NCBI GenBank assembly: GCA_021613535.1
Contig: CP075496.1
Coordinates: 992,001 to 1,056,000 of the forward strand
DNA from: Adineta vaga
Lineage: Eukaryota > Animalia > Rotifera
Length of the DNA: 64,000 nt
Direction: 5' to 3'
Part shown: piece by piece, positions 1 through 64,000 of the stretch
How the letters are laid out: each line of letters starts with the position of its first letter
How positions within the stretch are numbered: the stretch's first letter is position 1
Translations under genes and position numbers: made by a program
The notes under the pieces: model-generated
What the model was told of the DNA's origin: nothing
The model's database searches: none
The model's input: the letters and a program-made list of their open reading frames with translations, nothing else

Positions 1-2851
1 GATACTGATCGTGGAGGGTGAAGTTTCATTGGGTTGTGAAGTATCTGAGGGAGATTTTTGCAATGAAACAGTTTCTTAATAAAAAAAAAGAATAGATAGA
101 ATTTTAATGGAATGAGGATTGAAATAAAACCTTTTTCTGATAGAGTTTCATCATTTTGTTCTTCATTTGTTGGTGTAAAAATATTATCTTGAATTGTTTG
201 TTGTGATAATGTTTGTGCCATTATCTGTTCGGATGGTGATTCAACATCAGATGATGATTGAGATCGAACAACTGTTGATCGACTACTACTGTTGGTTGGT
301 GATGGCAGTTGTTTTGTTGTATCAGTATGAATTGTTGTAACTGATGATGGAATAAAAACTGAAAGTGGTGTTACTATTGGTACTTGTTTATCGTCGAGAA
401 AGGTTTCAGTACAACGAATAAGTGAAGTAAGATTCATCGTTGGATCAACATTCGGTAATTCACTAATAAATAAAAGAATTATTTTATTGAAATAGAAAAG
501 ATTGTATACCTTTTCTGTTCTTTTATTTCAGGAAATTTCTCGAATAATTCATCAACTTCTGTTAAAGTTATATCAGGTAAATTTGTATCCAATGATGGTA
601 ATGGTTCTTTCTATAAAACAAAAATGATTCATTTCATATTTAAAGATACGAATAAAAACAAAAAAGAGAAATCTTACAATAAAAAATGTTGGTATCACTT
701 TAAGAGCAGGTAACAGATTGAAAAGAAAATGTGGTTCTATAAAAAAAAGAAAAGAAACAGAATTGTAATCTAAATAGAAAATAAATTCAATAAAACTTAC
801 CATACTGCTTAATAAACTGTTCTCTTTTGGAAACTTCATCATGATGAATATTTTTTGATTCACGATGAATTGTTACAGAAAACTAAAAAGAAGAAAATTT
901 TCATTCGAAGACAAAATCAACGAAAACAAACTTGATTAAAAATATTTGAATATTGTTTTCGTCGAACACATTCATGTAAAAATGAATAATAAAGATGTGG
1001 TGCTTGATTTAATTGACGTAAAAATGCCATGGTTTTTCTTGTTCGATTTAATTTATGAATATATAACGATTGTTTTGCATCATAATCAACTAAATGTCGT
1101 TGAAGAAGCATCATATTTCTAAAAGAAAATCGAAATTAAAAAATATCAAATCAATCTTTACTCATACTTAAATCTTCGATGTAATTGATCAATAATATCT
1201 TGTTTAGATTTACGAATCTTTTTCTCAATTTCAATTAATTTATTATGTCTTGTTGCAATTTCATTTAAATTTTTCGAATGAATACCAGAGAGATCTTCGA
1301 TCAATGCTAGATCTTTTTGATTTGCAACACTCGAACTGAATTTTTGTCGTTGACTAACAAGATACTAAATCGAATAGAAAAAGAAATAGGAAAAAGAAAA
1401 TTTCAAAAATTCATTTATTTACATCAGCATAATCTTTTTGTTCATGTTGTACATGTTTTGCATTAACTAATTCAGTTTGTAAAAGTGCAAATCGTTCTTC
1501 AATTCCAATCATATGTTTTAATTCATGATTAGAAATTCTCTTCGATAAATCATCGATTTCATCATTCATTGATGAAAATAATTCATTATTACACTAAACA
1601 AATCAATATTAAATATTCATTTTTATCAAATAGTTCATTTACTTCGTCAATAATATGTGTACAACTATTGATAACATCATCTATTTTCATATTTGCTAAC
1701 TAAAAACATTAAAGTTATGATTATAAATTAAAATGATCATTCGTTTTTTTTTTACCTGAGCAGTAATCCATTCAAATAAAGACATTTCTCCAATCGATTG
1801 ACTTTCATTCTCATTCGATGGGAGAAATGTTGTACTTGTTGTTGCAGTTAAACTAATTGATGATGATGAAGTTGATGTTGATACATTTGATCGATTATAT
1901 ATTCCAGTAGAATTATCAATTGAGACGGTTAATTTATTTGGAAGTTTTAATTGATGAAGAATTTCAATTGAATGAGGTAAACTAAAAGAAATATTCAAAG
2001 ATTGTTCTTTAATTCACAAAAGAAGAAAAAAAGAGACAAACCTTTGGAAAAGTTCTAAATAAGATTCTCTTTCTTCTAAATAAACTTGATAGGAACGATC
2101 AAATGAATTTCGATTGAGTAAAAAACTCCTAAATTAGTAACGAATATTTTAAATGATGAAAAAAAAATGAAATAAAAGTAACCAACGAGAGTGTATCTTC
2201 AATATTTGCAATAACTGCCATCCATCCTTGATATTGTGCTTGTTGTTCTCGAATAAATTGTTCACAATTCTGAACAATTTTCTGTGCATGACGATTATAA
2301 TCCTATTAAAGAAAGAAAAGACAAATATAAATATTCGAAATTTCACATTTTTATTTGATTACTTGTGCAATATTTGCTCGTTGAACAATTGTTTCATATG
2401 TTGGTTTCATTTTTAACCACTTATTTATCGTTAGATCATCGATTAATGGCATACTATTTGATGTTAAAGATATAGATATTGGACGTGATCTTTCTAAATG
2501 TGATTTATCCAAAAGATAAATTGGATTTTCTTCCTAAAAGAACCATAAATTTATTTCAAATGTAAATAGTTTTCATTTAAACTAACTGTTCCAGCACATG
2601 TTTCACGTGTTTTCATACAGACTTGAACAGCATCATCATCTAATAATTCTCCTCCACTTATAATTAGAATTTGTTTCGATGGTGCAATACTATATTCACG
2701 TTCAATCGTTGATTTCAATGTTTTCACGCTAAAATAGTCGAATACAAACAAAAACTATCACAAACAAAATGATCAAATCTTACTCTTGAAATGCTAAATC
2801 AGTTTCAAATGTATAAGTTTCACCAATATCGACTCGAAATACATAAAGCAT
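1..2851 (-). CDS. RB1CC1: RB1CC1/FIP200 (Atg11/17-like autophagy scaffold), 5' part, multi-exon; runs off the left edge
   Basis: ATG at 2851 gives MLYVFRVDIGETYTFETDLAFQ..VKTLKSTIEREYSIAPSKQILIISGGELL..VC..CAGT..NPIYLL, matching the FIP200 ubiquitin-like N-terminus. Downstream exons include QHQGWMAVIAN and coiled-coil segments, separated by GT-AG introns. Confidence 0.85.
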
Positions 2852-3404
2852 TCTTTGTTTTTTGTTTTTTTTTCTATTAATTATCACTATGTAAATTCAT
2901 TGAATAAAAATCAAGAAAAAAAATCTATAAAGAATATATACATATACAATCCTTGACTTTATTCTTAACAAATAGAATAGAACTGAACCAATGGATGTAT
3001 ATCTCAAGGTCAACTTCGTCCTTTTTTCACTAAAATTACGGTCAGGGAAGAAAAAACAGATGATAGATAATAGGAAAATTCATTGATGTTTATTTCATCA
3101 TTATCTTCATCATCATATGAAAGGAGAGGAAGAAGAAGGAACAATTGGATTTCTATTTGTCACCAATAGATTTCTTTGTAAGCAAAAAGAAAAAGAACGT
3201 GCGCGCCATCTGAGATGAACTTATCAAAATTACGATGTTTCACTATGTTACTCGAAACTTGTACTTAAATGAAAGAAAAACATATTCTTGCATCACTTTT
3301 TTTCTCTTTTCTTTTCTTCTAATTTATAGGTCGAAAACATCTGATCATAACGTGCGTTTTTGTTATTACGAACATGTGATGCAAAAACGCGTGATAGCAT
3401 ATAA

Positions 3405-3962
3405 GTATAACCATTTCCTATGCACTAATAAATTATTCCAGGCTCTCTCTGTTTAGTATCGTCATTCGATGTTTTTAAATATTAACAAATCATATTTGTC
3501 GGAGAATATTTTTTCATTTATTTGCAACAGTAAATGAACAAAAGAAAATATAAAGATACATGAGAATGAAGACTAATTGCTAGACTATATACTTGTAAAC
3601 ATGAAAAGAATTAAATTATTTATTTATTTATAGAAATTTCAGAAGAAACAAAATCAGAAGAATTAATGATCATTTCGTAAGACATACCAGCATGTCGAGC
3701 AGCTTTTAAAGCTTCATTTGCTAAAGAGCATGGAAAAGATAAATTTTCACGTGATAATTCAAAGGTTTATTCGGCTAAAATTAAACAAAAAAGACTATTA
3801 ATAATTCATAGTGGAGAAAAAGTGATTTATTTATGTAATTGTCTAGTGCGTTTAACACCATCAACAACTTTTAGTGAAGCGGTATCACATGCAGCACTAG
3901 CTGTATCGCTAACCTAAAACGATACACATACAATACATGAATTACAACGACAAATAGACAAG
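3405..3962 (-). pseudogene. Deletion-riddled copy of the LEA gene and its 3' flank
   Basis: Colinear matches to 5700-7075 (e.g. cataccagcatgtcgagcagcttttaaagcttcatt; aacctaaaacgatacacatacaatacatgaattacaacga), with most exons deleted. Confidence 0.85.
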
Positions 3963-4129
3963 TCATTTTTCTATCATAAATTGTTGTGATATTCGACAAT
4001 GCTAAACGATTCGCCTATCAAGTCGGAAAAATTTGTCTAACGGTCAACAGATAGAGTGCAATAAATCTGATTCTCTTGTTAACTCTGTGTATTGTTACAT
4101 TAAACAGAAGATTCGTCGGTCATTGATCG

Positions 4130-4830
4130 TCTGATATGAAAAAAAGAGACTATAAATAGGTAGTCTTCTATATTTGCTGATCATTTCAGCAACAGATGAT
4201 TTCGGTAAGAATAGCTTCTTGCTAGATCATCATGCATTATGTTCCAGCGAACAAAGTAAGCATGTTTCTCAAATATATTTCTGACTCGACAAAGTTTAGT
4301 CTTTATACTATTGAAAGAATTGTTTCATCAGATTGTTAAGTACATGAATTTACTTAATCAAAACGGACTACACAGAGTAGAAACAGACGGATTATCCACC
4401 TATAAATAGATAATGAATGAATGAGATCGAGCGTTGTTATCAAATTTCGTTCTACTAATCGCTTATCTGAAGTAAGTCAATATAAAAGTCATGTTTTCTA
4501 AATTCAGTCATGCAAAAAATAACTCTAAATATTTTTTATTAATTATCTTCTAATCCTTTGTACTCGGCCGTTCAAACAACATTCTATAGTACCAAATTCT
4601 TCTGAAAAGGAATCTTTTTGTCGAAAAGAAACTCCATATCTACTAATCTATTTCGAACAAGCTTATAGTAGTTAAATAGAGTTCTTCAACGCAATAAATC
4701 TACGTTCATGTAGATTCATTGTAAAGCTTTAAAGATAAATCAAACCTGATATGGATGTTGACGAATGTCTTCTAATTGTTTGATCTTTCAATCAAATTCT
4801 CAATTCTTGTTCAGTATATGACTAAAAAAT
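4130..4830 (-). pseudogene. Possible decayed coding remnant of unknown family
   Basis: One frame reads protein-like (LEDIRQHPYQV*FIFKALQ*IYMNVDLLR*RTLFNYYKLVRNRLVDMEFLFD) with scattered stops; the family was not recognised. Confidence 0.25.
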
Positions 4831-5399
4831 CATATTAAAAACTTTTTTTCATAGTGCGACACAAACTTCGCCGATTCGTTCATCAATGAGTAGCGATGAT
4901 GTCATGTGTTGGTCGATCGAGGTATATGTCATGGGCACAAGGAAAGAGAGCAATCGTTCTGCTCGTTCTCTGCCGTGGTGCAGCAATACATCAAAGGGAG
5001 ATTTGGTAGAAAGAAGACAAAAGATTATGCACTTGTAAATAATTATTAAAGATATTCGTATAATCTCTAATAATTAGTATGTTCATTTTAATTCTTGTTA
5101 ATTTTTACATTTCTTTATTTTAGAAGATATCCGAAAAAACGTGGACAATTCGAAACCATTTGCTTTTCACGCATCGTAAATAATTACATGTAAATTTGTA
5201 AAACTCACATCAATAATAGTAATAAATATTATCACAAATAAATAAAGAAATAAATAATCTAATATTTTATATGAATAAGTGTAAAATCGGAAATGTAATC
5301 AATATGATAAACTATCATATTCATGAACAGAAAAATCAATCAACAACATAGGATAGTGATATCTTGCTAACACGTACAATCCATTTTTTCACTTATTAG

Positions 5400-5692
5400 C
5401 GATGATTTATTAACGAAATTTGAAATTGAATTCTACTGTTTTTCGAAACTGAAGATGACATTGTCATTTTTGTTGATGTATAAACTGTTTCTAAACTATA
5501 TTGAATATAATCATCCTCTTCGTCATCGTTACTTGTTGTATCTGATGTAAGATTGGTCGTTGGAGGCGAAATTTTGTTTGGTTAGGAAATACCGGAGGAA
5601 AGTTCTTGTGTTGAAACAGTTTCTAAAAAAGAAGAAGATGCAGAAGATTGAAATCGAACCACTGTTGGTTGGTGATGGCAGTTGTTTTGTTA
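5400..5692 (-). pseudogene. Remnant of a duplicated RB1CC1 segment
   Basis: 5550-5660 aligns to 1-131, and actgttggttggtgatggcagttgttttgtt matches 288-318 exactly. Confidence 0.75.
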
Positions 5693-6041
5693 TATTTAAT
5701 CATTCTCTGTGCAAAAATAAATTATTGAAGGCTCTCACTTTTCTCTCTCTATCTCTTGTCATTGCAACGAATAACAAATTGTATTTGTTGAAGAATGTCT
5801 TTTCATTTATTTGGAACAGTAAATGAACAAAAAAAAACAGAAAGAGAGAAAATTGTTTTCTTCTATACATATCGAGCGAGATTATCAAATACAAAATAAG
5901 ACGAAAAAAAAATCATGACGTTGCTTGAATAAAATACGACTAGTTTTGAAAGAAAAATCGACATCACAAAAAAATGAGAATGAACACGAATTGCTAGACT
6001 ATATAGTTGTAAACACGAATAGAATTGAATTATTTATTTAT

Positions 6042-7200
6042 TTATAGATCAGCATTTCGTTTAGCTTTTTGTGCTTTTTCACTGGCTTCTTCAGTGGTTT
6101 CTTTAGCTTTTTTCGATGCTTGTTTTCGTGTTTCTTGAACGTATTCAGTAGCGGAATCAATGGAATCTCCAGCTAAAAGAAATTTCATAAGAAACAAAAT
6201 CAAAATAATCAATAATCATTTCGTAAGACATACCAGCATGTCGAGCAGCTTTTAAAGCTTCATTAGCTAAAGAGAATGGAAAAGATAAATTTGATTAAAC
6301 AAAATAGATAAAAACAAACCTTTATCACGTGATAATTCAACGGTTTGTTCGGCTAAAATTAAACAAAAAAAACTCATTGTTAATTCATAGAGGAGAAAAT
6401 TTTATGCATTTACGTAATTGTTTAGCACGTTTAACACCATCAGCACCATATTCGAGTGCAGCTTCGTAGGCATCAGCACCTAAAAGTAAACAATTGTAAG
6501 AGAATAAAGAACTAGATTTTATATTTACCTGATTTTTGAGCTGCTTTAAGTGCTTCATTAGCTTTATCTTTTCCAACTTCAAAAGCTTGTTCGCCTAATT
6601 TTTGACCTTGTTTCAATCCTTCTTGTGCATATTCTTGACCAGTTTTACTAGCATCATTAGCAAAGTTTTGAGCTAAAAATATAACGTTTCATATTATCAA
6701 TAAAATCAAAATTATCTTTCTTATTATTACCTGAAGCTTTAACATCATCAGCTACTTTAGCTAATTTTTCTTTTGCTAAAATATCAAATGAAAACTTATC
6801 AATCCATAACCAAATCATTCTTATATTACTCACCAACATCAGCATATTCACCGGCTACTTTACCTAAAATATAAAATATCGTCGTGAAAACAGAGAAGAA
6901 AAATGACAATCATATATTTCTTACTTCCAGTTTCATAAGCTTGTTCAGCTTTATCTTTTATGAATTCTGCACCTTCAGCAACTTTTGGTGAAGCAGCATC
7001 ATATGCAGCACTAGCTGCATCTTTAACCTAAAACGATACACATACAATACATGAATTACAACGATAAATAGACATACCTTTTCAACAACTTTATCTTTTA
7101 AATCAGCAGCAGCATTAACTGCTTGTTCAGTTGCTGATTGTTTGGCAAATGTTGCCGAAATACAGAGAACGAGACATAGAATTGATAAGAATTTGTTCAT
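6042..7200 (-). CDS. lea-1: Group 3 LEA protein with signal peptide (ArLEA1-like), multi-exon
   Basis: Signal peptide MNKFLSILCLVLCISATFA, A/K/E-rich amphipathic 11-mers (KDKAEQAYETG, AKEKLAKVADD) and C-terminus ...KAKRNADL* (possible ER-retention variant). Many short phase-1 exons. Confidence 0.85.
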
Positions 7201-7899
7201 TGTCGAATTTTGAAGTAAATAAATCTGAATGAAAGAAAAAAATATACTAGAGTGTTAGAGTAAAGCATATTTATGAAGTAAAAAATAGAGAGAAAAATGC
7301 GTCGTCTTGATCACGTGTTGCCAACTAAGTGAATAGACCGTGATGCATCAGAGGCGGTTGTTGAGTGCAACTTATATCAACTAAGTGATGCGTTGCACCA
7401 ATCGTGAATATTCTTTTATAGATGTCGCGTTTCATAATAAACGGATTTTTACTTGTATCACTTTTGTGTACGGTCAACAGATAGAATGTAATAATGAGAC
7501 TGTCTGTTGAACTCTGTGCATATAAAAAAGGAAAACTCGAAAGAACGAAGAAAAAAAAGTGATATAATCGTTCCTATTAAAAATATTCAAATAATCTCTA
7601 GTAATTAGTTTGTTAATTTTCGTTTTTGTTAATCTTTATGCATTCCTTTCTTCTAGAAAATATCGAAAAGAGAACTGAGTTCTATCCGTTTTATGATTTG
7701 CTTTCTACTCATTTCTCAATAATTAGATCATATCTAAATATCATATCGACAGTAGTAACAAATAATTTCACAAATAAACAAAAAAATATTTTATATGAAC
7801 GAGCGTAATATCTGAAACGGTACAATACGTTTTTTTGCTTTTGTTAATCGATCGTTTAATAAGAAAAGTTAATGGGTTAAGGTGCTGAAATAAAAAAAT

Positions 7900-8200
7900 T
7901 GTATAATTGATCATCTCCTCAATATTTCTTCCTATGTAAAAGGCACAGTAGAAAACGTTTCTGCTTGTACGCTAAGTCAAGATCGATGTACAAGCTGATT
8001 GCATGGTGGATTGAATAATTTTCATTCTTATTTTAATAGAAATACAGATGATTATTCACTTTTCCCCAGCTCATCACCATCCACAGAGAAGTTATTATTC
8101 AATTCTAACAATTATTTTATTCTTTGCATTCTAGTTATCATTATTGCTTGGTTTATTTTATTGAATTTTTTATTATAATTTCTGAATAATTAACCACAGT
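7900..8200. repeat. Diverged direct repeat, copy 1 (partner ~20650-20930)
   Basis: Shared blocks tttctgc..gctaagt, aatacagatg and ttatcattattgctt / ttattatcattgctt occur in the same order in both copies. Confidence 0.5.
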
Positions 8201-9460
8201 ACAATCATAGAGATATTTATATTGTATATGATCATCACAGTTCTATCAAATACTATGCTCTTATATGTATTAACGAACTAGAGACGAGAAGGAAGAGCGA
8301 CCGTCTGAATTTAGAAGAAATATCGCTTGCGTTTCCTTGGATCACAAAGAAGCCTATTCTTATACTCAGTAACTACTCATCGAATCGGATCTCATCTCAT
8401 CTCATAATAAAATTTTTGCTTAGTGGAAACAGCAAAATTGCACTCTGGCTTTTGATTATGAGCTTTCAAAGTATTTTCGTCTCATATGATTTAATCTAAA
8501 ATAGAAACAACTCATGCGTTGGATACGATTAAAAGTGGTTACTAAACACTTCAGATAATATTGTTTTACGTGAAAGATATTTTATATCGTCTGATGTTAC
8601 TAGATTTATTAGATAGTTTTCTTTCTATTCTAGAACAAATCTGTGATATTAATTCGTTTTGATTTGTATAGGTATATGTCTCGTCGTGGTAGTATCAATA
8701 ACTTTGAAATGACAATCAGTTCATTACAAGTCGAAGTTAAATATTTACAAAGTTTGAATGATAATCAGCTAACATTAATCAATAACTAAAAATGTAAATA
8801 AATGAAGACGGGAGAGCAGTAGAAATTAAATTAGAAAAGAAAGCGAGGACTGTTGCAAAGATCATATTAAAAAATTCGATTTTCATCTCGAACAGAAATA
8901 AAAGAGAGCTATTCGAGCTTTCGTGCCCTTTCAGGAACACATCATCAGGAGCTTTATTGTGAAAACAAAATGAAAATGTGATGAACATGTACAATGTGTA
9001 TAGTAAGGGTGGGTGTGGGTGTGTCGGTGGGATTCATGATTAAATATACCCCATCCACACCTACCCCAAGATTCGGAATACAGCTTCCATGAAATTACAA
9101 AAATATTATGGAACCGATCGTGTCGGCCCCGGATTTTTACATATGGGAGCTTATTTACATTTAAAGTAAATCATTTATTCAGCCAACACAAATAATATTT
9201 ATTTCGCAACTTCGTGTCGGCTATATGTTACCAAATCAATTTCCCATGCCTCAGGTTTTTATTCTTTGGTTTATTTATTCACGCTATATTAGATCTGGTG
9301 TCATTTGTTTTACAAGAATTCGGAGTTTTCTTGATCGTACAGTCACAGCATACATGGTTTCTATTTCTTTATATATAGTTGTTAAAATATCAGTTAGCAT
9401 CCAACGATGTAACTGAATAATTCTTTTGCTCGTATTTTTAGATCAACAAATATAATAATA

Positions 9461-10084
9461 CAGTAAAACTTCCCATATATGGGTACTCTTCGGACTTTTT
9501 CAAATCGCCCATTTAATGGAAGTGCCCTTGTTATAGAGGTTTTTATAAAAGGCATACATAAATCTTCTCTCCAGTTTGCGAGACAGGAACTAGTCGTACA
9601 TATTTATAATCAATGTTATTTCTCCTTCAGCTTATCAGTATTTTATTCTAGTCATCAGAGATGTTGTGCCTAACTAAGTTTATTTTTTATTTTGACCTTC
9701 TTATCAAGCGTAAGAAAGTTATGTGCGGTCATTGGTAGTTGATTTCATGTCATAATGTGCATTCACCTACCTATTAATACACTCTTATTATTGAATACAT
9801 AATAAGAGATGTATAGATGTGTACTAATTTTTCTCTCACGTCGGACGAGTTGTTCGTTTATTTTATTGACGGAACAAAAAATGATTCATATATTAAGTAT
9901 GTGCCCATGTAAGAGAGGTTCAACTAGACAAAATGGACTAAAACTAGTGCCCACTGCTCAGAAGTGGCAGGTGCCCTTGTTATAGAGGTTCATTTCCAGC
10001 AAAAACGTGTCGGTCGTTCTGCTAAGTGACCACATAGGCGAGGTGCCCTTGTTACAGAGGTGCCCACATAGAGAAGTTCTACTG
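9461..10084. mobile_element. Non-autonomous Tc1/mariner-pogo-type MITE
   Basis: TIRs cagtaaaacttcccatatatgggtac / gtgcccacatagagaagttctactg, flanked by TA at both ends; internal repeats of gtgcccttgttatagaggt. Confidence 0.8.
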
Positions 10085-10399
10085 TACTTACGAAAAGTGA
10101 TTCATATTTCTTTCAAACAAGGTTCCTAGCTGCAACATGAACGTCAGATCTTTTATTTTTGTACTCGTGAATTTTTTGTAAAATTGATTTTATTTTTCAG
10201 ATACTAGGTTAGATTTTACAAATAAATAACACTTCATTCCATTAGATAACAGATCATGAATACTCATTTAACTATATAGGCACTAAAGTTAAAAACATCC
10301 ATATTATTAACATATACTTCAGTATTATCACGCAGTCAATTCATATTCATCCCATCAATATACAATTCATAAATGAATGTTGATCGATCGGTTGTATGT

Positions 10400-10925
10400 T
10401 TATTCCCTTCTCTGAAAGAAAGGGTTATATGCTTCTTAAATAGGGTCGTTAAAATGCTTAAAGTTTGTTTGTTTGTCCAAGCCAATCAGGTGAAAGCAGC
10501 GTAAAAATCGATGAAAACTTACCCCTGGTCATCGGACAACGATTTGTCATATGTAATCGAGATCGAGGAATACGAATCTTGGATTACTTTCCCAAAAATA
10601 TTTTTCTATGAACCATAATTAATTAATTGTTATTTCTTATTTGTCTAATCCAGTCCGATTGCAGCAATATAAAAATTCATGAAAACTTACTAATAATCAT
10701 CTGTAAATGATTTACCCAAAAGTAATCGAAGTCGAGGATTTCAAATCTGATGTTAGCTTTTCATAATTCTAATCAATTATTATAATTATTGCGAAACTGA
10801 AAATAACCTGTTATTAAGCATAAAAGAAAAAATTCTGACTGTGAATTCTTTAATAAAGCTACTGGGTTCATTGAAGAAATGTTTTTTCAGTTGAAGTTGA
10901 GGGTGTGGGTCTGCAAGGGGGAAAA
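10400..10925 (+). mobile_element. Possible DINE-1/Helentron-type non-autonomous element
   Basis: 5' hairpin attcccttc..gaaagggtt, then a gtttgtttgtttgtcc microsatellite and two diverged ~170 bp internal tandem units (10495-10600, 10660-10770). The 3' end is uncertain. Confidence 0.35.
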
Positions 10926-12313
10926 AGCGGATCCTGGATACCGAAATCCTATAAAACTTTCGGACCCTCATGGCTCCCCATAAATCCTGGCATCTCAAAA
11001 AGGCTGACTCTCGTGAATCCTGAAAGATACTCTTGGGTTATCATTGGTCATCATGAACTGTGTGATCGCAGGAACTATGAGGATCCAGGATCCGTCTTTT
11101 CCCCCTTGTGTGGATGTATGTATGTGCGTACTCTGTCAAGGAACACTTACACCCACACCTTATTCCTTCTACAGAAAGGAGCATCATATGGGAAAGAAGT
11201 TTCTGTGCGCTTTTGTGTCAGTGTCAAAGGTCAAAAAACCATTTTCTTCAAGACTGTCTTAAACATCGGAAACCGAGAGTAGATTAAGGGTAGGATGATA
11301 GGTGGGGTCAATGTGAAGGATCAAGGGTTAAAAGTTAAAGGCTGCGCAAGATCAAAATATTGCTCTACCCTTCAGTACGCGCTTTCGATAGATATAATAT
11401 GAGATTACAATCAGTCGGTCGTTATTTATTCATAAAATCATTAAAAGTTTAGTAATATTGAAATAGAAACTATTGATCATTCTAGAGATGATAATTCAAT
11501 AAATGAACAGATAGGTAGAATCGAACCCGTAGCAGGTTTGAGAAAAATAAAGTACAGTAAAATTTGTCTAGTTTGAACACTATTGGAATCAATGGAAAAC
11601 GTAGGGGAATAAGGAAATCATATAACAACATCTTAGAGATACGATGGCATAGACATGAAACAGTCTCAGTTAGCTCGGTGAGAGTCAGACTCGAACTTAG
11701 TTTATACTTTCATGTGTTTTCTTTTGCTTTTGAGAATATTTGATACACCACCAATTGTTCATACAAAAAATTTATCTCGCACATCACGATAAGATGAACC
11801 GGCTTTGTTTTCTTTAATTCAATTCATTTTCTTGTTAAGATCTTTAAGGATAGATGTATTTGAAATAAAAATTGCCTTACATCGAACTAATAGAATGAAA
11901 TTATAGTTTATGAGGGTATGGAGCGTGAGCGTGAAAAGTAGAGACTATCGGTATATACCCTCAAAGATTTCCTTTTCTGATTGAACTTTTGTTGAATATC
12001 ACATGCAAAAATATCCTTTCTTAAAACGAACTCTTTTGTAAAACTCAAAAAGTACTAACGAAAAATACGTATCTTGAGTGTATACTGACACTGATAATCA
12101 TACACGTCAAACGAAACTCCACTCAATACATACATTAACGCCATCTTTCTGCATAAACGAACTATTCGCTTTTGTTAAAATCCTCAGATTTCATTCTCTT
12201 TTTCGAATAACAAAAATACAATACTATCAGTAAAGCGAATTTCTTTTCACAACAAATAAAATATATTCAATAGATTGTATTCTCAACAAACTTTCGTGGA
12301 TTTTAAAGCGAAT

Positions 12314-14010
12314 ATGTACACATTTTCAACATTACCGATTGAACTCGTCTATCGAATTTTGGATCATCTGTCTGATTTTACACTATTTTTTTCAATGCAA
12401 AATGTTTGCCAACGTTTTAATCAAATTCTGAACATTTATCATCGATATCAAGTAAGTTTGCAAAGTGCTTTACCTATTTTATCATCTGTTCAAGCACACA
12501 TGAGCCTCGCCATATATAACTTAATCAGTTTATTCAAAGAAAAACAAATTTCACAACTCCAAAGCAATTTCCACGAGTCAACCAAACACAATATTGACTC
12601 ATGCTATTAAAACAACCCTTTCTCTCAACTGTTCTTTTCTATCTATGTACATCGAATATATATCTCATTAAACGTGCACTCATGTGCCGCACAAGAATAA
12701 AACCGCAGCATTAAAACACCTTTCCCGTTTCAAAAAAATGTCTCTATTCCAACTCTTACACCATTCAACAACTATCTTTGAAACCCACCCAATAAAATAA
12801 AGTGAACTGTTTTATATTATGCCCCGACTCCATACGATCTTTCGCTCTAAAAGTAACAATCCAAAACCATTCGAAATAAACAAGTATCACTACCTTCAGT
12901 ACATTACTCACTCTACTCATCCGACGATTCCAAAATTCACTCAGTAATAATCAGACAAGCACCGATTACTATTTTCACTCCATGAACCCAGATCGAACAC
13001 TTTCACACACTACCGCCACACCTCTTGTATAATGCTATATCTAGTTGAAAAACATTACTCTAAAGTTCCGATTGCTTTACCCACATTCTCGAAAGCAAAT
13101 GTTCTATACATAGACACTCACCACAATAGATCTCGGGTGCGATGAAATCGGCGATCAAGGAGCGCAACTTATTGGTGATGCCTTGCGAATAAACACGGTA
13201 ATATTCATTCGCTCTTGTCCTAGTTGACACATCCATACTCTTTCTCTCGTCTATAGACACTCACCGCACTAGATCTCGGGTACAATGAAATCGGCCATCA
13301 AGGAGCACAACATATTGGTGATGCCTTGCGAACAAACACGGTAATACTCATTCGCTCTTGTCCTGATTGACACATCCATGCTCTCTCTCGTCTATAGACA
13401 CTCAGCACACTAAATCTACGATCCAATCAAGTCGGCCATCAAGGAGCACAACATATTGGTGATGCCTTGCGAACAAACACGGTAATACTCATTCGCTCTT
13501 GTCCTGATTGACACATCCATGCTCTCTCTCGTCTATAGACACTTAGCACACTAAATCTACGATCCAATCAAGTCGGCCATCAAGGAGCACAACATATTGG
13601 TGATGCCTTGCGAACAAACACGGTAATACTCATTCGCTCTTGTCCTGATTGACACATCCATGCTCTCTCTCGTCTATAGACACTCACCGCACTAGATCTC
13701 GGGTACAATGAAATCGGCGATCAAGGAGCGCAACTTATTGGTGATGCCTTGCGAATAAACACGGTAATATTCATTCGCTCTTGTCCTAATTGACACATCC
13801 ATGCTCTTTCTCTGGTCTATATAGACACTCAGAACATTAAATCTCGCGAACAATGAAATCGATGATCAAGGAGCAGAACATATTGGTGATGCCTTGCGAA
13901 TAAACACAGTAACATTCATTCGCTCTTGTCCTGATTGACACATCCATGCTCTCTCTCGTCTATAGACACTCACCACGCTAGATCTCGGGTACAATGAAAT
14001 CGGCGACTAA
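12314..14010 (+). CDS. F-box + RI/NLRC3-type LRR protein; one 84-bp exon per LRR
   Basis: Exon 12314-12451 encodes an F-box (FSTLPIELVYRILDHLSDFTLFFSMQNVCQRFNQIL). Phase-0 exons at 13114, 13257, 13398, 13539, 13680, 13825 and 13966 each encode TLxxLxLxxNxIGxQGAQxIGDALRxNT. The last exon stops early (TAA 14008-14010). Confidence 0.85.
13114..14010 (+). repeat. Tandem array of ~141-145 bp exon+intron units (6.3 copies)
   Basis: Near-identical introns (gtaata.tcattcgctcttgtcct..ttgacacatccat.ctct..ctcgtctatag) alternate with 84-bp exons. Confidence 0.95.
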
Positions 14011-15699
14011 GAAAGAAAGCATTTGCAAAATACTTTTAGAAATGGGTTGTGGTTGTAGTGTGGACTCGAGGGACATGGTTTTTTAGTGCTCTTTTCTTTA
14101 TAATTTTTTCAGAGTAAACTGATGTGGTGAGAAATGAATACACAGTGGGGTTCGAAGTCGTATTTATCGTACAAGAACGTGTTTTGTTTCAAGCTCTTGA
14201 TTTCCGACCGTGAGAGATGTGTTTAACATCTAAGTTGTTGATTTATGTGTGTGCGAGTTAGCGAAATCCCGTGTTTGAAATGCACGAGAATTTATCAATT
14301 GATGTTTCATGGGTATCATATGATATTTTGTGAAACTGTCTACCTATGATATAATGTGTTCTGAAAAATTTTCAAGAGTGGAAAGGTTATGAAGAAGAAG
14401 GACGACCGTTGATGCATCTTATGAGCCTTTTAATGATTCCGCTGCACTTATTCCCATCGCTGTTCTATTAGGAACGACTGGAAAATTATTTCTTAAACAT
14501 TCTGTTGTGCATGAAAACGCAGCAAAATATTCTTTCGAACTTTATTTTGAATATTTCTCATAATAGAAAGTTTAGTTTAAAGTCTGAGTGTCTCACAAAT
14601 CGTTACTATATTTGTAACGTTAGAGAGTTGGGTTGAGGTCAAGATAAGGTGGATGACGAGTTTGACAACTTTATTTAGTTGCTTCTTTGATTTGACGTTT
14701 GATGTCTAATGATAGAAAGATGTTTTGTATTCGTACATCTTTCAAGATAAAAAAGAAAGTCTTAGAGAAAAGAGTGTATCTCAGTCTCAACTAACTAATG
14801 TGTAGAGACACAATTTAGGATATAAATCGCATCTGGATGCAACTTCCGATATATTCGAGCTTCAATGAAAGACGGCAAAATGCATTTGTAAACACAAAGA
14901 GTGTTTCATATTTACATAATGACCCGTACTTATTAGTCCCTTCCTATTCATTATCATTCTGAGAATTACAAGAGTATGATTAATTCGCGAGTGGTAAAGT
15001 CGTTCTGTCTTAAGTTTACACATATTTCTTTTTGAATATATTCATCATCGGTGTCGATGAAACCGACTATACTAGATCTATCGAAGTTTTTCATGCTGTG
15101 CATTCAAATAATTACACATGATAATGAACATTTAGTTGTTGAATGTACATCCAAAATAGTTTCTTTATCTAATATGACGATTTTGTTTATTTGAGAAATC
15201 AATGTGAACTGCCTTTCTGAATTCATCGATTGTGATGAACATTCTTCTAAAATATACCATCGACGCATGTATCATGACATTTGTTTCATTGAACCAATGG
15301 CATATTGATCACTGACTTTTAGACTATGAATATATTGATGAAGTATATAAGTGTCACATTTACACTAAATGGAAATTTTCTTTCATATAATATTGTTATT
15401 TTAACAAAGATAGGATTATATCTGACATGAATTATCAAATAATATCTAACATTAGTCGAAAAGAGATAACAAAATTAATGATAAACTTTGTTTGGTTTGA
15501 TTTAATCAATTTGGATTGCAATGCTCTAAATATATTTGCAAAAAATATCGAATTCGTATAATAGTTACCTATAACCTTTGAACAATTTCACAGCATCCAA
15601 ACAATGAGAATTCAAACGAGTGTTGCATCATAACCAAGATAAAAATAAAGACATTATCAAACGTCATTCGAAAGATGAGCTTGTAAATTTAAAAATAAT

Positions 15700-18600
15700 C
15701 GATTGTAAACGGATATTATACATTGTCATAATTAGGTAAACAACTATTGAATCCATACAAAAAATTCAATAAACTCCTTTTCTTTATTTTTTAATACTTG
15801 ATGTTTCCAGATAAAAGCTTTCTCTTCTATCAGAAAACATATACATTTTGACCAAAATTATAGAGTATATGATTGTTCGTTCTTTTTTCAATGTTTTAAA
15901 TTCTAATTAAAACAAATAATAATGTTGATGTCTTGCGTAGCAGAAGTTTTTCTTTTCTACTTTCATGGCAAAAGAGATAAAAACTTCCATATTTAGACTT
16001 ACGAAATGAGAACAAAATTAAAAATGAACATTTCGTAAATCTCATCTATATTTCTACTAATTTTGTTTCTGATTTATAGACAAGCTGTAATTTATTAGAG
16101 CAACTCTATTTTCATTTAATTATCATAAGTGTTCTAATCTTTTTTGATCATTGTCTTTGAAGGTAATATTTGTTTAAAGCATCATGTGATATATCCTTCT
16201 CATTATCGTCTTTCGATAGATCCCTATTATTCTATTCTTCTATAGAATAATGTTGTCTATTCATTTATGTAAATCTAGGTTTATAATAGAAGACCTTCTG
16301 GAATACTCGACTGTTTTTTTTCGAAACCTATTTAATTCTCATTTGATCGTATCTTACGTTAATATTACGAGAAACTATGTTTTATTTCAGATTCTCTCAA
16401 CATTAAAAATCTATTGTGGAACACTTTCATATTATTTTCCTTCGACACAACTTGAGATCAATTGCCTCTATACTTTCCGAAATATACACAATACATTATG
16501 ACTTTCTCATATAGCTCAATGGAATATTTACTCGTTGATAATTCAATATATTGTAATCAATTGATTTGTTTATTATCGTGTGTTCCATAATTTCGTTAAT
16601 TATCAGCAAATTTATTACGTCAATATGGTCCTACACAACCAAATTTATATGACATGATGTTGATTAATTTGACATATGCATCTTTTAAATTCAAATCCGA
16701 AGCAATTGATATTTTTGAACAATTTTTTATCAATCATTTTCCTTCTATGGAAATTTTATTCATCACATCATAGATATTAGATGTATAAAAGCCTACTCTG
16801 AAAATAAAAAAGGAGTTTTCCAGAACCTTTTTGGGGGTTCTGCCCGCGTTGGTCAAATTCAGAACCCACAAAAAGGTTCTGGCTCATAGAGGGTTCTATT
16901 AAAACCTAACAGAACTCTTCATTATTCTATACAAAAATAAGTTTCAGTCTGACATAAAAGGTGTGTTAAATGGTTTTTCAGAAAATTATTTTCTCTTTAT
17001 ATCTAGGTTGATTTGTACACATATTCCAGTGTTGCAAGTGCGTCTGTTTATGTTAAGCTCTCAAATAGACCAAAAAGGGAATTAAGCTACATTCGAATCA
17101 CGCTTTTTCCTTGCTGCCGATTGGCTCAATTCAGCCCTAACCTAATTCACTTTCTCAGTCTGTTTTTGACCTTGTAATATAAACAGACGCACTTGCAGTA
17201 CTTGAATACGTTTACAAATCAACCTAGATATAAAAAGAAAATCATTCTACTTATTTTGTTTCTAATATCCCACTTACCATTTCTCTGCAATATAGATCGG
17301 TCTAAACATAGAAGAAGAAAATATTTAGTTTTCTATATAAAATATAACTCACATTTCGTTAGACTTTCGATCTGAATCTAAATGACAATAGAAAATATTT
17401 AATCTAAAATTCAAAATATCACTCAACTTTAATCAGATATGGCTATGAACCGAAATGATAACAATAAATATTTAACATATTGTTTTGAAAATAACTCATT
17501 TTTACCCACATAACTATACAAACCTAAATGATAATAGAGAATGCTTCATTTCGTATTTGAAATATTACTTACTCTCAATCAGATATCGATATGTACCTAT
17601 ACAACAATAAGAAATATTTCATATGATATTGAGTTTCGAAAGCTGTCCGAATAGAAAGAGGGATTGAACAAGTCGTATTGAATATATATCTTGATAGCTT
17701 CTGAAAAACTTGAAATCTGTGGATGAAATTCGATGTAGATTCCGATAAAATTCTAAGAATCTGAGTACTGCTTAAACCAAAAACAAAAGTTGGGTGTAGC
17801 AATTAAAAGAATTTTTTTTCGCAAACTTCAATCACAAAATGTTTTTGGTAAAAAGTCACCATTTGGGTCACTTGCCATCTTTCATAGGTTTCATGCGGGA
17901 CCCATGCTTTGAAGTTAAGTTTTCGAGTATTATAAAATCCTCAGCCCGTCCCGGTCTGCTAGACTCATTATATAAAGATATCTTCTATGCTCAAGGGTAT
18001 ACAAATACCCCTACATACTATCAGTTGATGACTGCGTGATATCTATACATAATCGAATAGAGAAACCGCTGAAAAAGATCATTTTATTTGTACAGAATAT
18101 TTTTATAAGACTGAGCTCGGTGAAATGATAAACATTTGAATAGTTCTTTAGTTCATTTCATCAGAGTTCATGGATTTGAGCTGATCAACTCCTACCCTCT
18201 ATTGTTAACATAACATATAAGTTAGTTTGAGCTATATTAGAATCGCTCTCTGTTAACTTGTAACTGGCCTGAACATGATTTTGTTACATGTAAGTAATAA
18301 GAGAAAAACCTCCCTCAGATGTGGATGACTGAAAAATTACTTGGAATAATCATATACTGATAGTGGACTCCCACCATCGTCGATGCAAAACATTAAGTTG
18401 TTCAGTTCATACCTAAGATCGTTATTGACAACTTGAAATGGCGAAAGCATTTCCGTTTTTTGTTATGACAAAACTCACAAGAGAAAAGAAAGTTGCTAAA
18501 TTGTTGTTGACTTGCATGAACAAACGAACGTATATACATTTTTTGAGTTTGTGACTCTCTTCTTCAGTTGAGGAAACTTACGATACTCCAACATTCACTG

Positions 18601-19290
18601 AGCAGCTATATCAGGTTGCGGATTTTAGAGAAGAAACTTTACATTTAGTAACGTTGAAGGAAAAAATCTATATGATTCAATATTATCAGATCGAACCCTT
18701 TCAAACTGAGTATTTATGGGCAGAATCCTTTTGGTTCAAAATAAATAAAACAGAATTTTTTAGGGTTCGAGATTTAATAGGCGGAACCATTTCGGTTTCT
18801 TACAAGCCTGTTCATGAGCATACATGGTTTCGGATTGGTACACAGAACTTTTTAAAGTTCTACAGTTGTACTACCGAACCAACTGGATTCAGTGTCGTTT
18901 CACGAAGGAGTTTTCAAGGTTCAGTTGAAAAATAACTAAGCCTTCTGTAGTTTAAGGGATGACTGACAGAACTATTCATAGTTTAGAATTGTCGGACAAA
19001 CCCTTTGTAGTTCAGAATTGTTGCCCAGAACCTTTCTTGGTTTCTCATATGTCATACAGAACTTTTTCTGGTTCTGGAGATGTTGCAGAACCCAAAAAGG
19101 TTTTGGAACACTCCTTTTCTTCTTTCAGAGGATAGATAAAAACAATTAATATCATTATATTTATCAAATTTACGTATTTTTAAATGTTCGACTAGTACCG
19201 ATCGGTCCGCAGAAAGAGAATATCTAAATAGAGGATTTTGTTCAGTTTTCAATGCTGTATCTTTTAGTATATTAAACGAATAATTTCACA
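15700..19290 (+). pseudogene. Decayed F-box-family (bdelloid-expanded type) gene split by a transposon
   Basis: Degenerate frames on both sides of the TE, e.g. IFEQFFINHFPSMEILFITS before it and DR*KQLISLYLSNLRIFK after it; many stops; boundaries approximate. Confidence 0.35.
16794..19132. mobile_element. ~2.3 kb non-autonomous TIR DNA transposon (possibly CMC/EnSpm-like)
   Basis: ~48 bp TIRs: ctctgaaaataaaaaaggagttttccagaacctttttgggggttctgc versus the reverse complement of gcagaacccaaaaaggttttggaacactccttttcttctttcagag. Subterminal agaacc/ggttct motifs; no intact transposase. Confidence 0.8.
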
Positions 19291-19299
19291 AAGCTCTTA

Positions 19300-19536
19300 C
19301 CCAGGTCGGCAGATCCGATATTACCTTATAGGATCCAACGTTCCGACAAAATCCTATTGGATTCCGTCAGTAGAATTTTCGTCGGAAGCTGCAAATTTTA
19401 TGAGCGTTCTTTTTAGCTATATTTTATTGTGTGGTCTTATGGCCACCTGTCGGATCCGTCGAAATCCGTTTTTTGGAAACTATAGTATGCTATGTTGCAT
19501 CCGATCGGATTCGAGTATCCGATTGGTCGACCTGGG
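19300..19536. mobile_element. PIF/Harbinger (Tourist-like) MITE
   Basis: TIR CCCAGGTCG...CGACCTGGG with a 3-bp TTA TSD at both ends (19297-19299, 19537-19539). Confidence 0.8.
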
Positions 19537-20649
19537 TTAGAGTCTAAATAAATCTCGATTTCTGGGCATAGTTTTTGACAAATCTCAAAATAGTTTCGGG
19601 AGTGGTTGTCAATAAAATGGATGTATTCTTTGTTCGTTCAACCAGATGCGCTAAAATTTGGATCCCGAGATTTTCAATGATGCTGAACAAAATCAAAACA
19701 TGAAATAAAGAAAAGAAATTTTGACGAGTGTTTCTTCTCTTTAAGAGAGTTTTTGAAAGAATATAGATGCGTTAATCATCATTATAGTTCTTTCAGAGAG
19801 GGGTCAGCGAATCCTACGGATGAGCGTTACTTGTAATACATTATTCGTGTAATGTCTTCTATATCAAAACACATGTCGAATGTAAAAAAGAAAAATCAAA
19901 TATTTTATGAAGCAATTTATTTAGTAAAGTTGTTAGAGCAGGGTCTGGTGATGTGGATGAACTTCGTCCTTTCGTTCATTATATATATCTGACTAAATGA
20001 GATGCGTACATATGTATATATAAAAGATGAACAGAAAGAGATGAGAAAGATAAGTATCGGATATGATGGACGATGTCACCCTTACAAATGTCAGACTCGA
20101 AAGCTGAATTCAACTATTCAGCTATTCAACTATTCCAATATCGTGTAACGAGCATTTTTTTAAATCTTTTTGAAATTATTGGTTCTCATTGTTGTTTTGT
20201 TAAAGTATGCACGACGTGCTTCATATCGAAAATACCATTGTTTGATAGCTGGGCCAAAATCGTTTTTTATATGTTGATATTCACGAACAAAATGAGCCTT
20301 TGGTACACTTTTATCCGGAAGGTGACTCAGCATTGCATGTTGAAATGTATGTCATATATTTAATTGATTCTTGTATTGTAGGATCCTGATTTAATCCACA
20401 ATGAAGGTAATGAGCCAATAGTAAGTGGAAAATATGGTGATGAACAGATTTTCATTCGAAAAAAATATAAATAGTTATGCAATTAATCCAGAATTTTTCA
20501 CCTTAGCTGATAATTTCTGTTGTATCTTTTACTGAAATATTCTCTGTATTAGATAACATTGCAATAAATCTTCTTCTGCTTTTTAATAGATAATCATTTG
20601 TACGGCATAAAACCTAATGTACGCAGATGGTGCATTGGAAAAGTGGTAG

Positions 20650-20930
20650 AGTCAATCGTTTTTTATTCTATCTCTTTTCCTAAGTGAAAAACAATTAAAA
20701 AAATTTCTGCACACATGCTAAGTTGAAATTTAGACGTCTTTTCACTATAGAATTGGGTTGAATGAATAGTTATTTTTATTTATTGTATAAAATTATTAAA
20801 AATACAGATGTTCATTTACTTTTTCTTCTAGATAATCCCCATCAGCAAGTAAATTATTATAATATTCTAACTGTCGTCTAATTCTTGGCATTGATATTAT
20901 TATCATTGCTTAAGTTATTTCGATGGATTT
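20650..20930. repeat. Diverged direct repeat, copy 2 (partner ~7900-8200)
   Basis: Same shared blocks, in the same order, as copy 1. Confidence 0.5.
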
Positions 20931-21494
20931 GTATGTACATTTTCTAATGAGTCAAGCCTGCAACAATAGTCGTAACTGTTCTCTTTCATGAGTTAAAAGT
21001 CTACCATAGTAATGATGTCTCCGAGAGTCTTTGGGGGAGAGGTAGGACAGCTAAGTCCAGATTCGCAACACTCTTGAAGTGATGGAGTACAGTCGAAAGT
21101 GTTCAGAGAAAAGTCAATGTGTGAGAGACCAATTTGGAATATGCTTCGGGCTATGGAGCTGATGATTATTGGAAAAAAATCTTTTCAGTTGGTACCGTTG
21201 AGGTTCAACATGATTGTCTTCCATAGTGGTTTTAAGTGTTGACTCTAGTGCATCAAAAAGCATTATTAATGTTTGAATATGTTTCGGAATCTATCGATAA
21301 CATATCAGTATCAATAATACTCTTGATCTCATTTACACATTTATCGAAGTAAGATAGTTACTGTTTATTTGCCCGATTTTCATCAAATAATTGAATATAT
21401 TTCTGTAAAACACACAGGACATTTGTTGTTGTCTTATCCGCCATTACGCAATTATCAAGTTTTTGGAAACCTGACGATGATGCCATATCACTTG

Positions 21495-21920
21495 ATACTA
21501 TACTATCGGAATTTTTGAAGAAGGCCGGTAGAAGAAAATCGTATAACTTTAAAAGTGAAAGTGATGGAGATCTGCAGTTTTCACCATTCAACAGAAGCTA
21601 GTTGTGGTCACATACCTATGCGTGAAAATGGTTCTCCACAATATCGTAGATGATCAGGTTTTGAACGATGATTTTTTTCTTTATTTTATCAATTTTCACT
21701 GAGCTCTTTCAAATAGTATACAGCAGAAATCTCGAATTCTTTCATATAATATTCTAAAACAAATTCGTTGGGCCGCAAAAACATATTTTGACGCATAGGT
21801 GTGTGCCCCCCAACTGGCTTCTATTGAATGGTGAAAACACAGATCTTTATTGCTTTCACTTTTAAAGTTATAAGATTTTCTTCCATCGGTCTTCTTTAAA
21901 AATTCTGATAGTAGAGTGGG
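21495..21920. mobile_element. Foldback/MITE-like element with ~135 bp inverted arms
   Basis: 21495-21628 (actatactatcggaatttttgaagaaggccgg...catacctatgcgt) is the diverged reverse complement of 21785-21920. Confidence 0.7.
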
Positions 21921-22226
21921 AATCATGTAAACTTTGTATACGATAAGAATAAATAAATATATGTTATTAGCGGTATACAATAAGAGAACTCCATTGATTT
22001 ATCTTAATTACTGTTTTGTTTTATTTCTTGTGTATAGGTCACTAAAATTTTACGTCTTTTGATAGAACAGATGGACACAATCATTGTGAAAAAGAAGTGA
22101 GTGAGAAAAAAAAGAATGTCAGATAAAAAGAAAAGAAGAATATAAGTTTAAAGTAGCACCGACAACAACAAAAAAAAAGAGAAAAAAGAAAACGGAAGAA
22201 ATACTTTTTGAATAAATATGTTATTA

Positions 22227-25200
22227 TTAAACAAGTGAAAGAAAATCAAGGTGAAGTTCATGAGGAATATCTAATTGATCAAGTGAAACAGTCGATGGAA
22301 CATACGGATATACAAGTGGAAATGTATATGTCAAATCAAAATTCTCTTGTTGTTCATAGTCAATTCGTGTTCGATCAGTCGTTGAACCAAGTCGTTGTTG
22401 TTTCAAAAGATCAGACACTCGTTTTATTAATGCAGGTGATACTTGATCATCAAAATCATCCATTGATTTATATAAACTTAATAATTTTGTAACCTAAAAT
22501 AAAGTTGAGTTTGAAGTTGATTTTAGCATAGATAAAGATTTTCTTACTTGAACTATTGTTAATTTTGTACAAACATTTGAAATGCTTGCTTCATCTTTTT
22601 TACAGAGAAATAATTGAACAGCTTGTGTTAACGGAAGAAGACAATCGGAAGCACCACTGTCTTGTAAATTTTGATCACGTAACCATTCAGTTAAATGATT
22701 TAAATTATACCTGAAAAGAATAGAGCATCAATCTATATATATATATATTTATTTATAAAATAAATCATACCGAATTTGCAAAGCTTTACTCCAATTACAA
22801 CAATCACTTCGAACAAGTAAACCACGAAGAGCTTGAGCATCAATGATATAGAAAATCTAAAGATAAGAAAACAGAGAAAAATATCAGTGTATATATAAAG
22901 AGAATGAATAATTGATATACTTGTCGAAATAATTGTTGAATAATAATTGGTTCAACTGAATACATTTGACATAATTTATGATAATCATTAAGCTAAATAA
23001 AATAAATCAGAAGTTGTTGTATTTTTAGTTCAAATTTTTTCCTATACTTGTTTAAGAAGATCTTGTGCAGAAAATTTTGATCGTTTCTCATTTGCATTAT
23101 TTCCCGGCAGACTTGGATTTACAGATGCAATACCACCTGAATCAAGATCTTCATGTTCAATAATGGCAGGAACTAAAGCAAAATAAAATATTAAAGTATT
23201 AAAGTATAAATAATAAAATCTTACTAATCATTGGTAATAATTTTGCTTTAACTCGTTTTAAAATTTCATCGTATAAATGAACAACAAGATCAGCAAAAAT
23301 CGTTCGATAATCTGTTAAATCAAAATTTCTCAAAGCTTGTTCATTTTGTTTCGGAGTATTTGTTGCTTGATATTTCTATAGAAGAAATATATTTATATTA
23401 ATCAATTCTTAAAAATAATATACATACTTCTTCACCACTATATTGTTGTAATGTATGAAGAAATCGAACTGTATTTGCTGTCCATAAGATAGGATAATCA
23501 ATATCTTCATTTCTCTATTAAAATTTATCTTTATACAAATTTCAATTGGAATAAAAGAATAATTCTTACCCGTGGCACTTTTTTAATTTTTTTCGTTACA
23601 GCTGATAAAAATCCCGCTACATGTGCTTCATCATCAACGAAATCAATATAACGTATACACATAAAAAGTATATAAGCTGGAATTCCAGGAATATATTTCG
23701 CAGCTAAACGTGGTTTTAATTCTATATGAAAAAAAAATACATCGATATTTTAAAGACAGAAAAGATCAAACATACCAATAATAACTGCATCAGTAATGCG
23801 TTCTGTTTCCTGAGGATTACATTTAATCATTCCACTAAAATGTCGAATACTTTGACGACGAAGATCAACATTTCCTGGAACATTATTTGTTACTGTTGCT
23901 GTGGTTGTCAATGACATAGAATTAGAAGCATCATTATGACCATTGAATGAAGGTATTCCATTCATTGATCCATTTTGAAGAACTTGTTCCCAAGATACAT
24001 TTCCTTTTTTTTCAAATGAATAAATACACAATTCTAGATGACTGATATCTTTCAATTTTTACCTGCAGAAAAACTCTTATTAACAAGTTTAATAACGCGT
24101 CTTAATTTTCGAATTTCTGCATTATTTGATTGAATTTGTTGATGAAGTTCCTAAACCCAAACGAGAAGAAATTCTTTTCACAAATTGAGAGTAGATACAA
24201 AAAAAACAACATACGAGATTTTCATGAACAACATGAGCGATTTGTTGTTTCATTGAATCATCGATTGTATTTTCATCAATTGATTTACATAATTCAAGGT
24301 TTTCTGCTTCAACTTGTGTTAAACGTTCTTGTGTTCGTTCATATTCCCGTTGATACGACGCTCGACATTGTTCAAGTTCAAGTTCCAACATTCTAAAGGT
24401 GTTTTTTTTTCGTGTAAAATAGATTTTTAAATGAAAATCAAAGTCTCTCTACTTGTTAATTTGTTTTTGACTTTGATATGCTTGTTCAATAGCATCACTT
24501 GCAATCACATCATCGGTTTCATTCTCATGTTGCATAACACGTTCTTGTAATTTTGATTTCATTTCAATTTGTTCACGACGACGATGTTCTAATTCAGCAT
24601 TTAATGCATCGAATTGAGCTAAAAACAAAGATCGAAGATGGTGAAAAAAATAAAGTAAAAAAAATGAAAATCTACCAATTAATTGTTCTTTTGCTGCTTG
24701 TTCATCACCTTTGAGTACTTCTTCTCTTAATGCTTTCAAATCAGTTCTTAATTTATCCATTTCTAATTCATCTAAATGCCATGATGAATTTCTTTTCATT
24801 GAACTTAATTTCGATGAATTCGTTTGTCCTTTATCTAATTCTTCATTCATTGTTTTATTTTCTTGTTCAAGTTGTCGAAGACGTCGTTGAAGACGGAATA
24901 GAAGACCACCACCAATATTACCACCTGCTTCTACAAGTTCATCTAATGGCTCATTTGTATTTGTTGTTGTTAAATGACGTTGATGACTATTGATTGTCGA
25001 GGAAAGAAGTGGAGGAGGACGACGAGGAGTTAAACCATCACTAGTCAACGGTGCTTGATCCTAATACAAAAGTAAATAGATTCATTAATCACTATTATCA
25101 TCCTCATTAATCGATTAACCCACATAACGTAAATTACGACATATATGACAAAAAAACCACATCAGTTAGAACTAAAAGATCTGTTGAAGAGCGTTTTTTT

Positions 25201-28200
25201 ACATAGAAAGAAAGAGTAAATTCCCCCTAGTTTGAACGAATGGAAAGGGAATAGTTGAGTGATTTCTTTTTCTTTTTCTTCTTAATTCTTTTTTGTTTTG
25301 ATTGCCTATGAGAATATATTAATCTCTCATACAAGAAAATTAACATTTTTTAGAATAGTGACAGAAAGTATTTACCGGTAAATCATCAAGATCAAGTGTA
25401 TCCATAAATTTCGAATCCCAAGTCATATTTGAATCTGATGGTGCTGATTTAACTTTATTAATCATATTACCATTTTGTAATTCACTTTGAAGATTATCAC
25501 ATTTTTGTTCTAATCGATGCATTTCAATAACTAATCGCTGTCTTTGTTGTCTTTCTGCAGTTAATTCTTCTTCCAATTGTTTCATGCGTGTTGTTGATAA
25601 ATCTTGTGTTGATAAATCTCCACGTAGTTGTTCTTCTAATTTTTGAATATCTTTGTTTTTCTGTTCAATTTCATTTTCTAATTGCGTTATTAAATCGGTA
25701 TTTTTCAAAATAATTTCGTCTTTTGTTTGTTTAGTTTGAATTAAATCCGATCGAATCGATGAATTTTCGGTTTTTAAACGTTCATTTTCTAATCGAAGTC
25801 TAAAAAACACAACAAATTACTTATAGGAAAAGAAAAGTCAAATCTTACTGTTGAATTTCTTCTTCGAGATTCGTTTGTTTTTTCAAATTTTGTTTTAATT
25901 CTTTATTTTTCGTTTTTAATTGTTCAAAATCTTTTTTCAAATTCTCCAATTCTTGTTCTTTATTAGTTAAACGTTCATTATCACGTTTTTGTTCATCAAT
26001 TTTATGTTGTAAAGAAATAATTTTATTTTCTAAACCTTTATTCATTTGTTTTTGATGTTCAATTGAACGTTGTTCAACACGAAGTTTTTTCACTTCTTGA
26101 CAAGCTTCACGTCGACGTTGATGTGATTGTAAAAGAATAATTGCACGTTGAAATGTCACAAATCTTTGTCGAGCAATCCACATACGTATGGATGATTGAA
26201 GAACAAGAACACTTCGTTCTAACATTCTTTGTTGAAGATTTTTTCGAATTAAATAACCTCGACAATGTGATTGAATATCAATTAAAATAATTCGAAGTTT
26301 TTCAAAACGACGTGCTGCAATTTGTCGACGCCATAATGATTGAAATAATGTTACAGCACGTGTACGACGAATATCTTCGGCATGTTTTCTTGCTAAATAT
26401 CTTCGTGATAAACATTGTAATGCTAATGTTGTTCGTCGTATCTTTAAATAACGTTTACGTGCATAATAAGTTCGATAAGTTGTTTGAATTTTAATAATAC
26501 AAGCACGAAGTTTTTCCGAACGTAATTTTTCTAAATAAGCAACTTGTCCGGCACGAAAGAAGATTTTTGTATTGCCAAATTGATATTTATCAGGATCAGA
26601 AATAAGATTTTTTAGAATATTTTCACATGTTCGACGGTAATTCGTTCGATCAATCAATGCTGAACGTGTTAATAAACGATAACGAACAAAAAAATCATGA
26701 TAACTCCAACGTGATGGATAACCAGCAGCACTTATACGAACAGTTTCTAAAACACCACAAGCACGTAATTGTTGAACTGCACGACGAGGTTCAAATCTAT
26801 GAAGAAATTCAATTTTGATTAATTCAACAAAAACAAAGACAACTTACGTAAATGAAGCTTTAGCATCATTCGGTTTTATACAACGAACATAATGAGGTTC
26901 AGTCGAATTCAATGCAGTCATTAAACTTGTTAAAGATTCTCGAAACTATTGAGAGAAAAAAAATGAAATGAATCAATTGTATTAAAACAAAAAGATTTTC
27001 AGGATAAGAAGGATTTAAAGTGCTCTCAGACATAGAATGAAGGAATTCGTGTTTAGAAAAAACCAAACAAAGAGGATATACGAAAACCAACCTGTGAACC
27101 AAGTGAATATCTCTACAATGATTTTGTTTTCTTTATTAAACTTTCGAATTTATATGAATCGAAACATTCTTACTTGAGATCCCACAGTTTTCTTTCTTTG
27201 TGCTTGAGTTTTCGACGTCGCTTGTAAAGTTCCTGTTTTTTGTACTTGATAAGATTTCTTTGATGCTGCATTTTTCATCCCATCATCTTCTTCCATAAAT
27301 AATTGAACAACAAATTCGAACTAAATAAATTCTTATCGAAAAAACAAATAATTTCATTTCATTACGAAATCTTACTTCACTTTCTTTTAACATTTTTAAT
27401 TGATCTTCAAGAACGGTATCACGATTCTTTTCTAAAAATCCTTCAATAGAATATTCAACTTTTTCAGCGAAATGATTGATTATAAACGTTGTATGAGCTG
27501 TTAATTTTTTCGTAGAAAAATCCGCATGTTTCCCATGTTGAGTAACTAATTTTCTATGCCAATTTTCATCCGAACCTTTCGGCATCTATTAAAAAACTTT
27601 CTTTAGTTTGAACAAAAAAGAAAAAAGAAGATCAAGTTTCTCAAACAAACTTTGCATTCTTCATCTAATAAATCTAAGATTCCTAATTTATTTTCGATTA
27701 AATCAATACACGGTTGATTATCATAGAATTGAATAAATGACCAAGTGATTTCTTCTTTCATATATTCTTCTTGTTCAAGTTTAAACACATGCTAAAATAA
27801 AACAAAGAATATTCAAATTTTTTCGACAAAAAATTTTACCTGACAGAATTGTTGTTGTAATTTTTCATTGGCATAATTTATACAAAATTGTTCGAAACTA
27901 TTTATTTCAAATGTTTCAAAACTAAAATAAAATAAATTTCAAAAAAATAAAACAAAGTCTTTTTTTATTCAAACATTAAATTTACCCATAAATATCTAAA
28001 ACACCAATAAATGATTGTCGTTGTCCAATATATTCTAAAGATTTATTTATTTCATCAACAATCCATCCAAATAATTGCGAATAAATATGTTTTGCAAGAG
28101 CATCTCGAGCAAATAGCGCCTGAAAAAGAAACAGCTCATTTTCTTCTGAGAATATTCAAGATATTTCATTACTTGATTTAGAGTTAACGTTGTATTCACA

Positions 28201-30078
28201 ACTTCTACACCTGTTTTTATTCTCTTATTACATAACCATGTTCTCATTCGATTTTCATCCAATTTTAAAAGTGAACAAAATATTGAAAATGATTTATCCG
28301 ATTCTTTGACATACGATGTTTCACCTTCACCTTCATGAATAATGACATTTCCCAGATGGAGAATGGCTGATAATAAACGAAATATGGACAGTTGAACTTT
28401 ATTCTCAATACCTATTCAGAAGAAGAAAAAAAAGAAACACTAATAAAAGAAAACGAGTAATTCAAACAAACCAAGAAGAGTTAATGCTTCACGCGTTTCG
28501 AGGAATTGTTGAGCATCATTAACACCTTTGATTGTTATGGCATTTCCTTCAGATGTATAACGAAATTGATCAGCCGATACTAAATTTGATAGAGTAGTAT
28601 GAGTGAGGTTTCCTTATTTAGTGTCTCAAAAGTGATTGACTATTTTTTGTCACTTACATAAAGCAAGCGATTTCATTTCAGATTGATTCACTTGTGTACA
28701 TAATTGATAAAAGATATGATAATTTCTTTCATCTGGTGCTTGATAAATAACTCTAGAAAATGAAAAAACAACAACAACAATATGATTCTAAATATCTTTG
28801 AGAAAACAAACAAACCTTGATTTTTCTAATAAATAAGTTCTCATCGATGCACCACAAATATGATTTCTTAAAAAACCAATTTCAATATATTTTCCAAATC
28901 GTGATGAATTATCATTTCGTATTGTTTTCGCATTGCCAATTGCCTATGATTTCAATCACATCTATTCCTGTTCTTCTTTATTATTTCAAATAACTTACTT
29001 CCATAATTGGACTTGACGCTAAAACTTTCTTTTCAATTTGTGTTTCTTCTAATAAACCACCAACATTTGCAAAATATCTCATGGCATATTTTGCGCTAAC
29101 AGTTTTTCCTGCTCCTGATTCTCCTGAAACGATAATGGATTGATTTTTTGAGAAATTCACCATGGATTGATACGCTAATTCTGCTGTTGCAAATATATGT
29201 GGTTCTAATAGTTGAACATCTTGATCACGATACAATTGAATCGTATCATTGCCATATATAGATAAAGACTCATAGGGATTTATAGCCACTAAGACAATAC
29301 CACATTTTGTATAGATCTGAGATTTGTTAAAACGAGATTCAAGATTATATAAAACTAAATAAAAGAAATTGGGTTAGAAAAACTTTCGTACTTTGAGAAG
29401 AATTTACCTTCAGGTTCATTTAAATAAGAAAGTGCAGTAAGATCTTTTTGACCGATGAGAATCTCGGGATTACGCAATGGTGGAAGATCAGAATCGGATT
29501 TGATTGGAATAATTTCCTAATTATATTTCATTAATATTCAAAACTGTCTCGTTTTCTTCAACTTACATTTGCACCTTCTGCCGATATTACTTCTAGTTGT
29601 CCTTTACCATCATAATTACCCGCGACAGTCACGGCACGCCAAACATATTCACGATCTGGTAACCAAACTCGTGCACCCTGAAAAGAAACAAACAATCATC
29701 TTTTATTTCTTCACTTCTCAAAAAAACCAACAACATAAAGCAGCTTCCTTCTATTGCATTATTGTATCTTCACTATCTATGCAATAAAATCATGCAATAT
29801 CGACTAAATATAGCACAGCACACATGAAATATTCGCACAAACTATACAAACTTGAAAAGAATTGATTGACTCGACTAATAGAAAAGAAAAGAAATGAAGC
29901 AAACAACAACGAATATCAACTGAAATTTCATTCTTTCGAGAAAAATAAGAAAAAAACCTTAAGCATGAGATTAATATCTTCTTAGAACTGGAAATAGATG
30001 ACAACATTAATAAACAAGACAAGAATAAATCTGATTACAAAAACAACATACCTTTGTATATAATTCTCGAACAGACAT
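22227..30078 (-). CDS. MYO5: Unconventional myosin V (motor, IQ repeats, coiled coil, dilute domain), multi-exon
   Basis: Start MSVRELYTK|G; P-loop [26 protein letters not shown]; [21 protein letters not shown] and [16 protein letters not shown] motifs; IQ repeats; dilute-domain motifs; ends LHLDFLSLV*. Confidence 0.95.
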
Positions 30079-30260
30079 TATTTTAAATACATTTATATTG
30101 CCAAGACATCCAATGATTACAAACGATACGTCGAAACAATGACAGAGATTTTAATCTAGAAAATATCTAAGCTGTTTTTTTTTTCATTCAATACTATTTA
30201 TACAAAATATATCTGACGATTTTTATTCAAAGAAAATCACAGAGAATTGATTAACAAAGA

Positions 30261-30947
30261 TTATTTTTTTCTTTTTCTATTCATTGCATCATTAAGAACA
30301 TTGGTAAGATCATTTGTCATTCCTTGAATTTTAGGTGGTAACATTTGTTTTGTTTCATTATTAACTAGTCGATCATAATCTCGAAATGCTGCTTGTCCCA
30401 ATAATAATAAAATTTTCTCTTGTCTTTCAAATTTTCCTGTTTGTTGTTTCATACTTTCATGATGATGATGATCATTTGATATGACTAAATGAAAAGCTGC
30501 ATCCATTATTGAACGAAATCGTTGTTGATATGTTTGTAAAAGTGTAATGGCAACTTGTCGTTTTTCATCGAAATTTAATTCCAATAAATGACGTCCTTGA
30601 CGATAGAAATGTGGAGCTTGTTTAGCTAAATCAACAACTGTTGCATCAGCAGCAAAGATCTGTCGTTGAATACGTGAATAGATCAATGGTAGTTCAGGTA
30701 ATGTTGCAAATCGTGTTTTACAATTACAAATGGAATAAATCATCCAATAAGGAAGTTCAAGTTTCGTATTGGCTGTTAATGATGAAAGATTTTGTTCATG
30801 TTTCTGATCTTTTTTCTCATCATCTAATGCTGTTGATGAAGATGATGATTCGAGAAAACCTAATTTTGGTATATCGACAAGCAGTTGACAACGAATACGT
30901 TCTTGTGTTGATAAAATATCATCAATAGAGAAATAATCTTCATACAT
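30261..30947 (-). CDS. GINS3: DNA replication complex GINS subunit PSF3, copy 1 (intronless, 228 aa)
   Basis: MYEDYFSIDDILSTQERIRCQLLVDIPKLGFLE...KLELPYWM...ADATVVDLAKQAPHFYRQG...TYQQRFRSIMD is the Psf3 pattern. Confidence 0.9.
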   Translation of the reverse strand: MYEDYFSIDDILSTQERIRCQLLVDIPKLGFLESSSSSTALDDEKKDQKHEQNLSSLTANTKLELPYWMIYSICNCKTRFATLPELPLIYSRIQRQIFAADATVVDLAKQAPHFYRQGRHLLELNFDEKRQVAITLLQTYQQRFRSIMDAAFHLVISNDHHHHESMKQQTGKFERQEKILLLLGQAAFRDYDRLVNNETKQMLPPKIQGMTNDLTNVLNDAMNRKRKK

Positions 30948-31103
30948 CTGAAAAACAAAATCAAAAATGTTTTTTATGCGATAGATGAGTCTACTAGAAA
31001 TCTGACAACGGTGATGAATTATGTTTAACTCATCCGATATTTTCAATACATTCGAATGAAGAAGGATATGAATTAAGATAGACGTAATTTTCCTTCACTA
31101 TTA

Positions 31104-31647
31104 TTACTTACCTTCATTTGATTCATCGTCACTAGAAGAAGAATCGTCGCCACTATAAGAAGAATCATCGTCTTTGTCGACCTTTTCTACGATGTTGGAT
31201 GTTATGGATTCAGATAACCAATTGAAAAACATTCTTGTTGATTCAATTATTTCAATTTCATCTTTTTTTTCTTCTAGATTTAGTCTTCTTAACCAGTTCC
31301 AAAACATCTCTTCACTTACACAATCTTCATCATATAATATGTGGAACAGTTTACAAGCTAAACCTACAGGCAGACGAAGATCGTAAATGGACAAGGCTTT
31401 AATAATTAAAAATCTCTCACAACACTTTACCATGTGGATGTTTTAATTGAATTATAAATTTTTGTATGGCACACAGAACTTGAATTTCTTTTTCATTATC
31501 ATCATGAAGAATAGATTTTAACATACGAGCTCTATGTCGTGCGTTATCTTGATCAATTGCCATATCTATTGTATCAGAACCAATGAGACATGACTGTAAA
31601 TAAGATAATACAATAGTTTGTATGTAATGTTGATCGAATGGATTCAT
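31104..31647 (-). CDS. eIF4G-type W2 (HEAT-3) domain, two exons (intron 31364-31430); stand-alone or relic C-terminus of the HNH gene
   Basis: EKEIQVLCAIQKFIIQLKHPHG|LACKLFHILYDEDCVSEEMFWNW...IIESTRMFFNWLSES plus an acidic tail resembles the eIF4G AA-boxes (LYDEDVVKEDAFYSW...FFKWLREA). Confidence 0.7.
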
Positions 31648-31809
31648 TTTCTAAAATAAACAAAGATATCTTATAGGATCGAGAGTAGATTTAAGAATAT
31701 TTGCCTCGAGTATCTTTTCATTTATTCTGATAGAAATACATGATATTAAAGCTGCAAATGATAAACTACCAATCTCTATCAACGCGATGATCTTTTTCAA
31801 CTGATGCAT

Positions 31810-32925
31810 TCAGTATCGTATTGATTTCAGTACTGAATTAGAATTAGAATACAATGCACTTACTTCTCGAATATATTGTAAAAGTTTTTCTTCGTGTTTG
31901 TTCGAATCTATTGGTTGTTCATTGATCATTCTAAATAATTCAATCAAATTTGCTAAAGACGATGGTGTTGACTGTGGTAAAGGAACATCTTGTACAGTAG
32001 TAGTTGATGATAATGGACATACATCAACAACTTGTGTAAAAGATGTGAGAGATTTTGTAACTGTTAATGATGTTGTGCTTGATGTTTCCAATGGCATTTC
32101 TTGTCCAACAGGATTGTCCATGAGCCATTGATAAACATTCGCATGTGTATCTTTATCTGAACTTGTTCTAAATAAATCTTGAATAAAATTTGTTAAATTA
32201 AAAAAATCTGCATCATTTAATGAAAACTCTTTTTGTTTTTCCTTGGCTTTTTCGAAAGCACTATGACAATGTAATGCCAACATTCGACGATATGGTCGAT
32301 TATGATTTTGGAAAAGTAAAGGTGCTTGATGAATATTTCCGAAAGTATGAGGCGATACTGATGTAATTCTTTGTGACGATATTGTTTTATTTAGCAAAAA
32401 CATTTTTAATTGACTATTTTCTTCAATAATTGTTACATATTTTTTATCAAATGCATCTTTAATTGCTGTTACTAATCTCAAGCAATTTCTTGGATTATCA
32501 ATATTGGATGAACTTAAACCAAAATATTTTAAACCATATGATCTTGATTTTGGATATATATGTGCAGTCTTCACATGTTGAGCTTTTTTGTCAATAAGCC
32601 CGAGTATCATGCATTGATTTCTTTTTAAGTTGTAAAAGGTCATGACAGCTTCTCTCAACATTCTTCTTGTGTAGTGTGTGGAATGAGTTGACGATAAATC
32701 ACTCCATGGATCTGTTATTGTTTTGAGTAATTGATTATCAATATTTGGAACTAAATAAAAAGTAAAAAAATTATTATTAAATTATTTTTATTATTTTTAT
32801 TATTTACGTTGTTTGTGAAAGTTTTGAAGATGTCCGCATAAGCAAGTGTAATTTCCCGTGTTACAGAATGAAATACAAGGATTATCAGGATCTTTACATT
32901 TAAAACAAATATTTGTAAATGACAT
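31810..32925 (-). CDS. Cys/His finger + HNH endonuclease (HNH_2, Crinkler/CR-effector-like), 2 exons, ~352 aa
   Basis: Exon 1 (32808-32925) encodes MSFTNICFKCKDPDNPCISFCNTGNYTCLCGHLQNFH; 57-bp intron; exon 2 encodes CMILG...TAHIYPKS...IDNPRNCLRL...AFD...RPYRRMLALH. Confidence 0.8.
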
Positions 32926-33704
32926 GATTGATCTGAAAAAATCAAAATAGAAAATCATTTAACTAAATGAACTACAGTGCATAAGGACCTATGAATAATC
33001 CTGGATGTACAAGAGAAATATTTTATTTCCTTAACTAGGAATAATGGTAGAGCGATACCGCAATGAAATTCAACATATTCAGCGCAAAATGACCATAAAA
33101 AATCGAAAGATGTTTTCATATATGACACGAGAAGTTATCAGGAAATTAAAACAATATTATCTGAAAACAAATCATTATTATTTTCTAATTCGGCTTACTG
33201 ATGTATTCTATCATGACGATATTTTACAACTTAATCTCATAATTCTCGCAAAATTAGGACTACTCTTCATTGGCTATTTCAGTTCTTTCTTTAAAGTAAT
33301 TATTAACCTGAATCCTGAACAGAAACGAAACATAAAACAAAAGATTAACCTTTTTAATTCTTCTAATAAATTATAACGATTTATTACTAATGGTACATTT
33401 ATCATTGAAAATAGCCGAAATAAAGGTAGAAGACTAGTTTACCAGTTGTTTGTTTCGTTGGAGGATATGGTATTATAAAATAATCTCGTTCAAAGTGTAA
33501 AAACAGTGCTTGAAACGGAACTTCTCGAGTCACAAAAATAGTTTCATATTTAGAAAATCATGCATTATAAATGAAGCATAGCGTAACACACATAAGATAT
33601 TTATGTTTAAATGAGCTCGAAAATACTTTCTTAAATCAATCAAGATGCAAAACAGTGCACATCGTCGCAAATTAATTTTTATTATTAGAAAATGTTAAAT
33701 ATTC

Positions 33705-33745
33705 GACTAATACATATCTTTGAATATAAAATCTTGAACAGAAGT
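33705..33745 (-). pseudogene. Decayed copy of MYO5 exon 1
   Basis: acatatctttgaatataaaatcttgaacaga versus acatacctttgtatataattctcgaacaga (30046-30075), in the expected position downstream of PSF3 copy 2. Confidence 0.6.
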
Positions 33746-33946
33746 TTTTCTTCTTACTTATTCTGGATAATTAACCAAGCCGTTCATTGATCATAAAAAA
33801 ACGCGTCAGATGTACAAAACAATGACACATAATTATATCTACAAAATAATCAACAAGTTAATTTTTACTATTGCATCAAATTTTTCTACAAAATATATCT
33901 GACGATTTTTATTCGACGAAAATTACAGAGAATTGATTAACAAAGA

Positions 33947-34633
33947 TTATTTTTTCCTTTTTCTATTCATTGCATCATTAAGAACATTGGTAAGATCATT
34001 TGTCATTCCTTGAATTTTAGGTGGTAACATTTGTTTTGTTTCATTATTAACTAGTCGATCATAATCTCGAAATGCTGCTTGTCCCAATAATAATAAAATT
34101 TTCTCTTGTCTTTCAAATTTTCCTGTTTGTTGTTTCATACTTTCATGATGATGATGATCATTTGATATGACTAAATGAAAAGCTGCATCCATTATTGAAC
34201 GAAATCGTTGTTGATATGTTTGTAAAAGTGTAATGGCAACTTGTCGTTTTTCATCGAAATTTAATTCCAATAAATGACGTCCTTGACGATAGAAATGTGG
34301 AGCTTGTTTAGCTAAATCAACAACTGTTGCATCAGCAGCAAAGATCTGTCGTTGAATACGTGAATAGATCAATGGTAGTTCAGGTAATGTTGCAAATCGT
34401 GTTTTACAATTACAAATGGAATAAATCATCCAATAAGGAAGTTCAAGTTTCGTATTGGCTGTTAATGATGAAAGATTTTGTTCATGTTTCTGATCTTTTT
34501 TCTCATCATCTAATGCTGTTGATGATGATGATGATTCGAGAAAACCTAATTTTGGTATATCGACAAGCAGTTGACAACGAATACGTTCTTGTGTTGATAA
34601 AATATCATCAATAGAAAAATAATCTTCATACAT
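33947..34633 (-). CDS. GINS3: GINS subunit PSF3, copy 2 (same protein as copy 1)
   Basis: 687 bp, same length as copy 1; only ~3 synonymous differences seen by eye. Confidence 0.9.
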   Translation of the reverse strand: MYEDYFSIDDILSTQERIRCQLLVDIPKLGFLESSSSSTALDDEKKDQKHEQNLSSLTANTKLELPYWMIYSICNCKTRFATLPELPLIYSRIQRQIFAADATVVDLAKQAPHFYRQGRHLLELNFDEKRQVAITLLQTYQQRFRSIMDAAFHLVISNDHHHHESMKQQTGKFERQEKILLLLGQAAFRDYDRLVNNETKQMLPPKIQGMTNDLTNVLNDAMNRKRKK

Positions 34634-34666
34634 CTGAAAAACAAAAACAAAAACAAGTGTTTTATT
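34634..34666 (-). promoter_or_regulatory. Candidate intercistronic signal: AATAAA overlapping the NOM1 stop, T-rich tract, TTTCAG acceptor directly before the PSF3 ATG
   Basis: Minus strand reads GAA TAA aacacttgtttttgtttttgtttttcag ATG; the spacer is 28 bp. Confidence 0.65.
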
Positions 34667-37600
34667 CTTTTGATAGTTCATTAATGGCTATTTGACAACG
34701 ACGATGAACTAAATCAGAATAAATCGATTTCTTTGAAATAAAATGAGAAAGAAATAATCTGAGAGCATCTCTAACAAATTTATAATTTTTTGTTAATGGA
34801 AATTGAAAGATATTTTGTAACGATGCATCGTCGGTGTTTTCAAATAATTTCACAAACAATTCAACTAGAAATGTTCGTGCTGATGTTGTTAATTCGATGA
34901 AATTGAAATTCTATTAAAGAAAAAAAATGAAGAATTTATTTTAATTATATTATTCTTCACTCATATTCATAAAACTAAACGATCGACTATTGCCGAAAGT
35001 TATTCTATTCATTTGTAAAGTGTAACTTACTTTAAATATATTCAATGTAATTGATTTTGATATTAATAATTGTGATAATACTGTACCAAAATTTGCTAAT
35101 TGGTGATCATTGAGTAATGAAAGATCTTTAAATCGATCCCATGTATGATATTGTAAGGACATCTAAAGAATTTTATGAGAAAATAGGGTTTTTTTTCTTC
35201 AGAAGAAATGTCTTTACTTGAAAACGACGATCATATGCAGCGAATCGTTGTAAAATCAGTGTATAATATGGATTATAGGTTTTTTCATGTAAAGAACAAT
35301 GAATTGTAACCTTGATTGTAAATAAAAACAATCATAAAATTAAATAGAAAATGACACTTACATGAATGATTTCTCGTTCTTGAATTTTATTTAAATTCAA
35401 TTTATGAAGTTTTTCCACTGCATCATCACAATCCTATATAAGAAGAAAAATCAGATATATGTATATATAAAATATTCATTTATTCAATTCAATCATTTTC
35501 ATAACAATATTCTCTCGAGAAGAAAAACTTATTTTTAGTCTCATATAACAAGCTGAAGGACGAATTCCACACGTTTTTATAATAGAAAAATAAACCCTAA
35601 ATACTTCTTTCTTTTCATCAATAGAAAGAGAACAGTACAACGGCTTTTTTCTCCAGCAAGGATATATCCTCGTTTCCTTTTCCTATTCTATCGTTTTATT
35701 TATTATCTACTTTGTATTTATTTGTTTTCATTGTGTCAATACAACAAGTGCATTAGTCTCTGACGTTCATTCTCTTTCTTCTCATATACTGAGTAGTCTT
35801 TAAAGTACTAAGTTTCAATAATACAATGCAATTGAACTAGAGATATATCAAACCCGCGTCTCTCATTCTTTTTCTGATTTGTCTTCTTTATTTTATTCAA
35901 ATTTTATAAAATCTATGTGAATAATATCGAATTACCTCACTTGTCAATAATGTTCCAAATATTAATCGTCTAATATCCGTATTCATATGTTGTTGTTTTG
36001 CTAATTTTCGAATATTTTCATTAAATAATGGTTCAGTTTTATCTTTTTTATTCTTTTGTTTATCTTGAGAATTTTGTTTTTGCCATGCAGAACCAACGAT
36101 CCACCATCGTCCTTGTTCTTTAGCATTTAGAAAATCTTCTAATCCAACATTTAACATATTTGCTTGTTGTACTGTTTTATCTTTAACTAAATTTCGATAA
36201 ATTTTTCTCAATCGATCAATTCGATCTGGTTCAAATCCACCGGGTAATTTTCTAACGTCATTATTTTTCAAACTTTTAATTGTATCCATCATAAATTCTA
36301 ATCGTTTTGATGATGATGATATTAATGTTGATGATGAACATATCGTGCGTAGTTCTTGAAGGAAATTCTTCAATTCTAGTGGATTATCTTTTCGTAAAAA
36401 GAATCCACTGGTTTTTAATAATAGAAGAATTAATTCTAAACGTTTTTCATTGATTTGTTCAATAGTTAATATGTATCGAGCAAGATCAAATAGAATTTTT
36501 CCATTGATCATAGAAAATGCATATGTATACGCAAAAAATTGAATTAAATTATCCGGAATTTTGTTTGAAACATCATCATGAATATGTTCGACGAAAAGTT
36601 GTAAGAAATTTTCGAGTAAATATGATCCTATTTCTAAACCAATATTAGCATGAAGAAGACAAGCAAGTAATGCATATTCAGCAAGAAAATTTTCACCAGT
36701 TAAAGAAAGAGATGATATAAGACTATCATGATATAATTGATATAAACATAAATTAACTGTTGCACGAGATTGAGTTCGATAAATTGTTTCAATTTCAATT
36801 AAAATTGAAGATAAATTCTTTTCACTTAAACGATTTATTTGACCTTGAAGACGACGTTTTAATTCAAGTAAAGAATTATCATCAGATGTATTCAATTTTT
36901 GTCGAAGTGCAGGAGGAATGTACGTTGTACCTAAAATCATTCAATTCAATATCAAATTTCAAATCTTTCACATGAAGTACTCTCTTATTTTTATATTTTA
37001 AATAGTATTCATTTAGTTCTGTAGAAAATTTCAAAGCAGAACTTTAGATACAACAATTAGCTCGAAAGATTAAAAAGAAAACCAAAGTTATAGTCAAAAT
37101 ACTAAGACCGTTATTTATTCTGCTGCACTCATTATGTCTTTCATAAAATTGAATTGTTTTTATAAGAAAACATATTCTTACTTGAATTACTTTTGACAAC
37201 ATTGCCCTTCGTATCAACTGTTCGTCCATAAATATCTTCTTTTAACGTTGGAGTCTCTTCTTCATCTTCTCCTCTTTCTCCATCTTCTTCCCCATCTCCA
37301 TCTTCGTCTTCGTCAAAATCTTCTTCATCGAAATCTTCGTCTTCATCATCATCATCATCAATCATTTTCGTTTGAATATCTTCATTGAATTTCACTAACG
37401 ATGTTTTTTTCTTTGAAATTTTCTCTTCAGATTTCTCCTTATCATTCGCTAATTTAACTTTTTCTTTTTGTTTTTTTGCTAACCATTGTTGATCTTCATC
37501 TTCTTCATCATACCAAGCATTTCCTTCTCCATCACCTAAACAAAACAAACGAAAGATTATAAAAACAAATAAATCGTCATTTACCTTCAGCCTGCATAAT

Positions 37601-38116
37601 TTCTTTTCTTCGATCTTTATCACAAAAATCGAGTAAGAAATCCAAACCATCATCGACAAAACCACGTAAATATGTTTTCCGATTCGATTTAATTCCTAAA
37701 AGTTTTTCTAATTTTTTAATATGACCATCTTCCATTTCATTATCTTCTAATAAATGTCTTCGATGATGTTCTTTCGCAGCCTATTGAAATACAAATCGAA
37801 ACAACAACAAAAAATATTTTCAATTCAAACCTGTTCATCAACTGTTAATTCTTCTGAATCATCTTTTGATTCTTTCTTCTTTTTCTTTTTCTTCTTTTTC
37901 TTCTTATTCGAATTTTCCTCTTGCTCAAATGAAGGTGCTAATGCATCGATAGATTTTGGTATCTAAATAGAAAATATTTGATTGAAAAGTTCAATATAAA
38001 GAAGAAGAACGAACTTGATCTCGATGATGCCATGCATTTCGTTTAGCTTTAACTAATTTTCTTTCTAATTGTCGACGTTGTTTTCTTGGAAGAAGAGTAT
38101 TTTGGTTTTCTTTCAT
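34662..38116 (-). CDS. NOM1: Nucleolar MIF4G domain-containing protein 1 (NOM1/Sgd1), multi-exon
   Basis: Basic N-terminus MKENQNTLLPRKQRRQLERKL, acidic tract, EDIYGR, YIPPALR, MIF4G (LQGQINRLSEKN), GRWWIVGSAW and the MA3 start MNTDIRRLIF. Confidence 0.9.
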
Positions 38117-38192
38117 CTAAAATAGATTTTATTTATTATTTAAGACAAAAATATTCTACATAAATCATCCAACTATTTCATCTGGTTCAAGT
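38117..38192 (-). promoter_or_regulatory. Duplicated PLEKHA8 3' tail + 48-bp spacer with AATAAA and TTTTAG acceptor abutting the NOM1 ATG
   Basis: Minus strand reads ...GAA ATA GTT GGA TGA tttatgtagaatatttttgtcttaaataataaataaaatctattttag ATG; nearly identical to 41432-41510. Confidence 0.7.
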
Positions 38193-38204
38193 TTATGAAT
38201 GATA

Positions 38205-38938
38205 ACCAGATCGAGATGAACAATTGGTAAACTCGTTCCGAACAAAAGAACGAATAAAAGCATGTTCTAAACGTATTCGCAACGCGTTCTATAGACGTTC
38301 GATAGATGCCGTCCGTTCGGAACGCATTTTGTGTTATTTTTTTCTTCTTTCGACAGGTCGAGAATATGACACGATAATGACAAATATATAAATTAAAAGT
38401 ATATATGAAAGAATTAAATGATGGTATAATTCAAAAAATATTTTTATTTCAGATAAATTATAGCTTAATCATTTTTAGTCTTAGTTGTGTACATTTAGAT
38501 TGGATTTAATTTGTGAATGAATCGATTATCGTTTACATCATCATGTGATCGAAATGCTACGTCATTTTTTACCAGTATTCTTTGCTGATAGGTATTTTAT
38601 ACTATGACCAATATACCTGTAAGTGAAACTTTTTTTCTCTTATGTTTATCTTTAGAAAGGAATATGTCGTTTTTTTCTTGTATTTAATTGTAATCTTAAA
38701 CTAAAATCGTCATTTTTTTGTAATGCGAACTTCTTAGAATTGTATCTCGTATTTTTGTCTTTCTCTATATCGTAGATGTGTTCATGATTATTATCATGAG
38801 TTTTGTCAATTTAAATTATTTGTATGACTCATGTTCCAATTAAATCTGAATAAACCAACTAAAGGGTTCTGCACTATTTTAAGAACGTGTTCGAAACAAA
38901 TATCGAACGCATTTTTTCATCGTTCGTCTCGACCTGAG
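38205..38938. mobile_element. Degenerate MITE-like element (CAGGTCGAG-type TIRs)
   Basis: ccagatcgagatgaacaattg versus the reverse complement of catcgttcgtctcgacctga; subterminal gaacg/cgttc repeats. Confidence 0.45.
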
Positions 38939-38997
38939 ATATGATTTATCTATTGCACTTACAGAAACTTTTTGTGCATATTTAATGATATATTCGA

Positions 38998-40324
38998 TTA
39001 TTTCTTTTGTCTTTTGTTCACAAACTTTTTCAATATTAAAATGTTCATCGTTGATTGTGATTGAACACTACTAATATCTGTACCAGGTACTTCACCAATG
39101 AGTTTCCAAACAGGAGTAGAAAAACGATTGACTATTTCGAGTACACATGATATTCTAAACAGAACAGAGAAACAATCAATAAAGAATGAAGGAAGTGAAA
39201 CGAACGACATACCCATTTCAAATATTATCGAGATTTAAAATTTGCTGTTTCTGTGCTAAATCAAATAAATGTCCTACGAAAGCAGCTGTTTGTGGTTCTA
39301 ATTTCAAAACATTTATTATTAGTTCACTGACGAGTATACAGTTTGATCCAGTAAGAGAACATTAGATAAATCTTGAACAGCTACCTAAATAATAATATTA
39401 AAAAAACGAAAAATGTTGCAAAATCATATTTTTATACGAACTTTTATGCGATTACTGATGGATATATGGGATGAATATTCAGTATATTGTCCGATAAACG
39501 CATAAATAAATGTTGATGTTGTTTTTGATTGTGCTAATTGTGTGTCAAGTCCAATTGGATTATTATTTAACTATTGTTTAACATTTTCACGTTTATGTGC
39601 ATCCAATGATATACCTAATATATGGTCGACATAAAATCTGAAATTACCCAGGTCTTCATTACTTAATAAAAACTCTTGTCATTTCAGTCTTGCATAATTA
39701 AATGAACTGTAACATTGTAGAGCCAAAGGCGATGAAAAGGTCGTTGTTCATTATTAAAATTTAACGATACTCCATGAATACTTCCAAACGTATGAAGAGA
39801 GACCGATGTAATTTGCTTCGATAAAAGTGTTCTGTTTAATAATTCACCATTTTTCTCGATTATGGTTAAATTATTTTGTTGATTGAACGCAAGAACCATA
39901 CATCGATTTTTGTCCAAATTGTAGAAATTCATTACGATCCAGGACAATGATTTCGGCAGCTGTATCCGTGCAATTCCGACAGGAACCTGCAGGAAAATGA
40001 AAGCAGGAATGAACGGATCCTGTGACCAGTTTTGCTCGGTTCCTTCCGGTTCCGAAGAAAGCTGAATGAATCCTACGACCGGATCTGGCCCGCACTTCTC
40101 GACATGGGGGATTCTCGCAATGTTTTTCAACAAGTGACGAAATGTACTTTGATATAAACAAAGAAAAAAGCAAATATATGATACAACTTTCTTTTCAACT
40201 TATTTTCACAATGAAGATTCTTTTTGTGCCTACACAAGCATATATAATTACCAACGTCGCAGAAAGTAAAGCCTGTTTCTTTAGCATTAATATACTCGTA
40301 ACAAATATTGATAGACTCCGTCAT
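38998..40324 (-). pseudogene. Second, decayed copy of the finger-HNH gene, with eIF4G-type MA3 exons
   Basis: MTESINICYEY...FCDVGNYICLCRH matches exon 1 of the intact copy. VMNFYNLDKNRCMVL..TIIEKNG..SKQITSVSLHTFGSIH..RPFHRL matches exon 2, with the AHI/N core deleted. Downstream exons AVQDL...VGHLFDLAQKQQILN..NG|ISCVLEIVN...PVWKLIGEV resemble eIF4G MA3. Frameshifts and stops present. Confidence 0.75.
39938..40108. mobile_element. GC-rich MITE-like insertion in the HNH pseudogene
   Basis: Abrupt GC-rich block absent from the intact paralog. Its ends ccaggac.../...cgacatggg and ggatcc/tccg-rich interior resemble the 19300-19536 MITE. Confidence 0.5.
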
Positions 40325-40949
40325 TTATCTGAAAAAATTAAAATAGACAATATCATTAAACAAAATGAATTATGCAAAGAATATAAAAATAAATCATTTC
40401 TAAATAAGAACAATTGTAACAATTGTGTAACAAGACGATAATGAGAGAAAAGAATTACTGCAGAGTATTTACAACGATCAATAAAAATCCAACTCATCTG
40501 CACGACAATGACGAGTATTAGGAAACACAACACAAGCAATATTATTTGAAAAAAGAAACGAGAAATTTAGTTACTATCATTCCATTATCATTTGTTGATT
40601 CAGATTGCAAACGTATCTGATCACGAGGGTATTTTCGTTTTTTGTTTCATTGGAGGATATTGTGTCATATAATGAATTGGCTTAAATTGGGATAATAATG
40701 CTGAAGGCAGAGTTTATTGGGTAATGATTGATGACTGAATATGAAACCTTTCATTATACTTTAAATCACAAAAATTGAAAAGATTTCTCACAGATTCTCG
40801 TAAATTTGACTAAATATACATCACTAAATCTTGATATTTGTTAGGATTCATCAGCACTAAAAAGTCTGATTTTTCACCTTGCACTCATTTGAACATAACT
40901 TATATGATTTTAGGTGAAGTTTTATCGAAAAGACGTGAATGAGAAAATG

Positions 40950-41431
40950 TTTTCTTACTTGAATTAGTTTTGACAACGTTGCCGTTAGCATCAACTGTTC
41001 GTCCATAAATATTTTCTTTTAATATTGACGTTTCTTCTTCATCATACCAAGCAATTCCTCGTCCATCACCTATTTTAAATACAAAAAAAAATTCAGATTA
41101 AGTAATCTAAATTCTATTTCATTACCTTCTGCATGTGAAATTTCTTTTCTTCGATCTTTATCACAAAAATTCAATAAAGAATCTAACACATCATCAATAA
41201 AATCACGTAAGTATGTTTTACAAACTGGTTTAATTCCTAAAAGTTTCTCTAATTTTTTAATATTTGCATCTTCAATGATGTTCTTTCACTGCCTAACCTA
41301 ACATCAGTTTCTGAAGAAAAAAATCAAACTTTTTTTTGTTCATGCCATGCATTTCGTTTCGCTTTATCTAATTTTCTTTCTAATTGTCGACGTTGTTTTC
41401 TCAAAAGAAGAATATTTTGATTTTCTTTCGT
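40950..41431 (-). pseudogene. Decayed copy of the NOM1 5' exons (start mutated to ACG, internal deletions, stop)
   Basis: Colinear with 37170-38116 (catcaactgttcgtccataaatat; tttcttttcttcgatctttatcacaaaa; ttttctttctaattgtcgacgttgttttc). Confidence 0.85.
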
Positions 41432-41481
41432 CTAAAATAGATTTTATTTATTATTTAAGACATAAAAATATTCTACATAAA

Positions 41482-43634
41482 TCATCCAACTATTTCATCT
41501 GATTCAAGTTCATTTTCGAGATAAAATTCTGTTATTTTATGTACAAGATTATTAATATAAGAACTATGTTCGAGCATTTCATGTAAAATCTAAAAGAATA
41601 AAAATAAAAAATATTGTTTGGTTAAGAAACAAGTCATTTACTTGTTGTTCGAAAAGAACTTCTCGTGCATCATTTGAATCAACTGAAAGTGATACAAGAA
41701 AATCTTCATTGTATGGAACTGATCGAAGGGCAATCTAAAATGATTATATGAATTTAGAGTTTAGATGAAAAAAGAAAAGATTTACGGAAAATGCGCCGCG
41801 TGTGATCCATCCATGATAACGTTTTAATGTTTGTCCATATGCTTTGTTCATTGCATCTTCAACACTTCGATCACCTTGACCGAATTCATGAAGAAAACAA
41901 GATAAAAATGCAATACTCCTAAAATCAAGATGAATTATCTTAAGGAAATTCAGAGTTTGTCATAAGAGATCAGATTTCAATTCCTTGTAATTCAATAGGC
42001 AACTCTTATAACAAGATCAATCTTTTTCAATTGATAAATTGCTTCTTTTTGTTCAAATAGAAGATTTCACGCGAAAAAAATAAGTCATACTGGTCTTTAT
42101 AAATTACTGTCCAATTTGATTTCTCTCTCCTCTTCTAAAATTGATGATTCTAAATGAAATGTTACGAATAAATACCTTTTTAGCCAAAGAAGTGCATCAG
42201 TTGCTGAATTTTTTTCTTTTGTGGTTTTTGCGTTTATTTCATCATTCAAAATTGAAAATAATGTTTGGAATTTATTTGGATCATTACTAATTTTTCTTCG
42301 TAATTTCTATTCAAATCAAATGTCAATCTTTATTTCAAGATAAAGTACAACTTACGCTAATATTTCCATTAGCATCTGCACGTAGTGGAGTGAATGTTGT
42401 ACTATTAAATTTGTCTAGAAATGAATTTGTTATTGAAAAGTTTGAAAAACCAAAGAATTGATATACCGATAAGAGTAAGATATTGTTCACATGTTGAAAG
42501 AAAAAGTTCAGAATGAATATCTTTGAATGGTAAACAACTCAACTGGGCGAATCTAAAATCAATTCAAATTAGAAAAAGAAGTTAAATATCATTTAAATTA
42601 CGTGAATGGAAGTTGAGTAAAGAATGTCTTATAAACAATTTGTTTTGGTAAAAATGTTGTTGTTGTTGGTAAATTCGATGATCTAGAAGAGAAAGAAATA
42701 TATAATCTTCAATAAATTTAACAAGTATTAATCAACACAAACATAGGTGTTTCAAATTCATTAAAAGATTTTCGAAGTATTGTTGTCCCATCAGGGAGTT
42801 TTGGTGGAGATGGAGAAAGTAGAAGTAACGATTGAGATGAATCACCAGTTGCTAATTTAACACATTCATCAAGTGTATGAATAAATGCATCGCATGTAAC
42901 ACTTAACATTGACGAGGATTCATCTAATTTCTTGACGATAAAACGACAAACAAAATTATTTTCATGAAAAAAAAGACCCTAAAATAAATATACTTTAACA
43001 TCTGGAATAGGCGTATCATTTGCTATTGATTTAATTGCATGAATACCTTGAGTAAGAACTGTTTCGTAAAGACGTAATTCTTGTACTTTAATTTTAAGTT
43101 CACGATCAATTGCAGTTAGATGTGAAACTAGAAACAAAGTCAAATGAAACTATGTCAAATGAGAGAATATTAATTTACTTAATGTTGATGATGTATTTGT
43201 ATTATTATGATTACTGTTTGAATTAGATGTTGTAGTTGATTTTGTTCCACGAGATTTACATGTACCCAAAGAAACAAGCCAACGTTGCCGTTCAGGTTGA
43301 GATTTTGCTTTCAAACAAAAAAATTGTTCACCTGGAATAATCAAATCGAAACGAAGGGGATCATTTGGATGAGCTAAATTCATACAAAATTATATTCATT
43401 TATTTATTCTATGCAAATTTTATCAACCTTTCACTTCACAAGCAAGTACTAAACATGAACCTTTACATCCTTCATGAATCAATTCCTTTGATTTATAATA
43501 TGAAAGAACACCTGTTTCATTCAAAACAAAATAACGTGGTTGCCATCCTGAAAAGAAAAGTTTTATTAAACATTGTTATAATGAATTATTTTACCATTAT
43601 AATAATTAGTCCATTTATAAAGTATACCCTCCAT
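41482..43634 (-). CDS. PLEKHA8: PH + GLTP domain protein FAPP2/PLEKHA8, multi-exon
   Basis: MEGILYKWTNYYNG|WQPRYFVL..GVLSYY (FAPP PH domain), ERQRWLVSLGTCK, and GLTP motifs ATDALLWLKR and AYGQTLKRYHGWI; ends ELESDEIVG*. Confidence 0.9.
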
Positions 43635-44273
43635 GAAAAATCATTTACCCAAAAATATCAATAATCAAGAGAATTCGTTTAGAAAATGTGTCGATGTGCT
43701 TCTCAATGACTGTCACTAATGGTGATTGTCCTATAGCTATGTAGTAAAACAATCAAATATGCTTGATACAATGACTTGCGAATATTTCGTGTCTGACCGA
43801 AATTATCTAAAATATCGAATACGATGAAGATAATTATGATTTTTTTAAGAATATTTTAATAAATATACAATAAAAGACACTTTTGTGAAGAGATTTGTAT
43901 AGTGACAGGTCGACTTAGTTTTAGTATAGTACAGCGCGCGTCATAGTGAGTCATCAACGAATATAGAGGGAGAAGATTGACTTAGTCATAGGATAGTTTA
44001 AATATCAAATGATATGTTGTAATGAGAAATAAAATAATATAGAACAATTTTGTAAATCAAATATACATTATCGAATGATTCAATATGTTTTTACAGAAGA
44101 GTTTCATTTTTATCAAGTTCTAAACGAGAATATTCAATGGATTTAAAACATGTCTTTAGACATTAGCGCCCTCTGTCGTTGACTCTAATATATAACGATA
44201 TGCATCTGTTTCTGTGTACTTTTCTTTTTAAACGAAATTGAAGTAAAAGAAAAATCAATTAAAGTTTGAATAG

Positions 44274-45615
44274 CATGCATAGCTTTTTTTCGTTAAGAAT
44301 AATACTTCAATTGTTTTTCTTTTGAAGTATTCATAAAATATTATTATAATAGAAGAGAAGAGAGAAATACAACGCACAGCATCGTCCATTTGATTTATTT
44401 CTCGTGTCTACAAAAGTATAGACATTTCCAAATCTAAAACAGATTCAAAAAGAAAAAGTAAGCTCTAGTACTACCTATATTGACAAATCGAGTTTAAATA
44501 GATAATGTCTTTATGATGAGAGATGTAACTTTCTGTCTTAATTCATGTGAAGACAAACGAATGATATTCGTAGATTAAGAAAAAGGAAGTCGTATTCTTG
44601 TATATGGTGACCGATTGACCGATAGATAGAAATAATGCGGAAAAGAAATTTATGTATTGATTGAGGAAACGATAGTTTATACGTGACTACATATTGAAGT
44701 TACGTCATAAATGTGTAAAAATATTTTAGAAGATGATACATCTTGAGGGTGGGTGGGAGTAAATATCAAATATCGTGTATGTATCATGAAGGCCTACATA
44801 TTCTTGTCTCAATTACTACTTGGCATCTTGCGATCAAAAAGCTACAAGATTATTTTGGAGGGTTAAAATTGAAATGCATCTATTTACTTCAAAACAGCAG
44901 TGACCATGAAGAATTTAGTCTATAGTCAGACATAGAAACGGTTAGTCGCGAGGGGTCGACGAATGACCAGACGTTACTTTGAGAGGTTTGTAGTGAATAA
45001 ATTGAGGAAGATCAAAACACTTTTTGAGAAGTGGTTGACTTATCCACTTTCACAGTGCAAGTTGGTTGGTAAGATGAAGATACTGTACTCTTCCAGTACT
45101 GATACATTCATCCATGGTAGTAGTAAAAAATGTTGTAGCTGCTCCGCATAATGCGTTATTAAAATTAGAAACAACAATCTTTCTGATATGATTCTGTCAT
45201 ACATATAAACTATTACATCATTCTACGAATACAGATTAATCGTTGTACATATAGGCGGCAAATATATTTTGCACGAAGACTACTCTTTATCACAACACTA
45301 TTCAAAATATTTATTGATGTTAATTATTCAGTGGAGTATCAAGCGAATCACTTGTGGCGAACGTTATTTATCATAAATGTCAATTGAAATTCATCAACTA
45401 AGCAGAATATACGTATATTCTTTGTCTTATCTATGTATCAAGCATCAGTTGATGAATGTTGTGGAACGATACACTTAAATTCTCTAGAACGATCATTATA
45501 GACTTGAAATAATCATCGTTTTAGTTTGATTGCATGCATAGTTTTTTCGTTGTTAACAATAGTACTTTAATTGTTTTTCCTTCGAAGTATTAATAAAATA
45601 TTATTTTGATGGAGA
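44274..45615. repeat. Two ~80-bp diverged direct repeats (44274-44355, 45532-45615)
   Basis: gcatgcatag.ttttttcgtt...tactt.aattgtttttc.tt.gaagtatt.ataaaatattatt occurs in both. Confidence 0.7.
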
Positions 45616-46004
45616 TGATATGCAAGAGTATAGAATGTAAAATTTGACAGTTTTTTTTCAGCATTGATGAATATATTCAGTCAATAATTTCTATATTTAA
45701 AAAAAGTAAAAGTGAATTAATGAGATAGGGACATCGTCAAATGCAACCAATTTCATAAATATTTAAGCATAACTTTTGAGTATTACATCTATAACGTATT
45801 TTTTTCGTTTTATTAAAAGAATAAAAATATTGTTCACAAACCAATATATTCTTATTTCTGAAATAAGAGAAAAATAATTTATAAAAAACAGATTCATCCG
45901 CATATTGAGCATTCTAACATTATGAGACAAATAATCACAGTGCACATCAAATAAACTGAATGAATATGGTTGTGGAACAGAGAATTTTCCTTATTAACAT
46001 TATT

Positions 46005-46216
46005 TTAAAAGAATCCACCTGGTCCTCCTCCACCGCCAAATCCACCTTGTCCTCCGCCACCAAATCCTCCAGGACCACCAGATGGACCGAGGTGTAACAT
46101 ATTTCGTATCATACCTATAAATATATATAAAGGGAATAATTAGCAATGAGAATTGATGATATAAATGCTGTTGATTGGAACTCACCTCCAAGATGATGAT
46201 GATGATGACCGAACAT
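46005..46216 (-). CDS. Tiny His/Gly-rich peptide (~46 aa), 2 exons
   Basis: MFGHHHHHLG|GMIRNMLHLGPSGGPGGFGGGGQGGFGGGGGPGGFF* with a phase-1 GTGAGT..TATAG intron and an upstream TATAAA. Confidence 0.65.
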
Positions 46217-48397
46217 ATCAAAAAATTTCTTGTACTTTAATTTAAAACATTAGTTACCTGATAGTCGTCTATTTATACTAGCTTTTTCAATATATTGTAG
46301 ACAAATATTTGTACTTTTACCATAGCAGAAGTATCCGCCGCTTTATTTTTCTGTTTATTAGTTACGATAAGAAGAAAAAGTACAAGTAGAATATGTTTTT
46401 ATCGTTCTTCTCTCTTGATTATTCACATGTTTACTGTACATTTCATATTAAAAAAGTACATTGATTGTCATGATTACGTACAAAACTGAATAATTATAAT
46501 TATGGATAAAATGAGTACCGATAAACATATTTCATTAATGACTTTGCACTTCCTTCTTTCACGAAGGCGATATGTGGTAACTATTACATCCATCAGTAAT
46601 AATATCTTAAAAACTCGACCGTTATGATAAATATACTTTGACACTTATAGATTTCATTTATTTCTTATATTTGAGCATTATTGAATAGCAAATTTATAGA
46701 TATCTTATTGTGTATCTGTTTTTAAATTTAAACAAATATTTTTGACAAAAACAGATAAATAAAACTTGAATTTTCATTAGTTATATCAAAATTTATGTTG
46801 TACTAATATATTTAAACGTACAAAGAGAAACGAAAAACTCCGAGTTAAAATCGTGAAAAGTATAACACAGAATAATCGATTAATTCATAAATCATTTAGA
46901 AAAAATACAATTAAAAGTACATTTTGCTTCATGATTGAAAATTCTCAGACAACAACAATCATTTTCCACAGATTCAATTAAAGTTTCTCTATTATCATGA
47001 ATTCAAGATTATTTATTATCGAATAAATTTTAAATAGGTTAACCGAATAATAACAAAAGATTTTCAGACACAATTGTTTAGATTTAATCATGATAGTAAA
47101 TACATCAGATTATGTATAAAAGATAGTCGTCTATTAGAAAAAGGTCGAGAATCTAAAATTATTTTTAATTAAAAACAATATTACGCATCGTGAACATGCA
47201 CATGGTAATGTTTATTCGCCTGTATTGCTGACGAAAATCTAGTAAAACGAAGAAAAGTATGTATAAACTAACTGGGTACAAGAATATCTACCTACCAATA
47301 TACATTTAAAAATTATCATAGACTCAGTGAAGTGTATATTTTCCCAACTAATAGCTCAACAATTATGAATAAAACGTTTCAATCTTTGTTAAATTACGAT
47401 ATAATTATATTTTCTGCATTGATCTATTGTACTATTTTTATTTGTAATTAAATCTATGAAATACAGCTATCTAAATCAATTAATTGCGATATTGTCTACT
47501 AAACTTGATATTAAAGATCCAATATCGAAACCAGTCTATGTTACAGTATTTCATAATGAATCGTATGAAAATCGCATTGGAACTATTTGTTATCGTCGAC
47601 ATAGTTTTATGAGAGAAGCGATTATTATATTGACTGTTATGAGTCTACTAATATTAGCATTCATGTGATTTAAACAAGAAAATGATTCTATTTTTAGAAT
47701 TGACTCACTCAGTATATCATTAAGAACAAAAAGGAGTTTTATTCGAATGTAAACAAATCACGATAAGTGCCAATGGAATATTATTTCATAGTATTCACAG
47801 TGATTCAGGTAATGCTATTTATACGACTCTTGAGTTAATATAGTTTGAACATGATGTAGAGATGTGTATAAATATATATTTCTATTCAAATAGTAAATAT
47901 TGACGGTCAAACAAGTGGAGACTGGCTTTATTTTGAGAGGACGGTTTTTACATAAAAACTTGGATATAGTTTTCCTCAAAATAATGTTAAATTTTACGAT
48001 AAGAAAAGTGAAGCAAGTCTTAAAATAGATCAATTAGAACTTCAAGCTTCCATTCGTAATTGAGATAACATTTTCAAAATAGTATTTAATACTGTCTCAA
48101 TTATTCGATACAACCAAATCTTATGAACAACTACTTTACGATAAAATAAATTATCCATAAAAGCCTATAAACTGAACGTAATAAAATGCAAATATTTTGT
48201 TCATTCATTTTTGGTCGAGTCAGCCATTCAACTTTCAGTACTATGAAAAAATCATCAATGCTTTAAGGAAAGGAGTATGAATGTATATTTTATTAGTAAA
48301 ACTGCATATTTACACATAGTGGGGAGTTACGTTTTGTCTACAAAAATGGCAACTATTGTGCATATTACAAAGAATAAATGTGCTCGAACAGTATTCT

Positions 48398-48911
48398 CTA
48401 AGAAGGACCTCCATACCACCTTGACGACCATCGGGACCTCCATGACCACCTTGACGACCATCGGGACCTCCATGACCACCTTGACGGCCATCGGGACCTC
48501 CATGACCACCATGATGACCATCGGGACCTCCATGACCACCATGATGACCATCGGGACCTCCATGACCACCATTGACGACCGTCGGGACCTCCATGACCGC
48601 CATGATGACCATCGGGACCACCATGGTGACCACCTCGTTCTCCGTGTTCACCGCCACGACCTCCTGGACCACCTACAAAAGTGAGATAAATATTAATGTT
48701 ATATTTTGGTATAAAGAATCTTCAATCATTCACGCGTTATATGTGAGAGATTTGAAAACTATCAGAAATCTGTTGAACAACTTATACAGACAACTAATCA
48801 TAGATAACTGAAAATGAAATATTGTTTACCTCGTAATTCGACTGATCAGAAATGTGAATTAGAATCTCTTCGTTTTTTCTTATAAAACTTACCGAATCCT
48901 TGATCAGACAT
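48398..48911 (-). CDS. Gly/His-rich 30-bp-repeat protein with compensating +1/-1 frameshifts
   Basis: Exon 1 ATG TCT GAT CAA GGA TTC G|gtaagt; possible 12-nt microexon 48830-48841; last exon 48398-48672 consists of GGHGGPDG(HH/RQ) 30-bp repeats. Confidence 0.6.
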
Positions 48912-50262
48912 ATTCACAGATTTTTGTTGGGTTATTTTCAATTTGAATAAATCGATCAGGAATTAATGGGGTATATATAGGTATGTGTAGTTTTGTCCTC
49001 ATGAAACTTCAAGAAAATGTTTGTACTTTTTTCATAATGTGAGCGTTGACCTTTTCTTCCTCTTATTATTGAATACGATAGAAAATGAAGGTGTGTTTTT
49101 TCTTTCGCTCGTTCTTCTGTTCCGTGAATAATTCATGTATTGCTTTCCTTGCCGACACACATATGAATAACTATTAAATCAATCACAATAGTCTTTTAAA
49201 ATGTACTTTAACGGCAAATCAAACTAATATTTACTATTTATATCTTATTTATTTCTATTTAATACGGAAAAAACATCTAGTAACTATGACGTAGATCTCG
49301 AACTGTAAAGTATGTACTTTTTTCATTTGAAGAATGAGTGACAATTTAAAACTATTATTATATACAGTACAAATTGTACTTTTATGACAAAAAAAGTGGT
49401 GAGATTGTTTTTTATATTAGACGTGTAACAACGAATAATTCTATGCTGGAATTCTACGCGATATACGCTGAATTATTTATGAGAATTCTTACTGTAAGTA
49501 AAAACAGTTCATATAATTAAATGTAAAATAATCATATCGAGATGAAATTTTACGATATCTTATTTCACATTGTCCTGCTGTGTTAATACAAAAGATAGTT
49601 AGGTGTCGATTGTATTTAAATGTTATTTATTTATTTATTTCAAAGTTGATACGATGGACAGTTATTAAAAATAATCGATGTATTTTTAATGAAGATTTCT
49701 TCAAGTGTTCATCGGAAATTCATATAAAAACAAACAAGATAATATTGGTATAGAATTATTTTATAGAAATGAACTATTTCTCTTCAAGAAAAATGTAATT
49801 TTTTTGTTTGTATTTATATCCAAAAACGTTTGGTAATTCATGGTATGAATCGATGAAAATACACAAGAAAGTACGTGATTAGATATATTAAGAAACTTCG
49901 TTAGAAAGAGTAAGATGGCTAGAATGAAATATTTTTTCTAAACAAAATTTTTAGTTATACGAAGACAGTTTGGATATGAATTTAAAATAAGTCTATTGAG
50001 AGATACTAAAAGGTATGTAGAAATACTCTTCACAACTGATTTCTTTCAAAAATAAACAAAATATCTCAATTAATATTCAAAGCAATTGAATGCAATTCTT
50101 TTAAATAATAGTAACAATAACATGTAGAACAAAAATCGTTCATTATCATAATTACATAATTTGTAAAGTTTACAAAAAGTATTAATTATTGTAATATATT
50201 TTATAAAATGATATATAATTGAGCAACATTTCTCAATAAAAAATATCAGATCTACCGGATTC

Positions 50263-51100
50263 TTAACGTATACCACCATATCCTGGAGGACCACCGTACG
50301 GAACACCACCGAATCCTGCTGGTGCACCATATGGAACAGGCATAGGTGCACCGTATCGAGCACCACCAGGTCCACCGAATGGACTAGGCATGGGTGCACC
50401 ATATGGAGCACCACCGGGCGCACCATAGGGACCAGGCATAGGTGCACCGTAAGGAACAGCTCCAGGTGGACCATATGCACCAGGCATAGGCATAGGTGCA
50501 CCAAAAGGACCACCTCTAGGTCCACCGTATGGGACACCATATCCTGCAGGTGGACCATACGGCATACCTCCAGGTGGTCCGTACGGACTGCCATAGGGAC
50601 CAACACCATATCCTGCTGGTGCACCTTGATGACCATTATCATATTGTGCTTGTATATTGTCTTGAGCACCACCATGTACTCCTGGTCCATCATGATGACC
50701 ATGACTATTACCATAATCTGCTGATATCATGTGCTGATCGGCCATAGGTGCAGCATGATTATTGTGTGCGTTGCCTTGTGGTGTGTGTGAATGTGCAGAA
50801 CCACCTGATCCATGATCACTATGACTACCATGTGATCCCGCTATACAAAAAGAAAATGAGAATTAGAAGCAATATCTGCTTAGAAAAAAAACTATGATTA
50901 ATTCTTCGATTTTTACACATTTGTAAAGAAAAATGACTTCCGAAAACGTTTTTTTATTACTTATCACAAATCAATCACAACCGTTCTATAACATTACCTG
51001 AATGTTGATGATGATTGTGTCCATGATTATGTTGTCCGTGATTATGTTGTCCATGACTATGTGGCTTATGCGTATGTTGATGCTGTTGTTGACTAGACAT
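50263..51100 (-). CDS. His-rich N-terminus + Gly/Pro/Tyr-rich repeat protein, 2 exons
   Basis: MSSQQQHQHTHKPHSHGQHNHGQHNHG..|..GYGVGPYGSPYGPPGGMPYGPPAG..YGAPMP repeats; no signal peptide. Confidence 0.8.
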
Positions 51101-51756
51101 CTTTTCAAATCCTCACTGTTTCTCTCTCAATAAATGATTGACGATGAATGTGTTTATATATTGTCGTTTGGAAGACTTACTTGCACTTACAACAACATTA
51201 ATCCAGACAAATTTTTTCTTTCTGATTTGTTGGACAATGAGACAAAGTACAAAAATATTGTTTTTTTCATTTTCTATTTCAGAGTAGTTTTTTTCGTTGA
51301 TTCTCTCTGAAAATACCCATTTGGTCGCCTTGAAATAAATGTTATTGAAAAAAATATTTTCTTCTCACCAAAAGAATTACTTTCACATGAGAAGAATAAT
51401 GACGTCAAATAACATTTCTATACGAATAAAGAGTTTTACTAACTACAAAAAGAAGCAATTTTAAAGACGACAATGTTGAGTAAACATATTCTTTTGAAGA
51501 AAAAATCATGCCTATTCGTCATAGAAACATTTCAGACGATCAATTCTGTTATTCACTGAAAATTATTTTAAAACTTCATGGATTCTACATTAATTCAATG
51601 AAAGACATGTTTCATCTATGAAAGTCTAGACATGGCCGATGATTTCAATCTTTTAATCATTTGGTAGTAAAAAATGAGATCTATTCTTTTCTATTTATTG
51701 ATTATCTATAAAGAAAACTGATTTGATCATTATAAATTTAGTTTATAGAATGTAAT

Positions 51757-53799
51757 TCATTCGGTATAATGAGTATCATTCCACCAATTTAATAATGGAA
51801 GATCTTTTGGTTCACCTTCGATCATTCGAATCATCAATCCACAACAGATAAAATTTCTACGAATGAATTCTTGTGAAGCAATATTCGATTGAATAATCCA
51901 TTCGAGTTTATCATTCGAAATATTTTTATCAATTTGCTTGATTTTTGCAGTTTCATCAAGTAAAGTTTCACATCTAGCTTCATCTAGAACATCTGGATTT
52001 ATTCGACATTGAAAAACTAATTGATAATATTGATATTTATCACCTTCATTCGTTAATTTTCTCCATAAATATGTAAATCGTGGATGTGCTGAATATTCCA
52101 AACTTGGTGATAAATGTATCGTTTGTTGATTTCTTTTTATTTGACATTGTTGAGTTGATACACGCATACCTGATGTTAATAGAAATGGTGCATAAAAACC
52201 ACGAGAACCATGATAAGCAAGACGCCATGAATTCCACTTGATATTCGTATCAACTAATTTTAAAGGAAATCGTTTCCAACCTTAATTAGCAAATCTATTT
52301 GAATATCTAAAATAAAAATAAAAGTTTGAATTACCTTCAGAATGAAAAGAATCTTCGTCATTCAGATTCGATGAATCGACTACATGATCATAAGGAATTA
52401 TTCCACTATTAGTTGTATGTATTGTATCCCACATTAAATCCATTAAACGTTTTTCAATTGTTAAAGTATGTTCACCAAGTACAATTGAATATACTTGACA
52501 ATCGAATTTTGTCGAACAATCTTTAATTGCTTGAATAATTAATACTGATGATTCATTTTCTAATTGTTTACTAATGACTTGATTATATGTTGGATGAATA
52601 TTTATATAGAGAATAATACTACTCGCTTGTTCAATACGTTCAACAGTGAATGTTTCTTCTGGTAATTTCATAAGCACAGAAAGATTCAAACAGAAACGTT
52701 GTGAAATGGAATTTGTCTTTGATATCCATTGTTTATAATCTCCATTAAGACGTATGATTAATAAACGATCTATAGAAATGAAAAATAAAAAAAAATTTTT
52801 TTTTCGTGAAAATCTTGTGATATTACTTTCTTCTTTTTCATTTTGATCAATTAATATTGGTAAAACTTGATTAGATAAATTAATTTGATGAAATATTTTT
52901 CTAAATTTTTTATTCAATTGAAATTCATTTGTTATATTTATAGATAATTGACAAAGTGCATTGATTAATTCAATGATTCGTCTTTGTTGTTCTTTACATT
53001 GTTCCTCTAATTCTTCTTCAATTCTTTCGATAAAATATTCTTCACGATGAAATCTTCGTTCTTGTCGATTTTCTATATAATATTCAATAAAATTCCGTGA
53101 AGTTGTAGAATCGGTCGTACGATAAAGAGAATCCATTATATGTTTACTTAGTATTGAATCTTCATCCATTTCATGAATGAATTGTTCAAGAAGTTTTCGA
53201 CGTCTATTCCAATGATTGACACATTTCATTATTGTTTGTGTCAATAAATTTTGTTGAGAAAAAACAGTTGTAATGCCAGATTCATTATATTTGCCAATCA
53301 TTCGATTGATTTCATTTGCATATCCATAATGTTGTCGAAACCATTGAAAGATTCGTGAAGAATGATCATGAAAATTATATGAATCAATAATTTGAAATAA
53401 ATGTGCCAATTCACTATCAATTCGTGATATTTGTTGACGTATTTTCGTGATACCTGATCGAATTTCTTCAATGTTTTCTCGATTTTCATTTCTTGTTGAT
53501 GATATTTGTGCAATATTTTCAATTTCATTACGCATTGTTTGAAGTGCATGAAAAAATTCTTCTTCAATTATCTGACGTGTTTGATTAATAATCAAATTAT
53601 TTTCATTAAGATCATGAAAAAATTGTTTTCCAAGAAGACTTTCTCGTTGATACAAAACATCATTATCATGTTGCGATGTTTCTGCACCATAAGTACGTTT
53701 TCTTTCAAGATTTCGTTCAAGTTGTGTAATTTGTTTAATACTATCCGATACTTGATCATCAACAAAACGTTTCAAACAAAATTCTAAGGCAATATCCAT
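51757..53799 (-). CDS. Coiled-coil protein with a C-terminal NEURL4-type ADP-ribosyltransferase domain
   Basis: Spliced reading EG|WKRFPLKL..WRLAYHGS..LLTSGM..IHLSPSLEYSAHPRF..YQLVFQCRINP..ETLL..IDKNISNDKLEWII. The 5' end is uncertain. Confidence 0.7.
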
Positions 53800-54040
53800 G
53801 TATTGTATTTCTTGAAAATAAAAAGTAATTTTGAGTGTAGATTGTCTTTTTAGTGAATATTTACACAATGATATCTAAGGCAACTATCATAAATCATTTC
53901 TCTCTACTGTCATGTTTTATCTATGCACTGAAGAATGTAAAAAATGTGTAAATATAATCTGGTTTTATTGAGGAAAAAAAATAGGTCGTTGTTCTATGAA
54001 AATCTTCATAGAAATGTTTATGATATCAAACAAATAGTTC

Positions 54041-55003
54041 TTAGTTTTTCGATTCAATCTTTGCAAGAATTTTCGATGGACCAATTTGTGTAAACTTTGT
54101 TTTACTTGCTGAACATGAATATTTCTGTTTCATTAGTAAATCTGAAAGACGATGTGGTGTTGTTCGTGGTGGCATAAAATACATAAAATCTCGTCGAAGT
54201 ATCGCTAAGAAATAAATCACATATAAAGAAATTGATGATGGTTGTTTTAAACCGAGTTTCTTATGAAAATTTTCTCCACCAACAACATAAAGAAGTGCAT
54301 TTAATAAACTTTCGATAAGTGATTTTGGTAAAAGAAATCCATACCATTTTTGTACAAGTTTATGAATTGAATTTGTTAAAACTTTACCGGCTTCTGTTTC
54401 ATTTGAACTTATATTATTCGTTGTATAATTATTCACAATTGAATAAGATTCTTCTAAAGATCTTGGTAAATCTTCTAAATTCATTTTTTCTCCAACTTTT
54501 TTATAGAACGTAAATAAAGCTTGTTTTTCTCTTTCATCTAAATGTCTCCAACCAAAAACATCAATCATCCGTATTGTATCAACAATAAAACAACATAAAA
54601 CATAAACAAAATCTTCATTTCGTGTTCGATTACTAAAAATACCATGAATATTGTTTAAATGTTCGATACTCGCTTGTCCTTCTTCACTATCTAGACCATA
54701 ATCAATCCAAGCATGCATAAGTATATCCGTATCATTAACACGTTTTTCTGTTTCTCCTGCAATTGTATTTGTTTGATAATAAACTTTGGAAATTGTTGGA
54801 GAAACAAATGTTCGATAAAATGCTAAATTAATACCATAAAAACATTCGAAAGGAAATTCATAACAACATAAATGATGATAGATTTGTTCGGCAGTTAAAT
54901 TCGATGAATTTCGTTTATATTGAAAATACCATTGAAGACGTATTCGATAGAATAAGATCAACAAACATACAAGAAAACTTGATAGAATAATCAAAAGAAA
55001 CAT
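54041..55003 (-). CDS. ER-bound oxygenase MpaB / DUF2236 (rubber-oxygenase-like) family protein, intronless
   Basis: N-terminal TM segment; YEFPF..LAFYRTF..PTIS..KRVNDT..LNNIHG..NEDFVYVL..FGWRHL..VGEKMNL. Confidence 0.8.
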   Translation of the reverse strand: MFLLIILSSFLVCLLILFYRIRLQWYFQYKRNSSNLTAEQIYHHLCCYEFPFECFYGINLAFYRTFVSPTISKVYYQTNTIAGETEKRVNDTDILMHAWIDYGLDSEEGQASIEHLNNIHGIFSNRTRNEDFVYVLCCFIVDTIRMIDVFGWRHLDEREKQALFTFYKKVGEKMNLEDLPRSLEESYSIVNNYTTNNISSNETEAGKVLTNSIHKLVQKWYGFLLPKSLIESLLNALLYVVGGENFHKKLGLKQPSSISLYVIYFLAILRRDFMYFMPPRTTPHRLSDLLMKQKYSCSASKTKFTQIGPSKILAKIESKN

Positions 55004-55142
55004 AGTTTATTCAAAATGAATAATTAGAAGAAAAGAAAAACAAGTAATTTTCCGTTCCGTTTCAATGATTTATGTCATTCAAAGTTATAAATAACTTACA
55101 ATCATCGTCAATCGTTAAAATATGTATTAATAATTTGATTTA

Positions 55143-56078
55143 TCAAATGAAAGGAATCCAATGAGGTAAAATTCTTCGATGATTTTTCTTCCAAGAAATA
55201 ATTTTCATAAATTCTTGTCGAAATTCATCAAATGTTATTAAAAAAAGTGGAAATGATAAAATATGATATGTAAAAAGGATTGCATCTAATCCCATAAGAA
55301 TAACAAGATCGACAGTATCAACAAAAAATCCAAAACCAATTGTTCCTGGTATTGTCATAATCATAAAAAGAAATGTTGTTATAACTGATGTAATCGATAC
55401 AGTTCGATAATGAATACGTGAATTTCTCAGAAGACTTGTACGACGTATACGAAGTAAGTGGGAAATAATTCGACTATTAAAGAAAACCATTAAAATAAAA
55501 GGAAGACAATTATACATAACTAAATTAATCCAATCTAATGTTGGAGCAATTTTATAAAGCTTAGAATCTGTAATAATTCTTCCATTTATGTCATAATAAC
55601 AACCAAATATTGATAAATGAAGATTAAACAGAATAAAAAAACAAATCACACATATAATAAGAATATAAGCACTTTTTGAACGACTGAACCATGTTTGATG
55701 AAGACGACGTAATGTCATATATCGATCAAATGAGATTAATACACGTAACCAAGCTGATGTTTGAGCAGAAAAATAATTTAAAAGCCAAGCTAATTTACAT
55801 GAAATAATTGAATAGGAGAAGAAATCAAAATGATATATGGGTTGAGTATAATGATCGAGATTCCATCCGTATAACATTAATATATCAATAATAACAACTG
55901 TACGCATGTAAATTATTGTTGGACGTTCATGATTAGTTCGAAATTTTGGACGATAAAGAATAAAAAGTGTTAAAAGATTTAATAAAGTTCCAATAATAAT
56001 TAAAGATAAAGAATAATATGCGATTATAATTGAATAAATATTTGCTTGTTTTGAATCGATCTTTGTGCTATTTGTCAT
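55143..56078 (-). CDS. Rhodopsin-class (peptide-receptor-like) GPCR, intronless
   Basis: Seven hydrophobic segments; GTLLN (TM1), CKL..SAWLRVLISFDRY (TM3), LPF (TM5), F.LFLITFDEFRQEF (TM7/H8). Confidence 0.9.
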   Translation of the reverse strand: MTNSTKIDSKQANIYSIIIAYYSLSLIIIGTLLNLLTLFILYRPKFRTNHERPTIIYMRTVVIIDILMLYGWNLDHYTQPIYHFDFFSYSIISCKLAWLLNYFSAQTSAWLRVLISFDRYMTLRRLHQTWFSRSKSAYILIICVICFFILFNLHLSIFGCYYDINGRIITDSKLYKIAPTLDWINLVMYNCLPFILMVFFNSRIISHLLRIRRTSLLRNSRIHYRTVSITSVITTFLFMIMTIPGTIGFGFFVDTVDLVILMGLDAILFTYHILSFPLFLITFDEFRQEFMKIISWKKNHRRILPHWIPFI

Positions 56079-56930
56079 GATCAAATTGATTGATTTGAAA
56101 ATTGAAATAGGATAAGTACGTGTTAGACGTTTCCCTTTTATAATTATAGATTGAAGAATTTTCTACAAAATAAAAAAATTTTGAATTCGATTTGTTCAAA
56201 ATGAAAAACTAAACTCATTATCTCTTCTAACAGCAAGAAGAAAAACTAGGTCAAATTAATTCTTACGTATTATTTCATAGAAAAAAGAACCTTAAAACAA
56301 CAAAAAAAGGTTCATACTAAATAGAACAAGTCTTCGTAATTGTGCATTTACATTATTCTACTATTACACACAACGATTTTCAAGAAAGAAGAGAACGATG
56401 AACGTTTTCCAGAAGAAATCCGTATGTGAATTCAAACTAATTTTCTCATCCTTATTCAATTACAATTGACTTCTATCATCAACAAACATATCATATTCAC
56501 ATTAGAAAAACAAAAAGTCCGTATTTATTTGTAACTTTCAACTTAATGTTACTCGGATAGATTTACAATAACATTTGATCTGATTGTACAAATTAAATCC
56601 TTTTTTTTTGTATAAAGATGACGAATATTATCAGTTTTAAAGATATTGAATGAATGCAAATCTAGTTTAATTTCATCAACTTTTCTTCGATGACAAGAAC
56701 ATATTAATCACTGTTTTCTTCTCCTAAATACACAACGAAACAAATGAGTATTATAATTTTTCATGTTCGAATACTTTTATCAATAAAAGTTCTTCAAGAA
56801 TCTACCAAAGTACTTTCGAACGTACTCTTATCGTTTTTATTCATGTCATATAAATATTGACATAAGTATTCATTCAAAAGAGAAAAAGAAACATAATCAT
56901 TCTTTTCTTATTCAAAATTCAATAACCACC

Positions 56931-58669
56931 ATGTGGTCTATTCTATTGGCAATTATTTTATTATTTTATTTTACTTATCGTTTATTGAAATATTGGATAA
57001 TCGATCCAAAACAAATTCATACTGATCTAGCAAGTCAAGGTATTCCCGGACGATATATTCCTATTGTTGGTGAAATTCTTCATATACGTCGTGCTGCACA
57101 AGCTGGTGATCCACTTGGTCATCTTCGAGCATTAAATGAACAATATGGTTCGTATTATCGATCATCCTTTGGTCCAATATCACGTTTATCTATAAGTGAT
57201 CCATTATTAATTCAAGGTGTATTGAAAACTAATGCACGATTTTATCATAAATCAAATTTAATGCGAATGATTTTAGGAACATTATTAGGTAATAGAAATC
57301 TTTTAATTACTGAAGATCAAATTCATAGTCAACATCGACGTTTAATTGCACCAGTTTTTCAACATCAAAATATCAATTCAATGATTTCATTAATGATTGA
57401 AATCACATCAAGTTATATTAATAAATGGAAATCAATTTCTGAGAATAAAAAAGAAAATGAATATCATGTTGATATACATGAAGAAATGACACGTTTGACA
57501 TTAGATATTGTTACTGGTTGTGTTTTTGGAAGTGGATTAATGAGTAATGACAATGCTCGAGAAGTTATTTATCGAAATGTTACAACAACATTATCAGATG
57601 TTGAAAAACGTATACATAATATGATTGCAATTATTCCAATTGTTAATCGTTTACCTTTACCAAGTAAACAACGTATTGATCGATCTAAACATGATGTTCG
57701 AATTGTTATCCAACGAATAATTGATGAAAGAAAAAAAGGTTTATCAAAATCTTCTTGTAAAGGTTAGATTTAATTTAAGATTTAAATTTTATATTATTTC
57801 TTGGAAAATTTAGGACCTGATTTACTTGATTTAATCTTAGCTGCACGTAATAATGATGAGGATGGAAAACTCACTCAATTCTCCGATGAAGATATTTATG
57901 AAGAAGCACTTACCTTTGGTAAATATTTCAAAAACAAAAAGAAAAAAGAATCGATTAATCATGAGTTTTCTTTAGTTCTCGCTGGTCATGAAACAACATC
58001 CAATCTAATGGTATGGACACTATTTAATTTATCTAATAATCCTGATGTTTGTCAACGATTAGAACATGAAATTGATTCTGTATTGAATGATAATGAAGAT
58101 CTTTCGATATCAACGCTTTCACTTTTAACATATACAGAAGATGTTTTAAAAGAATCTCTTCGATTACATCAACCTGTTCCTACAATTGTTCGAAAAGCAA
58201 TTGAAGATAATACATTAACTGCAAGTGATGGAAAACAAATTCATATAAAAAAAGATACTGATATTCTCATAGATCTCTACAGTCTTCATCAGTAAGTTAT
58301 AGATGAATCGATTGAATCCATTTGTTCTTTCTTTTCTTGGAATCTAGTTCGGAAAGATATTGGTCTGAACCATGGAAATTTGATCCATCAAGATTTACTA
58401 GACGTCATCTTGATACACATTTACCATTTTCAGCGGGACCACGCTCGTGTATTGGTCAAAATTTTGCTATGTTAGAAGCAAAAGTTATGTTAGCAATGAT
58501 GATAAAACATTTTCGATTTGAATTAGTACCAGGACAAAAACATACTCCAGAAATTGTTATTACAATGAGGTAAGAATTAAATTGTTTGTTTTTCTTCTGA
58601 CGTAGAAATGATTCATGCGATGATTTTAGACCGAAATATGGAATGTGGATGAAAGTTTCATCACGATGA
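56931..58669 (+). CDS. Cytochrome P450, 5 exons
   Basis: I-helix AGHETT, ExxR (ESLR), FDPSRF, heme motif FSAGPRSCIG; last exon RPKYGMWMKVSSR*. Confidence 0.95.
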
Positions 58670-58908
58670 TAACAATCAATTCAAGATGAATCATTTTTGT
58701 GCTATGAAAACGTTTTTTCAAATGTGTCAAATAAATCATTTTCATTTTCATTTGATTTTATCGAAGATGTCTTGAAGGAAGGGAGGAGGGTCTAGAATGA
58801 CGTCGAGCGATATCTAGAGGAAATCGATGTGGATAGTTCAATCGGTCAAGAAAGACATTTTTGTTAATGTAGAAATGAATGAAATGAAGCATTCGTTCGA
58901 AAGAAAAT

Positions 58909-61900
58909 ATGAGTGAATCTTCTGAAATATCAATTGAAGAAAATGAGAATACAACATTAGATTCGTATTCATTATTATTCGATAAAGCGAAACATAATTT
59001 CTCAACAAGTTCAGAAATTTCATTTAATAAGGAGAATTTACCATTGATCGATGAAAATCAAACGATAACTGACGGATCGAAGAATTTTAATCCTTTCCTT
59101 TTGTTATTTCTATCAAATGATGAAGTATTCAATACGGTAAAACTATTCTTTTCGAAAAGAAGTCAAACAAAATTCATTGATTTATCTTTAGAATGATAAT
59201 GATCCGAAAAGTACAAATCAGAATATAAATGACGAAATTGATTTGATTAGTTTATATTTAGTTTGGGAACACGTGGATACTGGACAAGGTTCACTAATCA
59301 GCAAAACAGGTACTTGTTATCAACAAAATCGACTAAACAGGTAAGACAGAAACAGTGTCAAAAACTTTTCTTTCTCTCTCAAATCATTTTTTCTCTTTCT
59401 GTCGAACGATTGGACATTTGTTCGTTTGTATACTTGCTTTTCTCGATGTAAATTGCTTCGCTATGCCCGTTCTCTCCCTCTCTCTCTCTCTTTCCACCCG
59501 TTCACATAATATGATTTCCCTTCTCTTTTTTCTTCGTCATTTTTTCTCCCGCTTCTTGTCGTTGTGCATCTATACACACATACATACATATATATATATA
59601 TGAATGCAGACACTCCGCGAGACATAAACATATACATATTAACTGTGTATGTGAACTTGCCCTGTCAGTATATATTGTGATTATTTCTTTTTCTTTCTTA
59701 CTCGAATCTATCGTCGAAGAAGAATTGTCTCTTCAGTTTATATTTTGGAACGAGAATGATTTATTAATTTAAAGACAAATCATGTTAAAACATATTACTC
59801 ATTCCCATCATGGTAAACTTCATACGTTCGATGATTTTTATCGAGATAATTCCAAGCCCATTCGAACACGTTCATCAACAAATGATTTAACATCAGCAAC
59901 TAATTCTTTTCCAACATCGCCATGTTCACCAAATAGCAATCCATATACATTCTATAATATCTTCCAGATTTCAAATCAACAATAACTCCTGATGTTGTAC
60001 TGGAAGAAGATGAAACCGAAGAAGAGAATAACACTATTCCAGAACAATCTACACCTCCAACAGCTGTTTTCTATTTAGAAGATGAACATCCAAATCAATC
60101 TCAATCTCCATCATCTACTTCATCACCTCATTGGCCATCGTTAATTCTCAATCGTTTTCGTCATGCACATCATCATCATCATCATACGCTGGTTAAACAA
60201 AATTCAGTTAATGAAAATCAAATGAATCTTACAAAATTACGTAAAAGTGATTCAACAGATTCATCTTTCACTAAACATCGTTTTCTTAAACGTTCACAAA
60301 CTATCAATCATACCGATAGTTTAGCAGATAAAAAATCTTCTACAGATGATTTTCCTGAATTATCTTTAGCAACAAATAATAATATTGTAAAAAAACATCG
60401 ATCATTTGTTTCTTTATTACATCATTTTCATCACAATCATCAACATCAAAATTCATCAAAAAAACATCCTGATCGTTCTAATTCCACCGGCACACTGGAT
60501 ATAGAAAAATTAAATATCAATTCCACTGAATTTCCACGTCAAAAAGTCATCAAACAAAAAACTTTACCTTCAACAAATAATGATGAACAATATTCTCCGG
60601 TGAAAAAATCTCCTTCAACACCAATATTACCTAAATTAGTTTCGCTTTTTCATCGGCATCATCTTTCTGAACAACATAAATATCGTGTTGGAAATCTAAA
60701 AGCTCGTCTTCATCATCGACGAAATTCTCCTCCATTAATGAATACAGCACCGAAATTTCAATGTCAAATATCCAATGAACTTATTGAAGAAATCAAAAAA
60801 TTAGAAGAAGAACAATTGATTGATCAAGATTACATGTCTTCTTCACGTCCTACGAAACCGGTGGTTATGAAACGTGTTCATACGTGGCATAATTCATTCG
60901 ATTTACGACCAGTTGATCAGTGCCTCGAATATTAATTTACTTTTCTCTTTTTTTCTTTTCTCTTTATATGTCTTGTGCATGTGTTTGAATTCAATAATAT
61001 ACTTATGTGATTTTTTTTTCTTTATATCTAGAAATTCTTTTAAATCTCGACGAACAAATCAGAAGAGCGATGATGAAGAGGATGATCAAGCATTTGAGAA
61101 ATGTAAATTCGTTTTTGAAAAGACTTTTTCGAATATTTATTTGTTATTGAATAGTTTTACAAGAACATCGAACATTAAAATCCGTGGAAAATAAATCCCC
61201 GGTTGAACAGAAACGAAAGAATCGAAATAGGTATTAATTCATCGATTGCTTTTCGAATGTCTATACTTATTGACAATTTTTAGTTTAAAAGATTTCATTT
61301 GCGATTCATCATCTTCATCAGAAGAAGATCCATCGGAATTTTATACAAAAGTAAATCGTATAATTGACAAAGATTTATCATGGCGACAGTAAGATTCATT
61401 ATGAAAAGGATCAATTTCATTGATTACTTTTACTAGAAATGAGGATGATGACGAAACATCGGAAGAATCAGATGAATCATCGACATCTTCATCAGAAAGT
61501 GAAGTTGGATTAAAACCAACTAAGAAAAAAGATACAAAAATCAATGTAACTTTTCTTGAATCACTTTCAAATTATGTTCCAATTGAACATAAACATATTG
61601 ATGCAAAACAGTAAGATTTGTTTTGATTGAAAATGTTATTTAATTTTCTTCCTTTTTAGATATTTTACTAAATCAGGTTTTAAGAATAAAACTAAACGAC
61701 AAGAATTAGCTGAGAAATTATTTTCGATCTTTGATCACGATGTTTTCTCTTCGAAAGTAAATCATTTTACGAATATAGACATCTATTTGAATTATTAATT
61801 TAGCTTTCGGATAAAGTAACAACTATTTGGAGTGCTCGTTTAACAGCAACAGCTGGTCATTGTACAACTCGACGAACAAGTCAAACGGCAACAATTACAC

Positions 61901-62532
61901 TTTCACAGAAAGTTTGTGATTCACCTGGTATGTTTGGAAATATTGAAGATTTGTTTAAGAAACGACTTTTTTTTTGAGAACGTTGTCGAGATACACTTTT
62001 ACATGAAATGTGTCATGCAGCAGTATCATTAATCGATGGTGTTATGAACGGAGGTCATGGTCGTTTATGGCGTAAATGGACTCATAAAGCTGAACGATGT
62101 TATCCTTATTTACCTGCTATTTCAGTTAAACATACATATGATATAACATATAAATTCATCTATCGATGTACACGTTGTCAATATGAGTAAGTCATTCATA
62201 GAAAATTGAATCATTAGTTTTGTTTTTATTATTAAAGAGTTCAACGTCATTCGAAATCGCTTGATATTGAAATTGATGTTTGTGGAAAATGTATGGGAAA
62301 ATTTGAATTATTATTAAATAATACAAAAACAAATGATGTTCAAACACCAAAGAAAACTTTAACTCGTTATAATCTATTTATTAAAGAACATTTTCAAATA
62401 ATGAAACAAGCACAACCTCATTTATCTTCACCACAATTAATGAAACATCTCAGTCAAGAATATAAGAAAACTATTCAACAAGAAAAACAAACGGAAATTG
62501 ATTTACCTAATTTCGAACAATTAAAAATCTAA
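58909..62532 (+). CDS. GCNA: GCNA/ACRC (acidic IDR + SprT protease + Zn ribbon + HMG box), multi-exon
   Basis: Acidic N-terminus; WSARLTATAG; DTLLHEMCHAA (HExxH); HGRLW; YRCTRC..RHSKS..CGKC; HMG segment YNLFIKEHFQIMK..LMKHLSQEY. Exon 2 and exon 3 are phase-consistent across the 1.69-kb intron. Confidence 0.85.
59782..60935 (+). CDS. Unknown His/Ser-rich protein nested in GCNA intron 2 (same strand)
   Basis: ATG at 59782; a probable short intron ends ttccag at ~59967; then ~970 bp open to KRVHTWHNSFDLRPVDQCLEY*. Confidence 0.65.
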
Positions 62533-62757
62533 TTTCGAAACTCATGTACTAGTTTTTTTTCTCTTTATTAAATCAATGAAATAAAATTCTTTACTATATT
62601 CATATACGAAATCTTACAGTATCATTCTATAGATGTCAGTTGTGAAGAAAAGAAACGTGTTTGAGAAGTATCATTGTCTTGACAACGTGTAAAAGAATGT
62701 CTTTTGTTTTCTTTTGATTATTATATTGTACATTTGATCTTGTTTTTGTTTTCAAAC

Positions 62758-63700
62758 ATGGCATTAGCAAGGAATCGACAAAGTCCTCCGCCCGAACAAT
62801 TATGGAAATCTTGGGATCGTAAAGCACGTAAACAAGGTCTTCATGCAACTATCTATTCATCAGATGGATCACAATATAAAGGGGATTGGAAAAGTGATAA
62901 AAGACACGGTGAGAAACGTCATTCTCTTACATGAATATGATGCTAGGTTTTCATTTCGCATAGAATAGGTAAAGGCGTTTATGTATGGAAATCAAGCGGA
63001 GATTTTTATGAAGGAGATTTTGCAAATGGAACACGTACTGGTTTCGGAACATTGACAGTTAAAACTCCGGAAGGCAAATTTGAACGACAATATGCAGGCG
63101 GTTGGAAAAATGATAAGAGACATGTTAGTAGACACTTTTCATATTGATTTAAACATTTATTTTACAATTATAGGGATATGGAAATCTATTTTTTAAAGAA
63201 AATGAACATTACGAAGGTGAATTTTATGCTGATAAACGAAATGGATGGGGAAGAATGTTTTATGCCGACGGATCTACCTATGAAGGACAGTGGGTGAATG
63301 ATAAACGACATGGAACAGGAATGTTACGTTTAGGTAATATAGTCGATGAAATTGTATGATGACCTACAATAGTTATTGTTTTGATTTTTAGCAAACGATA
63401 ACAGATATGAAGGTGAGTGGTGTGCAGACAAGAAACATGGGCAAGGTAAATTTTTTTATGTTACACGAGGACAACTTATGGAAGGTTTATGGGTTGATGA
63501 TATTTGTAAAGCAAGTGAAATGAAAGATTTTGGACGTGATCAAGCTATTTTACCAACACCTTATCCTATTCCCGATGTAAGTTTCTATTTTCTTCTATTT
63601 TCTCTAATAATATAAGGAATTTTTTATTTAGTTGTCTCTAGCAAATCCAGATCAAGTTTTGACCGAAGCGAAAGAAATATTTACAGAGACAGATGGATAA
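62758..63700 (+). CDS. MORN3: MORN repeat-containing protein 3
   Basis: LWKSWDRKARKQGLHATIY..DGSQYKGDWKSDKRHGKG followed by successive YEGEW/F..DK.HG MORN repeats; ends EIFTETDG*. Confidence 0.85.
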
Positions 63701-64000
63701 AAAATCTATATATATATGCGTATTCTATTGTATTTTGTATTTTGCGAGACTTTTATAAATTGAAAAAGAGTCATTTATTTTATCGAACAAAAACGATATC
63801 ATTATTTACGGAAGAATTTATAGAATGAATAGACGGATATGACAAAGTTGAGATTTTGTTTTCGTATATAGAAAAAGAGTTTTACTTTGAAAAGAGTACA
63901 TTCAAATGAAATATACATGTTTCTTGATATTACTGTTGATAATGAAGATTTACGTGTAAATGTGAATTTATCTCTCAATCCAGCTACGATATGTTATAAG

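Follow-up and report, generated by a model that had tools for sequence, protein, structure and literature searches.

[quoted passage not shown]

Three of the four HNH-type nuclease genes in the Adineta vaga genome lie directly upstream of an essential housekeeping gene, and each of these three is bracketed by two copies of host DNA, 0.4–1.1 kb in length, with the duplicated stretch beginning about 100 bases 5' of the host ATG. This arrangement looks like the scar of an old, unusual insertion process rather than an assembly error or an active transposon. Two of the genes, cassettes 1 and 2, reside at one locus within the window, the 64,000-nucleotide stretch of contig CP075496.1 (positions 992,001 to 1,056,000) that was analyzed here and to which the coordinates below refer. 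Self-BLAST, a repeat search and alignment all give the layout target copy, cassette, target copy (T-C-T) for both cassettes. In transcription order, the features are:

41482–41925, minus strand: PLEKHA8-like gene, 3' end, with a GLTP domain (stop codon 41484–41482; tblastx against the Rotaria sordida GLTP gene in L031)
40925–41513, minus strand: duplication 2, right copy; real PLEKHA8 tail and spacer, then NOM1 5' pseudo-fragment
38197–40924, minus strand: cassette 2; decayed cassette-2-type finger/HNH gene
37150–38196, minus strand: duplication 2, left copy; PLEKHA8-tail pseudo-fragment (~38196–38160) and spacer, then real NOM1 5' part
34662–38116, minus strand: NOM1-like gene with a MIF4G domain (Pfam, 8.5e-21)
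33645–34770, minus strand: duplication 1, right copy; real NOM1 tail, intact PSF3 coding sequence (34633–33947), MYO5 exon-1 pseudo-fragment
31086–33644, minus strand: cassette 1; expressed finger-HNH_2-W2 gene (Pfam, RNA contigs, tblastn with P0001 and P0004)
30948–31111, minus strand: terminal intron of the cassette-1 transcript (RNA-contig joint 30947/31112)
29980–31085, minus strand: duplication 1, left copy; NOM1-tail pseudo-fragment, intact PSF3 coding sequence (30947–30261 including the stop), spacer, real MYO5 exon 1 (30078–30052)
24058–30078, minus strand: MYO5-like myosin gene, 5' and central part (aligned to R. sordida L017)

The original prediction that two direct duplications bracket the two cassettes was borne out by self-BLAST and the repeat search, and the pseudo-fragments of the NOM1 5' part, MYO5 exon 1 and the NOM1 tail that it placed beside the cassettes were located by BLAST and alignment. 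In duplication 1, 30134–31021 matches 33817–34711 at 94% over 895 nt, and weaker homology in the alignment reaches ~29980–31085 and ~33645–34770, so as to include the NOM1-tail pseudo-fragment that lies 5' of the left PSF3 copy. The MYO5 exon-1 pseudo-fragment (33743–33712), downstream of the right PSF3 copy, has lost its ATG and is accompanied by ~65 nt of intron-1-like sequence. Both copies of PSF3 are intact and specify the same protein; their coding sequences differ at 3 of 687 nt, as against 60–70% identity in their flanks. Gene conversion limited to the coding sequence keeps them nearly identical, and the high identity of the PSF3 repeats reflects conversion and not a recent event. Duplication 2 (37162–38196 versus 40939–41513 by self-BLAST, three pieces at 77–89%) takes in ~35 nt from the end of PLEKHA8, the spacer and ~950 nt of NOM1; internal deletions are found in the right copy, which measures 575 nt versus 1035 nt for the left one. 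In the right copy, the NOM1 pseudo-fragment has ACG (41431) in place of the start codon, and the real NOM1 ATG (38116) is in the left copy, whose end point falls ~20 nt inside a NOM1 intron. NOM1 is single-copy in the A. vaga genome, and its introns at 34911–35030, 35163–35217 and 35309–35359 are confirmed by RNA contigs. Branch lengths derived from identities are 0.061 for A. vaga NOM1, 0.130 for the A. vaga pseudo-copy and 0.113 for R. sordida NOM1; judging by sequence divergence, the apparent age of duplication 2 does not exceed that of the species split.

Cassette 1 is a transcribed, spliced gene, as evidenced by RNA contigs, and encodes a Cys/His finger followed by an HNH_2 domain (Pfam, 8e-8; 32.4 bits against a curated cut-off of 21) and an eIF4G-type W2 domain (8e-10). 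A conserved upstream block (~33560–33450) and the acceptor TTTTTTCAG (32941–32933) precede exon 1, which encodes the finger (ATG 32925 to ~32806); exon 2 (HNH_2) spans 32750–31864, exon 3 spans 31650–31429 and exon 4 (W2) spans 31361–31112, with the unspliced frame reaching a stop at 31104. The last donor, G|GTAAGT at 31112/31111, joins the PSF3 ATG (30947) of the downstream copy, and this joint, 30947/31112 (CT..AC on the plus strand), is present in runs X14 (side 251) and X9. The body of the terminal intron is the NOM1-tail pseudo-fragment and its acceptor immediately precedes the PSF3 ATG; in the spliced transcript the nuclease frame terminates in NEDV and a stop codon overlapping that ATG, and the cassette 1 gene is without a 3' end of its own. 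Splicing onto PSF3 fits the proposed hitch-hiking of the nuclease gene on the transcript of an essential gene. The catalytic His and Asn of the HNH_2 domain are retained. Since K replaces an E that is near-invariant (60 of 63 relatives), the A. vaga cassette-1 nuclease may nevertheless be inactive.

In cassette 2, homologous finger and HNH exons on the same minus strand were recovered by tblastx: the finger exon (40324–40205) is followed by HNH remnants (39953–39436), in which a 49-aa deletion removes the catalytic core and two stops interrupt the frame, and by two further exons (39337–39212 and ~39170–38963) with one stop and a 13-nt deletion; intron 1 contains a dispersed repeat (39940–40086). 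In both cassettes TTTTTTCAG sits 4–7 nt ahead of the ATG (32925 and 40324), and the upstream motif ATATCCTCCAA[CT]GAAACA, found at 33468 and, within a conserved block at ~40740–40630, at 40660, recurs in Rotaria sp. Silwood2. The common finger-HNH gene, acceptor, upstream blocks and host orientation that had been noted are thus confirmed by tblastx and motif positions. The cassettes are not the close copies that they had been taken for: identity is only 30–56% at the amino acid level, alignable DNA amounts to just 73 nt, and cassette 2 is devoid of the HNH core and of any detectable W2 part. In the tree they are ancient paralogs that split before the genera did (clade supports 81/91 and 95/94), and cassette 2 is a decayed pseudogene of such a paralog. 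Repeat searches found no terminal inverted repeats at the cassettes and Pfam gave no transposase or integrase match among the region's ten longest ORFs, in agreement with the initial reading.

The 100.8 Mb A. vaga genome contains four HNH_2 loci, namely three intact domains and the decayed cassette 2. The third locus (C6:12234518-12235570, chromosome 6) is bracketed, in host orientation, by a direct duplication of the 5' part of NOC2, an unrelated essential gene (~370 nt in the alignment; BLAST matches of 327 and 342 nt, 76%), in the order BRCT gene, NOC2 5' pseudo-fragment, coiled-coil/HNH_2 gene, the ~370 nt once more, and intact single-copy NOC2. No flanking duplication was found at the fourth locus (C2:12484487). 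The expectation that other HNH copies would also be bracketed by long host duplications therefore holds for the NOC2 locus and fails for the fourth locus and for the cassette-2-type loci of Rotaria.

The empty site anticipated in related species was found: PLEKHA8, NOM1, PSF3 and MYO5 are contiguous and cassette-free at L031 in R. sordida and at L033 in a further bdelloid, with spacers of ~115 nt (PLEKHA8 to NOM1), ~6 nt (NOM1 to PSF3) and ~230 nt (PSF3 to MYO5). Comparison with this contiguous cluster supports both cassettes as insertions. The order cassette 1, PSF3, MYO5 is common to A. vaga and R. sordida L016/L017; the left A. vaga copy clusters with L016 (11 versus 3 versus 2 informative sites; 81% versus 71% identity), and the MYO5 5' region, introns included, aligns contiguously with L017 (80.6% over 742 nt). 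Because R. sordida shares this order, the insertion of cassette 1 is old, and the supposition that the HNH gene is not a conserved syntenic resident does not hold: cassette 1 was already next to PSF3-MYO5 when the R. sordida lineage branched off and has stayed there. Two diverged versions of the PSF3-MYO5 region exist in R. sordida: the functional, empty L031, and L016/L017, in which cassette 1 accompanies a pseudogenized PSF3 and a pseudogenized MYO5 with stops in its exon 2. The cassette-2-type units of R. socialis and Rotaria sp. Silwood2 are 82% identical, introns included, and have unrelated flanks and neighbors, homology stopping sharply at the unit edges; no long flanking repeats were found at these copies. 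Among named matches, the finger + HNH_2 + W2 and coiled-coil + HNH_2 architectures occur in bdelloids only.

The explanation that we favor, with a confidence somewhat short of an even chance, is that nuclease genes of this bdelloid family were inserted in old events, with a long target duplication made as part of each insertion. The family would be small and specific to bdelloids, its members self-contained genes for HNH_2 (His-Me finger) nucleases that were inserted as DNA, with introns, into the 5' region of essential, apparently trans-spliced housekeeping genes, duplicating 0.4–1.1 kb of target in direct orientation, from ~80–140 nt upstream of the host ATG to the insertion point. Since the target would be duplicated from before the host ATG, the upstream neighbor would retain its 3' end, and downstream of the cassette an entire host gene would be re-formed. 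A possible route starts from a break with a wide stagger, the single-stranded ends being filled in and then joined to the gene that is coming in. In experiments, duplications made by fill-in measure tens of bases, versus ~1 kb here. Duplication by fill-in at staggered breaks has a precedent (PMC8355091). Under this scenario, cassette 1 would have been upstream of PSF3-MYO5 since before the Adineta/R. sordida split, conserved and expressed, and cassette 2 would be a later arrival of the older paralog that has since decayed. Contig depths of 39.1, 56.6 and 19.1 (X1) and 33.4, 50.7 and 17.3 (X6), in a 2:3:1 ratio, suggest that cassette 1 is hemizygous: one haplotype of the sequenced clone appears to be without it, likely through recombination between the PSF3 repeats. 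There is no empty and filled site pair of equal age that would display the insertion directly, and with only four loci the family gives no sign of recent or current movement. The idea of a nuclease element with long target duplications at gene junctions is partly supported: the duplications and a formerly mobile, low-copy nuclease gene stand, the mechanism is a proposed one, and no sign of current activity was seen. For cassette 1, a large ancient duplication with later trimming may be an alternative origin because R. sordida has the second, cassette-free cluster L031, which may be an ohnolog, an older paralog or an ortholog of the A. vaga cluster.

A rather doubtful alternative is that small tandem duplications of gene junctions came first and that relocating nuclease genes, mobile or moved by repair and not creating duplications, landed in the dead junction as the only non-lethal place in very compact essential-gene clusters. 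The clusters are indeed compact (spacers of 6–230 nt when empty; the A. vaga NOM1 stop is 26 nt from the PSF3 ATG), the downstream host copies begin 80–140 nt before the host ATG, roughly what a trans-spliced gene would need, and local duplications unrelated to HNH genes occur (window 3408–3960 versus 5697–7074). However, the three sites would each need a rare prior duplication and an insertion falling precisely on its junction, and ample harmless intergenic DNA is available elsewhere, for example, at the fourth locus. The background rate of local duplications, based on ~160 kb of other A. vaga DNA, corresponds to only one other dispersed direct-repeat pair. It would also be unexplained why all three cases fall in one four-member family.

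It is similarly unlikely, in our estimate, that no mobility was involved and that the HNH genes are old residents, the locus representing the leftovers of segmental or whole-genome duplication of the cluster with reciprocal gene loss, be it triplication followed by loss or fusion of two paralogous clusters. The contrast between R. sordida L031 and L016/L017 fits such a history, as do the functional A. vaga MYO5 being of the L017 type, i.e., reciprocal retention, and the presence of exactly one functional copy of every host gene at the locus except PSF3. At least five precisely placed deletions would be required, however, and such a history would explain neither why NOC2, on a different chromosome, independently shows the pattern nor how the unit came to change places between Rotaria species. 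Triplication with reciprocal loss, offered originally as the alternative, is disfavored because the cassettes are ancient paralogs that diverged before the genera, while duplication 2 does not seem to predate the species split.

A still-active selfish element, either a homing-type nuclease gene or a spreading transposon, is very improbable. The cassette 1 gene is intact and transcribed, and HNH_2 and CR-HNH nucleases are known from restriction systems and pathogen effectors (PMC5714182). Furthermore, cassette 1 seems to be present on one haplotype only. Yet a functional homing gene would convert the empty homolog instead of remaining hemizygous; occupation of the site predates the divergence from R. 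sordida, just four loci exist in the entire genome, and the nuclease carries the E-to-K change. Collapsed or mis-joined haplotypes are hardly credible even though the PSF3 repeat collapses in short-read graphs (760-nt contig) and the reference shows a diploid genome in haploid form, because short-read contigs of two independent studies span cassette 1 and cross both junctions without mismatch (a 2986-nt contig covering 30931–33916 with 0 differences in two DNA runs), an RNA contig links the cassette to the left PSF3 copy, R. sordida has the same cassette-PSF3-MYO5 order, and repeat flanks are just 60–70% identical, unlike haplotypes.

Among known systems, the free-standing homing endonuclease genes of T-even phages (HNH-type Mob, GIY-YIG Seg) resemble the cassettes in standing alone without a recombinase or terminal repeats, in being wedged between conserved essential genes in host orientation, in being present in some genomes and absent from the same site in relatives, and in the HNH (His-Me finger) catalytic domain (PMC5714182). 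In contrast to the cassettes with their 0.4–1.1 kb flanking duplicates, T-even homing leaves no target duplication, and the cassette gene is an apparently hemizygous animal nuclear gene with introns and an eIF4G-type W2 fusion. Fill-in of staggered breaks (Pol alpha-primase/CST at 3' overhangs) likewise yields a direct duplication between offset nicks, and extra DNA may join at the junction with no need for an element-encoded recombinase; those duplications are small and tandem (PMC8355091), whereas the A. vaga ones are 370–1100 nt long and flank a 1.8–2.7 kb gene, and repair alone leaves the link to one gene family unexplained. Campbell-type (ends-in) integration of a circle by homologous recombination gives the same target, insert, target product in direct orientation, and repeat-repeat recombination, restoring the empty site, would account for the apparent cassette-free haplotype; but the circle must already carry the target, and this route cannot account for new, unrelated sites (PSF3/MYO5, NOM1, NOC2). 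The HNH_2 family itself (PF13391), which the cassette matches above the cut-off, comprises the type II restriction enzymes AlwI, BbrI and HphI and the CR-HNH effector domains of eukaryotic pathogens. The bdelloid nucleases differ from these enzymes in their finger/W2 or coiled-coil architecture, and the finger-W2 subfamily is without the usual His after LRL; the best structural matches, albeit weak, are to the HNH restriction enzymes VcaM4I (probability 0.96) and TagI.

Each of the two nuclease cassettes in the window lies between direct duplications of host sequence within the cluster PLEKHA8-NOM1-PSF3-MYO5 (order on the minus strand; left and right below denote lower and higher coordinates). 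Both duplications were recovered by self-BLAST and repeat search:

31086..33644, minus strand: cassette 1, an expressed finger-HNH_2-W2 gene
38197..40924, minus strand: cassette 2, a decayed paralogue
30134-31021 and 33817-34711, direct: duplication 1, containing PSF3, around cassette 1; 94% identity over 895 nt
37162-38196 and 40939-41513, direct: duplication 2, PLEKHA8 tail and NOM1, around cassette 2; three pieces, 77-89% identity, right copy shortened through deletions
33743-33712: MYO5 exon-1 pseudo-fragment, ATG absent, downstream of the right PSF3 copy

Faint similarity extends past both sides of duplication 1, into a NOM1-tail pseudo-fragment upstream of the left PSF3 copy and into the MYO5 exon-1 pseudo-fragment, and the target-cassette-target layout of the original prediction, with both duplications and both pseudo-fragments, is therefore correct. 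Duplication 2 starts ~35 nt before the PLEKHA8 stop and ends ~20 nt inside a NOM1 intron; the NOM1 start codon in its right copy reads ACG. The two PSF3 coding sequences show 3 differences in 687 nt and encode identical proteins, and outside them the identity falls to 60-70% within ~70 nt upstream and ~75 nt downstream. This sharp mosaic points to old repeats that have undergone gene conversion rather than to a recent duplication. Duplication 2 looks, from sequence comparison, younger than the cassette-1 event, although gene conversion could mimic a young age; the three-taxon branches derived from identities measure 0.061 (A. vaga NOM1), 0.130 (its pseudo-copy) and 0.113 (NOM1 of Rotaria sordida).

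The same topology recurs elsewhere in the A. vaga assembly (100.8 Mb in six contigs, ~30% G+C). A Pfam six-frame scan of the genome detected exactly three intact HNH_2 domains (34.3, 29.2 and 28.4 bits), namely cassette 1, C6:12235061 and C2:12484487, and cassette 2 is a fourth, decayed locus. The gene on contig C6, which consists of a coiled-coil ORF and an HNH_2 ORF in host orientation and stops ~35 nt before the repeat, is enclosed by two ~370-nt copies (C6:12233485-12233811 and 12235617-12235958, 76% identity) of the beginning of NOC2, an essential gene unrelated to those in the window. In either copy, ~110 nt of upstream sequence precede exon 1, intron 1 and a portion of exon 2; only the downstream copy runs on into the intact, single-copy NOC2, the other being a dead fragment of that gene. 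Thus, three of the four HNH_2 loci share this topology at three unrelated essential genes, and at all three the downstream repeat begins 80-140 nt ahead of a host start codon with a splice acceptor immediately in front of it (TTTTCAG/ATG at PSF3, NOM1 and NOC2). The expectation that other HNH copies would be bracketed by host-gene duplications held at the C6 locus and failed at the C2 locus, where no flanking repeats were found, and at the Rotaria units of the cassette-2 type, which have no long flanking repeats. Chance association of HNH_2 loci with flanking repeats is unlikely because ~160 kb of other genome sequence, the basis of this rough estimate, contained a single unrelated dispersed direct-repeat pair. 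As a candidate ohnologous empty site within A. vaga we considered C3:4458k, which proved to hold only a PLEKHA8 paralogue; PSF3, NOM1 and NOC2 are each confined to a single locus.

We consider an assembly artefact unlikely; a single 2986-nt contig from DNA runs of two different studies matches 30931-33916 with 0 differences and crosses both cassette-1 junctions. In RNA-type contigs, cassette 1 is spliced as 32750-31864, 31650-31429 and 31361-31112, and a further GT..AG joint connects the donor G/GTAAGT at 31112, one base into the last codon of the cassette-1 gene, to 30947, the first base of the left PSF3 start codon (ATG), with the acceptor directly before that codon. The nuclease gene thus uses the NOM1-tail pseudo-fragment as its last intron. 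Its reading frame closes after two codons of the PSF3 exon (...NEDV-stop), the stop overlapping the PSF3 start (gATGTATGA), and the transcript continues through PSF3, which, given this cis-splicing onto its acceptor, is thus either a second cistron or the 3' UTR of the cassette-1 mRNA. One RNA contig extends from the NOM1 tail to PSF3, a contig over two genes being no proof of a single transcript.

Contig depth around cassette 1 in two DNA runs (X1; X6)
MYO5 side: 39.1; 33.4
Collapsed PSF3 (30201-30960): 56.6; 50.7
Cassette 1 (30931-33916): 19.1; 17.3
NOM1 side: 30; 26.9 (contigs with 8 and 18 heterozygous-looking differences)

The depths of flanks, collapsed PSF3 and cassette 1 stand at about 2:3:1 in both independent runs, and cassette 1 carries zero variants, compared with 0.7-1.6% differences in the adjoining NOM1 contig. 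This depth ratio together with the absence of variants suggests, as a reading of contig depth and not of a copy-number assay, that one haplotype alone carries cassette 1 and one of the PSF3 copies. A single clone would then offer testable material in two haplotypes, one seemingly with the cassette and one seemingly without it. In one X6 contig, 32916 is followed directly by 33673, so that 756 nt are missing between a point just within the start of the cassette-1 coding sequence and the border of duplication 1; with only 21 nt on its shorter side, this joint may reflect either a structural variant or an artefact.

The coding parts of cassette 1 are a Cys/His-rich exon, which begins at ATG 32925 preceded by TTTTTTCAG, an HNH_2 domain (PF13391; Pfam 8e-8, 32.4 bits against a gathering cut-off of 21), a linker and a W2 domain (PF02020; 7.7e-10 at 31104-31433) closest to the eIF4G1 C-terminus. 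The searches used single exons, with the Rotaria proteins P0001 and P0004 as full-length stand-ins; the W2 part of P0004 matches the eIF4G1 chain 6zmw_g at 1.1e-13, and an MA3 domain was not detected. The catalytic His (AHI, H63) is kept in 59 of 63 relatives and the Asn (PRN, N88) in 62 of 63, and cassette 1 has both. The acidic residue of the helix (IE.AFD), which is E in 60 of the 63 relatives and is retained in R. sordida and in the cassette-2-type proteins, is K in A. vaga cassette 1 (IKDAFD), at position 97 when exon 2 is numbered. By profile and by its His and Asn, cassette 1 is accordingly a predicted HNH_2/His-Me finger nuclease in which the conserved acidic residue is replaced. An AlphaFold2 model (pLDDT 82) gave no Foldseek match at E <= 0.001; its weak matches include the HNH restriction enzymes VcaM4I (the best, E 7.6e-3, probability 0.96, TM 0.23) and TagI. 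HNH_2 nucleases are otherwise found in restriction enzymes and in effector domains of pathogens (PMC5714182), and full-text literature searches ('bdelloid' with 'HNH'; PF13391) returned no paper that describes these bdelloid genes in its title or abstract.

Cassette 2 is a pseudogene with stops, a 13-nt deletion and 49 missing residues of the HNH core; it yields no HNH_2 profile match because this core is deleted, and a W2 part is not recognisable in it. Its first intron contains a dispersed repeat (39940-40086) with copies of 74-85% identity at C1:732910, C2:15871829 and C2:15173304. The conserved stretch 38900-39450, considered as a candidate RNA gene, turned out to be two exons and a short intron of the cassette-2-type gene, and an Rfam scan of 29.5-42 kb gave no match. 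The two A. vaga cassettes and the Rotaria sp. Silwood2 gene have a conserved block of ~110 nt upstream of them, and within it an 18-nt motif, ATATCCTCCAA[CT]GAAACA (window 33468 and 40660; L029:6293, the Silwood2 locus), may be either part of a promoter or a 5' exon.

The closest named relatives of the window proteins are from bdelloid rotifers (Rotaria, Didymodactylos), and full-length cassette homologues occur in R. sordida (P0001), R. socialis (P0004, P0005) and Rotaria sp. Silwood2 (P0006). In the phylogenetic tree, for which the cassette 2 pseudogene was entered as two joined pieces with X at stops, A. vaga cassette 1 groups with R. sordida (support 81/91), and cassette 2 with R. socialis, Silwood2 and one metagenomic sequence (95/94). 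The two cassettes therefore split before these genera and did not arise from a single recent local duplication. The wider family comprises 537 clusters at E <= 0.001; among the ten top clusters looked up, nine are metagenomic and the other is from Paulinella micropora. Flanking repeats are absent around one distant relative, located on a 583-kb contig, and the 1.4-kb contig that carries the closest relative of the C6 gene offers no context.

The empty PLEKHA8-NOM1-PSF3-MYO5 site sought in related species was found: the four genes are contiguous and free of cassettes on one R. sordida contig (L031) and on another bdelloid contig (L033), so that both insertion sites exist in the empty state, and Didymodactylos has the same gene order with longer spacers. 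Two other R. sordida contigs (L016 and L017) show the order gene X, cassette-1-type gene, the 3' third to half of PSF3 (a pseudogene) and the 5' part of MYO5; L017 carries two in-frame stops in MYO5 exon 2 (4565-4678) and is without ~520 nt of the finger and the N-terminal part of HNH present in L016. The PSF3 remnant begins ~13 nt after the conserved donor site, which is consistent with a deletion in an A. vaga-like ancestor. Outside the conversion tract, the left A. vaga copy is nearest to L016 (81%, compared with 71% to L031; 11 of 16 informative sites), and the MYO5 5' region, introns included, forms a contiguous 80.6% alignment with L017 compared with fragments only for L031. The cassette-1 event is thus older than the split from this Rotaria lineage, and R. 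sordida shares the gene order around cassette 1. The right-hand copy cannot be assigned as the orthologue of the empty L031 from an unrooted quartet, which shows only that the duplication is older than the L016-lineage split; dS values of 0.33-0.62 and intron identities are too noisy to separate an ohnologue, an older paralogue and an orthologue of the right-hand copy for L031. Gene X was rejected as a cassette remnant, its A. vaga orthologues lying at C5:14580355-14580570 (85% aa) and C2:2742777-2742992 (82% aa); these two copies (dS ~0.70) served as the ohnologue yardstick.

Between R. socialis and Silwood2, the cassette-2-type unit with its introns is conserved at 82% identity over 5-11 kb, and the homology stops sharply ~110 nt upstream of a TATA-like box and ~570 nt past the W2 exon. 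The neighbouring genes differ between the two species; thus, on at least one occasion the unit moved as DNA, and a duplication is not always detectable. Fractionation of larger duplications around resident genes is a serious alternative explanation for the A. vaga loci, and on this conservative reading they still show that duplicated essential genes of a bdelloid have undergone reciprocal loss and conversion. Equally to be taken seriously is insertion into pre-existing tandem-duplication junctions, the sole harmless sites in such compact clusters; the NOM1 stop lies 26 nt from the PSF3 ATG, a very short spacing as in a putative SL trans-spliced operon.

The data speak most for rare, ancient events in which self-contained nuclease genes were inserted into 5' regions of essential genes, a long target duplication accompanying each. 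By analogy with fill-in at staggered breaks (PMC8355091), a widely staggered break would have been filled in at both ends and joined to the incoming gene. The hallmarks of class II transposons, a short target duplication of fixed length and many copies, are missing, with duplications of ~1100 nt (duplication 1), 1035 nt (duplication 2) and ~370 nt (C6) at four loci in all. The repeat search found no pair of terminal inverted repeats of at least 60 nt, and the short inverted pairs are AT-rich and chance-like, none connecting both ends in both cassettes. Among the longest cassette ORFs scanned, HNH_2 and W2 were the only domain matches and no recombinase domain was found. As to the filled and empty states of homing genes, relatives have empty clusters, and in A. 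vaga the comparison is one of contig depths. A currently active element is unlikely.

That bdelloid HNH_2 genes represent a new kind of eukaryotic mobile gene, a free-standing nuclease with a long target duplication and no transposase, is a tentative and rather doubtful proposal. Such a unit would consist of the nuclease gene with its own promoter and no terminator, and its point of entry, a widely staggered break, would lie in the first kilobase of a trans-spliced essential gene. In this way 0.4-1.1 kb of target would be duplicated and the host gene rebuilt behind the cassette. The host gene would become a downstream cistron and the 3' end of the cassette's own transcript; no transposase would be needed, and loss would be hard except by exact recombination between the repeats.

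If insertion itself makes kilobase-scale duplications, it follows a mode of integration that is not known for any class of eukaryotic element, and would be a route by which a foreign-looking nuclease gene enters an extremely compact essential-gene cluster without harm to the host, then borrowing the splice acceptor and 3' end of a host gene. The pattern suits the bdelloids, a lineage whose genome evolution centres on breakage and repair of DNA and on gene conversion. The locus also offers an expressed nuclease fused to a translation-factor domain and a gene-conversion tract with sharp edges.

Two further repeats were noted in the window. A local direct duplication (3408-3960 and 5697-7074; 75-90%, 2.3-3.1 kb apart), which we take as background only, has no HNH gene between its copies, and nearby ORFs resemble small secreted proteins. 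The other, at 13100-14006, is a tandem array with a period of ~142 nt and copies of 88-90% identity within an F-box/LRR gene.

What the first reader, a model, noticed from the sequence alone, without database searches (positions are those of the whole stretch)
30078..43634. Candidate trans-spliced operon PLEKHA8-NOM1-PSF3-MYO5
Seen: the NOM1 stop is 28 bp from the PSF3 ATG, with AATAAA overlapping the stop and TTTCAG directly before ATG. The PLEKHA8 stop is 48-50 bp from the NOM1 start, with AATAAA then TTTTAG directly before ATG. The PSF3 stop is 182 bp from the MYO5 ATG, with a tttctag acceptor at ~30157-30163. PSF3 and NOM1 N-termini look complete, so these acceptors have no obvious coding donor exon, and there is no room for promoters. 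Established: spliced-leader trans-splicing occurs in bdelloid rotifers, and operons resolved this way occur in nematodes and tunicates. Inference: polycistronic transcription in which 3'-end formation and the trans-splice site nearly coincide.
Basis: partly seen in the sequence, partly recalled or inferred. Interest (0 to 1): 0.8.

Follow-up and report, generated by a model that had tools for sequence, protein, structure and literature searches.

The report
Interrupted spliced-leader operon candidate, rotifer
Four unrelated housekeeping genes of a bdelloid rotifer lie head to tail with tiny gaps that end in splice acceptors, a layout kept across bdelloids and typical of a spliced-leader operon. 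In this genome copy two inserted nuclease-gene cassettes interrupt the row, and two of the supposed trans-splice sites are used for ordinary cis-splicing.

Summary
The quoted spacers are real: 28 nt NOM1-to-PSF3, 48-50 nt PLEKHA8-to-NOM1 and 182 nt PSF3-to-MYO5, each ending in a pyrimidine-rich AG. The row is not four contiguous genes, though. PLEKHA8 ends at 41482, next to a dead NOM1 5' fragment. Then comes a decayed HNH cassette, and only 77 nt of the old junction is repeated before the one intact NOM1. PSF3 occurs twice with identical proteins, on either side of an intact HNH-MA3-W2 gene.

Relatives lack the cassettes. They keep GLTP/PLEKHA8 > NOM1 > PSF3 > MYO5 with the same poly(A)-signal-plus-acceptor junctions. 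The genome holds about 59 spliced-leader (SL) RNA gene copies.

The RNA data were assembled contigs only.
- They confirm NOM1 splicing.
- They show acceptor 32932 joined in cis to an exon at 33758.
- By exact length arithmetic, they show the W2 exon cis-spliced onto the second PSF3's acceptor, so that pair is co-transcribed.

SL joined at 38116 or 34633 was not shown, because the tool masked 34629-34662.

Verdict: the ancestral cluster is a good, conserved SL-operon candidate (about 0.55). A single PLEKHA8-to-MYO5 transcript in this haplotype is unproven. This scan holds 36 notes matching the words spliced leader, operon and trans-splicing; the eight shown are operon candidates in this genome. 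The papers I could search report no rotifer operons.

The parts
41482..43634 (-). PLEKHA8-like gene (PH + GLTP), first gene of the ancestral cluster. ATG at 43634, stop TGA at 41484-41482.
   Evidence: Sequence. GLTP Pfam hits on exons 42306-42100 and 41959-41747. The last exon is conserved in relatives.
40939..41481 (-). Ancestral PLEKHA8-to-NOM1 spacer (50 nt, aataataaataaa...ttttag), followed by a decayed NOM1 5' fragment with ACG in place of ATG at 41431.
   Evidence: Direct repeats D2-D4, 82-87% identical to NOM1 exons 1-4. Sequence.
38194..40324 (-). Degenerate HNH-type cassette and unrelated filler between the NOM1 fragment and the intact NOM1.
   Evidence: Weak matches with stop codons to the intact HNH exon at window 39469-39875. 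Sequence.
38117..38193 (-). Duplicated 77 nt: the last ~25 nt of PLEKHA8 coding sequence, its stop, and a 48-nt spacer with poly(A) signal and ttttag acceptor.
   Evidence: 89% to the upstream copy.
34662..38116 (-). NOM1 (MIF4G + MA3), 9 exons, the only intact copy in the assembly.
   Evidence: Eight GT..AG joints in RNA contigs from 3-4 studies. MIF4G Pfam hit. Single copy.
34634..34661 (-). 28-nt NOM1-to-PSF3 spacer. AATAAA overlaps the NOM1 stop and tttttcag lies directly before the PSF3 ATG.
   Evidence: Conserved layout in relatives. Masked by read laying, so not tested with RNA.
33947..34633 (-). PSF3/GINS3 copy 1 (228 aa, no intron).
   Evidence: Homologues carry PF22466/PF05916.
33758..33840 (-). 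5' exon (at least 83 nt) lying just downstream of PSF3 copy 1. It is cis-spliced (GT donor after 33758) to acceptor 32932.
   Evidence: Joint 32932/33758 with CT..AC ends, run X3, depth 4.6, side 83.
31104..32932 (-). HNH-MA3-W2 cassette gene. Exons 32932-32808, 32750-31864, 31650-31431 and 31363-31112. ATG at 32925. Unspliced stop at 31106-31104.
   Evidence: HNH_2 and W2 Pfam hits. Canonical splice sites. Contig length arithmetic.
30261..30947 (-). PSF3/GINS3 copy 2. The protein is identical to copy 1, with 3 synonymous differences. Its acceptor (cag|ATG) is joined in cis to the W2 exon donor at 31112.
   Evidence: X12 contig of 2258 nt = 1484 (four HNH-gene exons) + 774 (30947-30174).
30079..30260 (-). 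PSF3-to-MYO5 spacer. It holds AATAAA...TCAGATA, an RNA contig end at about 30174, the conserved ttttctag acceptor (AG at 30157-30156), and a 77-nt leader.
   Evidence: Elements conserved in relatives.
22230..30078 (-). MYO5 (class V myosin), last gene of the cluster. The lower end is approximate.
   Evidence: Myosin_head Pfam hit. Open frames. Annotation in relatives: Myosin_head, IQ, DIL.

Best explanation
PLEKHA8(GLTP) > NOM1 > PSF3/GINS3 > MYO5 is an ancestral bdelloid gene cluster built like a spliced-leader operon.

Proposed mechanism (inferred): one primary transcript runs through several genes. The upstream message is cleaved and polyadenylated at a signal that overlaps or closely follows its stop codon. 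The 22-nt rotifer spliced leader is then trans-spliced onto a pyrimidine-AG acceptor that lies at, or within about 80 nt of, the next start codon. At the first two junctions 3' end formation and the acceptor nearly coincide, as in sea-squirt-type operons.

State in the assembled Adineta vaga-type haplotype (shown): an HNH-nuclease cassette has entered the cluster twice, each time with a duplication of the host junction. The older event left a dead NOM1 5' fragment beside PLEKHA8 and moved the working NOM1 3.3 kb downstream. The younger event duplicated PSF3.

The cassette gene uses host signals. Its first coding exon is cis-spliced from an exon just past PSF3 copy 1. Its last donor is cis-spliced onto PSF3 copy 2's acceptor, which turns what was probably an outron into an intron and yields a two-gene mature RNA.

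Shown: the layout, its conservation, SL genes, NOM1 splicing, and the two cis joints (one by arithmetic). Inferred: SL addition at these sites and transcription from a shared upstream promoter.
For: 1. Spacers and signals are as read.
2. About 59 copies of TGCTTATTACAACTTACCAAGAG lie in this genome against 0 for the reversed control. In the six loci read, each copy is followed by GTAAAT.
3. Same order, same strand and tiny gaps occur in relatives without any cassette. L016 has gene ends/starts 1982|2061, 7732|7770 and 8453|8686. L010-L015, L020, L021, L024 and L027-L033 agree. The order is also kept in Didymodactylos, where annotators fused PLEKHA8 with NOM1.
4. Junction motifs are conserved while the rest of each spacer drifts.
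5. NOM1 is single-copy and is expressed and spliced. It keeps only 77 nt of ancestral upstream DNA, so its expression cannot depend on a promoter inside PLEKHA8.
6. The X12 contig of 2258 nt at depth 36.8 equals exactly exons 125+887+220+252 plus 30947-30174. Coverage at the same depth spans exactly 32808-32932. So the HNH gene and PSF3 copy 2 lie on one RNA.
7. An X12 contig at depth 78.8 runs from spliced NOM1 exons 3-1 through the unspliced acceptor and spacer into the PLEKHA8 last exon.
8. The PSF3 copy 2 contig ends about 17 nt before the conserved MYO5 acceptor.
9. From bin arithmetic, X15 contigs end exactly 2 nt (AG) above acceptors 38116 and 32932. That is where SL-joined and genomic forms would diverge. 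This is a weak hint.
Against: - No loose end shown by read laying is the SL. Only assembled contigs were available, 11 loose ends were not displayed, and 34629-34662 was masked. This is absence of a test, not a negative result.
- A scan of metagenome contigs for SL joined to the PSF3 start found nothing.
- The PLEKHA8-to-NOM1 bridging contig could be an assembly path through a 32-nt word shared by the two junction copies. Its G variant is absent from the assembly.
- Coverage upstream of NOM1 (38200-38700) is low and only 95-97% identical.
- Two acceptors are used in cis.
- The cassette's 5' exon may mark a cassette-borne promoter. If so, neither NOM1 nor PSF3 copy 2 need be driven from PLEKHA8 today.
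- In Didymodactylos the NOM1-to-PSF3 and PSF3-to-MYO5 gaps are 5.6 and 2.8 kb.
Confidence: 0.55

Rival explanations
1. Each gene is its own transcription unit. Compact promoters sit in the spacer or in the 3' end of the upstream gene. The acceptors serve ordinary, non-operonic SL trans-splicing that trims short outrons. The close packing only reflects a compact genome.
For: More than half of bdelloid mRNAs were reported to carry the SL, without any report of operons (PMC1925144 citing Pouchkina-Stantcheva and Tunnacliffe 2005; PMC7986045). In Didymodactylos PSF3 also has cag|ATG although it lies 5.6 kb from NOM1. No polycistronic molecule across an ancestral junction is proven.
Against: A 28-nt spacer made of a poly(A) signal and a pyrimidine tract leaves no room for a promoter. 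NOM1 still works with only 77 nt of ancestral upstream sequence. PSF3 copy 2, with 13-27 nt retained, is transcribed together with the gene upstream of it. Order and spacing are conserved across bdelloid lineages.
Confidence: 0.25
2. The acceptors are mainly cis-splice sites. Read-through transcripts are spliced from upstream donors into the next gene, giving conjoined or chimeric mRNAs or 5'-UTR exons. The SL plays little part at this locus.
For: Joint 33758 to 32932 with GT..AG in run X3. The W2 donor 31112 is joined to the PSF3 copy 2 acceptor, by exact contig arithmetic in X12.
Against: Both cis events use donors supplied by the inserted cassette. The ancestral junctions have no GT donor exon between the upstream stop and the acceptor. 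The W2-PSF3 joint puts PSF3 out of frame behind a long upstream reading frame, so it cannot be the normal way of making PSF3. No cis joint into 38116 or 34633 appeared among the joints listed.
Confidence: 0.12
3. The row is a product of the local duplications or of mis-assembly, and the short spacers carry no regulatory meaning.
For: Two segmental duplications lie inside the region. An RNA contig carries a PLEKHA8 variant that is absent from the haploid assembly.
Against: The same order and junctions occur in independent assemblies and metagenome contigs of other bdelloids that lack the duplications.
Confidence: 0.03

Closest known systems
Ciona / Oikopleura (tunicate) SL operons
   Same: Unrelated housekeeping genes lie on one strand. 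There is essentially no intercistronic region: the upstream poly(A) signal overlaps the stop and the acceptor follows 25-50 nt later. A single SL type is used. (The tunicate features are from my own knowledge and from PMC1488885 as listed.)
   Different: SL addition and a polycistronic precursor are not demonstrated here. The PSF3-to-MYO5 junction has a 182-nt gap with a 77-nt leader.
Caenorhabditis elegans operons (SL2-resolved)
   Same: A same-strand cluster with a poly(A) signal about 100 nt from the downstream acceptor (the PSF3-to-MYO5 junction). Downstream genes appear to lack promoters.
   Different: No specialised SL2-like leader was identified, only one SL family with minor variants. 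No U-rich intercistronic element was tested.
Chaetognath operons (Paraspadella gotoi, PMC12460157)
   Same: The nearest phylum (Gnathifera) with SL trans-splicing and operons defined as genes less than 250 bp apart with SL evidence. There is no operon-specific leader.
   Different: That work has genome-wide read evidence. For rotifers, the papers I could search give none. PMC7986045 states that operons were not reported in rotifers.
Outron-to-intron conversion / conjoined read-through genes
   Same: A donor placed upstream of a trans-splice acceptor makes it a cis acceptor (shown in C. elegans experiments; my own knowledge). Here the cassette's W2 donor is joined to PSF3 copy 2's acceptor.
   Different: This would be a natural case caused by an insertion. 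The product carries two reading frames that overlap as AUGUAUGA, and whether PSF3 is translated from it is unknown.

Membership tests
SL trans-spliced operon (metazoan) | Two or more genes on the same strand with very short intergenic distances | tested here: met
   Gaps are 28, 48-50 and 182 nt. In this haplotype the row is interrupted by about 3.3 kb and about 3.0 kb of cassette.
SL trans-spliced operon (metazoan) | SL RNA genes present in the genome, with a donor site after the leader | tested here: met
   59 matches against 0 for the control. The leader is followed by GTAAAT.
SL trans-spliced operon (metazoan) | SL found joined to the 5' end of the downstream genes at the predicted acceptors | tested here: inconclusive
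   Only assembled contigs were available, 34629-34662 was masked, and no SL loose end was displayed. Contig ends 2 nt above two acceptors are only a hint. The metagenome scan gave 0 hits.
SL trans-spliced operon (metazoan) | An RNA precursor spanning two or more genes | tested here: inconclusive
   Met for the derived pair, HNH gene plus PSF3 copy 2, by the 2258-nt contig arithmetic. The PLEKHA8-to-NOM1 bridging contig is ambiguous because of a shared 32-nt word. The NOM1-to-PSF3 junction was masked.
SL trans-spliced operon (metazoan) | The upstream gene's 3' end forms next to the downstream acceptor | tested here: inconclusive
   AATAAA overlaps the NOM1 stop 25 nt before the acceptor (sequence). 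The PSF3 copy 2 contig ends about 17 nt before the MYO5 acceptor. Contigs cannot show true poly(A) sites.
SL trans-spliced operon (metazoan) | Downstream genes lack their own promoter or transcription start | not testable with these tools
   Indirect only: NOM1 functions with 77 nt of ancestral upstream DNA.
SL trans-spliced operon (metazoan) | The cluster is conserved among related species | tested here: met
   Order and junction motifs are kept in at least 9 distinct bdelloid sequences. The order is also kept in Didymodactylos.
C. elegans-type SL2 operon | A specialised second leader for downstream genes | not tested
   One leader family was found, with single-base variants such as ...TTAAAAC... 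in about 9 copies. Their use is unknown.

The most novel reading that the evidence does not exclude
A nuclease-gene cassette has twice inserted into a rotifer operon by duplicating the host junction, and it is expressed by borrowing the operon's splice signals. Its last donor captures the trans-splice acceptor of GINS3/PSF3. The resulting mature bicistronic mRNA has the upstream stop overlapping the PSF3 start (AUGUAUGA). PSF3 copy 2 would then be made either by termination-reinitiation or by competition between cis- and SL trans-splicing at one acceptor. This would be a natural outron-to-intron switch, and evidence that operon-internal genes are portable units without promoters.
Probability: 0.2. 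Interest if true: 0.75.

Novelty: new member of a known kind. Interest (0 to 1): 0.55.

Why it matters
SL-resolved operons are known in nematodes, tunicates, flatworms and chaetognaths. For rotifers, the papers I could search report trans-splicing only, and one of them (PMC7986045, 2021) states that operons were not reported.

This cluster is conserved across bdelloids and has junctions where the poly(A) signal and the acceptor nearly coincide. That adds a testable case to a genome-wide pattern this scan keeps meeting.

The locus also offers a natural experiment. Two cassette insertions separated essential genes from everything upstream except a few dozen bases, and the genes are still expressed. 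That bears directly on whether operon-internal genes need their own promoters, and on how cis- and trans-splicing compete for one acceptor.

Tried and rejected
- The X12 loose end at 38117 (205 nt) looked like an upstream exon. It is a chance 17-nt match to a gene 4.7 Mb away on the same chromosome, so I rejected it.
- An exact-protein look-up of this window's PSF3 found nothing on record.
- I hoped the short contigs of PSF3 relatives (856-1724 nt) were mRNAs with an SL. All carry NOM1 introns or the unspliced spacer, so they are DNA.
- A metagenome scan for the SL 3' half joined to the PSF3 start gave 0 hits.
- Rfam found nothing in the window.
- The original rotifer SL paper (doi 10.1093/molbev/msi139) is not held. 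The leader sequence came from my memory and was then checked against this genome.
- I read the PLEKHA8-to-NOM1 bridging contig first as proof of a cassette-free haplotype. I downgraded it after finding that the two junction copies share a 32-nt word, which allows a graph path between them.
- Read laying could be called only once. The stretch 32700-38700 left 30078-32700 unlaid, and the tool masked the NOM1-to-PSF3 spacer.
- Spliced models were never joined for a search. All family and genome searches were done exon by exon, by reference.

Full report
**What the window is.** The window is G000:C4:992001-1056000 of a 100.8-Mb, six-contig assembly. It is AT-rich, about 30% G+C. Earlier notes of this scan name the organism as the bdelloid rotifer Adineta vaga. 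I did not verify the name independently. Every close protein relative is a bdelloid, or an environmental contig that resembles one. All genes discussed lie on the minus strand.

**Checking the observation.** The three spacers exist as quoted.
- NOM1 ends with TAA at 34664-34662 inside gAATAAAa. After 28 T-rich bases comes tttttcag|ATG of PSF3 at 34633.
- A TGA at 38167-38165 is followed by 48 bases (…aataataaataaaatctattttag) and then NOM1's ATG at 38116.
- A PSF3 stop at 30263-30261 lies 182 bases before the MYO5 ATG at 30078. A ttttctag ends at 30156.

Exon-by-exon Pfam scans confirm GLTP (PLEKHA8-like), MIF4G (NOM1) and Myosin_head. PSF3 homologues carry PF22466/PF05916. All searches used single exons by reference.

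**The row is not four contiguous genes.** Direct repeats and the sequence show two nested duplications.

*First duplication.* The real last exon of PLEKHA8 ends at 41484-41482. Its 50-nt spacer leads into a decayed copy of NOM1 exons 1-4, which has ACG for ATG at 41431 and is 82-87% identical. A degenerate HNH-type gene follows (matches with stop codons at 39469-39875), then filler. Only then come 77 duplicated bases (38193-38117), made of the last ~25 coding bases of PLEKHA8, its stop and the spacer. These 77 bases precede the intact NOM1. That NOM1 is the only copy in the assembly.

*Second duplication.* PSF3 occurs twice, at 34633-33947 and 30947-30261. The products are identical 228-aa proteins with three synonymous differences. 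Between the copies lies an intact gene with HNH_2 and W2 domains. Upstream of copy 2 only 13-27 bases of the old spacer remain. Relatives have no cassette, so both insertions are specific to this lineage. The NOM1 event is the older one.

**Conservation.** I used PSF3 homologues to fetch contigs.

| Locus | What it shows |
|---|---|
| L016 (assembly labelled Rotaria sordida) | GLTP > MIF4G/MA3 > PSF3 > myosin V, with gene ends/starts 1982\|2061, 7732\|7770 and 8453\|8686 |
| L010-L015, L020, L021, L024, L027-L033 | Same order |
| Didymodactylos carnosus | Order kept. Annotators fused PLEKHA8 and NOM1 into one model. NOM1-to-PSF3 and PSF3-to-MYO5 are 5.6 and 2.8 kb |

The junction motifs persist while the rest of each spacer drifts.
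- *NOM1 to PSF3:* stop, then 20-45 T-rich bases, then CAG|ATG.
- *PLEKHA8 to NOM1:* stop, then a poly(A) signal and T-tract, then TTTYAG within 50-75 bases.
- *PSF3 to MYO5:* AATAAA…TCAGATA, then TTTCTAG 25-70 bases further on, then a leader of roughly 20-110 bases.

All of these contigs contain introns, so they are DNA and give no RNA evidence.

**The leader.** I recalled the 23-nt bdelloid leader from memory. It matches the genome 59 times (as TGCTTATTACAACTTACCAAGAG and single-base variants) against 0 for the reversed control. In the six loci I read, each copy is followed by GTAAAT, as expected of SL RNA genes. PMC1925144 cites the original report that more than half of bdelloid mRNAs carry this 23-nt exon.

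**RNA evidence.** All of it comes and is limited. All four were Logan contigs. They are spliced, so they derive from RNA.

*(a) NOM1 splicing.* Eight GT..AG joints define the nine NOM1 exons. They are reproduced in three or four runs.

*(b) A cis joint at 32932.* In X3 (depth 4.6) a joint links 33758 to 32932 with GT..AG ends.

*(c) The W2 exon joined to PSF3 copy 2.* X12 record 1 is 2258 nt at depth 36.8.
- Its positions 24-769 align to 33883-34628 and carry copy-2 letters at 33956 and 34526.
- The depth bins at 32700-33101 (17 and 5.86) equal 36.8 × 93/201 and 36.8 × 32/201. That is exactly 32808-32932 at the same depth.
- The four HNH-gene exons with canonical splice sites sum to 125+887+220+252 = 1484 nt. 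The span 30947-30174 is 774 nt. The total is 2258 nt.

I therefore infer that this contig is exons 1-4 of the HNH gene spliced from donor 31112|gtaagt directly onto PSF3 copy 2's acceptor. The inference rests on arithmetic because the letters themselves were not shown. In that RNA the upstream frame would end …N-E-D-V-stop, with a UGA 3 nt after PSF3's AUG (AUGUAUGA).

*(d) A contig bridging PLEKHA8 and NOM1.* An X12 contig at depth 78.8 carries NOM1 exons 3, 2 and 1 spliced together. It continues through the unspliced acceptor and spacer, with an AT insertion typical of the upstream junction copy. It then runs at least 255 nt into the PLEKHA8 last exon, and the bin arithmetic fits 38127-38193. 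One letter of its PLEKHA8 part is absent from the assembly. The contig is either the second haplotype without a cassette, or a graph path through the 32-nt word that the two junction copies share. It does at least show RNA that contains the unspliced NOM1 acceptor.

*(e) No SL seen.* No displayed loose end is the SL. However, 11 loose ends were not shown, contig assembly tends to clip 22-nt tips, and the tool masked 34629-34662, which is the whole NOM1-to-PSF3 spacer. By bin arithmetic, X15 contigs end at 38118 and 32934, two bases (AG) above the acceptors. That is where SL-joined (…GAG) and genomic (…YAG) forms would diverge. I treat this as a hint only.

*(f) A false lead.* The loose end at 38117 in X12 was a chance 17-nt match.

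**Interpretation.** The ancestral cluster has every sequence-level property of an SL operon, and it is conserved. The two insertions serve as a natural experiment. NOM1 is essential by inference, single-copy and expressed, yet it works with only 77 ancestral bases upstream. PSF3 copy 2 retains 13-27 bases and is transcribed on the same RNA as the gene in front of it. Both facts argue that these genes depend on transcription arriving from upstream plus an acceptor, and not on promoters inside the preceding gene.

The evidence does not show SL addition at these sites. It does not show a molecule spanning an ancestral junction. It does not show that PLEKHA8's promoter drives the row today. The cassette's own 5' exon (33840-33758) may mark a cassette promoter.

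I put the operon reading of the ancestral cluster at about 0.55. Independent units with short outrons get 0.25. Mainly cis read-through splicing gets 0.12.

**Comparison and novelty.** The first two junctions resemble tunicate operons, which have no intercistronic region. The third resembles the roughly 100-nt nematode spacing. Chaetognaths, the nearest phylum with documented operons, also lack an operon-specific leader (PMC12460157). PMC7986045 (2021) states that operons had not been reported in rotifers. My searches for Adineta or rotifer operons found no such report.

This scan holds 36 notes matching the words spliced leader, operon and trans-splicing. The eight shown are operon candidates elsewhere in this genome, and some follow-ups claim SL-joined RNA. 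I did not test those claims, and they are not independent support. I file this locus as a new member of a known kind. What it adds is the cassette-made natural experiment and the cis capture of a probable trans-splice acceptor.

Noticed in passing
window 30040-41512 (cassettes at 40324-38194 and 33882-31104): An HNH_2-domain gene, fused to MA3/W2-like exons in the intact copy, sits twice in the cluster. Each time it lies between direct duplications of the host junction. The assembly holds only one intact copy and one decayed copy, plus two weak matches elsewhere, so it is not a prolific transposon. The scan has also noted it separately.
   Followed up: partly
window 39960-40140: A G+C-rich stretch of about 180 bp (ccccatgtcgagaagtgcgggccagatccgg...) interrupts the decayed HNH gene. 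It looks like a small secondary insertion.
   Followed up: no
window 30207-30225, 33893-33911; L010, L016, L020, L021, L024, L027: The PSF3 3' UTR keeps AATAAA followed 5-12 nt later by TCAGATA in every bdelloid relative seen, including a G+C-rich one. Its function is unknown. It could be a cleavage or processing element.
   Followed up: no
G000 C1, C2, C4, C5, C6; L003-L008: Many SL RNA genes occur as divergent pairs with leaders about 154 bp apart, and in clusters on C5 (9.88-9.93 Mb and 10.91-10.93 Mb). About 9 copies carry a C-to-A variant (…TTAAAAC…). This might be a second leader type.
   Followed up: no
L017:1-78: A second assembly labelled Rotaria sordida has a PSF3 contig that keeps only about 35 nt of the usual spacer. 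The bases before that are unrelated to NOM1. This may be a parallel rearrangement breaking just upstream of the acceptor, or it may be an effect of the contig end.
   Followed up: no
window 38200-38700: RNA contigs from three studies match here at only 95-97% identity and low depth. That suggests a repeated element transcribed from other copies.
   Followed up: no
window 34513-34535: A (TCA)n run in PSF3 attracts chimeric contig ends and false joints (for example 34534 to 36672) in the contig data. Depth figures there are unreliable.
   Followed up: partly
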